Positions 1 through 64,000 of a stretch of DNA of 64,000 bases are shown piece by piece (positions within the stretch are counted from its first letter, which is position 1; each line of letters starts with the position of its first letter). The stretch is from Candidatus Moranbacteria bacterium GW2011_GWC2_40_12 (lineage in GTDB: Bacteria; Patescibacteriota; Minisyncoccia; Moranbacterales; UBA11712). Where the stretch lies: the NCBI GenBank assembly GCA_000995965.1, contig LBYD01000002.1, positions 71,889-135,888 of the forward strand, in the 5' to 3' direction. Below the pieces are notes generated by a model, which was not told the DNA's origin, ran no database searches, and saw nothing but the letters and a program-made list of their open reading frames with translations. Both the position numbers and the translations under genes were made by a program.

Positions 1-802
1 CCCTCTTTTTAATTTCAGTCTTGGCAAAATTGAGCCCATAAAGCACCTTACTTTTGTCATACAGCTCCGTCTGCGGCGTGTTTATGTATTTGGCCGTTTT
101 CTCATCCCCGCCGGGAGCCACCCGCGCCGCAAACCCAACGACGCGTCCCATGATATCCTGAACCGGGAACACGATTCGATCCCTGAACCTGTCGTAATAT
201 TTCGTGTCCTGCGCCTGGTATTTTGAATTTGGTATTTTCTTTTCAAAACCTTTTTCAACCAATAAGCCGGTTTTTGCAATGTCAGCAACGCTGAAATTTT
301 TCTTTTTCAAAAACTCTAGCAGATTCCTCCAGCCTTCCGGCGCGTACCCCAGGCGGAATTTTTTTATTGTTTCATCCTCAAGACCGCGTCCGCGCAAGTA
401 TCCCAATATTTTTTCCTTCCCTCTCCCTTCCCAAAGATTTTTTTCGTACCATTTCGCCGCCAGTTCCAGAATATTGTACAGCTTCGGCTTCACGCTTTCT
501 TTTTCTTTGTCTCCTTTCTCAAATCTTTTGAGCTCAATTCCCGCTTTTTGGGCCAGCTGCTCAAGCGCTTCCCTGAATTCAAGCCCCTCCATCTCCATCA
601 CGAAAGTGAAAATATCCCCGCCTTTCCCGCAACCGAAACAATGAAAGCTCCGGCGTTCCTCACTCACCATGAATGAAGGCGTTTTTTCATTATGAAAAGG
701 GCAGAGAGCTCTCCAGGCGCTCCCTGCTTTTTGCAGCCGGACATATTCTCCGACCAGATCAACGACACTTATTCTGTTTTTTATATCTTCGACGTCGGAC
801 AT
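1..802 (-). CDS. dnaG: DNA primase DnaG, N-terminal part (3' end of gene lies beyond window start)
   Basis: Reverse-strand ORF from ATG at 800-802 with no stop before position 1. Translation MSDVEDIKNRISVVDLVGEY...CPFHNEKTPSF...FHCFGCG carries the CHC2 zinc finger of primase. The following segment resembles the TOPRIM N-terminal region. The ORF track missed it because it is open-ended. Confidence 0.85.
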   Translation of the reverse strand, partial: MSDVEDIKNRISVVDLVGEYVRLQKAGSAWRALCPFHNEKTPSFMVSEERRSFHCFGCGKGGDIFTFVMEMEGLEFREALEQLAQKAGIELKRFEKGDKEKESVKPKLYNILELAAKWYEKNLWEGRGKEKILGYLRGRGLEDETIKKFRLGYAPEGWRNLLEFLKKKNFSVADIAKTGLLVEKGFEKKIPNSKYQAQDTKYYDRFRDRIVFPVQDIMGRVVGFAARVAPGGDEKTAKYINTPQTELYDKSKVLYGLNFAKTEIKKR

Positions 803-886
803 TGAGTTCGCGTGGCGCACAACGCAAAACCAATAACGCATTAGAAAAATTCCATACATTCTGCGTTCTGCGTTCCAAGTTATACG

Positions 887-1159
887 TTATACGAGGAAAC
901 ACGTTTTCGCTTTGATTCCCTTGAGCTTGTTCAGCTCTTTCGCGAGCGCATCAATTTCCTTGGCCGTTCCCTCCGCCGCGACAACAATCAGTGCCAGACA
1001 ATTTTGAACGCAGTGCCGCTGGACATTCACTCCCAGCCGGGCCATGATGAGCCGGCCATTATTCGTCAGAATCCGGTTGACGCTTGCCGAAAGGCCCTTC
1101 CGGTCGCTCACAAAGATCGTGATGGTCGCAAGATGCATTTTTTTCTTTTTTTCAGGCAT
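887..1159 (-). CDS. small ACT/ferredoxin-like-fold protein (TM1266/NikR C-terminal-like)
   Basis: 90-aa ORF MHLATITIFVSDRKG...NRILTNNGRLIMARLGVNV. The beta-alpha-beta pattern is typical of ACT-like regulators. No database search was possible. Confidence 0.35.
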   Translation of the reverse strand: MPEKKKKMHLATITIFVSDRKGLSASVNRILTNNGRLIMARLGVNVQRHCVQNCLALIVVAAEGTAKEIDALAKELNKLKGIKAKTCFLV

Positions 1160-1236
1160 ACTATCACTCTAAACGATAAGCGAAAAATACTCAAATTTAT
1201 TTCTTTTTTCCAAATTTCCCCGATTTCCCGAATCTC

Positions 1237-1809
1237 CTACCTTCCAAACAACATTTTTTTGAATTCTTTCCGGTATTTCCCGTCAAACCGGACCCGGAGG
1301 AGTGAATTTTTGAGTTCTCCCTCATAAAAATCAGGATCTTCGGAAAGTTTCAGGAATTCTTTGAACTTGATCAGCCTCGTTTCCATTTTTTCTCCCGCGT
1401 CCGGACACGGTTCTTGAATTTTCACGCAATCTCGAGCGACAAAATAATATATCGTCCAAACAATTTTATTATAGGGTTTTATTTCCTTCCAGAGTATCCA
1501 TTCTTTGGAAGCGTATCCGGTTTCTTCCAGAAATTCTCTTTTTGCAGCTTGGATTGGAGACTCTCTTCCATCAACTCTGCCACCAGCTAAAGTATTTTTA
1601 CTTTTCTTCCAATCCGGCTGCTTCTGTCGGAGAATTATTATCCTTTTTCCAACAACTCCAACAATATTCACCGTATCCGGCCGCTTTATTTTTTCAAAAG
1701 TTGCCAGGCTTCCGTCGAACATTTTCTGCTTCCATTGCCAGACGTCGAAAATGACGCCCCTGAAAACACGTTTGGCATTTTTTGGCAGTGTTTTATCAAT
1801 GCTTGGCAT
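1237..1809 (-). CDS. Nudix hydrolase (ADP-ribose pyrophosphatase-like)
   Basis: Nudix box GGRVDGRESPIQAAKREFLEETG. The longer ORF extends to 1863, but that start would overlap the upstream dfx gene. The internal Met at 1807-1809 is the likelier start. Confidence 0.75.
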   Translation of the reverse strand: MPSIDKTLPKNAKRVFRGVIFDVWQWKQKMFDGSLATFEKIKRPDTVNIVGVVGKRIIILRQKQPDWKKSKNTLAGGRVDGRESPIQAAKREFLEETGYASKEWILWKEIKPYNKIVWTIYYFVARDCVKIQEPCPDAGEKMETRLIKFKEFLKLSEDPDFYEGELKNSLLRVRFDGKYRKEFKKMLFGR

Positions 1810-1816
1810 AATAATT

Positions 1817-2194
1817 TTAGCTTTTCCACAATCCGTGCAAGTTGCAGTATTCCCGCGCAACAATATTTTCCGCTTCGACGCAAAATTCCGCTTCGGGAGC
1901 GTCGCCTGGTTTCAGGAATTTTCGATAGACCTTCCCGTCTGCCAAAATCTCAATCCATTCGATATGGTGCTCCGGAATCATTGGGTGAGGAACTGACCCG
2001 ATTTTGACTTTCACGCCTTTTTCCGTTTTCTCAATCACCGGCACATGTTTTTCCGTGAGGCCTTCCTCCTCGGTCTTTTCCGCCAGAAGTTCCATCGGCT
2101 CGCCGCAACAGACAAGTTCGCCGACACCCGTGTGCAAAACTTCCACGATATTCCCGCACTCTGCGCATTTATAAATTTGGTTTAGTTCGGTCAT
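1817..2194 (-). CDS. dfx: desulfoferrodoxin / superoxide reductase (2Fe-SOR)
   Basis: N-terminal desulforedoxin motif [10 protein letters not shown]...CCGEPM, and C-terminal neelaredoxin-type His/Cys ligands ([13 protein letters not shown]...C). Confidence 0.8.
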
Positions 2195-2270
2195 ATATAT
2201 TTTCCTAATTATTATCTTTTATTTTTCTCAATCCTTCAAGGAATAATACTAAATCTGCCCTTAATATGTT

Positions 2271-3440
2271 TCAGCTGGCTCGATTCCGGCGCAACACGAA
2301 ATACAGAAAAAAGAACGCGACGGCCGCGTATCCGGCACTCAAGAAAAACGGGAGAGTTATATTCGCTTCAAAGGCCCATCCGGCAACAATTGGTCCCGAA
2401 ATCATGGAAAGCGACACGATCGAAGACGATATGCCGAGGATTTCTCCTTTTGCTCCGTCCTCCGCTTCGCCAGCGATGCGGCTGACCATAACCGCGCGAA
2501 GAAGGGACTGGCTGAAAGACAGAACAACGACCCCGAGGATGAAAATTAAAAGTAATTTCACGCTTACAATCAAAAATCCGGCGAGGCAGGCGAGAAGGCC
2601 TCCGAGAATAAGGCTGTTCTCTTCAAATTTTTTCAGCCAAAATTTTCGCAGCATGACTGCCTGATTGAACGCAATGATTACGCCCATGCCCGTGAGAAAA
2701 AGACCGGCTTCAAATGCGCCCAGGCCGAATTCGGCGCTGATATAAAGAGCAAATACAGCCTGCAATCCGGACATGGAAGCCAAAAATAGGAACCAGGAAA
2801 TGAAATAGGGCCGAAGTGAAACATTTTGAAAAGCTTTCACGATCGGGCGAAAGGGATTGAGGCTGATTTTGACTTTTCGAAGAACCGCATTTGATTCGGG
2901 AAGAAAGAAAAAAGCAACGATAGCGTTTGCAAGCGCCAAAAATCCCGTGAACCAGAAAGGAAGCGCGTGGGAAATCGAGCTCAAGACGCCTCCGATAAGC
3001 GGACCGACAATGAAGCCGATTCCGATGACCGCCCCAATGAGTCCAATGTTCGCCGTTCGCTCTTTGTCTGTTTTGGAAATATCAACCAAATAGCTTTGCG
3101 CTGTGGAGACGTTCCCCGCGGCCAGTCCGTCAATTATTCTCCCAAGAAAAAGAATCGGCAGAGTCCGCGCGCCCGCGAACACGAACCAGCCGGCTGAAGT
3201 GCTAAGGATACTCGCGATGAAGACCGGCCTTCTCCCGAACCGGTCCGAAAGAGCGCCCAGCACCGGCGCGCTCAAAAAAGAACACAGCGCGAAAATTGAA
3301 AAAAGCAGGGTAATAGTTTTAGGCGTTGCGCCGAAAGACTCGACATAAAAAGGAAGGACCGGCGCCACAACACCGAACCCGACAATATCAACAAAAACCG
3401 CCGCGAGGATTATGAATTTTTCTTTGGAAATTTTTATCAC
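2271..3440 (-). CDS. MFS transporter (DHA1/TetA-like)
   Basis: 12-TM profile with the MFS motif GALSDRFGRRPV after TM2. Length 389 aa. Confidence 0.85.
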   Translation of the reverse strand: MIKISKEKFIILAAVFVDIVGFGVVAPVLPFYVESFGATPKTITLLFSIFALCSFLSAPVLGALSDRFGRRPVFIASILSTSAGWFVFAGARTLPILFLGRIIDGLAAGNVSTAQSYLVDISKTDKERTANIGLIGAVIGIGFIVGPLIGGVLSSISHALPFWFTGFLALANAIVAFFFLPESNAVLRKVKISLNPFRPIVKAFQNVSLRPYFISWFLFLASMSGLQAVFALYISAEFGLGAFEAGLFLTGMGVIIAFNQAVMLRKFWLKKFEENSLILGGLLACLAGFLIVSVKLLLIFILGVVVLSFSQSLLRAVMVSRIAGEAEDGAKGEILGISSSIVSLSMISGPIVAGWAFEANITLPFFLSAGYAAVAFFFLYFVLRRNRAS

Positions 3441-3500
3441 GTTTTGTAATTTTCTTTCCCCGTATTATTTTTCATTTTATAAAAGCTAAAAAAATTTCTT

Positions 3501-4178
3501 CTATTCCAGTCCCCCGATCTCCCTTTCCAGCTTCTTGAGAAAATTTTCTGAAAATTTCATGCGCTTTCGAGCGATTTCCTTCGTTTTTTTTGTGTAAAGC
3601 GATTTCAGAATGTGTTTACCCTTCGTTTCCCATGAGAGTTGGGGGCTGTGTTTGGTTTTGTCCCTGAGACGCCCTTTGAGACTGCCTCCCAAATTTTCTT
3701 GGGCGTATTTCTCGATGTCCATTTTTCGGAAAATGTGAGCGTTGTTTTTTCCCACCCAAACGAATTGTCTCGCAATTCCGATTGCCCCGATCGTATCCAA
3801 TTTATCGGAATCGAATACGATTTGCGCTTCTTTAGTTTTTGGCTTGTTTTCGGTCCGGTAGCGATGCGTTATGATGCAGTCGCAAATATGCCGAATTTTC
3901 TCTTCCGAAAATCCCAGTTTTTGAAGAAACGGCCCGGCGATCTTCGCGCTTTCAATCGCGTGATCAAATTTGCCCGACTTGCTTTTCATTTCCTTGGACC
4001 CGCCGATGTCGTGGAGCAGAATCGCAATCTTCACTACTTCAAGATCAATTTTCTCGTCTTTCGAAATTTTCAGCGCGTTATTATACACCCGGTTCACGTG
4101 ATCCATATTATGAGCCGAGCATTTATCCCGCGCCATATACCCCTCGGCGAATTTTTTGATTTTTCCAAGCTTGTTCAT
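3501..4178 (-). CDS. HD-domain phosphohydrolase
   Basis: H...HD motif (ILLHDIGG) and a later D (VFDSDKLD), typical of the HD superfamily. Confidence 0.7.
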   Translation of the reverse strand: MNKLGKIKKFAEGYMARDKCSAHNMDHVNRVYNNALKISKDEKIDLEVVKIAILLHDIGGSKEMKSKSGKFDHAIESAKIAGPFLQKLGFSEEKIRHICDCIITHRYRTENKPKTKEAQIVFDSDKLDTIGAIGIARQFVWVGKNNAHIFRKMDIEKYAQENLGGSLKGRLRDKTKHSPQLSWETKGKHILKSLYTKKTKEIARKRMKFSENFLKKLEREIGGLE

Positions 4179-4223
4179 AAATTATATTCTCACCGAAGCC
4201 ATTCAAGGTCTCACCTCGAATGG

Positions 4224-4994
4224 CTACAGGCTTTCGATCACCTTTTTAAATTTCAGAACTTTTTCCCTGTCATTCCTGTCGAAAAGAAACGGTTCGACAT
4301 CGCGCGCCAAAATCTGAAAATCCAATCCCTCGCATTTTTGCAAAAGTTTTTTCTTGAGTGCCGGAATTGTCGCGATGCCGGTTTTTGCTTTGAGATATTT
4401 GAAATTGGGCTTTGTTTTAGAAAGCAGAAAAACAACGTCGAAAAAATCCCTTCCCAAGCTGCGTTTTCGGTTGAAGATCGCGAAAATTTTCTGGCTCAAA
4501 ATGACATCCGGCGGAGTCACCCTGATTTCGCGAAAAACGTCGAACTTATTGAGAAGATGTATGTCCGGCTCGTATTTCATTCCATGCGCGGCAGTGTCAA
4601 TCTGGATCAATATTTTTTCTTCTTTCGCGACAGCCAACCCATACTTTTGCAGAATTTCAGGAAATCTCACATAGCAGCGGAAAGCGCCTTTGGAAACAAT
4701 TCTCGTCTCGACCAAAAACCCTTCTTCTTCGAGTTCCTTTTTGACGCTGGAAGCGATGGCTGAAAATTCCGGCAATTTCAGCCCGAAGTTGTCAAAATCA
4801 AGATCTTCCGAAAACCGGGTGTTATTGTGCACGATGCGAAGCACCGTTCCGCCCAAAAAGGAAAGTTTTCTGCCGAGTTTGTGGCGAAATACGATGCCCA
4901 GAATCTTGTATTGCAGATATTCCTTATACAAGAACCTGGGAACGCCCCGCAATTCCGGGGGATATTCTTCGAGAATGTTTTTGATGTCAAGCAT
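4224..4994 (-). CDS. nucleotidyltransferase AbiEii/AbiGii-family toxin (type IV TA)
   Basis: N-terminal FLGGTVL...SEDLDFD nucleotidyltransferase motif. Length 256 aa. An 8-nt overlap with the upstream AbiEi-like gene suggests translational coupling. Confidence 0.7.
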   Translation of the reverse strand: MLDIKNILEEYPPELRGVPRFLYKEYLQYKILGIVFRHKLGRKLSFLGGTVLRIVHNNTRFSEDLDFDNFGLKLPEFSAIASSVKKELEEEGFLVETRIVSKGAFRCYVRFPEILQKYGLAVAKEEKILIQIDTAAHGMKYEPDIHLLNKFDVFREIRVTPPDVILSQKIFAIFNRKRSLGRDFFDVVFLLSKTKPNFKYLKAKTGIATIPALKKKLLQKCEGLDFQILARDVEPFLFDRNDREKVLKFKKVIESL

Positions 4995-5610
4995 ACACCC
5001 TTCTTAAGATGTTAATCTTTTTCTTCAACTGCCAGGAATTCGCAATAGTGAGATATTTCGCCATTTTTTGGCTTTTCAATATTTTTTTTATGATTTCGCG
5101 GTTGAGACGCATCTCGCGGAAGTCATCTGCCGTTTTGAGATCCTCTCGCAGATACAGAAAATCCAGAATGGCTTTTTCCGGATCGGCGATGAGAAATGAA
5201 TATTCTTTCGCCTTTGCCAGAGAATAACCGAAGAATAATTCTTTTTTGACCTTCTTATAGAGAAAATTCGTCGCGACTGCGTTGAGGTGCGCGCTCACGG
5301 TGCGCGTTTTGAGAGTTGAAACGGAAAGAATGCTGAAAACTCCTTCCGGAATAAGGCCGTGATAGGAAAGAGCGGTTTCGAGGCTCACATAGGAGGGCTC
5401 GTGGATTTTGTTGGCGATGAAGAAAAGTTTTCGCTCGTCAAGAGGCTGATCCGCGAAAATATAGAAATTACTGGCAATCTTCTTGAGGTATCCTTTCCCC
5501 TGCCATTCGCTGATTCGGCGCCGGTCGAATTTCGGGAACACGGTGAAGACGTCCCGCATGTCCACGAGAGGAAAACCGCCGAATTGCTTCTGAAAATTCA
5601 GGTAATTCAT
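4987..5610 (-). CDS. AbiEi-family antitoxin-like protein
   Basis: 207-aa protein immediately upstream of the AbiEii-like gene, overlapping it by 8 nt. The size and arrangement are those of AbiEi/AbiEii operons. Confidence 0.55.
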   Translation of the reverse strand: MNYLNFQKQFGGFPLVDMRDVFTVFPKFDRRRISEWQGKGYLKKIASNFYIFADQPLDERKLFFIANKIHEPSYVSLETALSYHGLIPEGVFSILSVSTLKTRTVSAHLNAVATNFLYKKVKKELFFGYSLAKAKEYSFLIADPEKAILDFLYLREDLKTADDFREMRLNREIIKKILKSQKMAKYLTIANSWQLKKKINILRRVYA

Positions 5611-5947
5611 AATTCCATATTATGTTATTTTTAACATATATTGGAATTATATCACCTTGTCGGCCTTTTGTCAAACTCCGCGTGCCGCCGCAAAATCCAG
5701 CCCTATTTCCCCGCCGCGGGGAGATTTATCCCGTACCACAGAAAGAAGTTTGCAGTATCCGACAGAGATTACAATTTTGCGTTTTTTATCCATCACCCTA
5801 CAGACTCATGCTACATTTCCTGTGGTATAAGACGAACCAATGCCACCGTTCCGATTAGTAAAAGATGATTTTACATGAGTTCATTAAGTTTATCTAATGT
5901 TTGTCTAAAAGTTTATCTAAAATATTCACACAAACAGTGACTTTTAG

Positions 5948-7633
5948 CTAAACTTTGCTCCATTTAGGGTATCTGGTTGTTCCCGTATTTACAATAGTTC
6001 TATCCTTTTTTGACATAGCATAGACGATATTCCTTATCTTATTCTTCTTCTGTTGTTCGTCTAAAATTCTAGGTAGTATATCTACAATTAATTTTTCGAT
6101 ATCATTTTTTGACGCTGTCTTATATTTTTCCAAATATTCAAGAATCATTTTTTTGTAATGATCGTCTTTAAATCCCCTCATCTTAATGTATTCACTTTTC
6201 TCTCCAGTTCGAGAAGCAACCATTGAAGAAATGTACAAATTAGGACTCCGCCCCTCAATTAGTCCGCGATTCCTAAGTTTTTTGTTTTCAATCGAGGAAA
6301 GTTCCTTTCTTTTTTGAACCTTGTCTAAAGCTATTATAGTTTTCAGGTCCAGATCTGGAATCTGGACAAGTTTTCTTGCATATTTGACATCTAGGACTTT
6401 TCCAATAATTACAAGCTTCACTTTATTTCCGGTCAAATCATATTCAGGGAGAGGGAAGAATCTATTTTTCTGAGATATAAACATCTTCTTTATCCCGCTC
6501 CCTATTGTATCAATCATATTTACATTAACCATCGCATCTGTGAGAAATTTATTTCTATAATACTCAGACGGGGAATCAGATTCTATTACATTCTCAATAG
6601 TCCCTGGAATAAAAGATCCGAGATTTGAAAAAACTAGATTATCATCTTCGTTTTCTACAACATTTATTTTTCCGCCTAATTCATAATCTTGGTGCGCAAT
6701 ACAATTATTGATAGCTTCTCGAATGGTTGCCGGATCATATCTATCAATTTCATCCGGGAATAGTGTTCTGTCGGAAATATACCTATAGCGCAAGTTTCTG
6801 ATTTTCTTATAAACATTGTCTACAGCTAAAATTAGAGGACAGCTGAAATGTTCATAATCTTTCTCAACTCCGTCTTTATTCTTTAAGATCCATGATATTT
6901 TTGCATTTGCGGGATTAATGAAGTGTTCTGATTCTGATTTTCCTAACAACACAATAGCAGTTCTGGTTATTTCGCTGTTTATTGTAATTTTTGCCTTATT
7001 CAAGAAAATTTCGTCACTCCAATTTCCAATTTCTTTTCCTGCAAGTTTAGGATTTTTGCGAGAGAAACCCTCTCTTGCTTTTTGAATCGCGATGGGATCT
7101 AAATCTTTAATTTTTGCGCCGTCACAAATTTGTGAACTCCAATCTTCTAATTTTGCCTGCGATCGAATCCTTTCTATTTTTTCGATACTTAATGGAACAA
7201 GACTTTCATTGTCTCTTGCATAATAGTGTCCCTGCCAAGCAGTCGGTATTCCTCTTGGCGCTGGTGGAATTTCAAAAATAATGACCCTCTTTCCATTTTT
7301 CTTAGCCTCATAAATTTCCACAAAAAAAATTCCGTTTATGGTTTGCTGAGCTATTTCATGTTTCAGGCTATTTAATTTAGAAAGATCCTTTCTATAGCTA
7401 GTTCCAATAATTTGCTTGTTGTTTTTGATACCAAAAATAAGCCAAGCAGAGTTTTTATTTTTTAAATTTGTCTCATTGCTAAGTGCGCTAAAGCATTTAC
7501 CAAGCTCCTTGAAATCAAAATTGGTTTTTGCTTCTTTCCATTCGACTACCTCATTTTCAGCCGGAAGAGAAAGAAGTAAATCGAGCTGTTTGATTATATT
7601 TTTCATAAAATATAGTTTATCTTTTCCTAACAT
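5948..7633 (-). CDS. AlbA_2 (Schlafen-like) domain + HATPase_c_4 ATP-binding protein (often annotated as putative transcriptional regulator / RecG-C-like)
   Basis: 561 aa. The N-terminal region has the divergent AAA/AlbA_2 signature. The central segment CIAHQDYELGGKINVV...NLGSFIPG resembles the HATPase_c_4 fold. Confidence 0.55.
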   Translation of the reverse strand: MLGKDKLYFMKNIIKQLDLLLSLPAENEVVEWKEAKTNFDFKELGKCFSALSNETNLKNKNSAWLIFGIKNNKQIIGTSYRKDLSKLNSLKHEIAQQTINGIFFVEIYEAKKNGKRVIIFEIPPAPRGIPTAWQGHYYARDNESLVPLSIEKIERIRSQAKLEDWSSQICDGAKIKDLDPIAIQKAREGFSRKNPKLAGKEIGNWSDEIFLNKAKITINSEITRTAIVLLGKSESEHFINPANAKISWILKNKDGVEKDYEHFSCPLILAVDNVYKKIRNLRYRYISDRTLFPDEIDRYDPATIREAINNCIAHQDYELGGKINVVENEDDNLVFSNLGSFIPGTIENVIESDSPSEYYRNKFLTDAMVNVNMIDTIGSGIKKMFISQKNRFFPLPEYDLTGNKVKLVIIGKVLDVKYARKLVQIPDLDLKTIIALDKVQKRKELSSIENKKLRNRGLIEGRSPNLYISSMVASRTGEKSEYIKMRGFKDDHYKKMILEYLEKYKTASKNDIEKLIVDILPRILDEQQKKNKIRNIVYAMSKKDRTIVNTGTTRYPKWSKV

Positions 7634-8237
7634 TCAATGTTTGGAAAATTCATTTTAATTAAATCCACCGCTTTTATTGCATTGTCTTTGACGCTATCCA
7701 GTCCATCCAGCACCAAATCCGCCTTATTTTTATGTTTATTATTTTTCGCTTGGTCTCTTGCTTCAACTTCATCCCAATTTTCCAGGACAAATGTCTTCCA
7801 AAAATAATCCGTGCGTCCTCTCTCCGTGATTCTTCTCTTCCTTTCCTCTTCGTCCAGAGTAATTAATATTCGTAGATCAGCAGAGGGATAGGGATAAGTC
7901 GTGTCCATGATGTTCATCTGCCTCATCGTGAATTTTTTGTCGCTGCCGTCAACGCTCAAGCGGACAAATTTATCATAATCAAAGAGTGGCGTGGCAACTT
8001 CTTCTCCTAACGGACGGCTCATGATCTTTTCAATCAATTCCCAATCGTAATTGTCGCAAGTGAAATAGTCGAGAAAAAAACATCCGCGTGCTTTGATTTC
8101 AAATAATGGTCTCCGGGAATTTTCCCGCAATTTTCTACGCCCATTTTTTCAATCAGCGCGTTTCGCAAAGTCGATTTCCCCACCGCCGGAAGGCCAAAGA
8201 TATTTATCAATAATTTAGTGTCCGATTTTTTCTTCAC
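7627..8237 (-). pseudogene. P-loop kinase/NTPase gene interrupted by a frameshift at an A7 homopolymer
   Basis: An ORF from 8237 (GTG start) carries Walker A FGLPAVGKSTL and ends at 8034. The rest of the protein continues in the +1 frame to 7627. The frames switch at the A7 run at 8074-8080, visible as GAGAAAAAAACATCC on the given strand. Confidence 0.5.
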
Positions 8238-8281
8238 TGGATTATTTGTCCTGCCCTAATGCTTAATTCAGAAAAGTGTTT

Positions 8282-8319
8282 GGCGTTCCGGTCAATGAAA
8301 GACCGGAACGCCCCTTTTT
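8282..8319. terminator. GC-rich hairpin (12-bp stem) with T-run, terminator-like
   Basis: GGCGTTCCGGTC-aatgaaa-GACCGGAACGCC followed by CCTTTTTC on the plus strand. It lies just downstream of the small minus-strand ORF at 8332-8496. Confidence 0.4.
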
Positions 8320-8331
8320 CATGGTCTCGAC

Positions 8332-8496
8332 TTAACGGTAAATCCTGCTCTTGTCTGGCTCGCACACATTGCAGACATCAATTTCTGCTTTGAGGCGAGA
8401 TCCGCTAAGGCTCCCTCCGCATTTGCTGCACGTCTTCCCCTTCTTATGGGTTTTAGTCCCCTTATCCTGCTTCGGCCTCCTTCCACGTCTTGCCAA
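8332..8496 (-). CDS. small basic zinc-ribbon protein (54 aa), TTG start
   Basis: SD AGGAGG sits 7 nt upstream of TTG (8494-8496). Translation MARRGRRPKQDKGTKTHKKGKTCSKCGG...VCNVCEPDKSRIYR has two CxxC pairs and a lysine/arginine-rich N-terminus. It is followed by the hairpin at 8282-8312. It is absent from the ORF track. Confidence 0.4.
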   Translation of the reverse strand: MARRGRRPKQDKGTKTHKKGKTCSKCGGSLSGSRLKAEIDVCNVCEPDKSRIYR

Positions 8497-8647
8497 AAAC
8501 CGGCCTCCTCTGCTGTTTTCCTGGGGTTAATATTTTGAGGAACTACATCAAATTTTCACTACTTTTATACTACACAATCCCGAGAGGATTGCCAATAAAA
8601 ATGACTAGGATAGACCTAGGCATTTCGAAAATACTGGGTTTTTATTT

Positions 8648-9400
8648 TTAACCGAAGAAAACCAACTTTATCCCGAAAATTATTGCGACGATGATAAACA
8701 CCGCCCGGACCCATTTGTCTCCTTTTTTGATTGCGATATGAGCGCCAAGATATCCGCCGATCAGGGACCCAGCGATAAAGATAATGCCATAGTAATAATT
8801 TATCAAGTGGTGGAAAGCAAATATAATGACCGAAAACAAGACATTGAAAAAAACAGCCACTTTGTCAGTCGCGTTAGCCTGAATGTATGTAAATCCAAGA
8901 ATCATAACAAAGAGATAAGCAACCAATATCCCTCCGCCCATTCCCAGAAAACCGTCATAAACTGACAAGAAAAAATATAGTATCATTCCTAGAAATAGCA
9001 TTTTGGATTGTGCCCGATTTTTTTCCAAAATTCCGATATCTTTTTTCCACAAAACGATTGGAAGAAGAGCCAGAATAACCAGTCCGATTACTTTCAAAAG
9101 CAACGCTTTGTCGATATCGACCAGCAAATTCGCACCGATAACCCCTCCGATAGTGCTAACAATCACCAGAGGAATAACGTATCTATAGACAATCTTTCCG
9201 GACCGAAAAAATTTTACCAGGGTTCCGGTAACTCCTCCCAGGGTTCCGAGCCTATTCGTCGCCACCGCAACATCCGGTGAAAGCCCGAGAAAAATAAAAA
9301 TGGGAATAGAAAGCAGTCCTCCGCCGCCGGAAGTCACCCCGCCAATGAAACTCGCGACAATTCCCGTAAGGAATACGGCTATGGCAATTACAATACTCAT
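8648..9400 (-). CDS. TauE/SafE (DUF81) family sulfite-exporter-like membrane protein
   Basis: 250 aa, about 8 TM segments with the internal duplication and Gly-rich helices typical of TauE/SafE. Confidence 0.75.
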   Translation of the reverse strand: MSIVIAIAVFLTGIVASFIGGVTSGGGGLLSIPIFIFLGLSPDVAVATNRLGTLGGVTGTLVKFFRSGKIVYRYVIPLVIVSTIGGVIGANLLVDIDKALLLKVIGLVILALLPIVLWKKDIGILEKNRAQSKMLFLGMILYFFLSVYDGFLGMGGGILVAYLFVMILGFTYIQANATDKVAVFFNVLFSVIIFAFHHLINYYYGIIFIAGSLIGGYLGAHIAIKKGDKWVRAVFIIVAIIFGIKLVFFG

Positions 9401-9407
9401 AAATTAT

Positions 9408-9851
9408 TTAGGCTTTCGTAATTCTTGAAATGTTTCCATTTAGCGTTATCGGCTGCATCGCCAAGATTTCTTCCTTATATGACGCGTCCGGAATTCCGTT
9501 ATACAAATATATGGGTTTTCCGAGAACGTGGGCGAATCCCATTTCAAGAAACGTGTTCCCTCCGATATAGTTCTCAATCCCGTTTTTTTCGAGATTCAAA
9601 ATGAGGAGTGCATCCGATTCTCCAATTATTTTATAATAAAGCTTGATAACATCCTCCCTAATTTTGCGGCGGAACGCCCCGTCTTTGCTTTTTTGTTTTT
9701 CCCTTTTGAATTCTTCCAGCGTCAGCTCACCGCGGAGAATACGCTGGCTGGTGATTGGGATATCCACTTCATGCCCCTGATTCATGAGCAGATCAGCGAC
9801 TTCTTTTATCTTCGGCGTGAAATCAATACTCCCGCAGATGACAATTTTCAT
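9408..9851 (-). CDS. nucleoside 2-deoxyribosyltransferase-like / Rossmann-like small protein
   Basis: 147 aa MKIVICGSIDF... pattern reminiscent of the NDT-like fold. Weak evidence. Confidence 0.3.
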   Translation of the reverse strand: MKIVICGSIDFTPKIKEVADLLMNQGHEVDIPITSQRILRGELTLEEFKREKQKSKDGAFRRKIREDVIKLYYKIIGESDALLILNLEKNGIENYIGGNTFLEMGFAHVLGKPIYLYNGIPDASYKEEILAMQPITLNGNISRITKA

Positions 9852-9872
9852 AATTTTTCGATTAATCTATTT

Positions 9873-11273
9873 TTAATACCGATAAAAATCGGGTTTGAAG
9901 GGGCCATTTTCGGGGATTCCGAGATATTCTGATTGTTCTTTCGTGAGTTTGGTGAGCTTCACTCCGAGTTTTCCGAGATGGAGCCGCGCCACTTCTTCAT
10001 CCAGTTCTTTGGGAAGAACGTGGACACCGACTGGATATTTTTTTGTCCAAAGTTCGAGTTGAGCCAGTGTTTGATTTGAAAAACTTGAACTCATCACGAA
10101 ACTGGGGTGGCCGGTCGCATTTCCGAGATTCATGAGCCGCCCTTCGGAGAGAAGATATATTTCATGGCCGCCCGGAAAAACATATTTGTCGACTTGCGGC
10201 TTGATGTTCACTTTTCGGATGCCCCTGGCCGCGTTCAGTTTTTCCACTTCGATTTCATTGTCAAAGTGCCCGATGTTCGAAACAATCGCCTGATTTTTCA
10301 TTTTTTTCATGTGTGCGAGGGTGATCACATTCCGATTTCCGGTGGCGGTGACATATATGTCGGCTTTGCCAAGCGTATCTTCGACCGTCGCCACTTCATA
10401 ACCTTCCATCGCCGCCTGGAGGGCGCAAATCGGGTCAATTTCCGTGATGATGACGCGTGACCCTTGCCCGCGAAGCGCTTGGGCGCAACCCTTTCCTACT
10501 TCGCCGTATCCGCACACTACCGCCGTTTTTCCTCCGAGCATCACGTCGAGCGCGCGGTTCAAACCGTCCACGACCGAATGGCGGCAGCCATAGATGTTGT
10601 CGAATTTACTTTTGGTCACCGAGTCGTTCACGTTGATCGCCGGGAATAATAATTTCCCCCTCTCAAATCTTTGATAAAGGCGATGCACACCGGTGGTCGT
10701 TTCTTCGGAAACGCCTTTGATTTTTTTCGCGGCGTTTGTCCAGCGCTGCGTATTTTTTTGATATTCTTTTTTCAGAATTTTCACGATCTCCCGAAAATCA
10801 GGTTCGGCCTTTTGGTAATTTTTTTCAAGAAGCTTCGGGTCTTTTTCCATTTCAACACCGAGATGAACGAGAAGCGTCGCGTCCCCGCCGTCGTCCACAA
10901 TGAGATCCGGGCCTTCCCCGTTCCCAAAGTTCAGCGCCTGCTCCGTGCACCACCAGTATTCCTCGAGTGTCTCGCCTTTCCAGGCAAAAACCGGCGTTCC
11001 GGCCTTGGCAACAGCCGCCGCCGCGTGATCTTGAGTGGAAAAAATATTACAGCTCGCCCAGCGGACTTGGGCCCCCAAGTCTTTGAGGGTCTCAATCAGT
11101 ACCGCCGTCTGAATCGTCATATGAAGCGAGCCGGTTATTTTCGCCCCCGCGAGCGGTTTTTTGGATGCGTATTTTTTCCGAATCGCCATCAGCCCCACCA
11201 TTTCTTCTTCGGCGATTTTGATTTCTTTGCGCCCCCATTCAGCTAGTTTAAAGTCTTTTACTTTGTAATCCAT
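9873..11273 (-). CDS. ahcY: adenosylhomocysteinase (S-adenosyl-L-homocysteine hydrolase)
   Basis: 466 aa. The N-terminus [25 protein letters not shown]...[15 protein letters not shown] and the NAD-binding [10 protein letters not shown] motif are unmistakable. Confidence 0.95.
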
Positions 11274-11401
11274 AGGATATTGAAATTGGTTGTCGGAAAA
11301 TCGTAATTGGTAATAGATACTGGAAAGTGGAATGTGGAACTTAATTTTTTATTTTCCAGTTTCTATTACTATTTTCAAATTTCAATCAACTAATTTCTGT
11401 G

Positions 11402-12346
11402 CTACAAATTAATTTCTTCCCTGTATGAAGCTTTGTATCTCTTCCTAAACTCTGCAAGCGAAAAAGAGTGCTCCTGCGTTCCATATTTCTCAATCGCGAA
11501 ACTCGCCGCGACGCTTCCGAGGCGCCCGCATTGGCGAAGATTATATCCTTTGTCGAGACCGAACAAAAATCCCGCCCGATAGGCGTCTCCCGCTCCGGTC
11601 GGGTCTTCTATTTTTTTCACTCGGCAGGCCTCAACCAGAATTTCCTGCCTGTCGCGTGTCTCAATGCGCGAACCTTTTTCGCCATATGTTATCACAAGCG
11701 TTTCTAGGTGCTTAAATATTTCTTTTTTGCCCCAGCCGGTCTTCTTTCGGATCATTTTTATTTCATAATCGTTGCCAATGAGAACGTCTGCCTGGCTAAT
11801 AGATTTTTTCAATTCGCTGTCCGAGAAAGCCGGGATCTGCTGACCGGGATCAAAAACTGCCTTGATGCCAAATCCCGCGCATTGAGACAAATGTCTGAGC
11901 ATTACGTTCTTTTGAGTCGGAGAAATGATGGCCCATTTTGGATTTTTATTCCCCTTTTTGAAAAATATATTCGGCGCTGAGCCGAGAGCGCCGTTATAGA
12001 ACGCTGTTATTTGGTTGTCATCGAGATCAGTAGTGATATAGCACGAAGCGGTGAATAGTTTTTTGTCTTTTTGTATTCGCTTGGTGCTAACTTTAATATT
12101 ATTTAGATATTTCAGATACTCCCCTCCATCTTGTCCGACTGAAGAAACAATTATCGGATCCGCGCCCAGTAATTTGATGTTATACGCGATGTTCCCCGCC
12201 GTCCCGCCTTTGCTTTTTCCCAATTTTTCCACCGTGAAACAGACATTCAAGATATGAATATTGTCCGGCAGGATATGATTTTTAAACCGGTCCGGAAAGT
12301 CCATGATGTGGTCATAGACCAGGGAACCGGAAACAATGATTGGCAT
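11402..12346 (-). CDS. PfkB-family carbohydrate/adenosine kinase
   Basis: TGAGDAYRAGFLFGL (PfkB signature 2) and an N-terminal GG motif. It lies next to ahcY, which suggests adenosine salvage. Confidence 0.85.
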   Translation of the reverse strand: MPIIVSGSLVYDHIMDFPDRFKNHILPDNIHILNVCFTVEKLGKSKGGTAGNIAYNIKLLGADPIIVSSVGQDGGEYLKYLNNIKVSTKRIQKDKKLFTASCYITTDLDDNQITAFYNGALGSAPNIFFKKGNKNPKWAIISPTQKNVMLRHLSQCAGFGIKAVFDPGQQIPAFSDSELKKSISQADVLIGNDYEIKMIRKKTGWGKKEIFKHLETLVITYGEKGSRIETRDRQEILVEACRVKKIEDPTGAGDAYRAGFLFGLDKGYNLRQCGRLGSVAASFAIEKYGTQEHSFSLAEFRKRYKASYREEINL

Positions 12347-12437
12347 GATATTAACTATTACAGGCAGGAAGCCTGGGGCGAAGTGAGAACGCTAGCTTCT
12401 CTATATTGCTATAATACACAGGAGTTGAAAGTTTGCC

Positions 12438-12474
12438 AATAATAAAGGACTCGGTGTAATTTCCACGCGAGTCC
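12438..12474 (-). terminator. rho-independent terminator of gene 12501-12836
   Basis: GGACTCG-loop-CGAGTCC hairpin followed on the minus strand by a T-rich run. Confidence 0.5.
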
Positions 12475-12500
12475 CTCGTTAGGTCGAAAATCCGGTAGAC

Positions 12501-12836
12501 CTACTCGTCTTTGATGACGAGCTTGAAACCATGCATAAGCATTCCGGCAGGTTCGACGGTGATTTTTTTCTTGTCGGTAAAGAAAGTTTGCATAAGACCG
12601 TTAAAATCCTCGGGGCTTGGCTCGAACTCAAACTTTTTCATCCTGCCCATAAAGGTTGGGCCTTCAAAGATGAGCCGTTGGCCTTCGGCGCTAATGGTAG
12701 CCTCTTTCTTAACCAAGGCCCGGGGAAACCGTTGGACAAAATCCTCCGAATAGGTTTCCGCGCCAGCAACAAGACTTATGCCGATTATCTTTCCGTCTGG
12801 ATTTTTAAGAACTTCTACCTCGATTTCGAGTGGCAT
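12501..12836 (-). CDS. hypothetical protein (paralog A of tandem pair)
   Basis: 111 aa. The motif DGKIIGISLVAGAETYSEDFVQRF aligns with EGKITGFTVIAQKQGEAEFFCKDF of the adjacent gene. Confidence 0.5.
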   Translation of the reverse strand: MPLEIEVEVLKNPDGKIIGISLVAGAETYSEDFVQRFPRALVKKEATISAEGQRLIFEGPTFMGRMKKFEFEPSPEDFNGLMQTFFTDKKKITVEPAGMLMHGFKLVIKDE

Positions 12837-12859
12837 AGATGCCTCCTTATTATATTAAG

Positions 12860-13192
12860 TTAAACATGTACAATCCTAAAACCAATGGTGTCGGGATGCA
12901 ATGGCTGACGAATCATAAATTGACCGCCACCGAGATAGAATTTTTCCAGCTCCTCGTAAACTTTCAGTTTGAGATGAAAAGCAACTTTTGCAGGCTGGAA
13001 AGGACAAGCCAAGTTGACTAAAACCAACGCATCGCCGGCCAGAAAGAAATTGGCCTTGTTAACACTGAACGCCAGACCAAAGTCTTTGCAGAAGAATTCT
13101 GCTTCGCCCTGCTTTTGGGCAATAACCGTGAATCCGGTGATTTTACCCTCGGCATCCCTGTCCAAGATAAAGTCCAGTTTGAATTCATACAT
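12860..13192 (-). CDS. hypothetical protein (paralog B of tandem pair)
   Basis: 110 aa, homologous to the downstream 111-aa protein. Separated from it by 23 nt on the same strand. Confidence 0.5.
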   Translation of the reverse strand: MYEFKLDFILDRDAEGKITGFTVIAQKQGEAEFFCKDFGLAFSVNKANFFLAGDALVLVNLACPFQPAKVAFHLKLKVYEELEKFYLGGGQFMIRQPLHPDTIGFRIVHV

Positions 13193-13398
13193 ACAGTTAT
13201 ATCCTCCTTATAAAATTGGGAAATAACGGCAATTTTGCTTTCAAGATAGAATAAGATAAGCGGAGCTTGGTGTCAAATGCGGATCACTGCGAAGAAAATT
13301 CCATTTTCTTCTTACGGGCCACCGAGCAAACAAACTGCCCGCGGTCAAGGTGGAGATTCATAAAAAATACACCCCGTTAGGGGGCGTATTTATATCTT

Positions 13399-13483
13399 CG
13401 GAGAGGGAGGGATTCGAACCCTCGATACCTTGCGGTATACCCGCTTTCCAAGCGAGCGCACTAGGCCACTATGCGACCTCTCC
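13399..13483 (-). tRNA. tRNA-Ser (anticodon GGA), class II with long variable arm
   Basis: The reverse complement folds as a cloverleaf. Acceptor stem GGAGAGG/CCTCTCC with discriminator G. Anticodon stem CTCGC/GCGGG with loop TTGGAAA (U33-GGA-A37). Long variable arm, T-arm GAGGGTTCGAATCCCTC. No encoded CCA. Confidence 0.8.
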
Positions 13484-13735
13484 AAAATTTTCTAATAATT
13501 TTTTAAACTCATTACCGCCTTTGTAGGATTTTATTTTTCTTTCTCTGGCCAACGCCTCTTTTCTATCCTTAAATTCTTCGAGATATACGACACTGAACGG
13601 ACCCCGATTTTTTGTTGATCTGTTTTTTCCTGTATTATGAAATGCTAAGCGTGTTTTTATATCATTAGTATACCCAATGTAATAACGTCGATCTTTTTCA
13701 CCTTTAATTACGTAAACGTTATGCATAACTTCCAA
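13469..13735 (-). CDS. GIY-YIG nuclease-domain protein (88 aa)
   Basis: VYVIKGEKDRRYYIGYTNDIKTRLAFHNTGK matches the GIY...YIG...R...H core. The last 15 nt, including the TAG stop, are the first 15 nt of the tRNA-Ser gene. Confidence 0.7.
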   Translation of the reverse strand: MEVMHNVYVIKGEKDRRYYIGYTNDIKTRLAFHNTGKNRSTKNRGPFSVVYLEEFKDRKEALARERKIKSYKGGNEFKKLLENFGEVA

Positions 13736-13752
13736 CCCCGCCAGGGCGGGGA

Positions 13753-13775
13753 CTAGGCCACTATGCGACCTCTCC
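13753..13775 (-). repeat. 23-nt duplicate of the 5' end of tRNA-Ser (direct repeat flanking the GIY-YIG ORF)
   Basis: CTAGGCCACTATGCGACCTCTCC occurs at 13461-13483 (tRNA 5' end) and again at 13753-13775. The hairpin CCCCGCCAGGGCGGGG lies between the second copy and the ORF start. Confidence 0.7.
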
Positions 13776-13783
13776 AGTTTTTC

Positions 13784-14113
13784 TTATTTGTCCTTTCTCG
13801 CCGCCCAGTTGAAAGAAAGAAAATATTTCTGCCATAATTGATCGGAAGAAGAATACTCATTTGATCCAAAAAAATAATCGGCAAGCATTTCGCGCATTCG
13901 GGTCAGCTCCTTGAGCCTTCTTCTGTTCTTGGGATCGGAAATTGTCAGTTCCGCCAGCTCCAAGGCGCGTTCGGCCGCGAGATTGCTGAATTCCGCATTT
14001 TTCCCGCGCCAATTTATGGCTCGCCCCGCCTCGCTCCCCACATTCGCCAGCTGTTCGGCAAGCGAAAAATTGTTCCAGCGGCCAGCGGATAAATTTTTGT
14101 GAATTCGGTTCAT
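13784..14113 (-). CDS. hypothetical protein
   Basis: 109-aa ORF overlapping the upstream gene by 4 nt (ATGA). Helical, no recognisable motif. Confidence 0.4.
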   Translation of the reverse strand: MNRIHKNLSAGRWNNFSLAEQLANVGSEAGRAINWRGKNAEFSNLAAERALELAELTISDPKNRRRLKELTRMREMLADYFFGSNEYSSSDQLWQKYFLSFNWAARKDK

Positions 14114-14451
14114 TTTTCAACCAATTTGTTTACTGTTTCGATGATTTTTTTTCTGACTTCCGGATCTTCCACATCCCTGCTCCGGTTATTTTGGGATGGA
14201 CGGATATTGATCATAGAATCAAATTCTACGAATCCTTCTCCCCCTATTCCCGGATATAAATTTATTCCCCAGAGATTTTTCTGCTCCGATCCTTTTTCCA
14301 GAAGAGCGGCCTCAAGATCGGCATGGAGCTCTGCGTCAACAGCCATAATCTTGCCTTTGGTATCGACAACCGCTTTCACAAAATTTCCGAACAATTTCTG
14401 CGCCATTTCATCCAGTTCTCTCAAAGTTATACCGTTTTTTATTATTTGCAT
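14110..14451 (-). CDS. hypothetical protein (possibly DUF5674-like)
   Basis: 113 aa MQIIKNGITLRELDEMAQKLFGNFVKAVVD...NLWGINLYP. Co-transcribed with the downstream 109-aa ORF. Confidence 0.4.
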   Translation of the reverse strand: MQIIKNGITLRELDEMAQKLFGNFVKAVVDTKGKIMAVDAELHADLEAALLEKGSEQKNLWGINLYPGIGGEGFVEFDSMINIRPSQNNRSRDVEDPEVRKKIIETVNKLVEK

Positions 14452-14574
14452 ATTATTTATCTTTTTGTTTAGTAATTTCAGACTAACTGAAAATTAACCA
14501 TAAATCAAGAAAAATAGTCCGTTCCGGAACATTGGAGCGAACTATAGTAATTGTGATTCCAAAATCGAAATCCT

Positions 14575-14636
14575 ATTTCTCCATCTTCCCGATCTCAATC
14601 ATTGTTTTGATGACCGTGTCGGGATTGAGGGATATC
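14575..14636 (-). repeat. 62-bp duplicate of the ppsA 3' end (direct repeat with 15360-15421)
   Basis: The two copies differ at one position (c vs t). The copy at 15360-15421 is the true end of ppsA (..MIEIGKMEK*). The copy at 14575-14636 lies 723 bp downstream, beyond the intervening gene 14635-15348. Confidence 0.8.
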
Positions 14637-15348
14637 AGCGTTCTTCAAAAACAACTTCCTTTCTGCTTATTTCTTTTGTTATTATTTCATTCAAATCCCA
14701 TTCAAGATTATCGTTTTTCAGAAAAACAAACATCGAACCCTCCCAGGAGCGGGTGATTTCATCCGCAGTATGTAAAAAGGTATTGTCCATCAATACTTTT
14801 GTTGACTTGCCCTCTTTCCAGGAACAGAAAAACGGTTTTGAAAAAGAAAGTTTCCAGCCAACTTGATTGTTATCTTTTCCTAATTTTATTTCGGTCACTG
14901 AATCCAAGTCTGCATTGCACTTGAAATCAATTTTACCACTGTCATGATGTGGCAACGAAACCGTTGTTAATATGCTATTTTTACTGTCCCTATGCCCTGG
15001 CAAACTAATAATCTCACTTTTATTTTTTGGAACCGCGCCTGCAAAGGAATCATAAAAGCATCCTGCCGGGCAATCTTGCGCAGCGCCATAAGAAATTTCA
15101 ACCACATAAAATTCTTCGTCGTTGATTTTGCTTTTTGAAGATTTGCATAAATGAATAAGGCTCGGAGGAAATTTTCTTTCTTTTATTACAAACTGGGCTA
15201 TTTCCGGACAGGCGGATAAATTCACGTACGAAGGAGAATCGCCAGTCTTTATTGGTAATTCATTTTTTTTTGTTAATAAAAAATATCCCGCCACGCCTAA
15301 TAAAAGCAAAATTACCAAGATTGACGAAAGTAATAATTTATTTTTCAT
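14635..15348 (-). CDS. secreted/membrane-anchored hypothetical protein
   Basis: 237 aa. N-terminal signal/TM segment LLLSSILVILLLLGVAGYFLL and a Cys-containing extracytoplasmic part. It sits between the two 62-bp direct repeats. Confidence 0.5.
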   Translation of the reverse strand: MKNKLLLSSILVILLLLGVAGYFLLTKKNELPIKTGDSPSYVNLSACPEIAQFVIKERKFPPSLIHLCKSSKSKINDEEFYVVEISYGAAQDCPAGCFYDSFAGAVPKNKSEIISLPGHRDSKNSILTTVSLPHHDSGKIDFKCNADLDSVTEIKLGKDNNQVGWKLSFSKPFFCSWKEGKSTKVLMDNTFLHTADEITRSWEGSMFVFLKNDNLEWDLNEIITKEISRKEVVFEER

Positions 15349-15357
15349 ATAGATAGT

Positions 15358-17847
15358 TTATTTCTCCATCTTCCCGATTTCAATCATTGTTTTGATGACC
15401 GTGTCGGGATTGAGGGATATCGAATCGATTTTTTCTTCAACAAGAAATTTGGCAAAATCAAGAAAGTCAGAAGGCGCCTGGCCGCAAATTCCGACTTTGC
15501 GGCGGGCGCGGTGGGCTTTTGCAATCACCTGCCGGATAAGTTCCTTCACGGCATCGTTCCTTTCGTCGTAAACGTGCGCCACTTTGGCGCTGTCGCGATC
15601 AACTCCGAGAGTAAGTTGCGTCAAATCGTTCGAACCGATGGAAAAACCGTCGAATATTTTGGAAAACTCCGAAGCCAAAATTACGTTGGAAGGAATTTCA
15701 CACATCACATAGACCTGAAGCCCATTTTTGCCACGTTCCAGGCCGTGTATTTTCATCTCCGAGAGCACTTTTTTTCCTTCTTCAACCGTCCGGCAGAATG
15801 GAATCATAGCTTTGAGGTTAGTGAGCCCCATCGCTTCGCGAACTTTTTTGAAGGCCAGGCACTCGAGTCGGAATCCTTCTTTATAGTCCGCGTCGTAGTA
15901 TCTAGATGCTCCCCGCCAGCCAATCATCGGATTCTCTTCGGCCGGCTCAAAACTTTTTCCGCCAATCAAAGTCGCGTATTCATTCGTTTTGAAGTCTGAC
16001 ATCCGCACAATCACGTCTTTTGGCCAAAATGCCGCGCAAATTCGCCCGATACCTTCTGCCAACTTATCTACAAAAAATTCTTCTTTGTTCTTGTAGCCCT
16101 GCGTGAGGTCATTGATTTTCTTTTTTTCTTCTTTATCTTTCACCTTTTCAAAATGGATGAGCGCCATCGGGTGAATTTTGATATATTCCGTGATGATGAA
16201 TTCTTCTCTCGCCAGCCCGACGCCATCATTTGGAATAAAAGTGAGATCAAATGCCTGGTCCGGATTCCCCACATTCATCATGATTTTCGTCCGCCGGCTG
16301 GCGGATGATTTTTTGATGTTCTTGAGATTTGTCGTTTTGATCTCAAATTTCAAAAGGCCGTCGTATATTTTTCCTTCTTCCCCTTCGGCGCAACATACAG
16401 TCACGGGCCGGGTGTCTTTGATGGCGCTTGTCGCGTTTCCGGTTCCAACAATGCACGGAATTCCCAGTTCCCGCGATACAATCGCCGCGTGTGATGTCCG
16501 CCCGCCGGAATTGGTGACGATAGCCGAGGCTATTTTCATAATTGGCTCCCAATCCGGATCCGTCATTTCCGTGACAAGCACTTCGCCTTTTTTGAAATCG
16601 GCGATTTTGGCCACGTCTTTGATCACATTGGCTTTCCCGGCGCCAATTTTACTTCCCACGGCCGCTCCCACGCACAAAATTTTGCTTTTTTCTTTCAAGA
16701 TATATTCCTCCAGCACATTTTTCTTTTTTTGCGATTGGACAGTTTCGGGACGAGCCTGGACGATATATAAATTTTTGTCGCGCCCGTCCTTCGCCCATTC
16801 GATATCCATTGGTTTTTTGTAATGTTCTTCAATCAGTGCTCCCCATCGGGCAAGCTGCAGCGCCTCCTGGTCAGAAAGGCAAAAATTATGCCGGTCTTCC
16901 TGCGAAACAATTGCGTTTTGAGTAGTTGATGTTCCTCCGATGCTATAGACTAGCTTGTTCTCTTTGCTCCCAAGTTTTTTTCCAATGATGGGCTTGAATC
17001 CTTTTTTGAGCATGGGCTTGTGAATAATGAACTCATCAGGATTCACCTTTCCTTTGACGATGTTTTCACCCAAGCCCCAAGATCCGTTAATGATGATAGC
17101 ATCTGAAAAACCCGATTCCGTATCGATCGTGAACATAACCCCGCTTGAAGCCTCATCGGAACGCACCATTTTTTGCACTCCAACTGAAAGAGCGATGCTG
17201 AGCTGATCAAACCCCTTGTCAACACGATAGGATATGGCCCGATCGGTGAAAAGAGAGGAAAAACATTTTTTGATAGATTCTAGAAGCTGATATTCTCCAG
17301 TCACATTGAGATATGACTCCTGTTGGCCGGCAAAAGAGGCATCGACGAGGTCTTCCGCCGTGGCACTGGAGCGAACGGCCACATCAACGCCGCCCGCGAA
17401 GTGGTTGGTATGGTCATTTTTGCTCCAAGAGATGTGAAAACTCTTGTGGGGATTGTATTCCTTGGAAAGCTTGGCGTAGTTTTCCACAATCGCGTTTCGG
17501 AGATCAATTGGAAATTCAGCCGCAAGAATTGCCTGGCGGACCCTGTAGCCATGCTCGGCCAAATTCCGCATATTGCCCGTATCAAGTCCTTTGAGAATTT
17601 TTTTTATCTCGCTATCCAGGCTATTTTGGGTAATGAAATAGCGATAGGCTTCGGCCGTCACCGAAAATCCGTCCGGAACCCGGATGCCTTTCTTTTTGAG
17701 ATTTGAATACATCTCGCCCAGTGATGCATTTTTCCCGCCGACTAGTTCAATGTCTTTGATTCCGGATTCGCGAAACCACACAATAAAATTTTTTTTTCCG
17801 CCCGAGGCTGAAAAGCCATTGGCAAGCATCTTTATTTTTTTTATCAT
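15358..17847 (-). CDS. ppsA: phosphoenolpyruvate synthase (pyruvate, water dikinase)
   Basis: 829 aa with all three domains: PPDK_N (GGKNASLGEM), a central His swivel domain and a C-terminal PEP-binding TIM barrel (..NDLTQLTLGVDRDS..). Confidence 0.95.
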   Translation of the reverse strand: MIKKIKMLANGFSASGGKKNFIVWFRESGIKDIELVGGKNASLGEMYSNLKKKGIRVPDGFSVTAEAYRYFITQNSLDSEIKKILKGLDTGNMRNLAEHGYRVRQAILAAEFPIDLRNAIVENYAKLSKEYNPHKSFHISWSKNDHTNHFAGGVDVAVRSSATAEDLVDASFAGQQESYLNVTGEYQLLESIKKCFSSLFTDRAISYRVDKGFDQLSIALSVGVQKMVRSDEASSGVMFTIDTESGFSDAIIINGSWGLGENIVKGKVNPDEFIIHKPMLKKGFKPIIGKKLGSKENKLVYSIGGTSTTQNAIVSQEDRHNFCLSDQEALQLARWGALIEEHYKKPMDIEWAKDGRDKNLYIVQARPETVQSQKKKNVLEEYILKEKSKILCVGAAVGSKIGAGKANVIKDVAKIADFKKGEVLVTEMTDPDWEPIMKIASAIVTNSGGRTSHAAIVSRELGIPCIVGTGNATSAIKDTRPVTVCCAEGEEGKIYDGLLKFEIKTTNLKNIKKSSASRRTKIMMNVGNPDQAFDLTFIPNDGVGLAREEFIITEYIKIHPMALIHFEKVKDKEEKKKINDLTQGYKNKEEFFVDKLAEGIGRICAAFWPKDVIVRMSDFKTNEYATLIGGKSFEPAEENPMIGWRGASRYYDADYKEGFRLECLAFKKVREAMGLTNLKAMIPFCRTVEEGKKVLSEMKIHGLERGKNGLQVYVMCEIPSNVILASEFSKIFDGFSIGSNDLTQLTLGVDRDSAKVAHVYDERNDAVKELIRQVIAKAHRARRKVGICGQAPSDFLDFAKFLVEEKIDSISLNPDTVIKTMIEIGKMEK

Positions 17848-17886
17848 TTTTATTTTTTATTATAACTTTACAGGCTGATTATACCA

Positions 17887-17918
17887 CAAAAAAAGAATGT
17901 TAGAAACATTCTTTTCCA
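17887..17918 (-). terminator. bidirectional rho-independent terminator downstream of pyk
   Basis: AGAATGTT-aga-AACATTCT hairpin flanked by A7 on one side and T5 on the other. Confidence 0.55.
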
Positions 17919-17940
17919 TGCTGAATAACAGCTTCTAACG

Positions 17941-19425
17941 CTAATGGATTTCTTCCACCTTTACCAGGCTCATATGCTCTTTTTTCATATGCGGACGGCC
18001 TGCCACAATCACAATTTTATCCTTTTTTTTGATCAGTTTGTTTTTTTTGAGGGTTGCGATTGATTTATCGAGAAGCTCGTCCAAATCCCGACAATCCGGG
18101 AGAACGAAACTCTCCGCTCCCCAGACCAATGTCAGCTGATTATGCGTTTTTTCTCTGTTGGTCATCACAAATATTCTCTCTTCCGGCCGATGCCGGGCGA
18201 CGATTCTGGCTGTATATCCTGAAACACTGGCCGCGACAATAGCTTTTGCTCCACTGTCCTTCACCAGCTCATGGGCCGACTGGGCAATTGCCGATGAGAC
18301 GGACATTTTCTCATCACCCAAAAATCCGTGCTCAAGATCGTCGAAAGGCGATTCTTCTGTTTTTTCAATTATTTTTCGCATCATTTTGACTGCTTCAATA
18401 GGATATTTCCCGCTAGCCGTTTCCCCGGAAAGCATCACTGCGTCCGCATGGTCGATAACGGCGTTTGAGACATCCGTTACCTCCGCTCGCGTTGGTCTGG
18501 GATTCCGGATCATGGAATCAAGCATTTGAGTCGCTACTATAGCCGGCTTCCCGGCCCGCAAAGACTTTGCCACCATTTCTTTTTGCAGAATGGGAAGTTC
18601 TTCCTGAGGCATTTCAATCCCCAAATCTCCGCGAGCGACCATGATTGCGTCGGATACAGCGAGAATTTCGTTGAAATTTTTTACTGCTTCCCTTCTTTCT
18701 ATTTTCGCGACTATCTGGGGAATCTTTTTTTCGTCGGTTATTTTTTTCCTTATCAGATCCTGAAGGTTTTTTATCTCTTTCGCATTCCGGACAAATGACA
18801 TGGCAATGAAGTCCGCGTCTTGAGAAAGGGCGAAGTCCAAAACTTCTTTGTCCTGGCTGGTGAGAGCCCCAAGCTTTGCTGAAATTCCGGGAATATTGAC
18901 CCCCTTCCTCATCTTAATGACCCCATCGTTTTCAGCGCGGCAATACAAACGCTTTTTGTCCTTTTTGAAAACAGAAAGTTTTATCAAGCCGTCCTCAATC
19001 AGAATTTCATTTCCGACTTTGACAAGCTTAGTCATTTCGGGAAGATCAAGAAATATTATTTTCTGTTTGCCGCTTTTCTTCACGAGCCTGCTGTTCCTGC
19101 CCGCCACCATCACAGTTTCGCCCTTTCTGATTCTTTCTTCCCGGTTCCCAATTGTCCTTATTCTCGGTCCTTGGAGATCCACCATTATTCCAATCGGCCT
19201 TTTTGTTTTCCAACTCACCTCGCGAATGTTCCTGATCGCTTTTTTATGCCACGAAAAATCACCGTGTGAAAAATTTAGCCGGGCGACATCCATTCCCTCT
19301 TTCAGCATTTGAGCTAGCACCGTTTTTTTTTCCGAAACCGGTCCGATAGTGGCGATAATTTTTGTTCGCTTTCCGCCCGAGGCGGATCCGCCTCTGGCGG
19401 ACATTTTTTCTCTTGTCATTTTCAC
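17941..19425 (-). CDS. pyk: pyruvate kinase
   Basis: 494 aa: RTKIIATIGP...NFSHG...MVARGDLG signature regions. Carries an unusual N-terminal extension MKMTREKMSARGGSASGGK. Confidence 0.95.
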   Translation of the reverse strand: MKMTREKMSARGGSASGGKRTKIIATIGPVSEKKTVLAQMLKEGMDVARLNFSHGDFSWHKKAIRNIREVSWKTKRPIGIMVDLQGPRIRTIGNREERIRKGETVMVAGRNSRLVKKSGKQKIIFLDLPEMTKLVKVGNEILIEDGLIKLSVFKKDKKRLYCRAENDGVIKMRKGVNIPGISAKLGALTSQDKEVLDFALSQDADFIAMSFVRNAKEIKNLQDLIRKKITDEKKIPQIVAKIERREAVKNFNEILAVSDAIMVARGDLGIEMPQEELPILQKEMVAKSLRAGKPAIVATQMLDSMIRNPRPTRAEVTDVSNAVIDHADAVMLSGETASGKYPIEAVKMMRKIIEKTEESPFDDLEHGFLGDEKMSVSSAIAQSAHELVKDSGAKAIVAASVSGYTARIVARHRPEERIFVMTNREKTHNQLTLVWGAESFVLPDCRDLDELLDKSIATLKKNKLIKKKDKIVIVAGRPHMKKEHMSLVKVEEIH

Positions 19426-19528
19426 ATTCAGTCACTTATTAGGATACATTTCTCATCTCAATTATAAACCAAAACAGACAACTGGAAAAGTGCTGTCTGC
19501 TTGGAAAAATACTATTGCGCAATAGCAA

Positions 19529-19870
19529 TTAATTTATCAGCTTGAACCCGCCAATAAGCGGCAATGGCTTCATCTCAGCTTTCGATGCGCTGATTATTCC
19601 CATAATCGCAGCCACTATCAGAAAGATTGTTCCCAGGGGAAGAATAATGAACCAGCCAATAAAAGGAATAATGCCGCCGACGATATTCACGACAACCGCA
19701 GCAAGAAGAAGATTCAGTTGCTGGTTGGCATGGAATTTCGCAAACGGGCTGTTTTTCGCGTCAGTCACGAGCGGAATGAAAAACAGGATCGGGATGATAT
19801 ATCCCACGATCGCCATGGCTTTATTTTTTTCCGCATCTTGCGGATCAGCTTTTTTTGTTTCCTCGGTCAT
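19529..19870 (-). CDS. DUF4870-family small membrane protein
   Basis: 113 aa with an FHANQ motif and two TM helices. Confidence 0.55.
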   Translation of the reverse strand: MTEETKKADPQDAEKNKAMAIVGYIIPILFFIPLVTDAKNSPFAKFHANQQLNLLLAAVVVNIVGGIIPFIGWFIILPLGTIFLIVAAIMGIISASKAEMKPLPLIGGFKLIN

Positions 19871-19950
19871 ATAGTCACCTCCTTGTCTGGTTAAAAGATT
19901 TGTTTCCTGATTTTATAATACCCAATCCGCCAAAAAAACACAAACCGTCA

Positions 19951-20352
19951 TCACAGATCCAGCTCCCTTAGAATTTCTTCCGGGATCGGGTCTCTTTTGG
20001 GGCTTACGCCCGGATACCGCCACGCACTGATCAAGCGAATTTTCTGAAGACCAATAGTTTTTTGATTCTCGCTCTCGGATTTTCCTTTGCTTTGATACAT
20101 TGCCCAAATTTCACGCGTCCAGACTCTTTTTCCGTCTTTCGTGATCAATGAGCTTGGCTGCATCACGGCAACGGTATTTTTAACGATTCCTTCCTCCACT
20201 CTCTGCGGATTTTTCACCACGCGCAAAATTCTTTGAGCCGTGAGGCCGTATTGTTTCATTTTGATAACTGCGTGCCGCGTCCATTCATACTTTTCCGTGT
20301 TTTTAGGGGCTTTGAATTGCATAATGACTCGGGCTTGGCTTTCGGAAAGCAA
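19951..20352 (-). CDS. hypothetical protein (DUF4258-like?)
   Basis: 133 aa with the WTRHAVIKMKQYGLT motif. Weak evidence. Confidence 0.35.
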   Translation of the reverse strand: MLSESQARVIMQFKAPKNTEKYEWTRHAVIKMKQYGLTAQRILRVVKNPQRVEEGIVKNTVAVMQPSSLITKDGKRVWTREIWAMYQSKGKSESENQKTIGLQKIRLISAWRYPGVSPKRDPIPEEILRELDL

Positions 20353-21243
20353 CTACACATCCATTCCCCGCAAAGCCTTTACCCGTTCCGCAATGGATGG
20401 ATGGGTCATGAAAAACGAAGATATTTTTTTGCCCTTGAAGGGATTGGCGATGAAGAGATGGGCTGTGGCGCGGTTAGCGCTGCGCAATGGCGTTGGATCC
20501 GCGGAAATTTTCTCGAGTGCGCTCGCGAGGCCTTCGGGATAGCGCGTAAGCAAAGCGCCGGATGCGTCGGCGAGATATTCACGTTTGCGGGAAACAGCCA
20601 GCTGGATAAGAGTTGCAGCAAATGGAGCAAGGATGGCCAAAACGACCGCTAAAATCAAAAATACAGGGCTCCTGCCCCGGTCTTCGCTGTCTCCTCCAAA
20701 CCACACCCAGCGTCGCAACCAGTCGGCCATCAGCGCAACAAAGCCGACCAGCACGACAATGACCGTCGAGAGAAGCATATCGCGATTGCCGATGTGCGAA
20801 AGTTCGTGGGCAATCACGCCCTCGAGTTCTTTTTTCTCGAGCCTTTCAATCAATCCCGCCGTGAGCGCGATAACCGCGTGCTGGGGATTGCGGCCGGTCG
20901 CAAACGCGTTTGGAGACGGGTCCTGTATGACGTATATTTTCGGAACGGGAAGACCGGCTGTGATGCAAAGATTTTCGACAATGTGATATATTTCTTTTGC
21001 ATTGTCGTGCGTAACTTCCTTGGCGCCGCTCATTGCCAGCACAATTTTATCGCTCCACCAGTATGATGCAACACTTATCAGCGTGCTGAAAACGACTGCC
21101 GCGACAAGGATCGCCGAGTTATTCATTGCGCCCGCGAAAACATATCCTACCCCGATAACGAATATCAAAAAACCCGTTATATATATCCAAGTCAGGCGGG
21201 TATTTTTATCAGCTTGGGTGTAGATTGTTGCCATAAATTTCAA
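20353..21243 (-). CDS. htpX: zinc metalloprotease HtpX (peptidase M48)
   Basis: HELSH zinc motif, 4 TM helices and the conserved C-terminal ...MTHPSIAERV... segment. Confidence 0.9.
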   Translation of the reverse strand: MKFMATIYTQADKNTRLTWIYITGFLIFVIGVGYVFAGAMNNSAILVAAVVFSTLISVASYWWSDKIVLAMSGAKEVTHDNAKEIYHIVENLCITAGLPVPKIYVIQDPSPNAFATGRNPQHAVIALTAGLIERLEKKELEGVIAHELSHIGNRDMLLSTVIVVLVGFVALMADWLRRWVWFGGDSEDRGRSPVFLILAVVLAILAPFAATLIQLAVSRKREYLADASGALLTRYPEGLASALEKISADPTPLRSANRATAHLFIANPFKGKKISSFFMTHPSIAERVKALRGMDV

Positions 21244-21379
21244 AAATCCTAAATCCTAAGCACCAAACTCTAAACAAATTCAAATTTTCAAAACCCAAAA
21301 TTCAAAACGTTTTGGATTTTGATTCTTAGAATTTTGATATTATTTAGGATTTCGATATTAGGATTTAGGATTTCAATTC

Positions 21380-21928
21380 CTAAAATTCCACTTTTACATT
21401 CTCCTTCTCTCCCGCTTCCGCCTCAAAAAATTCGCGGGCGGAAAATCCCAGCATGCCAGCAAACATATTATTCGGAAAGACTTGAATCTTCGTGTTGAAG
21501 TCGCGGACATTTCCGTTATAGAACCTTCGGGAAGCCTGGATCTTGTCCTCCGTGTCGGTGAGTTCTCGTTGGAGCTCGAGAAAATTCTGATTTGCTTTGA
21601 GATCGGGATAGGCTTCGGCAACCGCGAACAAGCTTTTGAGGGTGTCCGAAAGCATATTTTCGGCTTGCGCCTTATCGGCCGCCGATTGGGCTCCCATCGC
21701 CCTTGTCCGGGCTTCCGTCACTTTTTCGAATACTTCTTTTTCGTGAGTGGCATAACCCTTGACTGTCGAAACCAGGTTCGGAATGAGATCGTAGCGCCTT
21801 TTGAGCTGGACATCGATGTCGCTCCAAGCTTCATCTACCCGGTTTTTGAGCCGAATAAGCCCATTGTAGATCGCAATCGCCCAAACAATAAGGACGACGA
21901 TAATCCCCAATATTACCAACGTAATCAT
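21380..21928 (-). CDS. lemA: LemA-family protein
   Basis: An N-terminal TM helix followed by the conserved LemA core: NGLIRLKNRVDEAWSDIDVQLKRRYDLIPNLV...AYPDLKANQNF. Confidence 0.9.
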   Translation of the reverse strand: MITLVILGIIVVLIVWAIAIYNGLIRLKNRVDEAWSDIDVQLKRRYDLIPNLVSTVKGYATHEKEVFEKVTEARTRAMGAQSAADKAQAENMLSDTLKSLFAVAEAYPDLKANQNFLELQRELTDTEDKIQASRRFYNGNVRDFNTKIQVFPNNMFAGMLGFSAREFFEAEAGEKENVKVEF

Positions 21929-21985
21929 GACTATTGCTAATTAATGCTTAATAATCAATTTTAATAAAAATAATGAGCCGAAAGG

Positions 21986-22996
21986 CTACTGACCATTGTT
22001 TGCCGGTTCTTGTTCACTGCTTCTCTCTATCGCCGCTCTTATTAGTACGCGAGAGATCGATATATTTTCCCTTACTCTGTCTCCCTGATTTCCTAAATAA
22101 CTGGCTGATGAATTTCTGACAACATCGAGATTAGCTTTGCTGTCCTGCGCCCCGGCCACAATTCCTGATTCAATGCCGATCATCCCCTTCAGCTCATTTT
22201 TGAATATCCAGCCGAACTGAACCAGTAAGACTAAGATTAGCACCACCGACATCGAGAAAGCAAATTTTGGAAAAAATCCCATCCGTGATTCAACCGGAAC
22301 AAAATTTGGCGACGGGTCTTCCGTTCTGATTGCCCAATTCGGATTGTTCACAGATTTTTCTATCGGCAACGGCTGATTTTTTCTCTCAAGAGAATATTTT
22401 TTTATTTTTGAGATATTCGGAGTCTTTCTTGAGAACGCCGGCTTCGCGTTTCTATTTATTTTCAGGTTTATCGTTTCCATCTTCCTCTCTGCTGCAAAAG
22501 ATTTTTGGAGAACCGGTCTGGGGTTTGCGATCCCCAGCAATATATTTTTTGTCTCTTCTCTTTTCACACTCAAAACCTCGTTCTTTTTTTGCATCGGTTC
22601 CTTCCGCGCAGAAACAGCGCTTGGCAGAGCCTTCACGCCGACTTCTTCTTGATTTTTCTCCAATGGTTTCGCGATCCTAATTTGATGTTCCGCGATTTTC
22701 TCAAGAGGCGATGTTCCTTTGGCAACGATTTTTTCTTTTTGGTTGATTTTTTCCGTGTCCGACACCACGGACGAGTCAAGGTTTTTTGCTTCCGCTTTTC
22801 TCGCCTCCGCATCAGATAAAAACTCTGAAAACCATTCTACTTTCGTATACCATCGCTTGCCAATCCGGATTGAACCGATGTCGCCGCGGCGCGCCAAAAG
22901 TCCCAAATACTCCTGGGCATATTTTTTTTCTTTGGCAATCGCAGAAAGCAAAACAAATTTTTTCTTGAAATCCTCCATGACGAAATAATAACACAA
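21986..22996 (-). CDS. hypothetical membrane protein
   Basis: 336 aa. A charged, low-complexity middle region, one TM (VVLILVLLVQFGWIF) and a small C-terminal domain. Confidence 0.4.
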   Translation of the reverse strand: MCYYFVMEDFKKKFVLLSAIAKEKKYAQEYLGLLARRGDIGSIRIGKRWYTKVEWFSEFLSDAEARKAEAKNLDSSVVSDTEKINQKEKIVAKGTSPLEKIAEHQIRIAKPLEKNQEEVGVKALPSAVSARKEPMQKKNEVLSVKREETKNILLGIANPRPVLQKSFAAERKMETINLKINRNAKPAFSRKTPNISKIKKYSLERKNQPLPIEKSVNNPNWAIRTEDPSPNFVPVESRMGFFPKFAFSMSVVLILVLLVQFGWIFKNELKGMIGIESGIVAGAQDSKANLDVVRNSSASYLGNQGDRVRENISISRVLIRAAIERSSEQEPANNGQ

Positions 22997-23167
22997 AATA
23001 AAATTTCAAGCTACTGCCAGCAACCCGATATTTATCCATCGCCACAACAAAATAGTGCATCAACCAATAAACTGGAAACCGAAATATCGGGTTGCGGCGC
23101 GGATTCAACTTCAATTTTCATAAAAAGAAAATTTGCGGAAAATAAGCTATTTTGGTAAAATTCACCC

Positions 23168-23611
23168 ATGGACTGGAAAAATTATATTGTCATCATCGTT
23201 CCAATCACTATCGGGCTTTTCACCCAGGCTTTGAAATTTTTTCTTTATTCCCTGAAACACGGCTTCAAATGGGAATATGCCTTCACTCATGGCCACATGC
23301 CCAGCGCCCATACAGCCTTTGTTGTTTCAACCCTCACCAGTATTGGTTATTTCGAAGGAACAAACTCAGGCGTCTTTGCGCTGGCTTTCATTTTCGCCTT
23401 CATTATTATCGATGATGCCGTCCGCCTCCGGGTATTTCTGGGAGACCAGGGAAGATACCTGAATATGCTGGTCGACCAGCTCCCCGTAAACAAGAAAAAA
23501 TTCCCTCGCCTGAAGGAAAGAATTGGCCACCGTATTCCGGAGGTGATCATCGGCGGTGCTATCGGACTTATTTTTTCATTTGCTCTGATAAAACTTCTCG
23601 AATCACTTTAG
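23168..23611 (+). CDS. divergent PAP2-family protein (DUF212)
   Basis: GHMPSAHTA motif and 4 TM helices. Length 147 aa. Confidence 0.8.
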   Translation: MDWKNYIVIIVPITIGLFTQALKFFLYSLKHGFKWEYAFTHGHMPSAHTAFVVSTLTSIGYFEGTNSGVFALAFIFAFIIIDDAVRLRVFLGDQGRYLNMLVDQLPVNKKKFPRLKERIGHRIPEVIIGGAIGLIFSFALIKLLESL

Positions 23612-24875
23612 GGTCATTCCAGCGTATTCTTTCATCTCCAACGGCCATCGTTTCTTCCGCTCCTTTTCCGGTGACGACCACGACATCTCCGCGCTTTGCA
23701 ATTTGCAGGGCTTTTTTGATGGCCTCTCTCCGATCAAAAATACGCCAGGAATTTTCGTTTTCTTTTTTATGCTTCAAAACTCCAGCAAAAACTTCGTCAA
23801 TAATTTTTTGCGGATCTTCATTATATGGATCTTCATTTGTGACAATGCAAAAGTCTGTGTGCCGAGCCACAACTTCACCCATAATCGGCCGCTTGCCACG
23901 GTCCCTCTCTCCGCAGGAGCCGAATACCGCGATAACTTTCGTATATTCTCCCTTCAGCATACTTATATAATTATATAACTTTTTGAGGGAATCCGGCGTC
24001 ACGGCGTAATCGACGATTATTTCGAGGCCGCGATCGTTTTCGATCCGTTCCATCCTTCCCGGGACACCTTTTATCTTCGAAAGCGCTTCGGAAATTTTGG
24101 GAAGAGCAATGTTTTGCGAAAGTCCTGCGCACGTCGCCGCGAGAACGTTTTCGATATTAAATTCCCCCGGCAAGTTAAGTTGAAAGTTAGTCTCTAGTAT
24201 CTGAAACTTAGTATTTTGTATGCCTAGCTCTATATTTTTCGCCTCAATAAACTTGATTTTTTCAGCCAGAGGCTGATCCGCCTTTGGCGGAGATTTTTGA
24301 TTTTCTAAAAAATATCCATATTTCTCCTTCGCCTCATATTTCAAAAATTCCTCCGCCTTTTCCATCCCCAAATTCACTACTGCCGCCCCATTTTTATTTC
24401 TTGAAATCATTGCAAATAATTTTTCCTTCGCTTTTCTGTATTTTGACATTGTTTCATGATAATCGAGGTGCTCACGCGAAATATTTGTAATAACCGCCAC
24501 GTCAAATTTCACTCCCCAGGCTCGATTTTGGTCCAATGAGTGCGAAGTCACTTCGACAATGATATATTCACATTCCGCCAAAGCCGCTTTTTTCAGGAAT
24601 TCCTGCAGCTTGAAACTGGAAAAAGTCGTGAATTTCGTGTCGTTTACCCACTCTTTATCGCCGATTTTGAAATTGATCGTTGAAGCCATCGCGACTTTGT
24701 GACCGGCCTCTTCAAGGATTTTGGAAATCATCTGGCAAGTCGTCGTCTTCCCGTTCGTTCCCGTCACCCCGATAACTTTCAGTTTCCTCGACGGAAAACC
24801 GTACCAAACATTGGCCAGAATCGCCTGAAATAAATGGTATATATTTTTGATAGATTGAGGAATAAATTTCTTCAT
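23568..24875 (-). CDS. Mur ligase family protein (MurE/MurF-like)
   Basis: VIGVTGTNGKTTT P-loop, a central domain with a DxxNxxHxD-like segment (NISREHLDYH) and a C-terminal Mur ligase domain. Converges on the PAP2 gene with a 44-nt overlap. Confidence 0.8.
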   Translation of the reverse strand: MKKFIPQSIKNIYHLFQAILANVWYGFPSRKLKVIGVTGTNGKTTTCQMISKILEEAGHKVAMASTINFKIGDKEWVNDTKFTTFSSFKLQEFLKKAALAECEYIIVEVTSHSLDQNRAWGVKFDVAVITNISREHLDYHETMSKYRKAKEKLFAMISRNKNGAAVVNLGMEKAEEFLKYEAKEKYGYFLENQKSPPKADQPLAEKIKFIEAKNIELGIQNTKFQILETNFQLNLPGEFNIENVLAATCAGLSQNIALPKISEALSKIKGVPGRMERIENDRGLEIIVDYAVTPDSLKKLYNYISMLKGEYTKVIAVFGSCGERDRGKRPIMGEVVARHTDFCIVTNEDPYNEDPQKIIDEVFAGVLKHKKENENSWRIFDRREAIKKALQIAKRGDVVVVTGKGAEETMAVGDERIRWNDPKVIREVLSEQMKK

Positions 24876-24910
24876 TTTCCTAGTGAGCTAAGTCGGGCTT
24901 AGCTCAGTCA

Positions 24911-25930
24911 TTATAAAAGTCTTTTTATTTTCTGCAATACTTTATACAACCGGTATTTTCCTGGGTTCATCACAATATCCCAGCATCCTGGGAATTGAAT
25001 TGGTTCAACTCCCGACGCAAAACCGGTTTTGAATTTTGTGACTCCTGCCCAAGATCTGCCGCCTGTATCTTCAACTTTCACACCTCCGAAATCATATCGC
25101 TCGCATCCTGCTTTTTTCGCGTCGATAATCTGCTGCCACTGCAAAAGATATGGCGCCATAACTTCGCGGTGAATATTATCCGATGCGCCGTGCAAATAAG
25201 TCGCCGTTTTTCCGAAAAATAAAACCAGATTCGCGGCGATAACTTTTCCATTATATTCCGCGATATATAATTTAAGAATATCGCCAGGAATCGTTTCAAA
25301 CATTTTTCGGTAATAATTTTCCGGATGGGAAGTTATTTTGTCCCGCCCGGCGGTTATTTTAACCAACCGACAAAATTCATCTATATATTTTTCTTGCCGC
25401 GAAGAATGAACCACAATATTTTTTTTCTTTGCCAATTTGATGTTGTAGCGAGTTTTCTGCTTCATTCTTGCCAGTAATTCATCTTCATTTTTCGAAATAT
25501 CTAGGATTAAACTTTCTTTCGGCTGAACATCCACTGGCGCTTTTTTTATTTTAATATCACTCGATAAATTTTCTCTAACCAATTTCAACTCTTCCTCACT
25601 GTTTGGTTCTATTCTTACCCATCCAGCATTATTTTTTTGAACGATACCAATTAGATCATTCAGAAATTGTTTGAAAATTGAAAATTGAAAATTGAAAATT
25701 TTGATGACCGGTCCGCGCGGCACATAAAAATAATCCCCGACGATAGGCAAACCATGCGTTATGATACTAGCATGAACCAAAATTTCTCCTTCACCATCAC
25801 TTGCGGAAATATTATGTGTTTTTCGCCCTACGCTTTCCTGAAACTTCCGCCAATGATCCGATTGCAAAAAACTTCCGTCTGGCGAATTAGCTTGAACAAA
25901 ATTTAGAGACTTGTCATTCATAAATATCAT
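24911..25930 (-). CDS. FemAB-family peptidoglycan interpeptide-bridge aminoacyltransferase
   Basis: 339 aa with the GNAT-like duplicated FemAB architecture and the conserved C-terminal ...KFKTGF... region. Contains a 4x7-nt tandem repeat at 25673-25700. Confidence 0.7.
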   Translation of the reverse strand: MIFMNDKSLNFVQANSPDGSFLQSDHWRKFQESVGRKTHNISASDGEGEILVHASIITHGLPIVGDYFYVPRGPVIKIFNFQFSIFKQFLNDLIGIVQKNNAGWVRIEPNSEEELKLVRENLSSDIKIKKAPVDVQPKESLILDISKNEDELLARMKQKTRYNIKLAKKKNIVVHSSRQEKYIDEFCRLVKITAGRDKITSHPENYYRKMFETIPGDILKLYIAEYNGKVIAANLVLFFGKTATYLHGASDNIHREVMAPYLLQWQQIIDAKKAGCERYDFGGVKVEDTGGRSWAGVTKFKTGFASGVEPIQFPGCWDIVMNPGKYRLYKVLQKIKRLL

Positions 25931-26496
25931 TTCCCCAAATTCTTGAGTGCCGCTTTTATTCTACCCGACATATCTTTTTCATCCTTCGGCACACTTTTCA
26001 GGGCTTCGCGGGCCTGGGAAACAGAATATCCCAGAGAAACAAGCGCCTCAATAGCTTCTGAATCAGCTTTGGCCTCCCTTTGGTCTTCGCCGGGAAGCTC
26101 CGCAATCCTGTTTTTGAGTTCGAGAATGACTCGCTCGGCTGTCTTCTTTCCCACTCCCGAAACACGGGTGAGGATCGAAGAATCGCCTGATATAACCGCC
26201 GCCCGGATCGTTTTCGGTTCCGCAATGGAAAGGATTCCGACCGCCGCTTTTGGCCCAATCCCGGAGATGGAAATGAGGAGCTCGAACATTTCCAGCTCGT
26301 CCGGAATCAAAAAACCGTAAAGTGATAAAGTGTCCTCGCGGACATAGGTATGCGTGTACAATTCTATTTCTTTTTTTCCGGCGATTTTTCCCATCGTAAA
26401 ATCGGTGACGAATATTTTATATCCGACGCCGGAAACGTCCACGACGACGTAGTTATCGCGAAAAAAGGCGATTTTCCCCGTTATTTTGGCTATCAT
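25927..26496 (-). CDS. ruvA: Holliday junction DNA helicase RuvA
   Basis: MIAKITGKI...VDVSGVGYKIFV (OB domain), HhH motifs ISGIGPKAA and a C-terminal domain III. Confidence 0.9.
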   Translation of the reverse strand: MIAKITGKIAFFRDNYVVVDVSGVGYKIFVTDFTMGKIAGKKEIELYTHTYVREDTLSLYGFLIPDELEMFELLISISGIGPKAAVGILSIAEPKTIRAAVISGDSSILTRVSGVGKKTAERVILELKNRIAELPGEDQREAKADSEAIEALVSLGYSVSQAREALKSVPKDEKDMSGRIKAALKNLGK

Positions 26497-26671
26497 TGAT
26501 TATAGTATAAAGTATTTTGTATAAAGTATAAAGTATTTCTCCGTGGTAATCCGCTCTTTACAAAAATAGCCGGCTGTGTTAGAAATATAGAGTGTTTTAT
26601 ATAAATTTTTAGATTTTCAATTGTCATTTTGCATTTTGATTTTTGCATTTTGATTTTGAACGAAGTGAATT

Positions 26672-26938
26672 ATGCCGATTAAGCAAAGTGCCAAAAAATA
26701 TCTGCGCGCTTCGACAAAACGGGCCGCGCAAAACCTCTCGATCAAAAAAGCTTTCAAAGACGCGGTAAAAAAACTCAATGAGCTCGCTAAAGCGGGGAAG
26801 ATTGAAGATGCCAAAAAAATGTTCCCGACCGTCCAGAAAGCGCTCGACAAAGCCGCCAAAGTCGGCGTCATCGCCAAGCGCGCCGCCGCCCGCAAAAAAT
26901 CGCGGCTCGTGAAGATGATGAAGAAAGCTGGGAAATAA
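26672..26938 (+). CDS. rpsT: 30S ribosomal protein S20
   Basis: 88-aa basic helical protein MPIKQSAKKYLRASTKRAAQN... typical of bS20. Confidence 0.85.
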   Translation: MPIKQSAKKYLRASTKRAAQNLSIKKAFKDAVKKLNELAKAGKIEDAKKMFPTVQKALDKAAKVGVIAKRAAARKKSRLVKMMKKAGK

Positions 26939-27011
26939 TTCGGCTTTTCTCTTTTGACATATAAAAACTGCTTTGATAAAATAGAAATATCAAACAAAAA
27001 TCAGAGAAGAA

Positions 27012-27212
27012 ATGAACTCGTCTCCATCTAAAGCAACAATCCTATCTGAAATATCCCGTGACATTGCACAAGTGTTTTTTGCTTCGATGTTCGTTGGCCC
27101 CATCATAAGTGATGCTGTCAGCTGGCCGATAGTTTTTTCCGGGTTGGCCCTTTCGTTTTCCTGCTGGCTGCTGAGCTTATCCGTCGTCGTCAAAGAAAAA
27201 TCTTATGAATAA
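27012..27212 (+). CDS. small hydrophobic protein (66 aa), uncertain
   Basis: Two predicted TM helices. A further 26-codon hydrophobic ORF lies at 27224-27304. Confidence 0.2.
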   Translation: MNSSPSKATILSEISRDIAQVFFASMFVGPIISDAVSWPIVFSGLALSFSCWLLSLSVVVKEKSYE

Positions 27213-27419
27213 TATTTACCAAATTATGACCAGCCTCTATATTCTCGGCGCCTTGGTTGTCATTGCCTTGGCTTTGGCCATCATTGCTTTCAAGAAAAAA
27301 AGTTAATTTCATCTCCTAAAGAAAAAATAATCTTTGCATTATTTTGGTATAAGAAGATCGCGCCCGGATTTTTCCAAGCGCGATTTTTTATTTTTCTAAT
27401 CTCCGAGATTAGAATTCAA

Positions 27420-27887
27420 TCAGTCCGGATATATTGCTTCTCCGGAGGTTAGCTCCAGCCCGACGAATAACTTTGTCATTCCGTCAGAGATATGTTTCTT
27501 GTCTTTTTTCTTCATGCGTTTCCATTTTGCTTGAGCGATCGTCAAGCTCTCCTTGATACGCCCCAGCATATATATAACTACCCTTGCGTCTTCAGGAGCA
27601 TCATTGGCCAAGAGGACAGCGGCTCGATCAAAACCGTGCTGACAATGGAAAATTGAAAGAAGACCCAAGATGGAATGCATGATGTTTTTGAATCCTCTCC
27701 TTCTTTTGTGGATATAAGCCAGGAAAGCAATATCCGCGATGAGCTCCCATTCATATTTCACAGCCCCCGTATGCTTCTTGGAATATTCATTGATAACCCA
27801 AATTATTTCAGTCAATGAAGTCTCGGCATCAAAACCTTTGATTTCAACCAGAAGTTCTTCACTTAGCATCTCTTTCTCTCCCCTCAC
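27420..27887 (-). CDS. hypothetical protein (third gene of 3-gene operon)
   Basis: 155 aa, 4-nt overlap with the upstream gene. No recognisable motif. Confidence 0.45.
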   Translation of the reverse strand: MRGEKEMLSEELLVEIKGFDAETSLTEIIWVINEYSKKHTGAVKYEWELIADIAFLAYIHKRRRGFKNIMHSILGLLSIFHCQHGFDRAAVLLANDAPEDARVVIYMLGRIKESLTIAQAKWKRMKKKDKKHISDGMTKLFVGLELTSGEAIYPD

Positions 27888-28405
27888 AACCCCAGCTCTT
27901 TTTCCAGAGCGGCGATTTGTATTTCAATAGCGTTTTTGGTTTGTGATGCGTCCGCAAGTTTGGCTTTTAAGTCAATCCATTTTCCGATCTTGTCGAGATG
28001 TTCGCGCAAATACGTGCCATCATCTTCTTTGTTTGCGATCGTACTAAGATTCTTCAGCAAATCAGCAAACTTCGGATATTTTTCGATGATTTTGCGAGCG
28101 TCTTCAATCGCGCATTCGGGCAATAAGTCCAGATCTACCACATGAACATACTTCCGGTACACATATCCGGTCAACGAAATGGAAATCATAAATGCGAAGG
28201 TTGCTGCGCCAGACATGGCAAGTGCAATGATCGTTGAATTTATCACGTCCCATCTCATTTTAAACCAAAATATTATTACACCCGGAATGATCAAGTCAAC
28301 CAGTATGGCTAATCCAGCTCCATATTCCAAGGCTGCTTTATGAATCTTTGGGTGCGCTAAGTACCACCGCGCCACTTTCCTTTGAAACGGAGTGAGTTTT
28401 TTCAT
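27884..28405 (-). CDS. hypothetical membrane protein with C-terminal coiled coil (second gene of operon)
   Basis: 173 aa with two TM helices, then a charged helical tail. 4-nt overlaps on both sides. Confidence 0.45.
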   Translation of the reverse strand: MKKLTPFQRKVARWYLAHPKIHKAALEYGAGLAILVDLIIPGVIIFWFKMRWDVINSTIIALAMSGAATFAFMISISLTGYVYRKYVHVVDLDLLPECAIEDARKIIEKYPKFADLLKNLSTIANKEDDGTYLREHLDKIGKWIDLKAKLADASQTKNAIEIQIAALEKELGL

Positions 28406-28698
28406 TGATTCCTCCTAATGATGCAGTTTAGATCCTCTACGAGCCCCTGCTGCTTCGTGAATATGACAAACCCTATCTCAAGCTTTTTCAGCTCCGCCAC
28501 CCAGGGGTAGAACTCAACCTTCATAAGATAAATCCGAACTCCGTTGTCAGTTATGGTCATACCATCATATAGCCATAGATTCTTTAGATCGGCGGATGAA
28601 ATATAGGCGACACGATCATTTTCTACTCCCCGCAAAACATTGTTTCCTAAAACAACCTCGTATAGGATTCTCGGGGCCATAGTGTCTCCTTTATTCAA
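28402..28698 (-). CDS. hypothetical protein (first gene of operon)
   Basis: 98 aa, probably soluble. Confidence 0.4.
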   Translation of the reverse strand: MNKGDTMAPRILYEVVLGNNVLRGVENDRVAYISSADLKNLWLYDGMTITDNGVRIYLMKVEFYPWVAELKKLEIGFVIFTKQQGLVEDLNCIIRRNQ

Positions 28699-28854
28699 TT
28701 GTTAAACAACAGCTCTTTATAGGTATATCCCGAATTATTGTCAATATAATTTACTATTTTTATGCAATTTATCGCTTTTATATCCGTATTAATTGATTAT
28801 TATTTTCTATTGTTGACAATTTTGTTGACAGCATAATTTGTTAATGATACTCTT

Positions 28855-28938
28855 TTGTCATCCCCGCGAAAGCGGGGATCCAGGGATTTTACACTTAACG
28901 ATATTCAACTGGATCCCGGATCAAGTCCGGGATGACAA
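28855..28938 (+). promoter_or_regulatory. multi-stem GC-rich structured element in the 5' leader of the TrmB-like regulator gene
   Basis: Outer 9-bp stem TTGTCATCC/GGATGACAA enclosing three hairpins (see finding 6 for the stem sequences). Preceded by tandem TTGACA boxes at 28818-28835. Confidence 0.5.
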
Positions 28939-29711
28939 AGCGAAAAAACAATGAAAAACCTATGACTCTCGAAAAACAGCTCGAACAACTTGGATTTCAC
29001 GAAAAGGAAGCGAAAGTCTATCTCGCCTGCCTTCAGCTCGGGCAGGATACAGCCTATCATATCGCCCAGAAGTGCGGCCTCAAACGCGCAACGGTCTATT
29101 TCACGCTCAATCTCCTCGTTGAACGGGGTCTCGTTTCCATTTGGAAAACAAAAAAAGCGACGCTATGGCGCGCCGCCAATCCCAAAAAGTTATTTACTCA
29201 AATTAAACGCAAAGAAGAAACGCTCACAGAGATATTTCCCCTGCTCCAGTCAATCTATAACTTCGACGAAGACCGGCCAAATATTCAAGTTTTCGAGGGG
29301 CAAGCGGGCGTCCGGCAAATTTATTCTGAAATTATTGACTATCTCGCCAAGGGAAAAGAAATCCTCTGCTGGGGAGACTTATCTCATGCTTGGAATCTTT
29401 TGGAAGATATCACCCACAAGTATCTCAAGCAGTCGCAAAACCGCCGCTACAAAATTCGGGAAATTCTGAATGATAGCGAGAAAAACAAAGAATATGTGAA
29501 ATTAATCCGAAAAAACAAAAATCCGAATCACAAAATTCGGTTTCTCGTGGATGATCAAATATTTTCCGGCAACGACAATGTTGTCTTCGGAGATAAACTT
29601 GTCATCTTTTCGACCCAAAACAAACTTTTCGCCACCGTCATCGAAAGCCAGGACATTGCCAGATCCTACAAAATCCTCTTCAACCTCGCCTGGCAGAATG
29701 CGGCAAGCTAA
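28932..29711 (+). CDS. TrmB-family transcriptional regulator
   Basis: N-terminal wHTH LEKQLEQLGFHEKEAKVYLACLQLGQDTAYHIAQKCGLKRATVY, typical of TrmB. The true start is probably the Met at 28962. Confidence 0.7.
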   Translation: MTKRKNNEKPMTLEKQLEQLGFHEKEAKVYLACLQLGQDTAYHIAQKCGLKRATVYFTLNLLVERGLVSIWKTKKATLWRAANPKKLFTQIKRKEETLTEIFPLLQSIYNFDEDRPNIQVFEGQAGVRQIYSEIIDYLAKGKEILCWGDLSHAWNLLEDITHKYLKQSQNRRYKIREILNDSEKNKEYVKLIRKNKNPNHKIRFLVDDQIFSGNDNVVFGDKLVIFSTQNKLFATVIESQDIARSYKILFNLAWQNAAS

Positions 29712-29793
29712 TCTCTTCCTAATCTCGTTGATTAGGAATCACATAGTTCAATATAATTACGAATAATCTTCACTACAACTAGTTGTAGTGAAA

Positions 29794-29841
29794 TAAAAAA
29801 AACACACCAGTAATCTAGTTTACTGGTGTGAATTATTTTTA
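29794..29841. terminator. bidirectional terminator (two adjacent perfect hairpins)
   Basis: A 20-bp palindrome CACTACAACTAGTTGTAGTG at 29771-29790. Then hairpin CACACCAG-...-CTGGTGTG flanked by A8 upstream and a T-rich run downstream. Confidence 0.6.
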
Positions 29842-29856
29842 CAAAAAAGCTGCGGC

Positions 29857-30318
29857 CTATTTCTTCAATTTCAGCCGATAGACATTCGTTTCCCGCGGCT
29901 TGAATTTGAGTTTTTGATAAAGTTTGTTCGCCGCGGCGCGCTTGGGATTGCTTGTAAGCTCAATACTAACTATTCCCTTTTTCTTTGCCCGTCCGATGAC
30001 ATGACTCATTATCTTTTTTCCAAGCCCTTTTCCCTGATGCTTCGGATGCACAACAACATCCTCAATTCGCGCCACTGTTTTGTCCATTACCTCCATAAGA
30101 TGCAAACTTGCCATACCAGAAACTTTTCCAGCAACCTCTATAACATGAATTTCCAGGAATGGATGGCCAACAAGTTTTTGAAGTCTTGTTATATTGATAC
30201 TTTTACCCTTTCCCGGCGAAAGCACCTCCAGCAACTCATTGATATCCTTCACAATATTTTCGGTGAATACAACCTCTCTTGTAAGCCGAAATATTTTTGA
30301 TTTACTTTTATTTTTCAT
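29857..30318 (-). CDS. GNAT-family N-acetyltransferase
   Basis: Motif A: VVVHPKHQGKGLGKKIM. Confidence 0.85.
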   Translation of the reverse strand: MKNKSKSKIFRLTREVVFTENIVKDINELLEVLSPGKGKSINITRLQKLVGHPFLEIHVIEVAGKVSGMASLHLMEVMDKTVARIEDVVVHPKHQGKGLGKKIMSHVIGRAKKKGIVSIELTSNPKRAAANKLYQKLKFKPRETNVYRLKLKK

Positions 30319-30328
30319 AGATTAATTA

Positions 30329-31306
30329 CTATACTGAAGCAATAAACTTGTCCAGCGCCAGTTCTATTTCGATTTTTCCTGTCTTGGCTCCAAAATCAAT
30401 CTCGCAGAGATCTTTGTACAGCTTCTTGAGCTGATCGAGTGAAAAATTCCTCCCTTGTTCGAGGCTTTTTCGGGCAACAAACGGATGGAGTTTCAACTTT
30501 TGGGCGATTTCGCGTTCGGAGACATTTTTTTCGGCGAGTGCTTTCACTTTTAAGAGATTTCGGAATTGATAAAAATACATCGAAAGAAGATAAAAAGGAT
30601 CTTCCCCGGCGCTCAAGTGGTTATGAAGAAGCCCCGCAGCTGTTTTTTTGTCCTGCCGCGCCAATGAATCAATTGTTTTGAAAATATCAGTATCAATTTT
30701 CGATTTCACGAGAAGATTAATGTCTTCTTCGGAAATTTCCCCCTTGCTCCTATATCCGACAAGTTTTTCAATTTCTTTCGAGAGAAGCGAGAGATTGTTC
30801 CCGACAAAAATTGAAAGCTTCTCCGTTACCTTTGGGCTGATAGAAACTTTGTCTTCCCCAATCGCCCGAATTTCCCCAATTATCCAATTTGTCAGTTTCG
30901 ATCCATCCAAGAGACCGAACTCCTGCTTTTTTGTTTTTTCAAGAAGAAATTTCGCCAGTTTCAATTTTTTGTCGATTCTTTCTTTTTCCCAGAAAACGAG
31001 AGTGAGGTCTTTTATTTCTCCTTTATCCGCCTTTTTCAGAAAATCGAGAAGCTCCAAGTCTTGCGCCGCTGTTTTGTTTTGAAGAATATTTTTCACAATT
31101 GCCAATTTCTTGTTTGAAAACAATCCTCCCGAAGAAAGTTTGATGATAAGATCGCTAATTTTTGCTCCTGGTTCAACAAAGTCAAAAACAAAAAGGGTGC
31201 CGCCCTCTTTGTATTTTTCGGTAAATTTGTTTTTTATTTCGGCAAGTTTCCGATTCGAACGAAATCCATCCTCGCCGTAAAGGAATATTATCATGATTCT
31301 CAACAT
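30329..31306 (-). CDS. holA: DNA polymerase III delta subunit
   Basis: N-terminal IIFLYGEDGF...KLAEIKNKF (delta N-domain) and a helical C-terminal half. Length 325 aa. Confidence 0.7.
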   Translation of the reverse strand: MLRIMIIFLYGEDGFRSNRKLAEIKNKFTEKYKEGGTLFVFDFVEPGAKISDLIIKLSSGGLFSNKKLAIVKNILQNKTAAQDLELLDFLKKADKGEIKDLTLVFWEKERIDKKLKLAKFLLEKTKKQEFGLLDGSKLTNWIIGEIRAIGEDKVSISPKVTEKLSIFVGNNLSLLSKEIEKLVGYRSKGEISEEDINLLVKSKIDTDIFKTIDSLARQDKKTAAGLLHNHLSAGEDPFYLLSMYFYQFRNLLKVKALAEKNVSEREIAQKLKLHPFVARKSLEQGRNFSLDQLKKLYKDLCEIDFGAKTGKIEIELALDKFIASV

Positions 31307-31336
31307 TCAATGTTAGGGTTCCCCCAGCATTGAATG

Positions 31337-32443
31337 TTATTGCACTTCCCACTTCAGCGCTTGACCTGGCTCCAATACCTCCACCCAAATCTGCCCCGGA
31401 ACAAACTTCACTTCCTGTCCGGATTCATCATACATAAAAAGCTTCGACGCCCATTTCGATTTGTCTTTTTTCCAGCGGCCTTTTGTCTCTTTTCCGTTGA
31501 AATAGTAGAACGCGTCACCCTCGCTCACGCTGTCAAATTGCGGGTCTCCAATTTGAACATTGTTGTATTGGCCTTCGATCTGTTCCGAAGAAGCAATAAC
31601 AACCGCTATATTTTTTGGTGCCAGCCTTTTTCCGTTATTGGCATCCGTATCAGCTACCTTATTCCAGAAACGAAGATAAGAGTTTGTGGCTTTGTCATAG
31701 TCATATTCAGCCGCGTACGGTCCGGCAAAACCCACCCGCAGATGTCCTCCATTCGGACGCTGATCCGCCGGCGCTTCCGCTTGATGAGCGTAACCGGAGA
31801 ATTTATTTTCCATGCGATAATTTCTGGCCTTAGCGCATTCCAGCAGTTTTTCAAACTTTGCAAAACCATTATCAGGAGCTGGAATTCCAGCTTTTCGAAA
31901 ACCGCATTCGGAGGCTTTATTTCCAAAGCTGCCGTTAAGGTCAAGGTTATCGATAACACCTTTGTTCAAAATGTCACCGGCAAAATGCGATCCGCCCCAA
32001 TGGGCAAAAATCGCGTCCCAGCCGGCGGCAAGAGCAATGTAGTCATGGCGTGAAGATCGTATTGATCCGACTTCCGGAGGATTGTTGCAGACATAAAGGC
32101 CTGTGAGCCGAGTGATGCTGGCTGTGATAGCCGGCATTTCCAGAACAAGGTCCGCATCCGAAAATCCGCTGTCAGGCCGCACCGAAAGGTCAGCCGCTTG
32201 CATCACTGCAATTGGCCGGCGATTCCAATTGTCGCACGGCAAATTCGTGAACGGGCTTACTTCTCCGGTATTAAGCGGCGCACCCATATCGACATCCCCT
32301 TTCATGGAGTCGAGATCCAAAGGTCCGGCTTTTCTTTTGCCAAACCAGCCAAGAAAATATCCAGCGATTATTATTATAACTACCAGCACGGCGACGCATA
32401 TGACTTTCGTCTTTGTGCTCATTTCTTTGATTCTGTCGAGCAT
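31337..32443 (-). CDS. DUF3048-domain lipoprotein-like protein (YerB-like)
   Basis: N-terminal TM/signal segment, then RPIAVMQ... and conserved Trp/Gly-rich segments of DUF3048. GC content is higher than the flanks. Confidence 0.55.
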   Translation of the reverse strand: MLDRIKEMSTKTKVICVAVLVVIIIIAGYFLGWFGKRKAGPLDLDSMKGDVDMGAPLNTGEVSPFTNLPCDNWNRRPIAVMQAADLSVRPDSGFSDADLVLEMPAITASITRLTGLYVCNNPPEVGSIRSSRHDYIALAAGWDAIFAHWGGSHFAGDILNKGVIDNLDLNGSFGNKASECGFRKAGIPAPDNGFAKFEKLLECAKARNYRMENKFSGYAHQAEAPADQRPNGGHLRVGFAGPYAAEYDYDKATNSYLRFWNKVADTDANNGKRLAPKNIAVVIASSEQIEGQYNNVQIGDPQFDSVSEGDAFYYFNGKETKGRWKKDKSKWASKLFMYDESGQEVKFVPGQIWVEVLEPGQALKWEVQ

Positions 32444-32572
32444 ATTTTTGGGAATTGAGAATTTAGAATCGAGAATTGTGAATGGGAATCAAGAACAAAG
32501 AACCCGGGATTCTAGATTCAATATTCCCATTCTAAGTTCAAAATTCGCAATTCTAAATTCTTTAAAGAGTTA

Positions 32573-33436
32573 TTATTTTTGGCAAGCGGGACAAAAAAAA
32601 GTCCCTCTCTGCCCCATTTTTTCCCTTAGGACTATTGTATCACATCTCGAACATCTTTTTCCAGCCCGGCGGTAGACTTTGAGTACCTCCTGAAATTTTC
32701 CCGGCGCGCCAGCTGTGTCACGATAATCGCTGTCCGATGTTCCTCGCAATTTTGTGGCTTTTTTAAGGATTTTTTTGATTGCATTGTATAGTTTTCGCCT
32801 TTCTTCTCCGCTCAATGTGTCGGCTGGCCGGCTTGGCAAAATTCCGGCCTCAAACAAAATTTCGCTTACATATATATTCCCTATCCCGGCGATTTTGCTT
32901 TGGTCCATAAGCAGCATCTTTATTTTTGTTTTCCGATTGTCCAGAATTTCATCGAGTTTATTCAGGGTGAACCCCTGACTCATCGCATCGACCCCCAAGC
33001 TTCCAATTTCTTTGATTTCATCAATTTTGTCAGTATCCGCCAAAATTATTTTCCCAAACTTCCGCAAATCAGAAAACTCGAGCGTCCGTCCGGACTTCAA
33101 AAAGAATACGTGATGAATATATTGATTTACTTTTTCATCAAAATAGTCTTTCTCCTTGACTTTGCGCTTTGAGCTTTGCGTTTTGCGCTTGACCAGCAAA
33201 TGCCCTGTCATCTTGAGATGTATGTATATCGTCTTCCCTCCCGACAAGTCTATAAATATATTTTTTCCGACCCTTTTTGCTGCTAATATTTCCCTGTCCT
33301 TTATCCCTTTCTTGAATTTATCCAACGGCATCTTCACCGATTTTTTCCAATCACTCCAAAAACCGATGACCGTGTCGCCTTTTATTTTTTGGTTTAGATC
33401 GTCAACAATTGTTTGAACTTCCGGTAATTCCGGCAT
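32573..33436 (-). CDS. mutM: formamidopyrimidine-DNA glycosylase (Fpg/MutM)
   Basis: Starts MPELPEVQT (catalytic Pro2/Glu3), has an H2TH region and a C-terminal zinc finger CSRCDTIV...CPACQK. Confidence 0.9.
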   Translation of the reverse strand: MPELPEVQTIVDDLNQKIKGDTVIGFWSDWKKSVKMPLDKFKKGIKDREILAAKRVGKNIFIDLSGGKTIYIHLKMTGHLLVKRKTQSSKRKVKEKDYFDEKVNQYIHHVFFLKSGRTLEFSDLRKFGKIILADTDKIDEIKEIGSLGVDAMSQGFTLNKLDEILDNRKTKIKMLLMDQSKIAGIGNIYVSEILFEAGILPSRPADTLSGEERRKLYNAIKKILKKATKLRGTSDSDYRDTAGAPGKFQEVLKVYRRAGKRCSRCDTIVLREKMGQRGTFFCPACQK

Positions 33437-33496
33437 ATTTATTGTTAAGTGTCTCGTCCGCATTCCTTTCCGGCCGAACGGACAGACCTCTAAAAA

Positions 33497-35152
33497 TTAA
33501 TTTGGGTATTTATCGATGGTGGCTTTATTTGCCTCATTTCTCTTGAGATATATCACCGCATAATCGTCGCCGTATATTTTCGCCCAGTCCGGATTTTCCT
33601 GAATGATTTTGGGAAGATTCATTCCCCAAGGAGTGATGTCATGCGAATAGAAAAACACCGCATTGAAATCATACACCCGATCAATTTTTTCGAAAATATC
33701 CGCGTTCTCCTGCATTGGTTTATACACTTCGCCAAAAAAGGAATCGGGATAGGCTTCCGGACGGTTATCCACAAAGACTTTTTCGCTTTTGGGAAGATAA
33801 AAAATGAGATATCCGCCAATGTCATAGTTGTTGAAAACCGGCCCTTGGATATTCTCTTTTCGGAAAAATTCGGCCGCTTGAGTCACTCCCGGCAAAAGCC
33901 CGGTTCCTATCTTTTCCGAGTGAAAACTCACATATTCGAAGTTGCACCAAAGGCCAACGACAGCCAATATAATATACAATACGGCAATGCCATTTTCTTT
34001 CGCGATATTTATTTCGCCTTTTTTTTGCCCGAAAACAGCTTGAAAATTATAAGCCAGAGCCGGAAGAGCGAAAAATCCAAGCAGCGTGAAATTTCGGATG
34101 GCCACCCAGCCCAAGACCCCAAAAAATATGGAAAATATAAAATAGACAAGCGATATTTTTTTGCGATTGACAAAAAAAAGCAGGACAAAGCTCAAGGCCA
34201 ACAAGATCAAAACGGATTTTATGAGGGAAAAATTCGGATTCATCACCCCGTAATTTTCAACAAAACGGACCGACTTGTTTTCCACAATCGTATAGCCATA
34301 ATTTTTGAAAATTTTGAGCGGATAGAGAAGGCCCCTGATCCCGAAAGGGTTCACCAGCGATGCCAGACAAGTGGAAAAAAGAACAATTGCCAAAATTTTT
34401 ATCTTTTTTATTTTTTTTGTAAATTCTTCGTCAGTCAATTTTTGAAAAATAATTTGCGCAATTTCAGAAAACCAAAAAGTCCCAATCAAAAATAATCCCA
34501 GAAAAAAATAGACATGGGAATTTACCCAGACAATCTGAAGAGGGATAAGAAAAAATAGCCCTCTCCAGTTCATTTTCCCCTCCGAGTATTTCCAGAGTAA
34601 AAAGAGAAATATTGCTGAGAAAATAACACTGAAGACTTCCGGCCGGATTTCCGTCCTTTCGGCCATTAGCGGCGCGAGAAAAAAAGCGAAAAGCGCGGCC
34701 AAGGTGAAATTTGATTCCCGGCTTGCTATCCGGAAAAAAACCGCAAATGCGGCCAGACTCAAAAGAATATAGAAAAGCGAGAGGCCGCTGAACCCGAAAA
34801 ATTTCCAAATATAATGAAATGCCACCCCGGATCCCCAGTGATGGTTCACGACCGGAAAATCCGGGTTTGTGAAGGAATAGTAATTTTCATGAAGGGGAGA
34901 ATTTTTTTCAAACAGATTGAAATCGTTTTCAACCACCCATCTCCCGTTCTCGAGATGCCGCCCTAAATCCGCCGTCGCGAGATTAATCTTCCTCGCATAC
35001 AAAAACCCGACCCAAAGAAGAAGGAAAATAAAAATCCCGATTTTTATAAAAAATTTCTTGTCTCCACCCATAAAAAAGAAAAATAACTTCTTGATAGCGG
35101 GTATACAGTATACTGGATAACCATAAACAGAAAAATTCGCAACTTTTCTCAA
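33497..35152 (-). CDS. polytopic membrane protein, GT-C-fold glycosyltransferase-like (YfhO/ArnT-like)
   Basis: 551 aa, at least 12 TM helices in the N-terminal two-thirds and a soluble C-terminal domain. Confidence 0.4.
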   Translation of the reverse strand: MRKVANFSVYGYPVYCIPAIKKLFFFFMGGDKKFFIKIGIFIFLLLWVGFLYARKINLATADLGRHLENGRWVVENDFNLFEKNSPLHENYYSFTNPDFPVVNHHWGSGVAFHYIWKFFGFSGLSLFYILLSLAAFAVFFRIASRESNFTLAALFAFFLAPLMAERTEIRPEVFSVIFSAIFLFLLWKYSEGKMNWRGLFFLIPLQIVWVNSHVYFFLGLFLIGTFWFSEIAQIIFQKLTDEEFTKKIKKIKILAIVLFSTCLASLVNPFGIRGLLYPLKIFKNYGYTIVENKSVRFVENYGVMNPNFSLIKSVLILLALSFVLLFFVNRKKISLVYFIFSIFFGVLGWVAIRNFTLLGFFALPALAYNFQAVFGQKKGEINIAKENGIAVLYIILAVVGLWCNFEYVSFHSEKIGTGLLPGVTQAAEFFRKENIQGPVFNNYDIGGYLIFYLPKSEKVFVDNRPEAYPDSFFGEVYKPMQENADIFEKIDRVYDFNAVFFYSHDITPWGMNLPKIIQENPDWAKIYGDDYAVIYLKRNEANKATIDKYPN

Positions 35153-35198
35153 GGATATTGGCGTAATTTTCTGTTTTTTTTCTGCTGATCTGCAGCCT

Positions 35199-37856
35199 TT
35201 ATACTTCTCCCCAATTGTCTCCGACCTTCACATCCGCGATTAGCGGAACGGAAAGTTTGTAGACACTTTCCATCGCCGACTTGATATCTTTCGCGAATCT
35301 TTTGGATTCTTTTTCCGGAACTTCGAATAAAAGTTCATCGTGGATCTGGAGAATCATCCTCGACGCGGGATATTTTTCCGCAATCAGTTTGTCAGCCTCA
35401 ATCATAGCCAGTTTGATGATGTCAGCCGCCAGGCCCTGGATGGGCATATTCACCGCCATTCTCTCGGCTTGGTTTCGAAGCTGAATATTTGAGGAATTTA
35501 TTTCCGGGATATAGCGCCTTCTTCCTAATTCCGTTTCGACAAAACCATTTTCCCGCGCCAAAATTTTCACCTCATCCAGAAACTGGGCAACTTGGGGATA
35601 GTTGGAAAAATATTTTCGGATAAATTCTTTTGCTTCTTCCTGCGAAACTCCCGCCGATTGCGAAAACCCGAAAGTGCTCATTCCGTAGATGATTCCGAAA
35701 TTCAGAGCTTTCGCGGAGCGGCGCATCTTGTCGGTTACTTTATCGATTTCAACCTTGCCAATTCTCGCAGCCGTGGCCGTGTGGATATCTTCCTTGTTTA
35801 AAAATGTAGTAATCATTCTCACGTCTCCGGATAGATGAGCCGCGATGCGCAGTTCAATCTGTGAATAATCGGCGCTCACCAATCGATAACCCTCTTCGGC
35901 TTCGAAAGCAGTGCGGATAATTTGGCCGAGATCGGTCCGAATGGGAATATTCTGAAGGTTCGGCTCCGAGGAAGAAAGCCGGCCGGTCGCCGTCACCGCC
36001 TGATTGAATGTGGTATGAATTCTTGAAGCGCTGTCCGTCATTTTCGGCAAAGTATCAAGGTAGGTGGTTTTCAACTTGAAGAGCTCCCGATATTCTTCGA
36101 TTTTTTCAACGACCGGATGAAGTGTTTTTATTTTTTGAAGTTCAGGTGAAGCCGTTGAAAAACCGGTTTTTCCTTTTTTGATGTCTTTTGTCGGTATCTT
36201 CAGGTTCTCAAAAAGAACCTCCCGGAGCTGGACGGAGGAGTTGACGTTGAAATCTTCACCTGCCACTTTTTGAATTTCTTTTTCCAGTTTCTTGACTCGC
36301 TGGTCAAGTTTGGCCGATATGCCCCTGAGAACGGTCTTGTTTATTCTTATCCCGACTTTTTCCATTCTTGACAAAATTTCCGCAAGCGGCATTTCCAACC
36401 TTTCGAAAAGTTCTTTTAGTGTTTTTTCCTTGCCCTCGGAAATTTGCTGCCGGCTGATTTCTTCAAGTTTTTTCCCGAGCTTTTCCTTGAGAGCGAAATT
36501 ATATGCCGTTTTTTTGCATATCTTTTCAATCTGCCCTTCATCCTCTTGAAAAACAAGGGAGGCCTGCCCTGTTTTTTTATTATCTTTTGGAACCATTATT
36601 CCGAGCTCCTGCATCGCGAGATCTTCCCAAGTGAGATTTGACCCTGAGCTCAAAAGATAGGCCGCGAGCTGGACGTCAAAAGAAATTCCCCGCAAATTTA
36701 TTCCTGCCTTGTCAAAAATATGCCATTCCCTTTTGAGATCGAAGCCGATTTTTTCAATTTTTTCATTTTCCAGAATTCTTTTGAGACTCTCGCTGATTCT
36801 CGGTATGTAATTGGAAGAGCGGGAATCTCCGCTTATCGCAATACCTCGGCTGTCTGTAGCGATTGAAATTATTTTGGGTGTTTCTCCAAGCTCAAAGGCT
36901 TCAATTTTTTTCCATTCGACTTTTCCCGTCTCTTCCGGGCCAACAGAATCATTTTTCTGCAGATTTTTCATATGATCTTCATAACCCGGCAGGCGGCGAA
37001 GAAGCGAGAAAAACTCAAGCTCCCGCATGAGGTTGATGACCTCGACACGGCTGAAATCTTCAGCAAGGCACTTTTCAATGTCAAAATCAACCGGTACATT
37101 TTCAACGAGACGCGCCAAGCGTTTGCTAAAAAATGCCTGGAGCTTGTCTTTTTCCAATTTTTTTCGGATCCCTTCTCTTATATTGGGAAGATTTTTATAA
37201 ACTTCTTCGATAGTATTGTATTTTTTTAGAAGTTCGGTGGCCGTTTTTTCTCCAACTCCGCGGACACCCGGAAGATTGTCCGAAGGATCCCCCCGAAGCC
37301 CCTTGTAGTCAATCATCTGGTCGGGCTTAAGACCGTACCGCTCAAAAATTTCTTTTTCGCCATAAAGAACGGAGTCGCTCATCCCTTTCCGAAGAGCGAA
37401 AACTTTCACTTTGTCGTCAACGAGTTGCAGCGTATCCAGGTCTCCGGTCACAATAATCACTTCTACGTCCGGATGGATTTTTTCCGTTTTTCGGGCGAAG
37501 GTGGCAATAAGGTCATCGGCTTCATATCCTTTTTTTTCCACAACAGGAATATTGAATGCCTCGACAATTTTTTTCACTAGTGGAATTTGCTCATAGAGGT
37601 CATCCGGGGCCTTCACCCTGGTCGCCTTATAGCTCTTGAACTCTTTGTGCCGGAAGGTCGGCTCCTTGAGATCAAAAGTCGCCGCGATGTAATCGGGCTT
37701 GAAGCGGTTGAGGACATTGAGCAGGACGGAAGTGAACCCATAAACCGCGTTCACGATTTCCCCCTTTCTTGTGGTCAGCGGAGGAAGAGCGTGGTAAGCG
37801 CGGTGAATGATGGCGTTGGAGTCGATGAGGATAAACTTTTTTTTTGGAGATGGCAT
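35199..37856 (-). CDS. polA: DNA polymerase I
   Basis: 885 aa with a 5'-3' exonuclease domain (LIDSNAIIHRAYHAL), a 3'-5' exo-like middle and polymerase motifs (DYSQIELRI, QIHDELLFEV). Confidence 0.95.
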   Translation of the reverse strand: MPSPKKKFILIDSNAIIHRAYHALPPLTTRKGEIVNAVYGFTSVLLNVLNRFKPDYIAATFDLKEPTFRHKEFKSYKATRVKAPDDLYEQIPLVKKIVEAFNIPVVEKKGYEADDLIATFARKTEKIHPDVEVIIVTGDLDTLQLVDDKVKVFALRKGMSDSVLYGEKEIFERYGLKPDQMIDYKGLRGDPSDNLPGVRGVGEKTATELLKKYNTIEEVYKNLPNIREGIRKKLEKDKLQAFFSKRLARLVENVPVDFDIEKCLAEDFSRVEVINLMRELEFFSLLRRLPGYEDHMKNLQKNDSVGPEETGKVEWKKIEAFELGETPKIISIATDSRGIAISGDSRSSNYIPRISESLKRILENEKIEKIGFDLKREWHIFDKAGINLRGISFDVQLAAYLLSSGSNLTWEDLAMQELGIMVPKDNKKTGQASLVFQEDEGQIEKICKKTAYNFALKEKLGKKLEEISRQQISEGKEKTLKELFERLEMPLAEILSRMEKVGIRINKTVLRGISAKLDQRVKKLEKEIQKVAGEDFNVNSSVQLREVLFENLKIPTKDIKKGKTGFSTASPELQKIKTLHPVVEKIEEYRELFKLKTTYLDTLPKMTDSASRIHTTFNQAVTATGRLSSSEPNLQNIPIRTDLGQIIRTAFEAEEGYRLVSADYSQIELRIAAHLSGDVRMITTFLNKEDIHTATAARIGKVEIDKVTDKMRRSAKALNFGIIYGMSTFGFSQSAGVSQEEAKEFIRKYFSNYPQVAQFLDEVKILARENGFVETELGRRRYIPEINSSNIQLRNQAERMAVNMPIQGLAADIIKLAMIEADKLIAEKYPASRMILQIHDELLFEVPEKESKRFAKDIKSAMESVYKLSVPLIADVKVGDNWGEV

Positions 37857-37938
37857 ATTTATCGCCTTTTAATGCAAAATGCAAATATCAAAAATCAAAA
37901 TGAAAATCCAAAATAAAATATTTTTGAATTTTACATTG

Positions 37939-38460
37939 TCACTTTGAATTTTGATTTTTAAATTTTGAATTTATAATGATTTTCCTCGCATCCCCGTCGA
38001 GATGTTCAAATTCCAGCCAAATGGCACGACTGGGAATTATAGCCTTCATCCTCTCCGCCCACTCGACAATCACAATATTATTTTCCCCGGTGATAATTTC
38101 TTTCCAGCCCAATTCTATAATATCCCGTGATTTAACTCGATAACAATCTATGTGATAAACGTTTAAGGTTTGGCCTTGAGGAATTCCCCGACTTGTCGGG
38201 GAAGGGAAGGGCCGAACCTTGGAAAAATTTTGACTTTTAATTTTGTAGTGCTTCATCACCACAAACGTCGGGCTCGTGTAAGGACCTTTGATTTTCAGCC
38301 CCCGCAAAACTCCCTGCGCGAAAGTCGTTTTCCCGCTTCCAAGCTCACCCGTAAGACAGATTATCTCACCACCGCGCAATTCTTGGGACAACACTTCACC
38401 CAGTTTTCGGGTTTCACTAGCGCTTTTCGTAAAAAATGTTTCCAAATTACCAATAGCCAA
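37939..38460 (-). CDS. tsaE: tRNA threonylcarbamoyladenosine biosynthesis ATPase TsaE
   Basis: Walker A GELGSGKTT and the conserved TSPTF motif. Confidence 0.85.
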   Translation of the reverse strand: MAIGNLETFFTKSASETRKLGEVLSQELRGGEIICLTGELGSGKTTFAQGVLRGLKIKGPYTSPTFVVMKHYKIKSQNFSKVRPFPSPTSRGIPQGQTLNVYHIDCYRVKSRDIIELGWKEIITGENNIVIVEWAERMKAIIPSRAIWLEFEHLDGDARKIIINSKFKNQNSK

Positions 38461-38506
38461 TTACAAATTACGTTTATGTAATTGTCGCATAAATCCTGAT
38501 TTTGGC

Positions 38507-38558
38507 AAAGAAAAAAGGCCAGCCTCATCACGGATGCGTCCGCAATGAAAACTGGCCT
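38507..38558 (-). terminator. terminator downstream of lipoprotein gene
   Basis: GGCCAG...CTGGCC stem enclosing the CGGACGCATCCG palindrome, followed on the minus strand by a T-rich run. Confidence 0.45.
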
Positions 38559-38586
38559 TAGTTATCCTTCTTTTTTGGTGCCACTC

Positions 38587-39027
38587 TTACCGCAGCCGGC
38601 GGCTTCGGTAAAATTCCAATTCACCCAATTGACGAGCCCTTTGTTCGAGCTTAGAACGGTAATCCCGCTCCAAAGAATCGAACTCCTGCCCGTAAGCTTC
38701 TCTCGCTTCTCCGCAGAGAATTGGGGGAGCATGGGCACCGCGCGGAAACCCGTGCTCAAAATCACGCCGAGCAGCCGCCCGCGCCTCATCGCGCATGGCG
38801 TTCTTGGCGGCATCGTAATCGCGCTGGGCTTCTTGCAGTCTGCGGTCAAGATAAGCCGACCGTTTGACTACAGAAAGCGGCGCCCGGTTCCAATCAACGT
38901 TTGGGCCACTGGAAGACCCGACGTAATTAATTGGATCGAAAACGAGTATGCCGCCCACAGTACCGCAGCCCGCGATCCCTGACTGCAGCAGCGCTACCAG
39001 GACTATAACCTCAAAAATTTTCCTCAT
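38587..39027 (-). CDS. lipoprotein (hypothetical)
   Basis: The start MRKIFEVIVLVALLQSGIAGCG contains a lipobox. The track ORF extends to 39234, but the signal-peptide Met is the likelier start. GC-rich. Confidence 0.45.
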   Translation of the reverse strand: MRKIFEVIVLVALLQSGIAGCGTVGGILVFDPINYVGSSSGPNVDWNRAPLSVVKRSAYLDRRLQEAQRDYDAAKNAMRDEARAAARRDFEHGFPRGAHAPPILCGEAREAYGQEFDSLERDYRSKLEQRARQLGELEFYRSRRLR

Positions 39028-39250
39028 CGGATTCCTCCTGCCTCGAAATAAGATCAAATAACTCCTGGGCTGACCACTCCTCCTGGATTCTTTCCAGTTC
39101 ATATCTTGCTTCGATATGCGGGGGCAGAAAAACTTCATCGTAAACAATCTTGACTTCCCGGCCAGTGCGCGGAACTTGCTCACCGGCAAAAGCTGCAGTT
39201 GCCCCAAAAAACATAACCATCGCCAAAATGACAAGGAACTTTCTGATCAT
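39011..39250 (-). CDS. small secreted protein (hypothetical)
   Basis: 79 aa with a signal peptide MIRKFLVILAMVMFFGATAAFA. Confidence 0.4.
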   Translation of the reverse strand: MIRKFLVILAMVMFFGATAAFAGEQVPRTGREVKIVYDEVFLPPHIEARYELERIQEEWSAQELFDLISRQEESDEENF

Positions 39251-39373
39251 AGTTATTTTCCTTTTTCTTTTTATTTAACCTGTTATTTTACACCCAAAAC
39301 CGGCTTTTGTCAACGGTCGGGAAACACTCCCTAAAATAGCCCTATTTTATGCCCCAATTCGATGTTTCACGCC

Positions 39374-39411
39374 AAAAAAAATTTGCCCAGGCGGAACTGC
39401 CTGGGCTTTTT
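39374..39411. terminator. bidirectional terminator
   Basis: GCCCAGGC-ggaact-GCCTGGGC flanked by A8 and T5. Confidence 0.55.
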
Positions 39412-39431
39412 ACATTGACTGCCGGTATTCT

Positions 39432-39728
39432 CTATAAGCAACCGTTTGTCATATACACTTCAGAGCTGCTCAGCGGTATTTTGTGGGCAGGACGCTGAAA
39501 TGGAATTACGCTCTTCCTTGCCGCGCTCCTGTCGCCTCTCCACCAGAGAGCGCTAAGGCCTTCCTTTGAGTGGCAGTGGCTGCAGTTTATAGATGACGGG
39601 TATCCTCTGATCCTCCAGGTGTATTCATTTTGCGCCTGGAAAGACGCAGATGGGCAGCACCCCGCCAAAGCAATGAAAATTATCAAACAAGTTCCGAGCA
39701 CGATGACTAGAACTTCGGCATTTTTCAC
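39432..39728 (-). CDS. small Cys-rich membrane-anchored protein (hypothetical)
   Basis: 98 aa with an N-terminal TM helix and several Cys/His residues. Confidence 0.3.
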   Translation of the reverse strand: MKNAEVLVIVLGTCLIIFIALAGCCPSASFQAQNEYTWRIRGYPSSINCSHCHSKEGLSALWWRGDRSAARKSVIPFQRPAHKIPLSSSEVYMTNGCL

Positions 39729-39870
39729 GGCAGCCTCCTTTATCTCTTTTTGAATACTATATAGAACAATTCCGCCATAAAGTCAATACAAAAACCGATT
39801 GACACCGCTTGCGCCATTTGATATTCTAAAAAACCAATCAATCTTCACATAAAAATTCGTAAAGAATCCC

Positions 39871-40998
39871 ATGCCGCTTTCTATTCAGGACCAAATAAAA
39901 AATCAAATCGATGCTTCCCAAAGTATTTTGATACTCACCAAGCCCAAAGCTTCGAGCGATGCAGTCTCGGCAAGCTGGGGCTTTTTTCATTTGCTCAAAA
40001 ATCTTGGAAAGAATCCAGTGATTCTGGAAAACAACCCTCAAGCCGAAAAACTGAAATTCCTCCCTCTCCCGGAAAAAATGGAAAAGAAAATCACCGGAGC
40101 GCGGGATTTTGTTTTGTCTTTCAACACCAAATACAACAAAATCATCAGTTCCCGCGTCGAAGAAAAAGAAGAGGCCTTTGAAATCTATATCACGCCGGAA
40201 AAAGAAGCGATTGACCCGCGCGATTTTTCGTTCATCCCCGCCAAGTTCAAATACGACCTTGTTGTCGTGATCGGCTGCCAAAATTTGGATGATCTTGGCG
40301 AAATCAAGGAAAAAAACAGCGACCTTTTTTTTGAGCTCCCGGTCGTGAACATCGACAATTCGCCCGCCAACGAAAATTTCGGGCAGTTCAATCTTGTTGA
40401 TACCACCGCCTCTTCCGTTTCGGAAGCGCTTTGTGAATTTTCGAAAGGCTTCGATGAAAAACATATGAATCCAGCCTCGGCCCAGTGCTTCCTCGCGGGA
40501 ATAGTTTCCGCCACTTCCAATTTTCAAAGCGAACGGACGACTCCCCAGACCTTCCTCGCCGCTTCGTGGCTCATCGAGAAAGGCGCCAGCCAGCAGGAAA
40601 TCGTCCGCCATCTCATGAAAACCCAGTCTTTCCCCTTTATGAAGCTCTGGGGGCGGGTTATGGCCCGGCTCAACTGGGACGAAAAACTGAAGCTGGCCTG
40701 GTCACTGGTGTCGCTTGAGGATTTTGTCCTGAGCCGGACGACCGAGACGGATTTGCCGCTGATACTCGAAAAGATCAAAGACAATTTTTCCTCGGGAAAC
40801 ACTTTTGCCATCATTTTCAGCGAATCGCTCAAAAAAAATATCGCGCTCCTCAAGACCAATGACCTGCCGTCGCTTCGAAATCTGGAAAAGCTTTTCAACG
40901 GAGAAATAAAAAACGGACATCTGTCCGTCGAATTTCTGGGAAAAGATATCTTGGAGGCGGAAAAAGAGATGATGGAGAAATTGAAAACTCTAAAATAG
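39871..40998 (+). CDS. DHH-family phosphoesterase-like protein (NrnA-like, catalytic motifs degenerate)
   Basis: 375 aa with DHH/DHHA1-like architecture. The expected DHH motif reads IDNSP. Confidence 0.5.
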   Translation: MPLSIQDQIKNQIDASQSILILTKPKASSDAVSASWGFFHLLKNLGKNPVILENNPQAEKLKFLPLPEKMEKKITGARDFVLSFNTKYNKIISSRVEEKEEAFEIYITPEKEAIDPRDFSFIPAKFKYDLVVVIGCQNLDDLGEIKEKNSDLFFELPVVNIDNSPANENFGQFNLVDTTASSVSEALCEFSKGFDEKHMNPASAQCFLAGIVSATSNFQSERTTPQTFLAASWLIEKGASQQEIVRHLMKTQSFPFMKLWGRVMARLNWDEKLKLAWSLVSLEDFVLSRTTETDLPLILEKIKDNFSSGNTFAIIFSESLKKNIALLKTNDLPSLRNLEKLFNGEIKNGHLSVEFLGKDILEAEKEMMEKLKTLK

Positions 40999-41014
40999 CT
41001 CAAAGGAGGCGATA

Positions 41015-41206
41015 ATGAAAGTAACGACCATTGTTCTTTTTGTAACCGAAGAAGGTGATAAAATTCACATCACTGAATATCCTGGGAAGTACACCCAGGA
41101 ACTCGGAATAACTTCTCGGCTCACTTCCCAAAACCATTTTCTTCCTCCGGAAGAGGCTCTTAGGTTTATCAGGAGGAGAATTGAAGAACATGGAGTAAAG
41201 CGCTAA
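41015..41206 (+). CDS. small hypothetical protein (63 aa)
   Basis: Strong SD (AAAGGAGGCG) 5 nt upstream of the ATG, and a terminator hairpin at 41223-41251. Confidence 0.45.
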   Translation: MKVTTIVLFVTEEGDKIHITEYPGKYTQELGITSRLTSQNHFLPPEEALRFIRRRIEEHGVKR

Positions 41207-41222
41207 CAGTTCCCTTCTTAAT

Positions 41223-41251
41223 GGCCTCGGAATTTTCGAGGCCAATTTTTT
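41223..41251 (+). terminator. rho-independent terminator
   Basis: GGCCTCG-gaatttt-CGAGGCC followed by AATTTTTTT. Confidence 0.55.
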
Positions 41252-41260
41252 TGATATCTT

Positions 41261-42262
41261 CTATTTTGCAAATATCTCCTTCGCCGCGTCCCAAAATTCT
41301 GGCTTCGCGTGCTTTGTTTTGAGCCAATACCACCATTCAGCTCCCCAAAGATAGTTTTCCGGAAAACCCACAAGCTTCGCGTATTCGATATTTTCCCGAA
41401 ATTGCTTGAGGCTCATTGATTTTTCCTGCTCCTCGAGCGGCAAATCATAAATCAGTTTCGGTCCCCAAGGCTCGGTCTGAAGCTCCGAGACGATAATCGG
41501 CTTCCCGGGAAAAAATAAATGCACGATATTGGCCTTTAGCCAGAAAAATCTCGGGGGAAGAGGGTATTTGAAATATCCAATCGGATCTTTGTGGATAATC
41601 CGATACATGGTTGTTCCAAAAATATCGGCCCGCTTGGCCGCCCGCACCCAGATGGAAAGCTCCCCGCTGTCCGTCACCATTATTTGATGGCTTGAATCAA
41701 TTTCGCGCACTTTTGCCACTTCCCTGTCAAGAAATCCCTTTTCCGTCGTCGTGCATTCTCCAAAAGGAAGAAAAGGCTCATTGTCCACTTGCCAGAGATA
41801 TAAATTGGGAATATTTTTGTAGCGCTCAACCTCTTTTGACATCGCCGAGAGAATTTTTTCCTGTTTTTCCGACTCGGTGAGTTTATCCGCCCAAAACGGC
41901 GCATGGCATTCCGGCCAGCGTGGAAGCTTTCGACCGATGACCAAGATCAATTGCGCATTTCTTTTTTGCGCTTCCTCAATCATCCAGTCATAATCCGAAA
42001 AATCATACCTCCCCTCCTCCTCTTCAATGTCCTGCCAATAAATAGGGAGTCGGATTCTTTTCGCGCCGAGATCATCGAGAACGGCCAAATACGCTTCCCG
42101 CCAGTCAAGCCCCATCTCCGTCGCGAACATTTTTGAAAAGGCCACACCCCACTTGATATCGCCGTTTTTTTCCGCAAGGCCGGCCGGTTTTCGAATAAGA
42201 AAAAAGAATCCGGCCACAAGAGCCATAATGATCAACAAAAATACTTTTCTTCTAAGTTTCAT
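41261..42262 (-). CDS. membrane-anchored glycoside hydrolase (GH5-like TIM barrel)
   Basis: N-terminal TM helix. LWQVDNEP contains the catalytic acid/base NEP motif, and the later segment ...ELQTEPW... fits a nucleophile Glu. Confidence 0.55.
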   Translation of the reverse strand: MKLRRKVFLLIIMALVAGFFFLIRKPAGLAEKNGDIKWGVAFSKMFATEMGLDWREAYLAVLDDLGAKRIRLPIYWQDIEEEEGRYDFSDYDWMIEEAQKRNAQLILVIGRKLPRWPECHAPFWADKLTESEKQEKILSAMSKEVERYKNIPNLYLWQVDNEPFLPFGECTTTEKGFLDREVAKVREIDSSHQIMVTDSGELSIWVRAAKRADIFGTTMYRIIHKDPIGYFKYPLPPRFFWLKANIVHLFFPGKPIIVSELQTEPWGPKLIYDLPLEEQEKSMSLKQFRENIEYAKLVGFPENYLWGAEWWYWLKTKHAKPEFWDAAKEIFAK

Positions 42263-42345
42263 TTATTAGATATTAGATTGGAGTAATGTATATAATCTTA
42301 ATTTTTATGCATATGCATAAAAATTAAGATTCCCCTGAAAAAACT

Positions 42346-43254
42346 TCATTTGAAAATAACCAGCATTGTCCCGAAAGTTACTGAAAGAATTCCCGCCATT
42401 TTTGTGATGATATTGAGAATTGAGAATCTTTCGACAAAAATATTCTTGAGATAAAAAGACAAAAACAGGGCAAACACGAAGGTGAGAAGATATTGCACCG
42501 AAACAAACGAGCTTATGACTGCCACACTGCCGAGCATAATGCTGTAGTTCACGAGCAAAGTGCCGGCTCCGGCGGTGGTTTTCGCGACAATCGTTCCGGC
42601 AAAATTTTCGAAATTTTCCTTTCTTTTTTTCTTTCTGACCCCGTCAAGCACAGCTTTTCTGAATTCTGGAATGAGAAGCGAGGCGAGAGCCGCGAACAAA
42701 ATTCCCCCGCGGCTCAAGATGTATCCGCTCACGAAAGCCTGGTGATTATATCCATATTTCAAAAGCACCATTGAGAATGCCGCCAGCACCCCAGCGGCGA
42801 CTGTCCCGCGCCAGTGGAAAAAAAATCTCCCGGCATAAAATTTGTAGGAAATGAGCGCGCCTCCGATCACGAGAAAAATTATACCGCCGGCTTCGCGCGA
42901 AGAAAATGAATCATTGAGAATCATTTTCGCGCAAATCGTCGTGACGACTGTCGAGGTCGCCCCAAAAAGAACATAGACCCTCGGAGCCGAAGAGCGGATC
43001 AGCGCGCGGAAAAGAAAGGCGAGAGAGAGAAAAAGCAGGATTCCCGAAAGAAAAGAAATCAGAAACGGAATAACTCCAAACCATTTGAGCCCGAAAGGCG
43101 CGAACCCAAGGCTGAAAACGGAAAAAATGCCGACGTAGAAAGTATAAAGAGGCCAGTTTTTCATGCGGGCGGCCAGAATATATTTGCTCATCACCGATTC
43201 GACGGCGAGGAGCGCGTATCCCAAAATGGCAATGGTCATCCAATTCATCTTCAT
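42346..43254 (-). CDS. DMT/EamA-like transporter
   Basis: 302 aa with 10 TM helices in two halves. Confidence 0.5.
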   Translation of the reverse strand: MKMNWMTIAILGYALLAVESVMSKYILAARMKNWPLYTFYVGIFSVFSLGFAPFGLKWFGVIPFLISFLSGILLFLSLAFLFRALIRSSAPRVYVLFGATSTVVTTICAKMILNDSFSSREAGGIIFLVIGGALISYKFYAGRFFFHWRGTVAAGVLAAFSMVLLKYGYNHQAFVSGYILSRGGILFAALASLLIPEFRKAVLDGVRKKKRKENFENFAGTIVAKTTAGAGTLLVNYSIMLGSVAVISSFVSVQYLLTFVFALFLSFYLKNIFVERFSILNIITKMAGILSVTFGTMLVIFK

Positions 43255-43265
43255 TCACTTGGAAA

Positions 43266-44519
43266 CTAAGTTTCCAAGTAGTTATTTTTGCATATTTTCG
43301 CGTATTCCAGCGCGCTCGGGCGGACTTTCCTTTCCATAGTTTTATAATCCATTTCCACCAGCCCAAACCGCGGCCAAAAGCCTTTGTCCCATTCAAAATT
43401 GTCGAGAAACGACCAGTGAAAATACCCACGGACATCCACGCCTTCTCGAATGGCTTTATGAACGTGGAAGAGATAATTTTTTATAAACCCTGCCCTTTTC
43501 CGGTCCTTCGCGTCAGGAATTCCGTTTTCCGTGATGTAAATGGGAAGATTATATTTCTTGAGATCCATGAGAATATAGTACATGCCTTCCGGAACAATCT
43601 GCCGTCCCATATCATTTTCTTGATATTTTTCTTCATGCAATAAGGCCGAAAGTGAAAAAGGGACTCTCATATAATGCTGCGCGCCGATGAAATCCAAATG
43701 ACCAATCGTTTGTTTGATCAAATATTCGTTAGTAAAATGCTTAGCGAGAAACAAAAGGAAACCTGTTTGAAAAATTCCATTTCTATTATCAAAGAAATTC
43801 AACCATTCAGTGAACCCCACCATGGCTTGCGGTTTTTTCTTGTGAATCTCCGCATATGCTAATTTATGCGCCTTGATAAGATTTTTATAAACTCGAAAAG
43901 CTTCGAAAATGTTATGTTTCTGCGGCGGTCGATAACCCTTAATGTATCCTCCGCCGATTATCAGGATTGGCTCATTGAAAGTCAGCCAAAAAATCACGTC
44001 ATCGGAAAATTCTTTTACTATCTTCGCAGAATATCTCTTAAAATAGTCCGGAGATTTTTTATTCTCCCACCCCCCCTTTCGCGAAAACCACACAGGAAGA
44101 GTGTAATGCCATAGCGTCACAAACGGCTCCATTCCCCGCGCGCGGATGGCTTTCAATACTTTTCGGTAATGTTCGATTTCTTTTTCGTCAAATTTTCCTT
44201 CTTCCGGCTCGATCCGCGACCATTCAATGGAAATCCGAAAAGCGTTGAGACCAAGAGATTTGGCGATATCCAAATCTTCTTCGTAGCGGTTATAGTGGTC
44301 GCAGGCCCGGCCCGAGATATAATTTTCCGGGTCGAACATTTCTGGGAATTTCTTTTGCTGCCATTTCGCCCATTTGGTTTTGGCTTCGCTCGCGAGGCGT
44401 TTCGCGTTTTTCTTTTCCCACTCGCTCCAGTCATTCCGGCTCCCGCCTTCAACCTGATGGGCCGCCGTTGCCGCGCCCCACAAAAAACCATCGGGAAATT
44501 TTTTGTTTTTATTTTTCAT
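43266..44519 (-). CDS. GH1 beta-glucosidase
   Basis: FPDGFLWGAATAAHQVEG N-terminal signature, TLNEP and ITENG catalytic motifs. The track ORF starts further upstream (44621), but the Met at 44519 gives the canonical N-terminus. Confidence 0.9.
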   Translation of the reverse strand: MKNKNKKFPDGFLWGAATAAHQVEGGSRNDWSEWEKKNAKRLASEAKTKWAKWQQKKFPEMFDPENYISGRACDHYNRYEEDLDIAKSLGLNAFRISIEWSRIEPEEGKFDEKEIEHYRKVLKAIRARGMEPFVTLWHYTLPVWFSRKGGWENKKSPDYFKRYSAKIVKEFSDDVIFWLTFNEPILIIGGGYIKGYRPPQKHNIFEAFRVYKNLIKAHKLAYAEIHKKKPQAMVGFTEWLNFFDNRNGIFQTGFLLFLAKHFTNEYLIKQTIGHLDFIGAQHYMRVPFSLSALLHEEKYQENDMGRQIVPEGMYYILMDLKKYNLPIYITENGIPDAKDRKRAGFIKNYLFHVHKAIREGVDVRGYFHWSFLDNFEWDKGFWPRFGLVEMDYKTMERKVRPSALEYAKICKNNYLET

Positions 44520-44595
44520 GCTTTGCCCTAATTTTACTATTTTTGTGAAATAATATCTAGTTGTGCTTTCAAGCAGAATGAAATAAAATACAATT

Positions 44596-47500
44596 ATGCC
44601 TGAAGAGACAAATAAAAACAAAACTGCTGGAGAAATACACGGCCATCACGAGGAGGAAGTCAGCCGGATCCTCTCCAAGATGAAACACGAATCCGAAGAA
44701 CAGCAAGCGGCCAGCCTGGCCGCTACTTTAGGTTTTCCTTATATCGATCTCAATATTTTCCCCATTGATCCGGAGACACTCCAAGTCATTCCGAAAGAAG
44801 ATGCTCTGAGACTTGAACTGGTTCCCATTCAAAGAGCCGGGAAAAATGTGAGCTTGGCTATTTCAAACATTTCTCACCCGGATCTCAAGAAATATCTTGA
44901 GAAACTGGAAAAAGAAGAGGGATACCGGCTGAAAATTTTCATATCTTCAAAAACCGGTTTCCAGAAAACCTTGGAGCGATACAAATTCATCGCTTTGGCC
45001 GATAATCTGGAAGACTTGCGCTTGACACTTTCCGGAACAGACCTCGCGGAATTTGAAAAAAATCTGAGAGATGTCATTGACCTCAAAAAAAGAATCACCG
45101 AAATACCCACGACGGAGGTGATAAACATCATCATGGCCGGCGCCGTAAAAATGGAGGCTAGTGATATCCATTTTGAACCTCAACAGGACGGCATCCGTTT
45201 GCGCTATAGATTGGACGGAATTCTTCAAAACATCACCGATCTTCCTTCGCAGGTATACCACTATATCCTTTCCCGGGTGAAAATTCTTTCCGGAATGAAA
45301 ATAAATATCCGAGACGTCGCTCAAGATGGGCATTTTTCCATCGAAATTGAGGAGAACGAAATAGACGTCCGTGTTTCAATTCTCCCCGGAAATTTTGGGG
45401 AGAATATAGTGATGCGCCTCCTGAATCAACGCTCCATAGCCTTGAAATACGACGACCTTGGCCTTCGAGGACTGGCCTATGACAAGCTCCGGGAGGAAAT
45501 GAAAAAGCCCAATGGGATAATCCTCAACACCGGCCCCACCGGATCGGGAAAAACGACAACGCTCTATGCCATTGTCAACACCCTCAACTCCCCGGAAGTG
45601 AAAATTATCACTGTTGAAGATCCGGTTGAATACAAAATAAAGGGAATTTCCCAGACCCAAGTTTCCAAATCGCGCGGATATACCTTCGCCAATGCTCTTC
45701 GGGCCATTGTCCGTCAGGATCCGGATGTTATTTTGGTCGGTGAAATAAGAGATGATGAAACGGCTCAAATTGCTGTCCACGCGTCCCTTACCGGACACCT
45801 GGTTCTTTCAACCCTCCACACCAATAGCGCTGTTGAAACGACGCCGAGGCTCACCGATATGGGAATAAAGCCTTCGCTCATTCCCGCGGCGGTGAATGCC
45901 ATTATCGCCCAGCGCCTGGTTCGAAAACTCTGTCCGGTCTGCAAGGAAAAGTATACTCCCGCCCGGGAAAGCGTGGAAAGCGTGAGGAAAATTCTCTCAG
46001 TAATATCTCCCAAGGCAAAACTTTCTGTCCCAAAAAATATTGATTCTTTTTTCCGGGCCAAGGGATGCCCGAAATGCCGCGGACTGGGATATAAGGGCCG
46101 GATTGGAATCTTCGAAATTCTGACTCTGAATGAAGAAATTTCCCAAAAAATAACTGAAATGGCCTCGGAATCGGAAATTTTATCTCTCGCCCTTGAAGCC
46201 GGAATGGTTACAATGCTTCAAGACGGGATTTTGAAAGCCCTCGAAGGAATAACTTCCCTCGAAGAAGTTCAAAGGGTGACTGGAGAAGGAAAGTTTTTGG
46301 AAGAACTCTATGAAAAAATCATTACCCAGCTGCTTCTCCGTTCCGTTTTGATAAGAAAAGACATCGCCCAAAAAATAGAGGGCATAAAAAATGATTTCTC
46401 AAAATATCAGGAACTGGTGAACACGGCCAACCCAGAAGAGATACTAAGCCTAATCATTGCTGCCGGAATCAAACTTCAGGCCGGCGACATTCATATCGAG
46501 CCGGAAGAAAATATTGTGAAAATCCGCTTCCGAATTGATGGAATTCTTCAAGATGCCGCCCAAATACCCCTATCAGATTACCCGCATGTTATGGGTGATA
46601 TCAAAATTCTCTCCGGTTTCAAGGCGACTGACGTTGAATCCGGGGTGAAGGACAGCCGGTTTTCCATAAGCCTGGAAGAAGGTGTATTTTCCGAAATTGC
46701 AAAGAGGGAAATTGATGTCCGCGTTTCAATAATTTTGGGCGGCTATGGGGAAACGGTCGTTATGCGGCTTCTCGGCCAAGGCGACCAGGAGACTGACATC
46801 TTTAAGCTCGGCATCCGCCAGCAGAATCTGGACAGGCTTTTGGAAAAAATAAAAAAGCCCAATGGGATAATCCTCAACACCGGCCCCACCGGATCGGGAA
46901 AAACGACAACTCTTTATTCTTTGCTTTCTCTTCTCAACAAGCCGGGTGCAAAAATTATAACCGTTGAAGACCCAATCGAATACCGTCTCAAAGGCATCCT
47001 GCAGACTCAAGTGAATGAAAAGAAGGGTTACACTTTCCCAATGGCTCTGCGCGCGCTTCTCCGCCAAAATCCGGATATCATGATGATTGGTGAAATCCGC
47101 GATGAAGAAACCGCGAAAATTTCCGTTCAGGCGGCGCTCACCGGTCATCTAGTTCTTTCAACGCTTCACACAAACAACGCGGCCAGCTCCATTCAGCGGC
47201 TCATCAATATGAGCGTCAACCCAACTGATATTGCTTCATCGGTAAATGCTTTCATGGCCCAACGCCTGGTGCGTTTTCTTTGCCAATCCTGCAAGAAAAA
47301 AGTGCGGCCAAGCCAGAAAGTGAAGAGCCAGATTGAAAGAATGCTTGGAACGATATCGGAAAAAGCGGGAATCGAAGTCCCGAAAAAAGTTGATTATATT
47401 TTCGAAGCGCAAGGCTGTCCAGAGTGCAACAACATCGGCTACAAGGGAAGAACTGCGGTCAGTGAAATAATGGATATGACAAAAGAGATGGAAGAGCTTG

Positions 47501-47640
47501 TCACCCGAGGACCGACTACCTCCGAGGTGGAAGATCTTGCCAGGAAACAAGGAATGCTGACCATGGCCCAAGACGGGATTCTGAAGGTCGTTGAAGGGAT
47601 CACGACTATGGAAGAAGTGGAAAGAGTAACAGAGGAATAA
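44596..47640 (+). CDS. tandem-duplicated GspE/PilB-type secretion/pilus ATPase (two complete N-domain + ATPase modules in one 1014-aa protein)
   Basis: Each half has a T2SSE_N-like domain and an ATPase core containing Walker A, Asp box, Walker B and His box, followed by a tetracysteine motif (see finding 2 for the motif sequences). Confidence 0.85.
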   Translation: MPEETNKNKTAGEIHGHHEEEVSRILSKMKHESEEQQAASLAATLGFPYIDLNIFPIDPETLQVIPKEDALRLELVPIQRAGKNVSLAISNISHPDLKKYLEKLEKEEGYRLKIFISSKTGFQKTLERYKFIALADNLEDLRLTLSGTDLAEFEKNLRDVIDLKKRITEIPTTEVINIIMAGAVKMEASDIHFEPQQDGIRLRYRLDGILQNITDLPSQVYHYILSRVKILSGMKINIRDVAQDGHFSIEIEENEIDVRVSILPGNFGENIVMRLLNQRSIALKYDDLGLRGLAYDKLREEMKKPNGIILNTGPTGSGKTTTLYAIVNTLNSPEVKIITVEDPVEYKIKGISQTQVSKSRGYTFANALRAIVRQDPDVILVGEIRDDETAQIAVHASLTGHLVLSTLHTNSAVETTPRLTDMGIKPSLIPAAVNAIIAQRLVRKLCPVCKEKYTPARESVESVRKILSVISPKAKLSVPKNIDSFFRAKGCPKCRGLGYKGRIGIFEILTLNEEISQKITEMASESEILSLALEAGMVTMLQDGILKALEGITSLEEVQRVTGEGKFLEELYEKIITQLLLRSVLIRKDIAQKIEGIKNDFSKYQELVNTANPEEILSLIIAAGIKLQAGDIHIEPEENIVKIRFRIDGILQDAAQIPLSDYPHVMGDIKILSGFKATDVESGVKDSRFSISLEEGVFSEIAKREIDVRVSIILGGYGETVVMRLLGQGDQETDIFKLGIRQQNLDRLLEKIKKPNGIILNTGPTGSGKTTTLYSLLSLLNKPGAKIITVEDPIEYRLKGILQTQVNEKKGYTFPMALRALLRQNPDIMMIGEIRDEETAKISVQAALTGHLVLSTLHTNNAASSIQRLINMSVNPTDIASSVNAFMAQRLVRFLCQSCKKKVRPSQKVKSQIERMLGTISEKAGIEVPKKVDYIFEAQGCPECNNIGYKGRTAVSEIMDMTKEMEELVTRGPTTSEVEDLARKQGMLTMAQDGILKVVEGITTMEEVERVTEE

Positions 47641-47646
47641 ATATAA

Positions 47647-47811
47647 AAAAGCCTTTCAATCTGTAGACAAATCCCGCAACTAGGGAATCGCGGGGCAGGA
47701 ACAGTGCCGAGGAGCGGCTAAGCCGAAACCGGGCCGTCCATGTCTGGGCAAAAAAGTCCCCAGGAAGGAAAGTTACGAGCTCCCCTTATGTCTACAGATT
47801 GAAAGGCTTTT
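47647..47811 (+). ncRNA. candidate structured RNA / palindromic element (unknown class)
   Basis: A perfect 23-bp closing stem AAAAGCCTTTCAATCTGTAGACA / TGTCTACAGATTGAAAGGCTTTT encloses a 119-nt insert that is visibly GC-richer than the flanks (about 60% GC). The insert contains UCCCGCAAC and GGAAGGAAAG motifs. Confidence 0.35.
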
Positions 47812-47933
47812 AAAGTTCGTTAAATAAGTCCCTTTTTCGCAGGACAGTCCAGTCTATCATAGGCAATATTTTTTGTCAAGAAGTGCTAAATGCCTTATAC
47901 TACCAATAAAATACGACATTCCGAATACCAATT

Positions 47934-48944
47934 ATGATTACCTCCTCTGCTGAACAAATCGATGATACAAAGCTTGATATAACCTTGCGGCCGCAAGCTT
48001 TTTCGGAATACGTCGGTCAAGAGAATACAAAGAAAAACCTGAATATTCTCATAAAAGCCGCTCAAAAACGAAAAGAGCCTATCGAGCACGTCCTCCTTTA
48101 CGGACCGGCGGGCTTGGGAAAAACGACCTTAGCCCACATCATAGCCAATGAAATGGGAGCTAATATTCGCACTACGTCCGGACCGGCCATTGAAAAAGTA
48201 GGAGACCTTGGCTCGATTCTGACAAATTTAAGCGACGGAGATATTCTTTTCATTGACGAGATCCACCGGCTGAACAAACTCATTGAAGAAGTTCTTTACC
48301 CGGCAATGGAAGACTTCAAGCTGGATATTATTATCGGAAAAGGGCCCTCGGCAAAAACTCTCCAGCTTGATCTTCCGCGATTCACGCTGATCGGAGCCAC
48401 AACCCGCCTGGGATCAATATCCTCGCCGCTTCGCAATCGCTTTGGCGTCATTCACCGCCTTGATTTTTATGAGAATGAGGATATTGAGAAAATACTCCAC
48501 CGCTCGTCGAAAATTCTTGAGATCCCAATCGACAGTGCCGGAGCCGCTTCAATTTCCCGTTCCAGCCGCCGCACGCCTCGAGTGGCCAACCGGCTTTTAA
48601 AACGGGTTCGCGATTTCACCCAGGTCGAAAACGAGAAAGAAATAAACGAAAAATTGACTCTCCAGGCTCTCAAAAATCTTGAAATTGACGCGCTTGGCCT
48701 CGAGCCCACTGACCGGCATATCCTTGCGACTATCATTGAAAAATTCTCCGGCGGACCGGTTGGCATCCAGACACTAGCTGCCGCTACAATGGAAGAGACT
48801 GAAACTATCGAAGATGTTTATGAGCCATTTCTTCTCCAAATCGGATTTCTAGCTCGCACTCCCCGCGGAAGAGTCGCCACGGAACAGGCTTACAAACATT
48901 TAGGAATAGAGTATAATAAAGAAAACCAGAATAAGCTATTGTAA
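47934..48944 (+). CDS. ruvB: Holliday junction DNA helicase RuvB
   Basis: [12 protein letters not shown]..., Walker [16 protein letters not shown] and a winged-helix C-terminus. Confidence 0.95.
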
Positions 48945-48953
48945 CCAAAAGTC

Positions 48954-49172
48954 ATGCCGCTAATTTCAATATTTTACTTGATCCTCGTTCTTGTCTATCT
49001 CGCCATCGGCGCAGCAATTATTTTTCATATGCTTTACTACCGGATAAATCGAAAAGTGGCTACGGTAATGTTCTTCATATACTCAACCGGGGGCATAATA
49101 CTTCTTACTTCAAATTTTTTCCTCTTCCGGATAGTCAATTGGTATAATATTTTCTCCGACTCTGGATTCTAA
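48954..49172 (+). CDS. small membrane protein (72 aa)
   Basis: Two TM helices. Starts 10 nt after the ruvB stop. Confidence 0.35.
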   Translation: MPLISIFYLILVLVYLAIGAAIIFHMLYYRINRKVATVMFFIYSTGGIILLTSNFFLFRIVNWYNIFSDSGF

Positions 49173-49213
49173 TATTTATTACGCTCTCTTGGATAATAAA
49201 CTTCATCAAAGAT

Positions 49214-49780
49214 ATGTTTGAAGAAATAAATTTTCCCGGCCAGCACGAACAAGAGAAAATCATCTTATTTCTTCGCCGCCACTGGTTTATATTTTTGATG
49301 CGTATCATCCTTATCCTGATTTCGATCATTGCACTTGTGATGATTTATTTTTTCTTCAGTACAGATGATCCCAACCTCAAAGAAAGCACCTATTATAACC
49401 TTCTTCTTTTCGGCGAGAGTCTGGCCACCCTTTTTATTTGGAATTTCTTTTTCATTATGTGGCTCGACTTTTATCTCGACGCCTGGATTGTCACCGACGA
49501 GCGAATAATAAACATCGAACAGCGGGGTTTTTTCACAAGAAAAATTTCAGAACTTAAGCTCACCAAAATCCAGGACGTCTCTTCAGAGATTATTGGCGCG
49601 ATTCCCACCCTATTGAATTATGGAAATATTCACGTTCAAACGGCCGGAGAGAAAGAGCATTTTGTTTTTATCCAGATACCTGATCCTAATTATGTGAAGA
49701 GCGTAATTGTCGAACTTCAGGAGAAAGAAAGAGTTTCCGAAGAAAAAGAGCTGGGAAAAATCATCAGAGGAGGGAAATGA
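49214..49780 (+). CDS. membrane-flanked bacterial PH-domain (bPH_2/YdbT-like) protein
   Basis: 188 aa: two TM helices followed by the ...TDERIINIEQRGFFTRKISELKLTKIQDV... PH-like segment. Confidence 0.45.
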   Translation: MFEEINFPGQHEQEKIILFLRRHWFIFLMRIILILISIIALVMIYFFFSTDDPNLKESTYYNLLLFGESLATLFIWNFFFIMWLDFYLDAWIVTDERIINIEQRGFFTRKISELKLTKIQDVSSEIIGAIPTLLNYGNIHVQTAGEKEHFVFIQIPDPNYVKSVIVELQEKERVSEEKELGKIIRGGK

Positions 49781-49917
49781 GTCCAGATTTTCTATTCAGG
49801 CAAATATCATTTGTCAAGATTGGATCTATACTTAAAGCCTCGGCCAATGTTTGGGCTGAACCAAACAAAAATAATATATTTTCTGGCAGCTATTTTTGAG
49901 CTGTTTTTGTTTATACG

Positions 49918-51216
49918 ATGATATACAAACATTCGTATTTCAAATTAGACGCCGAAAGCAAAAAGGTCTTTGATGAAAACAATAAAGAGCTGGCGCTAAC
50001 GGGCAACGCTTATCGTTTGCTTGTTTTCTTGTGTGATAAAAGAAATGCCACCATAACTGACATAAATGACTATTTCGATCCGGCAGGAGCCAAAGACTAT
50101 ACTGGAAATCATATCCGGCAGTATCGATATAAAATACATTCCATTATAGGCTATGGAATAATTGCCTATAAAAACAATATCTATTCAATAAATGGTACGA
50201 TCTCAAAATATAGAAATAACGCGGATTTAGAGTTGGCCACCATAAAAATACAGGAGTCTGAAAAAAATCAGGCGGAAAAAGAGACAGAAAAAAATGAGTT
50301 TGAAACATCTCGACGAAAAAGAAATAAATTGTCCAAAAAAGAAAAACTGGTTATTCCGTCCTTATTAGTCTTTTTGATAATTTTTAGCACGGTTGTTCTG
50401 AAAGATAAAAATAAAAATTACGGTATAGCTAAAAAATCAAATCTAGTCAACGAAATAGCGGAAAATTCGAATTTAAAGCCTCAAGGTGACATGCTATTGA
50501 TTCCGGCCGGGGAATTTTTCATGGGAAGCACCGAGAAACAAGCCATTGAAGCCTGGCGAAAAAATGACGGCGGTTATGATAAGGAGGATTATCTGGCGGA
50601 ATATCCCCAGCGAAAAATAATGCTTGGAAATTTTTATATCGATAAGAAAGAAGTGTCCAACAGCGACTATAAAATGTTTGTCGATGCACGAAACCATATT
50701 GCTCCCGCGCTTTGGAGCGATCAAAATCTCAATTCGCCGAGCCTTCCCGTTGTTGGAGTTGACTGGAATGATGCTGAGGCTTTTTGCCGATGGCTTGGGA
50801 AAAGATTGCCCACTGAAGCCGAATGGGAAAAAGCCGCTCGCGGACCAGACGGAAGAATTTGGCCTTGGGGAAATGCATGGGATCCGGCCAAGGATAATCA
50901 CGGCATGGGCACTGAATATGGCTTTGATGAAAGTGACGGTTACAAATACACCGCGCCTGTCGGCACTGAACTTGGCGTCAGTCCTTATGGAGCTTTGAAT
51001 ATGGCAGGTAATGTCTATGAATGGGTAGCTGATGATTTCAACGCTTATCCGGAAAATGACAAATATTCCCAGCAAGATTTCAATAAAGGATTCAAAGTTT
51101 TCAAAGGGGGGGCATATACCGATGGCCAAAGCGATCAACGTCCTGCCTCAAGAATTGGCTACCAAAAGGATTATAAGGATGTTGATATCGGTTTTCGTTG
51201 CGCGAAAAATGAGTAA
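49918..51216 (+). CDS. one-component membrane protein: CadC/OmpR-type winged-helix N-terminus, single TM, extracytoplasmic FGE-sulfatase (SUMF1-like) domain
   Basis: N-terminal LTGNAYRLLVFLCDKRNATITDINDYF (trans_reg_C-like), TM VIPSLLVFLIIFSTVVL, then FGE-sulfatase motifs (see finding 10). Confidence 0.55.
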   Translation: MIYKHSYFKLDAESKKVFDENNKELALTGNAYRLLVFLCDKRNATITDINDYFDPAGAKDYTGNHIRQYRYKIHSIIGYGIIAYKNNIYSINGTISKYRNNADLELATIKIQESEKNQAEKETEKNEFETSRRKRNKLSKKEKLVIPSLLVFLIIFSTVVLKDKNKNYGIAKKSNLVNEIAENSNLKPQGDMLLIPAGEFFMGSTEKQAIEAWRKNDGGYDKEDYLAEYPQRKIMLGNFYIDKKEVSNSDYKMFVDARNHIAPALWSDQNLNSPSLPVVGVDWNDAEAFCRWLGKRLPTEAEWEKAARGPDGRIWPWGNAWDPAKDNHGMGTEYGFDESDGYKYTAPVGTELGVSPYGALNMAGNVYEWVADDFNAYPENDKYSQQDFNKGFKVFKGGAYTDGQSDQRPASRIGYQKDYKDVDIGFRCAKNE

Positions 51217-51255
51217 TACGTCATAGAAAATTCACTTTAAACAAAACTTTTATTG

Positions 51256-51286
51256 CCGTAATACGAGTTTATTACGGTCTTTTTTG
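51256..51286 (+). terminator. rho-independent terminator
   Basis: CCGTAAT-acgagttt-ATTACGG followed by TCTTTTTTG. Confidence 0.55.
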
Positions 51287-51291
51287 TTAGG

Positions 51292-53709
51292 ATGCGCGCA
51301 GGATTAATTATTAATAAAAATCCTATGAAAAAGTTTCTTATCGCTAGCCTGATAGCTACAAGTGCACTTGGCTTTCTTGCTTTAGAAAATCCCGCTAAAG
51401 CCGATTCTGGGCCGCATATTGTTATTAATGAAATCCAACTCTCCGGTGCGCTCAGCAATGACGAATTTATCGAATTGTTCAATCCCGCTGATGATCCGAT
51501 TGATCTAGAAGGATATAAATTGAGTAAAAAGACCAAAACAGGCAGTTCGGAAAGCATTCTTATCAGCACAACTAAATTTCTGGGAACCATTCAGGCACAC
51601 GGATATTTTCTGGTTGCCCATCCAAATTACCAAGATGCAATTTTCGCCGATCTCCCTTATTCTGGTTCTACTTACTATATTTCGGGCGACAATACCGTCT
51701 TTTTGTATGATAAAGACGGAATACTTTTAGATAAGGTCGGCTTTGGAGCAGTGGATTATGCAAATTCTGAAAGCAAACCGGCGATAAATCCTGATGCTAA
51801 TCAGAGCCTATGCAGAACAAATTTCATAGACACGGATGACAATGCAGCTGATTTTTCAATATCTAACTCTCCCTCACCTCAAAACAGCAGTTTTGCTGGA
51901 AGCAACAATGAAGAACTTTCGGATTTAGATGACGGAGAATCACCGGCAGATATTGAAGATGTTGGAGATATTGAAGATGCTTTTTCGGACGCATCGGGCT
52001 CTTGCGTTTCGGAATCACCAGACATAAATCTCAATGAAATTTTTCCATATCCGGCCAGTGGAGAAGAATTTGTCGAAGTCATAAACACCGGAGAAAGCTG
52101 TGTGGATGTTTCCGGCTGGAAAATAATGGATGAATCCGGTCATAAAAAGGAATTTCCGGAAAATTCAACAATAGGACCAGGAGAGTATTTTTTTCTTAAG
52201 GGAAATTTTTATCTCAACAATGATTCTGATACGGTATATCTTCTGAATCGAGAAGCAGATACAAAAAATGACGCACTGGATAGTATCCGATATGAAAAGA
52301 CCCGGAAGAACTATTCTTTCAGCTTGGGCGGAGAAAATTGGCGCTGGACATCCGAATTTACTCCTGGAGATGAGAATACTTTTGATTCTTCCGAGAGCGC
52401 TGGAAACAAAGATGAAAGTATTGCCGACTCGGGAAAAGCAAGCTTAACGGACTCTGAAAATGTATATATCAATGAAATCCTTGCCAATCCCAAGGACGGG
52501 TCGGCCGATGAGTATATAGAAATAGTCAATGGCGAAAGCGGCCCAGTTGATTTGCACGGTTGGATGATTCGCGACGACTCGAAATCAGGGAAATACGTTT
52601 TCAAAGAGCATGTGGAGATCGGACCCGGAGGATATCTTGCGCTATATAAATCCGAATCAAAAATCTCGCTAAACAATTCCAAGGAGTCTGTTTATTTATA
52701 TAACCCCGCAGGAAAAATCGTTTCCAGCGCTTCCTATGAAAAATCCCAAAAAAATGCCTCTTACAATTTCGACGGAAAAAACTGGAAATGGAGCAAATAT
52801 CTCACTCCCGGCGAGACAAACAAGTTTGATTCCCAGCCGTCGGTGAAAATCAAAAAACCAAAAAAAGCATTCAAAGATCTTTTTACTGAATTTTCCGCCA
52901 AGGCCAAAGACAAAGAAACAAAGAAGCTCAAATACATCTGGGATTTCGGTGACGGGAAGAAAAGCTATCTCGCGAAGACTTCCCACAAATATCAGGGCAC
53001 CGGAAAATACACTGTGACACTGACCGTCAGCGATGATTCCCAAACAATTGAGAAAAGCTTCACAATCTCGGTGAAAAATTATCCCCTGCCCGATCTCGAG
53101 ATCGTGAAAATTGTGCCTAATCCCACCGGAGCGGATTCGAACAATGAAACAATTGATCTCAAAAACAGTTCTGGAAAGAAAGTTGACCTTCAGGGCTGGA
53201 AAATTGCGACGGGAGCGGAAGAAAAAGTGTATAACCATCCGCTAAGCGACGGAATAGCTCTAGGCCCGGGTGAAATAAAAACTATTACCCGCGAAGTGTC
53301 CAGATTTTCTCTCAACAACAAAGCCGGGAAAGTGCGCCTTATCTCCCCCGACGACAAAATCGCGGATGAAGTTGAATATTCAAAAGACAAAATCGCCGAA
53401 GGCGAGGCTTATGTGAAAACCAACGAGGAATGGCGATGGATCTCTCCGCCGGATAATTCTTCAAAAAAAGAGGACCCTTCCAAAGAAGATTCTAGTGATG
53501 TTGAAAATGATGAGAATAACTCGAATGACAATGGAGATATCCTTGGCGCAATAGATGAAAATCAAACGGATTTCGCTCCAAAATTAACCCTGTATACTCC
53601 CGAAGATAAATTTATATTTCTCAAATTTTTCGGCCTATTGGGCTACAAACCGCAAGAAGAAAACTTCTGCCCCGTGAATCAATCGCCCATTAACCTTGCT
53701 TATTTCTGA
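51292..53709 (+). CDS. secreted protein with four lamin-tail domains (LTD) and a PKD domain
   Basis: Signal peptide MKKFLIASLIATSALGFLA and four repeats of the INEI..EF(I/V)E(L/V).N....DLSGW.I pattern. PKD motif KYIWDFGDGKKSYLAKTSHKYQGTGKYTVTLTVSDD. Acidic low-complexity linkers. Confidence 0.65.
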   Translation: MRAGLIINKNPMKKFLIASLIATSALGFLALENPAKADSGPHIVINEIQLSGALSNDEFIELFNPADDPIDLEGYKLSKKTKTGSSESILISTTKFLGTIQAHGYFLVAHPNYQDAIFADLPYSGSTYYISGDNTVFLYDKDGILLDKVGFGAVDYANSESKPAINPDANQSLCRTNFIDTDDNAADFSISNSPSPQNSSFAGSNNEELSDLDDGESPADIEDVGDIEDAFSDASGSCVSESPDINLNEIFPYPASGEEFVEVINTGESCVDVSGWKIMDESGHKKEFPENSTIGPGEYFFLKGNFYLNNDSDTVYLLNREADTKNDALDSIRYEKTRKNYSFSLGGENWRWTSEFTPGDENTFDSSESAGNKDESIADSGKASLTDSENVYINEILANPKDGSADEYIEIVNGESGPVDLHGWMIRDDSKSGKYVFKEHVEIGPGGYLALYKSESKISLNNSKESVYLYNPAGKIVSSASYEKSQKNASYNFDGKNWKWSKYLTPGETNKFDSQPSVKIKKPKKAFKDLFTEFSAKAKDKETKKLKYIWDFGDGKKSYLAKTSHKYQGTGKYTVTLTVSDDSQTIEKSFTISVKNYPLPDLEIVKIVPNPTGADSNNETIDLKNSSGKKVDLQGWKIATGAEEKVYNHPLSDGIALGPGEIKTITREVSRFSLNNKAGKVRLISPDDKIADEVEYSKDKIAEGEAYVKTNEEWRWISPPDNSSKKEDPSKEDSSDVENDENNSNDNGDILGAIDENQTDFAPKLTLYTPEDKFIFLKFFGLLGYKPQEENFCPVNQSPINLAYF

Positions 53710-53758
53710 AAATAACCTTCAACAAATAATTCGCTCCTATTCGCTTTTAATTCGCTCT

Positions 53759-54760
53759 TTATTTGCGAGTGTTTAACGTCGTTATCGGCCGCGATTGCGT
53801 AATGTAGAAATTCCCCTTTTCGAGCGCCCATTCGATGTCTTGAGGTTTTTTATAATGTTTTTCAACTCTATCGCAAAGTTTGGCTAATTCGACAATTTGC
53901 TTACTGGTCAGTTTCTGCTGATTTTGTTTTTTTCTTGAAACCGGCTTCCATTCTACACCTTCGCCTTTCTTTTTTATAATCATCCTTGATTGTTCGGAAA
54001 AATTTATATCAATGTTGCTAAATTCTCTTTTGTTCACCACATATGTGTCCGGCGTGATTTGGCCCGACACAATCGCTTCTCCCAGCCCATATCCAGCTTC
54101 AATCACCATTTGGTTTTTGTCTTCCGTCACCGGATGCACCGTAAAACAAACTCCGGAAATTTCCGACTGGACCATTTTTTGAACGACTACCGCGACGCTC
54201 ACCGGATAGGAATCTTTGATTTTTGATGTCCCAGCCCGAATTTTTTGCTGGTGCTTTTTTGAAAATACCCCTTTTTCAAAGGCGTAGAACAAGGCCCTTT
54301 GCGTAAAAAGCGACGACCAGCATTTTTTGATGTTTTCAAAAATATTTTTTTCGGTAGTGTTGAGATAGGTTTCGAGCTCGCCCGCCCAGGAAGCAACCGC
54401 CGAATCTTCGGCCGTTGCGCTGCTGCGTACCGCAACGTGCGGAGCTTTTAGTTTTTTGAATTCGGCTAAAAATAATTTGGCGAGATCTTTCGGCATGGGA
54501 ACGTCATGAATCATATCTCGGATTTCATGCGATGCTCTGTCCACCGAACTCATATCCTTATAATTTATTTTTTTTAGTATTGAAACAATATCAACTCCAA
54601 GATCCGTTTCTTCCAAAAAACGGTCGAAGGCGTCAATGATAATCACAAATCCCGGCGGGACCGAAATCCCCGCCTGTGTCATTTCTCCCAACGATGCACC
54701 TTTCCCGCCGGCAATTCCGACATCTTTTTTTGAGATTTCTTTGAATGTTTTTGTGAACAT
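53759..54760 (-). CDS. stand-alone PPDK_N (PEP synthase/PPDK N-terminal ATP-grasp-type, PEP/pyruvate-binding) domain protein
   Basis: GGKGASLGEM, AVRSSATAED and DIEWA...FYITQSRPIT motifs. It has no His swivel domain or TIM barrel. Length 333 aa. Confidence 0.8.
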   Translation of the reverse strand: MFTKTFKEISKKDVGIAGGKGASLGEMTQAGISVPPGFVIIIDAFDRFLEETDLGVDIVSILKKINYKDMSSVDRASHEIRDMIHDVPMPKDLAKLFLAEFKKLKAPHVAVRSSATAEDSAVASWAGELETYLNTTEKNIFENIKKCWSSLFTQRALFYAFEKGVFSKKHQQKIRAGTSKIKDSYPVSVAVVVQKMVQSEISGVCFTVHPVTEDKNQMVIEAGYGLGEAIVSGQITPDTYVVNKREFSNIDINFSEQSRMIIKKKGEGVEWKPVSRKKQNQQKLTSKQIVELAKLCDRVEKHYKKPQDIEWALEKGNFYITQSRPITTLNTRK

Positions 54761-54772
54761 AATATTGGATTT

Positions 54773-55528
54773 TTATTTTTTAACTGTCAAAAGCGCTTCG
54801 AGATGCTGCCGCTGCGAAACTTCAACATCCCGGAATCCAATTTCTTGGAGCATTTTTACGAGTTCCCCCTCTCGCATGATAACACCAGGCTGCATATCCC
54901 CTTCGTAATGCCTAATCCATTCTTTTCTTTTTTCTTCATCCGGAATATTTTGAAACTGTTCGTTCGCGTATTTGATCTCTTTTTGAAATATATCCTCGTC
55001 ATCCGGCATAATCTTGTCCGCGGTGATGAATTCACCTCCAGGTTTCAAAACCCGATAAATTTCTTTTAGGACCGCTCTTCTATAATCATTTCTGAAATTA
55101 TGAATCGTGAATCCAGACGCGACTATCGAAACGGAATTATCCGGAATTTTTTTCAAAAATTTCAGCGCGTCATCTTGGCGAAGCTCGATCCTACCTTCCT
55201 TAATATATTGTCCCAAATTTTCCTGCGCTTGGCGAATCATCCCCGCGTCGTTGTCAGCACCGATAATTTTGACATTTGCATTGGCTTTGAGAATTTCTTC
55301 CGCCGTGAAGCCCTTTCCAGTCCCAATTTCCACGATTTCTGAAAAACCATCCGCATCAAGCTCTGGACTTTCAATATTTTTGACTGCCTTTGCCACTTCG
55401 CCTCCAACTAAACTCTGCATCTCGTCATGATGCGGCATGGCATAGCGGATTGTTTCCAGCTCCTGAAGCCTCGCAAACCGCTGATTAGGAATGATATTTT
55501 CATTTTCGTCTTTTTCCTCAAGAGTCAT
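54773..55528 (-). CDS. class I SAM-dependent methyltransferase
   Basis: Motif I VEIGTGKG and post-I LKPGGEF. Confidence 0.8.
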   Translation of the reverse strand: MTLEEKDENENIIPNQRFARLQELETIRYAMPHHDEMQSLVGGEVAKAVKNIESPELDADGFSEIVEIGTGKGFTAEEILKANANVKIIGADNDAGMIRQAQENLGQYIKEGRIELRQDDALKFLKKIPDNSVSIVASGFTIHNFRNDYRRAVLKEIYRVLKPGGEFITADKIMPDDEDIFQKEIKYANEQFQNIPDEEKRKEWIRHYEGDMQPGVIMREGELVKMLQEIGFRDVEVSQRQHLEALLTVKK

Positions 55529-55530
55529 AA

Positions 55531-56946
55531 TTATTTTCTTTTCAAAATTTTCACAACCCCCTTATCCGCATCCACCTCCACCAGATCGCCATCTTTGATA
55601 ACGTCCGTCGCGACGTGAGTTCCAACTAAGCAGGGTATTTTTAGCTCCCGAGAAATAATCGCCGCGTGTGACAGCAGGCCTCCTTCGTTCGTTACCAGAG
55701 CACTTGCCTTGCCGGCTATATCCATAACATTCGGCTGGGTCATTTGGGTCACAAGGATCTGCCCTTTTCGGAATTCTTTTCTTAAGCGTCTTGCATTTTC
55801 AATATCACCGGATAGTAAAATTTTTGCAACACCTCTAGCAATTCCAGAATTCGCCGAAATGCCTTTTATTTCATTGGTTTTAGCTATTTCATACAGCTCT
55901 TTTAGCTCTCTCTTCGCTAGTTTTTCAGCTTGAATGCCTGATTTGTATATGGCCCTGTTGTTTTTCCACAACACAGCGAAGCTTTTTTTTCTGTCCTTCC
56001 TTTCCTTTTCGGACAATTTTTTTCCTCTTATTAAAACTGCCTGAATATCTTTGAGAAGATATATTTTCTCTAAATTCACGATGGACTCGCCCGTTCTTTT
56101 CCCGATTTCTTCGAACAGGGGGATACAATTATAGTCGCTTCCCGCCCAAAGAGATTTTATTCTCATTCTTGCTAGCGCGAATTTTTGCAATACATCAACT
56201 AATTGCTTAATATTATTATACTTTTTTATAATTTTAGCCTGCTCCTGCCTCAACTTTTTCTTCTCTGCAATTATATTTTTTAACTTTTTATTTTTTTTGT
56301 CTTGCCTAAACCTTTCATTTATCGTATCTTGCGCTTCTTGTCTTGTTGAGTGAAAAAAAACAAGCCAGGGGTATTTTTCCAGATGACTGTTTATCATTTT
56401 CCTTGAAAAAGGTTTTATTAGAATTTTCTGCCAATCAATGAGCTCCTTATTGACTTCGTCTAATTCGACTGGCGTCATGAGCGCCAAAGCGTCTTTTTTT
56501 GAAACAGATTTTTCTAATTCCTTAACCAAATAATGCATCCCTTCTGCTTGCGTAACCTTGAATATCCCTATCGCGTATGACCATAATTTCACTGATTTTT
56601 CAACATATTTCAGCAAGGCTAGGTTTGACAGCTTTCTAAAATTTGCTTTTCTCAATTCTTTGTAAAAAGAATCGTATTCCCGACAAAATTTCTCTACTAT
56701 ACGAAAATAATTATCAATAGATTTTTTCTTGAGAAATATTTTCCCTTTCTCTGTGTTTGCTTTGAAATCTTTTTTGGAATAATAGTATGAAATATTATTA
56801 TTCCGGGAAATAGCAAAAGCTCGTTCAATTTTATTCCATGGGACAACCGCCTTGTATTTCGAATAAGAAATAATCTGATTCTGAAGCGTCTGGTGAAACT
56901 GAAAAGCGCTCCAAAAATATTTGTATGGAGATTTGCTCTTTTTCAT
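55531..56946 (-). CDS. PEP-utilizers (phospho-His swivel) domain protein with unknown 370-aa N-terminal domain (paralog 1)
   Basis: C-terminal ILVTQMTQPNVMDIAGKASALVTNEGGLLSHAAIISRELKIPCLVG matches the mobile His domain of PpsA/PPDK/RPH. Confidence 0.75.
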   Translation of the reverse strand: MKKSKSPYKYFWSAFQFHQTLQNQIISYSKYKAVVPWNKIERAFAISRNNNISYYYSKKDFKANTEKGKIFLKKKSIDNYFRIVEKFCREYDSFYKELRKANFRKLSNLALLKYVEKSVKLWSYAIGIFKVTQAEGMHYLVKELEKSVSKKDALALMTPVELDEVNKELIDWQKILIKPFSRKMINSHLEKYPWLVFFHSTRQEAQDTINERFRQDKKNKKLKNIIAEKKKLRQEQAKIIKKYNNIKQLVDVLQKFALARMRIKSLWAGSDYNCIPLFEEIGKRTGESIVNLEKIYLLKDIQAVLIRGKKLSEKERKDRKKSFAVLWKNNRAIYKSGIQAEKLAKRELKELYEIAKTNEIKGISANSGIARGVAKILLSGDIENARRLRKEFRKGQILVTQMTQPNVMDIAGKASALVTNEGGLLSHAAIISRELKIPCLVGTHVATDVIKDGDLVEVDADKGVVKILKRK

Positions 56947-56966
56947 GAGAAAAAATTTAATCAGAA

Positions 56967-57899
56967 TTATTTAATCTCCTTCTCTTCAAAATCTCGGAAT
57001 TGCGCAATCACTTTTCCATCGTCATCTACTCGGAATCTTATTTCTTCGCAGTTTTTCATCTCAATTTCCTGGTTTCCGTTTTCTTTTTGGAAATATTCGT
57101 TCAGGAAGTAGCCAAAAACGTCCACATGGCTATTGCCGACAACCCTAATATTTTTGGAATGATTCAAGTGATTCTGCTGATGGACTTTTGCTCCATGTTC
57201 GATCAACTTGATAATTTGCGAAAACTGTTTTTCGAATTTGTCTTTTGCCGTGATTGCGTGAGGAAATAATTGCTGGATCGCTTCCGAATGGCGGTAATAA
57301 TTTCCCCACCAGGAACCCTGATCGTCCGCATTTATAATTTCCCGGGATTTCATCCATTTTTCTTTGACGTCTATTTCTTCAAGAGCTTCCCAATTGATGT
57401 CTGTCCGCAAATACTTGTCGGGATTATAAATCCCGATCAGGAGGGCATCCTTGACACTGAGTCCTAGCGCCCTGATAACTCTGATTTTTTCAAACGGAAT
57501 ATCCTGGACATGCTTTCCCGATCTTTTTTCTTCATCATGCCTTATTATTTCAAACCCTCTCCTTTCCGCTTCCTCAAGATATATTTTTGTCGTGCTCAAA
57601 GACCTGTCCTCCTCGCTCGAAAAAAACAAAAAAGCGTCCTTTTGCGGATCGAATTGGTCAAAAAATTTGACCGCCGCCTGCAGGGCAATTTCAATTCCTT
57701 GTTCCGTGAGATCAAAGACTTGATCCTTATAGTCAACCGGGCCGGTAGGTGTTTCTGATTTTTCAACGCGAGCATAGTTTTTATATTGGCTCGCCGAATG
57801 CCTGATTATATGGGCAGTAAACAAAGACTGTTTCTCGTCTTCCTTTTTTTCCGTTGCCGCATCAGCGATCACAGTTTCCCCTTCAATTTTTTTTAACAT
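56967..57899 (-). CDS. histidine-phosphatase-superfamily-like protein
   Basis: N-terminal HIIRHSAS (RHG-like) and later VVGNSHVDVF (second His motif). Tentative. Confidence 0.35.
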   Translation of the reverse strand: MLKKIEGETVIADAATEKKEDEKQSLFTAHIIRHSASQYKNYARVEKSETPTGPVDYKDQVFDLTEQGIEIALQAAVKFFDQFDPQKDAFLFFSSEEDRSLSTTKIYLEEAERRGFEIIRHDEEKRSGKHVQDIPFEKIRVIRALGLSVKDALLIGIYNPDKYLRTDINWEALEEIDVKEKWMKSREIINADDQGSWWGNYYRHSEAIQQLFPHAITAKDKFEKQFSQIIKLIEHGAKVHQQNHLNHSKNIRVVGNSHVDVFGYFLNEYFQKENGNQEIEMKNCEEIRFRVDDDGKVIAQFRDFEEKEIK

Positions 57900-57964
57900 A
57901 AATTTAAACCTAAAAATTACCTGAAATATTTCAGCTTACAAATTCCGCTCTGCTTTCAAAAACA

Positions 57965-58561
57965 CTAAAAATCAAACTTCTTTTTTTCTTCCTGGCGTAA
58001 ACGATCGCTTAATCTTGCTCGATAATTTTGCACCAGATTTTTTATTAATTCTGGTCGCGACTCAATGTTGAAACCCAAATTTCTTAGATCATAACCTATG
58101 CTGTGTATTGCCCTTTGAATCATTTCTTCGTTGTAGATTATTTTTTCTCCGTCAGATTTCCTTGTTCTATCCTCGATTAATTCTGGTTTTATTTCCACTT
58201 CTGCAATATTTCCTTCTTTATCCACATATAATAGTTCGATGTAAGGATGCTTTATAAGCATAGCGGTTAGGCTGCCGAATCCCGGCACAATTCTTGATGT
58301 TGCTTCGGGTGGTAATTGCGGTATTTCATTTGCCAACATAACAATCTTTTTATGAAGTCGAATATAGCTCGCCAAATCCTTTGCTCTTCCTTCTTTTTCA
58401 AGCTTTTCCTGCATTTGCGGCATTTCCTCTTTTTTTCCGACAAGAATTGCCGCACCGCTGTCGGGGGTTTCGGATTCAAAACCCTCCTCATTGAGACCCT
58501 TTTTTACCTCCGGGTCGATTTCCATGTTTGGCATAGATTCTCCTCTTTCCTTATATGGCAT
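57965..58561 (-). CDS. hypothetical protein
   Basis: 198 aa, acidic N-terminus, no recognisable motif. Confidence 0.4.
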   Translation of the reverse strand: MPYKERGESMPNMEIDPEVKKGLNEEGFESETPDSGAAILVGKKEEMPQMQEKLEKEGRAKDLASYIRLHKKIVMLANEIPQLPPEATSRIVPGFGSLTAMLIKHPYIELLYVDKEGNIAEVEIKPELIEDRTRKSDGEKIIYNEEMIQRAIHSIGYDLRNLGFNIESRPELIKNLVQNYRARLSDRLRQEEKKKFDF

Positions 58562-58595
58562 GCTGCCAACTTCGGAAAGAAATAATTATGGTTGC

Positions 58596-60144
58596 TTAAA
58601 TTGTATACAAAACATCTTTCACGACAAGTCTTTCCCGCCCTTCCACGAATTTATCATATCCAAATTCAAGGTATTTTGAAAGAAACAGGGCTTCTTCTTT
58701 CGTTTTTATTTTGTAATCAGGATTATCCTTTTGTATTTTCGAAAATGCCGCGTCGGATACCAGTTTTTCCGCCAGTTCGGACAAAAGGCCGTCCGATTTT
58801 GTGTAGTTCATCCCGATTTTCATTCCGGCGCCGTTGGCAAACGGCACTTTCTCGCGATATGCAATATATTTCGGAAGACATTTTGAAGCTATTCTCCTGA
58901 GAATCATCTTTGTGAAATCTTTCCCCTTATATTTCCCAACTTTAAAAGAGCCAGGAAGCGACATGGCATATTTCACTATTTGCGTATCGAAGAAAGGGCA
59001 ACGGGTTTCAACCGCGTGTCTCATTGCCAATTTGTCAATCCTCATAAGATTCCCTTTTGACATGGAATCGAGAAGCATTTTGCATCCAAGATTGATTTTT
59101 GATTTATCAATTTCCAAAAATTCATTGTATCCGGCAAAAATTTCGTCAGATCCCTCGCCGGTGAGCACAACTTTGTATCCCAAATTATGTGCGAATTTTG
59201 ATATCACGTTATTGGCAAAGGAATGCCGGACTATATTTGGATCATACGTTTCGAGATGATATATGACGCCAGGCAATTCTTTTTCATAATCTATATCCGG
59301 ATCAACTATTTTATATTTCCATTTCTTTTTCCTGCATAAGCCGATAGCCGCCTTATAGTCCGACGAATCTTTGTATCCCAATATCAGAGCTGTCACATCC
59401 GGATGGAATCTTGTCGCAAGTTCCATCACAAGACTGCTGTCAACTCCTCCGCTTAAAAATACAGCTATCGGAAATGTTGTTTGCACTCGTTTTTTCACGG
59501 CATCTTCTATTAGGATAGACAACTCTTTTGAAGCATCTTCTCTGGTGATTTTCTTTTCCGTTACTGGCAAATGAAAATACTTGTGAAATTTTCCTTTGTA
59601 GAAATAATTTCCGGGAGGAAACTCGTGGATCTTTTTTATGCCGGGAAGACTGATTAGCGCTTTTATCTCTGATGCTAGATAAAAATTATTATTGTTGCAA
59701 AATGCGTAATAAAGAGGCTTGACACCCAGAGGATCGCGCGCCGCAAAAACTTTCTCTTTTTTCACGTCATAAACAGCGAAAGCAAACATTTCAGAATCAA
59801 TCTTAATGTACCATTTTCTCTTTGTATTCTTCCCATAAATGAGGCAAAATTTCGGTGTCGTTTTCCGTTTTGATGATATGACCAAGAGACCGAAGTCTTT
59901 TTGCGAGCTTCACATGATTGAAAATTTCGCCGTTCTGGGTCGCATAAATTGTTTTTTCTTCGTTTGCTTTCGGCTGTCTCCCGGACTCCTCATCTACGAT
60001 TGCAAGCCGATTAGCGCCAAGGGCAGCACCTTTAAAAACTTCGTATTCATAAGGGTGATTTCCCCGATGTTTGATCTCTGAAAGAGCTTTTTTGATCTTT
60101 TTTCTGTTATCCCTATGTGATCCTATTATGGCTATCCCGCACAT
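58596..60144 (-). pseudogene. asnB: asparagine synthetase (glutamine-hydrolysing) AsnB-type amidotransferase, interrupted by a 1-nt frameshift
   Basis: The N-terminal Ntn glutaminase fragment (MCGIAII...) ends at 59803. The synthetase domain (SEMFAFAVYD..., PP-loop AVFLSGGVDSS) continues in the +1 frame from 59885. Deleting one A from the A4 run in GAGAAAATGGTAC restores ...LWEEYKEKWYIKIDSEMFAFAVYD. Confidence 0.7.
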
Positions 60145-60161
60145 ATAGCTTTCGAAAATGA

Positions 60162-61742
60162 TTATTTTTTTGTGTTCAATAATCTTACAACCCCTCGAAC
60201 GGCGTCCACTTCAATTTCGTCTCCTGTCCTGACAATTCTCGTGGCAATTCGAGTGCCAACAACGCAGGGCAGTTTGAATTCACGGCTAATGATCGCTGCG
60301 TGGCAGGACATTCCGCCTTCATCCGTCACCACCGCGGTAGCTTTCCGGAACACGGGAATAAATTCTATTGTGGTCATATAAGTGACCAGAATTTCTCCTT
60401 TTTTGAATTCCGAAATTCCCGACGCGTCTTCAAGCACTCTGGCAATTCCCCGGATTTTCCCTCTCGAGGCTGCCAATCCTTTGAACTGCGAAATGTTCGC
60501 ATATTTTTTGAACGGCTCACCGATGTTTTCTTTTCTTATCAACACTTCGATATTTTTTTTGCCGGAAATGATATTCATTTCTCCCTTTTTTATAACAATC
60601 CCAAATCCATTCTTTTGCCTGTCAGCAATTTCTTTTTTTGAAATTATTTTTCCGGTCTTCAAAAATTCTCCGACTTCGGGATACGAGCAATATAAGATAT
60701 CATCTCTGGTTATGCCGGCCCTTCTGGCAACTTCATCCAGCAGATTATTGTAGCTCAAAAGCGCCTTGGTGAAATATCCCTTTGCCCAGTCCCTTTGGGC
60801 AATAAGCTCCGAAAGGGCATCAAGCGCGTGCACTACGTCTTTCGGAGGCTTCAGCTCTGTGATAATTTTCTGCCTTTGCTTGTTCAGCTGGGCAAAATTA
60901 TCCAAGATTTCTCTCAACTTTTCATCTGGTTTTTGTTTAGCGACAATGGCTTGTCTGAAAAGATCAACCCATTTTTCTCTCGACCAGCCCCCACTAACAT
61001 ATTCCGTGTTGATCCACTCATATTTTTGGATATGTTTTTCAAACAATATATTTTCGCGTTTATAACTTCTCAATTTCAGCGAAATATTTTTGTTGTTTTC
61101 ATTTTCAAATAAGCTTCTAATTTTTTTATTTTTATAAAGTTCCAACGCGACTTGATGGAAATTCTTCTGTTCGGTAAAAGCAACAGTCTCGCCCGTGTTG
61201 ACGGAAAGCAGTTCTTTGTAGGCTTGAAATTCCCTCTCTTTTTTCAATTCTTTCAGGCGTTTTCTCAAAAATTTGATTATCCGCCAGTTTTCATCAAAGC
61301 ACGCTTCAATTCCCCAAAGCTGAACGGTTATCAAAGGGCAGGCCATTATCGCTTCGATAAATCCGTCGTAAAGTTTTTTTAATTCATTATTCGACAGCAA
61401 GGACAAATTGTCCTGGTCGATTTCCATGCATTTGAAAAATACCGCACCGAATATTTCATTTGTTCTTTTTCCGAAATCCCCGACAAAGTTAGGATTACTG
61501 TCGATGCTTCTTTGGACATCTTTGTATTTGTCTTTGCTTGAAAACTGGTTTTTGTCATAGAAAACATAGCAGCCTTTCCCGGGAACACCGACGACTATCT
61601 GGCAGTCGAACCAAAAGTTGACCACCGGCGCCCAGCCCCTGCCTTTCATCCCGTGCATGAGAAAACTGAAGTGATGAAGGCTGGCATTTCTCCGATGCGC
61701 CCAGAACCAGATTACTTTTTTGCTATTTTTTTTCTTGGCCAT
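60162..61742 (-). CDS. PEP-utilizers (phospho-His swivel) domain protein with unknown 420-aa N-terminal domain (paralog 2)
   Basis: C-terminal ILVTYMTTIEFIPVFRKATAVVTDEGGMSCHAAIISREFKLPCVVG. Confidence 0.75.
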   Translation of the reverse strand: MAKKKNSKKVIWFWAHRRNASLHHFSFLMHGMKGRGWAPVVNFWFDCQIVVGVPGKGCYVFYDKNQFSSKDKYKDVQRSIDSNPNFVGDFGKRTNEIFGAVFFKCMEIDQDNLSLLSNNELKKLYDGFIEAIMACPLITVQLWGIEACFDENWRIIKFLRKRLKELKKEREFQAYKELLSVNTGETVAFTEQKNFHQVALELYKNKKIRSLFENENNKNISLKLRSYKRENILFEKHIQKYEWINTEYVSGGWSREKWVDLFRQAIVAKQKPDEKLREILDNFAQLNKQRQKIITELKPPKDVVHALDALSELIAQRDWAKGYFTKALLSYNNLLDEVARRAGITRDDILYCSYPEVGEFLKTGKIISKKEIADRQKNGFGIVIKKGEMNIISGKKNIEVLIRKENIGEPFKKYANISQFKGLAASRGKIRGIARVLEDASGISEFKKGEILVTYMTTIEFIPVFRKATAVVTDEGGMSCHAAIISREFKLPCVVGTRIATRIVRTGDEIEVDAVRGVVRLLNTKK

Positions 61743-62646
61743 GTTTCATTTTTTCTAAATCAATTAAACCCTCAAATTTTTTTCCCGGATAAAATTCTCC
61801 TGCCACTTTAATTTTGGGAGGATCGGAATTAATAAAATCTATCTCAAATGATCCTGATTCCCTAATAATTCCACCAGTTTTTTTGAAGAATTCTTCCGAC
61901 GCCAGTTCCTCTGCGCTCATCCCATCCTCAAAAACCAAATATTTTTTGAGAAATGCCATCACCGGAAAAGAATGCGTCACATCAATCTGGAGATACGGAT
62001 CGCCGGCAGGCTGTTTGCCTCCGGCTTCTTTTTGCCTGTCCAATAAATTCAGATGATGGCTAAATCCAAAATAGCGCTTCGCAAAAATATCTGCAAGCTC
62101 ACCGTAGGTCGTTTCAAAGCGCCTGGCCGGAAACGGATCATTTTCTTCATCAAACATTTCGGACAAAACCTTCATATCCATCCTGTTCCTTATTTCCGCT
62201 TCTTTTGCTTCGCCATTTAGATCCGGATATTCTTTTTCTATCTCTTCAACAATCATTGGCTGCATTTCTTTCTGCATAGCGACAATCCTGCCAAGATCCG
62301 CTGCGTACTTTTTTTCCTTGGCGTCTTCGAGCGGTTGAAATGGCACTTCAAGTTTTTCATCTTTTCTGATATATTCTTTGGTCCGATGGCTCGTGCCACT
62401 CAATTCCTCCTGGGCGATATTCGCTGTATCCACAGCTCTTTGCACAGAGCTTGTAGCAACTCGGGCAAGCCCGATCCCATCCTTAGCATCCAATTTATCA
62501 AAGCCTTGCCTGACTGAATCATCAAAATACGCAGCTTTGGCATTTTTTTCTCCCGCCGCGCTAAGTTTCGGACCGTGGCGAAAAACAATAACTCTCAAAG
62601 TCACTTTTCCCTTGCTATCAAGATTTATTTCTTTTTCTATTGACAC
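61723..62646 (-). CDS. histidine-phosphatase-superfamily protein
   Basis: LRVIVFRHGPK (RHG motif) near the N-terminus and a later THS motif. Length 307 aa. Confidence 0.45.
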   Translation of the reverse strand: MSIEKEINLDSKGKVTLRVIVFRHGPKLSAAGEKNAKAAYFDDSVRQGFDKLDAKDGIGLARVATSSVQRAVDTANIAQEELSGTSHRTKEYIRKDEKLEVPFQPLEDAKEKKYAADLGRIVAMQKEMQPMIVEEIEKEYPDLNGEAKEAEIRNRMDMKVLSEMFDEENDPFPARRFETTYGELADIFAKRYFGFSHHLNLLDRQKEAGGKQPAGDPYLQIDVTHSFPVMAFLKKYLVFEDGMSAEELASEEFFKKTGGIIRESGSFEIDFINSDPPKIKVAGEFYPGKKFEGLIDLEKMKHGQEKK

Positions 62647-63968
62647 TATTTTTTCCTTTTTATTATCTTGATTATACCACGATCCGCGTCCACTTCCACG
62701 AGATCGCCATCGTGCAAAACTTTGGTCGCGATTTTCGTGCCGATGATGCAGGGCTTGTTAAGCTCGCGTGAAACAATCGAGGCGTGCGAAGTAATACCTC
62801 CCTCATTGGTGACAAAAGCGCCGGCTCGTTCCATAAGAGGAATAAAATCCACCGAGGTCATGGCAGTGACAATAATATCGCCGTCTTTGAATTTTCCAAA
62901 ATCTTTTTTTTCCAGAATTATTTTAGCTGTCCCCACTATTTTCCCCTTATTTGCTATCATACCTTTGATTTCCCCGCCCACTGATATTTTATCCTCGTCT
63001 TTGATGCTATTTATTTCATCAATGAAAGGCACTATTTCTTTCTTCGTCAGGATTTTGTAACCTGGCAATGCATCGGCATAAATAATTCCCGTCCAATCTC
63101 TATTTTTAATTATTCGAGCAATTTTTTTGTCATTTTCAAAATGCAACTTGAAAATTTCCTCAGGTGTCAACTTCCAGCAATCCCTCCAATCTTTCGATTC
63201 ATTATCCAGCGCAATTTCTTTGAATAATGGCCGATAAGCAAGACTGGCCCGGCAGAATACATATTTGCGATATTCATTGAGGATTGTTCCTACTTGCAAA
63301 ACCTCGGCCAGCTGCGTAATTTCGGCATTCTTTTTCTCTTTGAGTTTTCTCTTCGCTATTTTTATTTTTTCTTTATGGTTTTGCAGTATATTTTCTTTCT
63401 CTTTTTTGCAATCATACTTATTGAGCGCCATCAGTTGTTTCATTATGTCCTTTCTCGTCCACGGATCCTCATTGAAATTCACAGGTACAAAATGATACTT
63501 CGCATAATATTTTTCGAAAATCTCTGAAGCTTTCGGAAATTTTTTTATATTATTTGTCTTTATCCCGTGTTTTCGTAAATATATGCATAAATCGAGCAAA
63601 TCAAGCCGAGATTCCACTAGGGGGGTGTGTTTTGGAGGGTAAGTGATTTCCGCAACCAGAAATTCAAGCTCATTCTGGCCAATATTCGGATAATATAATC
63701 TTAATTTATCAACCAGCAATCCGTGGACGAGTCTCCCGATAGCCGTGGTTATATATAGCCCCGCCGACAAATTGAGATTGGCCTTTATGTAGTTTTTATA
63801 TTCCCGCTCGCCCGCCTTTTTTTCCAATGCATCACTTGCTCCCAATAAATTATTGCCGTGTTTTTGGTAAGCTGATTGTAGTTTTCCAAATTTAGCTGGA
63901 TTCAAACATATTTCGCAAATTTTTTTGTGATAATTGTCTGAATTATCTTGGCTATGATGAGCAAACAT
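62646..63968 (-). CDS. PEP-utilizers (phospho-His swivel) domain protein with unknown 340-aa N-terminal domain (paralog 3)
   Basis: C-terminal IIVTAMTSVDFIPLMERAGAFVTNEGGITSHASIVSRELNKPCIIG. Confidence 0.75.
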   Translation of the reverse strand: MFAHHSQDNSDNYHKKICEICLNPAKFGKLQSAYQKHGNNLLGASDALEKKAGEREYKNYIKANLNLSAGLYITTAIGRLVHGLLVDKLRLYYPNIGQNELEFLVAEITYPPKHTPLVESRLDLLDLCIYLRKHGIKTNNIKKFPKASEIFEKYYAKYHFVPVNFNEDPWTRKDIMKQLMALNKYDCKKEKENILQNHKEKIKIAKRKLKEKKNAEITQLAEVLQVGTILNEYRKYVFCRASLAYRPLFKEIALDNESKDWRDCWKLTPEEIFKLHFENDKKIARIIKNRDWTGIIYADALPGYKILTKKEIVPFIDEINSIKDEDKISVGGEIKGMIANKGKIVGTAKIILEKKDFGKFKDGDIIVTAMTSVDFIPLMERAGAFVTNEGGITSHASIVSRELNKPCIIGTKIATKVLHDGDLVEVDADRGIIKIIKRKK

Positions 63969-64000
63969 GATTGATCCGTTTTTTACGACGAATAAGTGTT

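What the first reader, a model, noticed from the sequence alone, without database searches (positions are those of the whole stretch)
53759..63968. Operon encoding a split RPH/PEP-synthase-like phosphotransfer system: one ATP-grasp (PPDK_N) protein in trans with three paralogous substrate-domain + phospho-His swivel proteins, plus methyltransferase, two His-phosphatase-family proteins and an AsnB-type amidotransferase
Seen in sequence: nine consecutive minus-strand genes with gaps or overlaps of about 0-35 nt and one 64-nt gap.
- Three paralogs (55531-56946, 60162-61742, 62646-63968) share only their C-terminal roughly 100 aa. That region is a textbook PEP-utilizers mobile domain with consensus I.VT.MT.....GAFVT.EGG..SHAAI.SRE...PC..GT. 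Their 340-420-aa N-terminal regions are mutually dissimilar and show no ATP-grasp motifs.
- A separate 333-aa protein (53759-54760) is a complete PPDK_N ATP/pyruvate-binding domain. It has no His domain and no PEP-binding TIM barrel.
- Between them lie a class I SAM methyltransferase and two proteins with RHG/RHS and second-His motifs of the histidine-phosphatase fold.
- The operon also contains a 198-aa hypothetical gene and an AsnB-type amidotransferase (frameshifted).

Established knowledge: in PEP synthase, PPDK and rifampin phosphotransferase (RPH), the ATP-grasp domain phosphorylates a swivel-domain His, which then delivers the phosphoryl group to a substrate held by a third domain. RPH has the order ATP-binding, substrate-binding, C-terminal His domain.

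Inference: here the ATP-grasp module is encoded once and may act in trans on three different substrate-binding/His-carrier proteins. That would give a modular small-molecule (or protein) phosphorylating system with tailoring enzymes, either a biosynthetic or a xenobiotic/antibiotic-modifying cluster. The His-phosphatase-like proteins could reset the phospho-His carriers, by analogy with SixA. Nothing like this split arrangement is a standard annotated pathway.
Basis: partly seen in the sequence, partly recalled or inferred. Interest (0 to 1): 0.85.

Follow-up and report, generated by a model that had tools for sequence, protein, structure and literature searches.

The report
One ATP-grasp kinase, many phospho-carriers
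A Moranbacteria (CPR) genome encodes one ATP-binding kinase subunit and eight divergent rifampin-phosphotransferase-like partner proteins; the split design is already known from aromatic-degrading bacteria, but this one-to-many array, common in tiny symbiotic bacteria and archaea, is undescribed and its substrates are unknown.

Summary
The observation largely holds. Pfam finds PPDK_N only in 53759-54760 and the PEP-utilizers swivel only at the C-termini of the three paralogs; the catalytic His is invariant.

Corrections:
- The operon runs past the window edge. On the source contig (GCA_003489455.1) it has 18 genes and eight carriers for one ATP-grasp gene.
- The third paralog is cut by the window (492 aa, not 440).
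- The N-terminal regions are divergent homologs. An AlphaFold model (pLDDT 93.5) matches only rifampin phosphotransferase over its full length.

The split itself is not new: PpsAB, CreHI and HpeHI are characterised two-component dikinases. The one-to-many arrangement is new. Of 61 Patescibacteria/DPANN loci with a stand-alone PPDK_N, 48 have carriers nearby. All 120 carriers are on its strand.

Natural fusions (PPDK_N + two carriers; carrier + PPDK_N) support action in trans. The methyltransferase, AsnB and 198-aa genes are not conserved partners. His-phosphatase-like + carrier pairs recur. Substrates are unknown.

Verdict: new variant of a known kind, interest about 0.6.

The parts
53759..54760 (-). 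Stand-alone ATP-grasp subunit (PPDK_N only, 333 aa). It is the last gene of the operon and corresponds to PpsB/CreI/HpeI.
   Evidence: - Pfam PF01326 E 1.6e-96, covering 3-315 of 328 profile positions, with no other domain.
- PDB sequence matches over the full length: PEP synthase 8a8e 2e-63, RPH ATP-grasp 5hv6 1.6e-59, HpeI 9goj 2.8e-47. Motifs GGKGA.LGEM, VAVRSSATAED, DIEW and QSRPITT are conserved.
- 61 stand-alone homologs of about 310-340 aa in Patescibacteria/DPANN loci.
54773..55528 (-). Class I SAM-dependent methyltransferase (251 aa). An accessory gene, not conserved with the array.
   Evidence: - Pfam Methyltransf_25/11/12/31 (E 3e-17 and weaker). Every NCBIfam hit (CpaM and UbiE-type models best) is below its cutoff.
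- A homolog is present in only one of 80 related loci.
- A carrier-methyltransferase fusion exists (P0195), but its methyltransferase is only weakly similar (E 0.001 over 45 aa).
55531..56946 (-). Carrier P8 (471 aa): RPH-type helical domain plus C-terminal phospho-His swivel.
   Evidence: - PF00391 at residues 392-463. The catalytic His aligns with the invariant column.
- The N-domain has 269 representatives at E<=1e-3. These include fusions with PPDK_N in both orders and a PPDK_N + two-carrier protein that is 27% and 32% identical over P8's full length.
- A P8-like carrier follows the HP310 homolog in L089.
56967..57899 (-). HP310 (310 aa): probable divergent histidine-phosphatase-fold partner of P8. 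Not proven.
   Evidence: - No Pfam or NCBIfam hit.
- R33, H34 and H258 are invariant in the small family alignment, which shows an RHS...SSxxxRxxxT...SH motif pattern.
- hhalign against the HP307 profile gives E 0.0016 with the SH motifs in register.
- Four of six sub-threshold PDB hits are phosphoglycerate mutases.
- NCBI names a 60%-identical homolog 'histidine phosphatase family protein'.
- Homologs directly precede carriers in L089 and L090.
57965..58561 (-). 198-aa hypothetical protein of unknown function. An accessory gene.
   Evidence: - No Pfam or NCBIfam hit.
- Only a weak PADLOC SduA/DUF4263 hit (E 5e-4).
- No homolog in the 80 related loci.
58596..60144 (-). AsnB-type glutamine amidotransferase/asparagine synthetase, interrupted by a frameshift. 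The two ORFs are 59803-60144 and 58596-59885, and the extra A lies in the A-run at 59814-59817.
   Evidence: - GATase_7/GATase_6 in the first ORF; Asn_synthase E 1.3e-49 in the second.
- NCBIfam asparagine synthase B (PRK09431) 277 bits, below the cutoff of 499.
- The sequence at the frameshift was read directly.
- The same split occurs in L002, which is 100% identical DNA from another sample.
- Absent from the 80 related loci.
60162..61742 (-). Carrier P7 (526 aa): RPH-type substrate-binding-like domain plus swivel. It belongs to a well-conserved family.
   Evidence: - PF00391 at residues 446-517.
- AlphaFold2 pLDDT 93.5, pTM 0.88.
- Foldseek: only RPH-Lm (5fbu, 5fbt, 5hv1) matches the full length, at E about 1e-16 and TMq 0.57.
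- The family profile aligns to RPH residues 512-866, E 7e-36.
- 81 homologs of the N-domain; those near full length are about 500-530 aa, nearly all carry only PF00391 and none carries PPDK_N. Source names include Patescibacteria/Parcubacteria and one Woesearchaeota.
61723..62646 (-). HP307 (307 aa): histidine-phosphatase-fold protein with a large helical insertion. It is the dedicated upstream partner of P7, and its stop overlaps the P7 start by 20 nt.
   Evidence: - AlphaFold2 pLDDT 91.2, pTM 0.91.
- Foldseek top 50 are all histidine-phosphatase superfamily members.
- R23-H24-G25, R70 and H225 are invariant in 34 homologs.
- The ortholog precedes the P7 ortholog in L003 (45% identity) and L009.
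62646..64000 (-). Carrier P6, cut by the window end. The true ORF is 492 aa and starts at about window coordinate 64124 (L001:9845-11323).
   Evidence: - PF00391 at residues 360-431 of the 440-aa in-window part and at 412-483 of the full ORF.
- The full ORF was read on L001.
- The extra N-terminal 52 aa align with the N-terminal strands of the other carriers.

Best explanation
The locus encodes a multi-carrier, two-component small-molecule dikinase system of the RPH/PpsAB/HpeHI type.

Mechanism, by analogy with HpeHI and RPH:
1. The 333-aa ATP-grasp protein binds ATP.
2. It phosphorylates, in trans, the conserved swivel-domain histidine of each carrier. There are eight carriers in the genome and three in the window.
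3. The phospho-His swivel then swings back to the carrier's own RPH-like helical domain.
4. There it passes the phosphoryl group to a bound acceptor.
5. The net reaction is ATP + X + H2O -> AMP + X-P + Pi.

Each divergent N-domain is inferred to specify a different acceptor. One ATP-grasp subunit would therefore serve a panel of specificities.

Two carriers, P7 and P8, each have a dedicated upstream histidine-phosphatase-fold partner. I infer that this partner acts on the same phosphorylated product as a phosphatase or phosphomutase. Less likely, it dephosphorylates the carrier's phospho-His.

The methyltransferase, the frameshifted AsnB and the 198-aa gene are lineage-specific passengers or tailoring genes, not core parts.

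Shown: the domain architecture, the folds, the invariant His, the conserved clustering and the natural fusions.
Inferred: phosphotransfer in trans, one substrate per carrier, and the small-molecule nature of the substrates.
Unknown: the identity of the substrates.
For: Architecture and folds:
- PPDK_N occurs only in one protein, and the swivel only at carrier C-termini.
- The catalytic His is invariant in all eight carriers.
- The P7 model matches only RPH over its full length, and the match is also seen by sequence profile.
- The ATP-grasp protein aligns over its full length with HpeI, the RPH ATP-grasp domain and PEP synthase, with conserved nucleotide-site motifs.

Biochemical precedent:
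- HpeHI, CreHI and PpsAB each need both components.
- In HpeH the conserved His is essential, and HpeH alone transfers phosphate between substrates (PMC12167813).

Genomic association:
- 61 loci have a stand-alone PPDK_N. Of these, 48 have at least one carrier and 28 have at least two.
- All 120 carriers are on the same strand as PPDK_N: 105 upstream and 15 downstream.

Rosetta-stone fusions:
- PPDK_N + P8-like domain + swivel (P0136, P0140).
- Carrier + swivel + PPDK_N, the gene order seen here (P0164).
- PPDK_N + two complete carriers (P0131, P0133, P0153).

Other points:
- The operon is tightly packed.
- A separate, complete PEP synthase exists at 15358-17847, so the split genes are not pieces of it.
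- His-phosphatase-like + carrier pairs recur in L003, L009, L089 and L090, with more found by motif.
Against: - No biochemical data exist for any member of this clade, and no substrate is known.
- Some carriers lie more than 10 kb from any PPDK_N gene (L003, L005, L007, L089). Which ATP-grasp protein charges them is therefore unproven. The full-length PEP synthase or another donor cannot be excluded.
- Known two-component dikinases are 1:1 pairs. Their carriers are larger (HpeH 71 kDa), and the window's ATP-grasp protein scores lower against HpeI than against PEP synthase or RPH. This is a separate lineage, so the analogy could fail in detail.
- PigC and RedH have the same fold but act as ligases via a phosphorylated intermediate. 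'Kinase' may therefore be too narrow for some carriers.
- A kinase encoded next to a phosphatase for the same product looks futile unless another step intervenes.
Confidence: 0.68

Rival explanations
1. Detoxification array. The carriers are RPH-like enzymes that inactivate diverse antibiotics or xenobiotics by phosphorylation. The array would give an episymbiont living on antibiotic-producing or stressed hosts a variable resistance panel that shares one ATP-grasp subunit. This concerns the class of substrate and is compatible with the main mechanism.
For: - RPH is the only full-length structural match.
- The carrier complement is hypervariable between conserved flanks in close relatives: one carrier in L009, two in L010, at least seven in L048 and eight here.
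- Few clear orthologs exist across 80 species representatives. That pattern is typical of accessory, adaptive genes.
Against: - All NCBIfam RPH equivalog scores are far below their cutoffs, for example 79 against 999.
- The P7 family is strongly conserved, with 55-77% identity across many metagenomes, and it extends to Woesearchaeota. That looks more like a fixed metabolic role.
- Dedicated phosphatase-fold partners and embedded riboflavin genes are not expected in a resistance array.
- There were no PADLOC or other defence hits.
Confidence: 0.15
2. Biosynthetic or tailoring cluster. The carriers act like PigC/RedH, activating a substrate by phosphorylation so that it can be condensed. Together with the methyltransferase and the AsnB-type amidotransferase they would build a specialised metabolite or surface modification. 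This is essentially the first reader's biosynthetic option.
For: - P7 aligns to the RedH ligase model over residues 192-523 (E 6.7e-31).
- The methyltransferase, AsnB and the carriers sit in one tightly packed operon.
- A carrier-methyltransferase fusion protein exists (P0195).
- From my own knowledge, not tested here: an RPH-like kinase (Cj1418, L-glutamine kinase) acts with methyltransferases in Campylobacter O-methyl phosphoramidate synthesis.
Against: - AsnB is frameshifted.
- In the 80 related loci the methyltransferase has a homolog in only one, and AsnB and the 198-aa gene have none. In L009, PPDK_N follows P7 directly.
- The methyltransferase of P0195 is barely similar to the window's.
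- NCBIfam PigC and RedH scores are far below their cutoffs.
- No other biosynthetic core enzymes are present.
Confidence: 0.08
3. Protein phosphorelay, PTS-like. The carriers' helical domains dock proteins, not small molecules. Phospho-His would pass from the swivel to the RHG histidine of the His-phosphatase-fold partner, which then acts as a phosphotransferase or mutase. Alternatively, the partner is a SixA-like phospho-His phosphatase that resets or regulates the carrier.
For: - There is a strict, recurrent adjacent pair of His-phosphatase-like gene followed by carrier gene, with translational coupling.
- The His-phosphatase fold uses a phospho-His intermediate at RHG, and RHG, R70 and H225 are invariant.
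- The swivel domain is the same module that PTS enzyme I uses.
Against: - Six of the eight carriers here have no such partner, and across loci most carriers are preceded by another carrier (53 of about 141).
- The closest structural matches of HP307 are small-molecule phosphatases and phytases with cap domains, not SixA.
- In RPH and HpeH the homologous helical domain binds small molecules.
- One distant partner (L007) has RAG in place of RHG.
Confidence: 0.07
4. Non-functional or unrelated pieces. The stand-alone PPDK_N and the carriers would be decayed fragments of PEP-synthase or RPH genes, or they would work independently of each other.
For: - One gene in the operon (AsnB) is frameshifted.
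- Some carriers are short, for example P4 at 351 aa.
- Array content is unstable between relatives.
Against: - The catalytic His and the ATP-site motifs are intact.
- The P7 family shows strong purifying conservation, with many near-invariant columns.
- The models are of high confidence.
- Stand-alone PPDK_N proteins of constant length occur in 61 loci across many classes and in DPANN.
- All 120 carriers lie on the same strand as PPDK_N.
Confidence: 0.02

Closest known systems
Two-component small-molecule dikinases: phenylphosphate synthase PpsAB (Thauera, Aromatoleum), CreHI (Corynebacterium), HpeHI (Rhodococcus); PMC12167813
   Same: - A separate ATP-grasp protein (PpsB, CreI, HpeI) works with a second protein that carries an RPH RIF-binding-like domain and a C-terminal swivel with the catalytic His.
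- Going by the gene names (ppsAB, creHI, hpeHI), the carrier gene appears to precede the ATP-grasp gene, as here; the papers' gene maps were not checked.
- The window's ATP-grasp protein aligns to HpeI (9GOJ) over its full length, E 2.8e-47.
   Different: - The known systems are 1:1 pairs acting on phenolic substrates in aromatic catabolism, in Proteobacteria and Actinobacteria. Their carriers are larger (HpeH 71.1 kDa).
- Here one ATP-grasp gene sits with eight carriers of 351-526 aa, in a Patescibacteria genome with no aromatic-catabolism context.
- The ATP-grasp protein scores higher against PEP synthase and RPH than against HpeI, so this is a separate lineage.
- No PpsC-like stimulating subunit was seen.
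Rifampin phosphotransferase (RPH-Lm; PDB 5FBT, 5FBU, 5HV1)
   Same: - It is the only solved structure that matches a carrier over its full length, covering the substrate-binding domain and the swivel (E about 1e-16).
- It has the same His-swivel chemistry.
- The stand-alone PPDK_N matches the RPH ATP-grasp domain at 1.6e-59.
   Different: - RPH is one polypeptide in the order ATP-grasp, RIF-binding domain, swivel.
- Here the ATP-grasp is a separate protein encoded downstream of the carriers.
- NCBIfam RPH equivalog cutoffs are missed by a wide margin.
- There is no evidence for rifamycin as a substrate.
PigC and RedH prodigiosin/undecylprodigiosin ligases
   Same: They have the same three-module family (ATP-grasp, central domain, swivel). 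P7 residues 192-523 align to RedH 539-879 (E 6.7e-31).
   Different: - They are single-polypeptide ligases that use phosphorylation to activate a substrate for condensation.
- The scores here are far below the equivalog cutoffs.
- There is no prodiginine context.
PEP synthase and PPDK
   Same: They share the ATP-grasp and swivel modules. The GGxT[C/S]H motif of most carriers is of the PEP-synthase type.
   Different: - No PEP/pyruvate-binding TIM barrel (PEP-utilizers_C) occurs in any cluster protein.
- The genome has a separate, complete PEP synthase at 15358-17847.
Histidine-phosphatase superfamily (PhoE, dPGM, phytases/acid phosphatases, SixA, RosC) - for HP307 and probably HP310
   Different: - HP307 is too divergent for Pfam or NCBIfam and for a PDB sequence-profile search.
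- It carries a helical insertion of about 95 residues.
- It is encoded as an obligate upstream partner of a dikinase carrier. No paper describing this context turned up in the literature searches.

Membership tests
Two-component small-molecule dikinase (PpsAB/CreHI/HpeHI type) | A separate protein that consists only of the ATP-grasp (PPDK_N) domain | tested here: met
   Pfam gives PPDK_N only, covering 3-315 of 328 profile positions, in a 333-aa protein. The protein aligns to HpeI (9GOJ) over its full length.
Two-component small-molecule dikinase (PpsAB/CreHI/HpeHI type) | A second protein with an RPH RIF-binding-like domain followed by a C-terminal swivel domain | tested here: met
   PF00391 lies at the C-terminus only. 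The P7 model matches RPH over its full length, and the profile aligns to RPH residues 512-866. A structure was modelled for P7 only; the other carriers are assigned by alignment.
Two-component small-molecule dikinase (PpsAB/CreHI/HpeHI type) | Conserved catalytic His in the T/SxxGGxxxH swivel motif | tested here: met
   The His and the two Gly residues before it are invariant in the alignment of all eight carriers and in 69 P7-family sequences.
Two-component small-molecule dikinase (PpsAB/CreHI/HpeHI type) | The two components are encoded together, one carrier per ATP-grasp gene | tested here: not met
   They are encoded together, but at a ratio of 8:1 here. Related loci have 0 to 7 carriers (at least 250 aa) per stand-alone PPDK_N, and up to nine swivel-domain hits in L024.
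Two-component small-molecule dikinase (PpsAB/CreHI/HpeHI type) | Close sequence kinship with the characterised members (HpeH, CreH and PpsA are about 45% identical to each other) | tested here: inconclusive
   Only the ATP-grasp side could be compared. The match to HpeI is 2.8e-47, weaker than to PEP synthase (2e-63) or RPH (1.6e-59). No HpeH, CreH or PpsA sequence was available to compare with the carriers.
Two-component small-molecule dikinase (PpsAB/CreHI/HpeHI type) | ATP-dependent phosphorylation of a small molecule that requires both components and yields AMP + Pi | not testable with these tools
   This needs purified proteins and candidate substrates.
Rifampin phosphotransferase (RPH) | A single polypeptide with ATP-grasp, RIF-binding and swivel domains that reaches the NCBIfam equivalog score | tested here: not met
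   The domains are on separate proteins. NF041857 scores are 284, 79 and 60 against a cutoff of 999.
PEP synthase / PPDK | A PEP/pyruvate-binding TIM barrel (PEP-utilizers_C) in the same enzyme | tested here: not met
   PF02896 is absent from every cluster protein. It is present only in the separate 829-aa PEP synthase at 15358-17847.
Histidine-phosphatase superfamily (HP307, 61723-62646) | The alpha/beta core fold of the superfamily | tested here: met
Histidine-phosphatase superfamily (HP307, 61723-62646) | Catalytic RHG histidine, the phosphate-binding Arg and the second His | tested here: met
   R23, H24, G25, R70 and H225 are invariant in 34 family members. Their positions in the active site of the model were not inspected.
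Histidine-phosphatase superfamily (HP307, 61723-62646) | Reaches the Pfam His_Phos_1 or His_Phos_2 gathering score | tested here: not met
   His_Phos_1 scores 13.4 bits against a cutoff of 21.7. The PDB sequence-profile search found nothing. hhalign against the neighbouring His_Phos_1 protein was not significant.
Histidine-phosphatase superfamily (HP310, 56967-57899) | Fold and catalytic motifs of the superfamily | tested here: inconclusive
   R33, H34 and H258 are invariant. hhalign against the HP307 profile gives E 0.0016 at 16% probability. Phosphoglycerate-mutase hits are weak, E 0.018-2.
Asparagine synthetase B (glutamine-hydrolysing) | An intact ORF with an N-terminal Cys GATase domain and an Asn_synthase domain that reaches the equivalog score | tested here: not met
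   Both domains are present, but on two reading frames. PRK09431 scores 277 bits against a cutoff of 499.
Known anti-phage defence systems (PADLOC) | A match of the core proteins to a defence-system model | tested here: not met
   No hits for the ATP-grasp protein, the carriers or the His-phosphatase-like proteins. There are only generic methyltransferase matches and a weak SduA hit (E 5e-4) for the 198-aa protein.

The most novel reading that the evidence does not exclude
Patescibacteria and DPANN archaea may carry a branching phosphoryl-distribution system.
- One ATP-grasp 'charger' would load many interchangeable His-carrier proteins.
- Each carrier would feed a different acceptor.
- Some acceptors would be reached through a dedicated His-phosphatase-fold partner that takes the phosphate on its RHG histidine and acts as a transferase or mutase.

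Such a system would be an ATP-driven analogue of the PTS. It could replace conventional kinases that are missing from these ultra-reduced genomes. It could also account for some of the puzzling 'PEP synthase' annotations in organisms that lack glycolysis.
Probability: 0.1. Interest if true: 0.85.

Novelty: new variant of a known kind. Interest (0 to 1): 0.6.

Why it matters
- Annotation: pipelines call these genes 'phosphoenolpyruvate synthase/pyruvate phosphate dikinase' (source names). Metabolic reconstructions of CPR and DPANN genomes may therefore credit them with PEP-pyruvate chemistry they cannot perform, because the PEP-binding domain is absent. A 2026 preprint notes K01007 'PEP synthase' retained in DPANN orders without glycolysis. 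Whether split components contribute to that count was not tested.
- Genome investment: a genome of presumably small size, as is typical of this phylum, devotes about 19 kb to one ATP-grasp subunit and eight carriers. The content of the array changes between close relatives. This points to a flexible way of phosphorylating many compounds with a shared ATP-binding subunit. That bears on how episymbionts trap, activate or detoxify host-derived molecules.
- Enzymology: the arrays and the natural fusions (one ATP-grasp with two carriers) offer a ready-made test of modular, trans-acting swivel-domain phosphotransfer. They also provide a pool of uncharacterised specificities for biocatalysis.
- New families: the His-phosphatase-fold partner families are invisible to Pfam and add new members to that superfamily.

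Tried and rejected
- PADLOC scan: no defence-system match for the core proteins, so a defence reading was dropped.
- Promoter and terminator scans: counts were at shuffle level and say nothing about operon boundaries. The only notable site is a perfect -35/-10 for the divergent His_Phos_1 gene.
- Sequence-only tests of HP307: the PDB profile search gave no hit. hhalign against the neighbouring bona fide His_Phos_1 protein and against HP310 was not significant. Only structure prediction resolved the fold.
The profile tests are suggestive only.
- Orthology of the eight carriers across 80 species representatives: few clear orthologs, so 'eight universal housekeeping kinases' was rejected.
- Methyltransferase-carrier fusion (P0195) as support for the window's P8-methyltransferase link: the two methyltransferases are barely similar, so the support is weak.
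- AsnB as a lasso-peptide cyclase: 118 bits against a cutoff of 525, well below the AsnB match. Rejected.
- Frameshift as a sequencing artefact: unlikely, since it recurs in another sample's assembly. That assembly is 100% identical DNA, however, so it says nothing about evolutionary conservation.
- The afdb50 fold library was unavailable.
- Literature searches for a prior description of CPR/DPANN arrays found none in the searchable library. This does not prove absence elsewhere.

Full report
1. WHAT IS THERE

The gaps are 12, 2, 20, 65, 34 and 17 nt, and there are overlaps of 20 and 1 nt.

- PF01326 (PPDK_N) is found only in 53759-54760 (E 1.6e-96, nearly the whole profile).
- PF00391 (PEP-utilizers mobile domain) is found only at the extreme C-termini of 55531-56946, 60162-61742 and 62646-63968.
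- 54773-55528 is a class I SAM methyltransferase.
- The AsnB-type amidotransferase is split into two frames.

None of the cluster proteins has the PEP/pyruvate-binding TIM barrel. A complete three-domain PEP synthase (829 aa) lies elsewhere in the window at 15358-17847, next to pyruvate kinase. The split genes are therefore not fragments of the housekeeping enzyme.

2. THE CLUSTER IS LARGER THAN THE WINDOW

An exact-protein look-up places the window on contig DNMH01000011.1 of GCA_003489455.1 (locus L001). An identical copy of the 310-aa protein is recorded from Candidatus Moranbacteria GW2011_GWC1_45_18, so the organism is a Moranbacteria (Patescibacteria/CPR) bacterium.

Read on L001, the operon has 18 co-directional, tightly packed genes over about 19 kb. 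The order is:
- P1 (477 aa), P2 (491), P3 (489)
- RibK (fused to a PD-(D/E)XK domain), RibE, RibH
- P4 (351), P5 (482), P6 (492)
- HP307, P7 (526)
- AsnB (split), the 198-aa gene
- HP310, P8 (471)
- methyltransferase, PPDK_N

There are thus eight carriers for one ATP-grasp gene. Its ORF is 492 aa, and the 440-aa version starts at an internal Met. A bona fide His_Phos_1 gene is transcribed divergently from the upstream end.

3. THE CARRIERS

The eight carriers align over their whole length. The catalytic His and the glycine-rich loop before it (GGxT[C/S]H) are invariant.

Their N-terminal regions are very divergent but not unrelated. Several pairs are significant by BLAST alone: P2-P3 at E 1e-15, P1-P3 at 3e-10, P3-P7 at 5e-10. 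Identity is 22-28% over up to 380 residues.

Evidence for the fold of the N-terminal region:
- NCBIfam alignments already extend from the swivel back into the central domain of the RPH, PigC and RedH models.
- An AlphaFold2 model of P7, built on 69 homologs, is confident (pLDDT 93.5, pTM 0.88).
- In a Foldseek search of the PDB, only rifampin phosphotransferase (5FBU, 5FBT, 5HV1) matches over the full length (E about 1e-16, TMq 0.57, about 595 columns). Every other hit covers only the swivel.
- The P7 family profile also aligns by sequence to RPH residues 512-866 (E 7e-36).

The carriers therefore correspond to RPH without its ATP-grasp domain.

4. THE ATP-GRASP PROTEIN

It aligns over its full length with three solved structures:
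- PEP synthase (8A8E, 2e-63)
- the isolated RPH ATP-grasp domain (5HV6, 1.6e-59)
- HpeI (9GOJ, 2.8e-47; the identity of 9GOJ was confirmed in PMC12167813)

The motifs GGKGA.LGEM, VAVRSSATAED, DIEW and QSRPITT are conserved in these alignments.

5. THE SPLIT IS ALREADY KNOWN

PMC12167813 (J Biol Chem 2025) characterises HpeHI. It summarises CreHI and phenylphosphate synthase PpsAB as two-component dikinases in which both components are required. Its main points are:
- HpeI is homologous to the RPH ATP-grasp domain.
- HpeH is homologous to the RIF-binding and swivel domains.
- The conserved His is essential.
- HpeH alone moves phosphate between substrates.

The gene order here (carriers first, ATP-grasp last) appears, going by the gene names, to match ppsAB, creHI and hpeHI. 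It is the opposite of the domain order in RPH.

6. WHAT IS NEW: ONE-TO-MANY ARRAYS

A scan of species-representative genomes with the PPDK_N protein returned 80 loci. I called ORFs in each locus and searched them with the window's proteins.

Results:
- 61 loci have a stand-alone PPDK_N of about 310-340 aa. They come from many Patescibacteria classes (Moranbacteria, Falkowbacteria, Doudnabacteria, Buchananbacteria, Wolfebacteria, Kuenenbacteria, Portnoybacteria, Saccharibacteria and others), plus one Woesearchaeota locus (L077).
- 48 of these loci have at least one carrier within the fetched flanks, 28 have at least two, and 14 have at least four.
- All 120 carriers lie on the same strand as PPDK_N: 105 upstream and 15 downstream.
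- Several of the loci with no carrier are short contigs.
- The more distant hits (45% identity or less) are ordinary fused enzymes of PEP-synthase size.

The array is hypervariable between conserved flanks in close relatives:
- L009 (88% identical PPDK_N) has only RibK-RibE-RibH, HP307, P7 and PPDK_N.
- L010 has two carriers.
- L011 has one carrier.
- L048 (90% identical) has at least seven.
- The window genome has eight.

Few carriers have clear orthologs across the 80 loci. The P7 family is an exception. It has 81 homologs in metagenomes; those near full length are about 500-530 aa, nearly all carry PF00391 only, and none carries PPDK_N. One homolog (about 40% identical) bears a Woesearchaeota source name.

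7. EVIDENCE THAT THE ATP-GRASP ACTS ON THE CARRIERS

Beyond the clustering, an exhaustive HMMER search with the P8 N-domain found 269 representative proteins at E<=1e-3. Most are split carriers of 450-500 aa. The set also contains natural fusions:
- PPDK_N + P8-like domain + swivel, the RPH order (P0136, P0140).
- Carrier + swivel + PPDK_N, the gene order seen here (P0164). Its PPDK_N is 35% identical to the window's.
- PPDK_N followed by two complete carrier units in one polypeptide (P0131, P0133, P0153). The two units of P0131 are 27% and 32% identical to P8 over its full length.
- Tandem carrier-carrier fusions (P0127, P0128).

These fusions are classical Rosetta-stone evidence for a functional link. 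They also show that one ATP-grasp domain can serve more than one carrier.

Not every carrier is next to a PPDK_N gene. In L003, L005, L007 and L089 none lies within 10 kb. Charging at a distance, or by another donor, must happen there.

8. THE HIS-PHOSPHATASE-LIKE PROTEINS

Pfam does not support the assignment (E 0.062 for the 307-aa protein, nothing for the 310-aa one). Sequence-profile searches also fail.

For HP307 the fold evidence is clear:
- The model is confident (pLDDT 91.2, pTM 0.91).
- The top 50 Foldseek hits are all histidine-phosphatase superfamily members.
- R23-H24-G25, R70 and H225 are invariant in 34 homologs.

HP307 is therefore a divergent, probably active member with a large helical insertion.

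HP310 has only five database homologs. Its evidence is suggestive only:
- It has invariant R33, H34 and H258.
- hhalign against the HP307 profile gives a weak match in register (E 0.0016).
- There are sub-threshold phosphoglycerate-mutase hits.

9. A RECURRENT MODULE: HIS-PHOSPHATASE-LIKE GENE, THEN CARRIER

- HP307 overlaps the start of P7 by 20 nt, and HP310 precedes P8 by 20 nt.
- The HP307 ortholog precedes the P7 ortholog in L003 (45% identity) and in L009.
- HP307-family contigs coincide with P7-family contigs.
- HP310 homologs directly precede carriers in L089 and in L090/L091. In L090/L091 three successive pairs of a 274-306-aa no-Pfam protein and a carrier occur; two of those three partners are His-phosphatase-like (one has an RHG motif, one is an HP310 homolog).
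- Across all loci I looked at the gene directly upstream of each carrier (about 141 carriers). It is another carrier in 53 cases and an HMM-detected His-phosphatase-like ORF in 9. At least 7 more upstream ORFs show an N-terminal RHG or RHA motif by eye.
- HAD-like phosphatases and TrmB-type regulators also recur near the arrays.

By contrast, in the 80 related loci the methyltransferase has a homolog in only one, and AsnB and the 198-aa gene have none. AsnB carries a frameshift: an extra A in the run at 59814-59817. It is also present in an independent sample's assembly of the same strain. The block AsnB, 198-aa gene, HP310, P8 and methyltransferase looks like an insertion between P7 and PPDK_N relative to L009.

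10. MOST LIKELY MECHANISM

By homology with RPH and HpeHI:
1. The ATP-grasp protein phosphorylates the swivel His of each carrier in trans.
2. The swivel returns to the carrier's own helical domain.
3. It phosphorylates the acceptor bound there. The net reaction is ATP + X + H2O -> AMP + X-P + Pi.

The divergent N-domains imply different acceptors. The shared ATP-grasp subunit is an economical solution for a small genome.

The partner His-phosphatase-fold proteins most plausibly process the phosphorylated product, by hydrolysis after an intervening step or by mutase action. Resetting of the phospho-His carrier (SixA-like) or a His-to-His relay remain possible but are less favoured.

The class of substrate is open. 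The hypervariable content of the array argues for accessory, niche-dependent substrates such as scavenged metabolites or xenobiotics. The strong conservation of P7 with HP307 argues for at least one fixed metabolic role. The repeated embedding of RibK-RibE-RibH in or beside the arrays is noted but unexplained (L001, L009, L011, L035, L057, L090).

11. NOVELTY AND SCORE

- The domain logic and the split are known.
- The one-to-many array, its wide distribution in CPR and DPANN, the natural fusions of one ATP-grasp with two carriers, and the Pfam-invisible His-phosphatase-fold partner families were not found described in the searchable literature.
- Databases label these proteins 'phosphoenolpyruvate synthase/pyruvate phosphate dikinase' or 'phosphohistidine swiveling domain-containing protein'. 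That may mislead metabolic reconstructions of reduced genomes (compare).
- I rate it a new variant of a known kind, with interest about 0.6. It remains a worthwhile lead, because the substrates and the reason for the arrays are unknown.

Noticed in passing
window 15358-17847 (-) and 17941-19425 (-): A complete three-domain PEP synthase (PPDK_N + PEP-utilizers + PEP-utilizers_C, 829 aa) lies directly downstream of pyruvate kinase on the same strand. These are opposing PEP/pyruvate enzymes placed side by side.
   Followed up: partly
window 59814-59817 (A-run on the minus strand, 'GAGAAAATGG'): The AsnB frameshift is one extra A in a four-A run. Removing it restores ...EEYKEKWYIKIDSEMFAFAVYD..., which fits the AsnB consensus by my recollection of E. 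coli AsnB. The same frameshift is present in an independent sample's assembly (L002), whose DNA is 100% identical. It is therefore reproducible, but its evolutionary conservation and any programmed shifting are untested.
   Followed up: partly
L002:1-503 versus L001:9977 (about window 63992): The independent assembly L002 is identical to L001 from L001:9977 onward. Upstream of that point it carries the C-terminus of a histidine kinase on the other strand, not P5 and the start of P6. This is either a strain-level rearrangement inside carrier P6 or an assembly chimera.
   Followed up: partly
L001:5484-7344 (beyond the window end); also L009, L011, L035, L057, L090: RibK-RibE-RibH (riboflavin kinase, riboflavin synthase, lumazine synthase) are embedded in or beside the carrier arrays in several lineages. 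In L001 the riboflavin kinase is fused to a PD-(D/E)XK (PDDEXK_3) domain. It is unclear whether this reflects a flavin-related substrate or only inherited synteny. A canonical His_Phos_1 gene diverges from the array start, and a His-family phosphatase of riboflavin synthesis (9mmh) is among the structural matches of HP307.
   Followed up: partly
L090:3811-5889 (also in L091): A 692-aa protein has PPDK_N plus a swivel domain as its only Pfam hits, with no PEP-binding barrel. It sits among three pairs of a 274-306-aa protein and a carrier. It may be an ATP-grasp subunit that carries its own swivel.
   Followed up: no
L003:11572-13227: A 551-aa carrier has an N-terminal HTH_17/MerR-type DNA-binding domain and follows the P7 ortholog. 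TrmB-family regulators also recur next to carriers (L003, L005, L041, L089). This hints at regulation linked to the phospho-carrier state or to the substrate.
   Followed up: no
L005:9166-9990 and L007:9153-10004: In the Woesearchaeota locus L005 and in L007 (lineage not determined), the proteins upstream of the P7 orthologs (274 and 283 aa) are very divergent from HP307. One keeps RHG and the other has RAG at the aligned position, and both have 'LSHD' and 'GHIG' motifs. They may be a different phosphoesterase family or a degenerate partner.
   Followed up: no
L090:1418-2242, L013:5490-6338 (five members in four loci): A further family of 274-282 aa recurs directly upstream of carriers (N-terminus like '...IGISILEESDEILESLRRAQEVADIVIY'). 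It has no RHG motif and was not identified.
   Followed up: no
P0195: A 757-aa protein fuses a P8-like carrier to a C-terminal class I SAM methyltransferase. This echoes the window's adjacency of P8 and the methyltransferase, but the two methyltransferases are barely similar.
   Followed up: yes
window 44596-47640 (+), 49918-51216 (+), 51292-53709 (+): Three neighbouring genes were noted: a 1014-aa protein with two T2SSE ATPase units, a protein with an FGE-sulfatase domain after a roughly 190-aa N-terminal region without a Pfam match, and an 805-aa protein with four lamin-tail domains and a PKD domain. The last two are conserved downstream of PPDK_N in L011 and L048, with the lamin-tail-like gene also in L009 and L010. 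They mark the fixed flank of the variable array.
   Followed up: partly
window 5948-7633 (-): A 561-aa protein with Schlafen AlbA_2 and HATPase_c_4 domains sits in a low-GC stretch (35% GC at 6001-8000, against about 43% elsewhere). It may be a mobile or defence-related insert.
   Followed up: no
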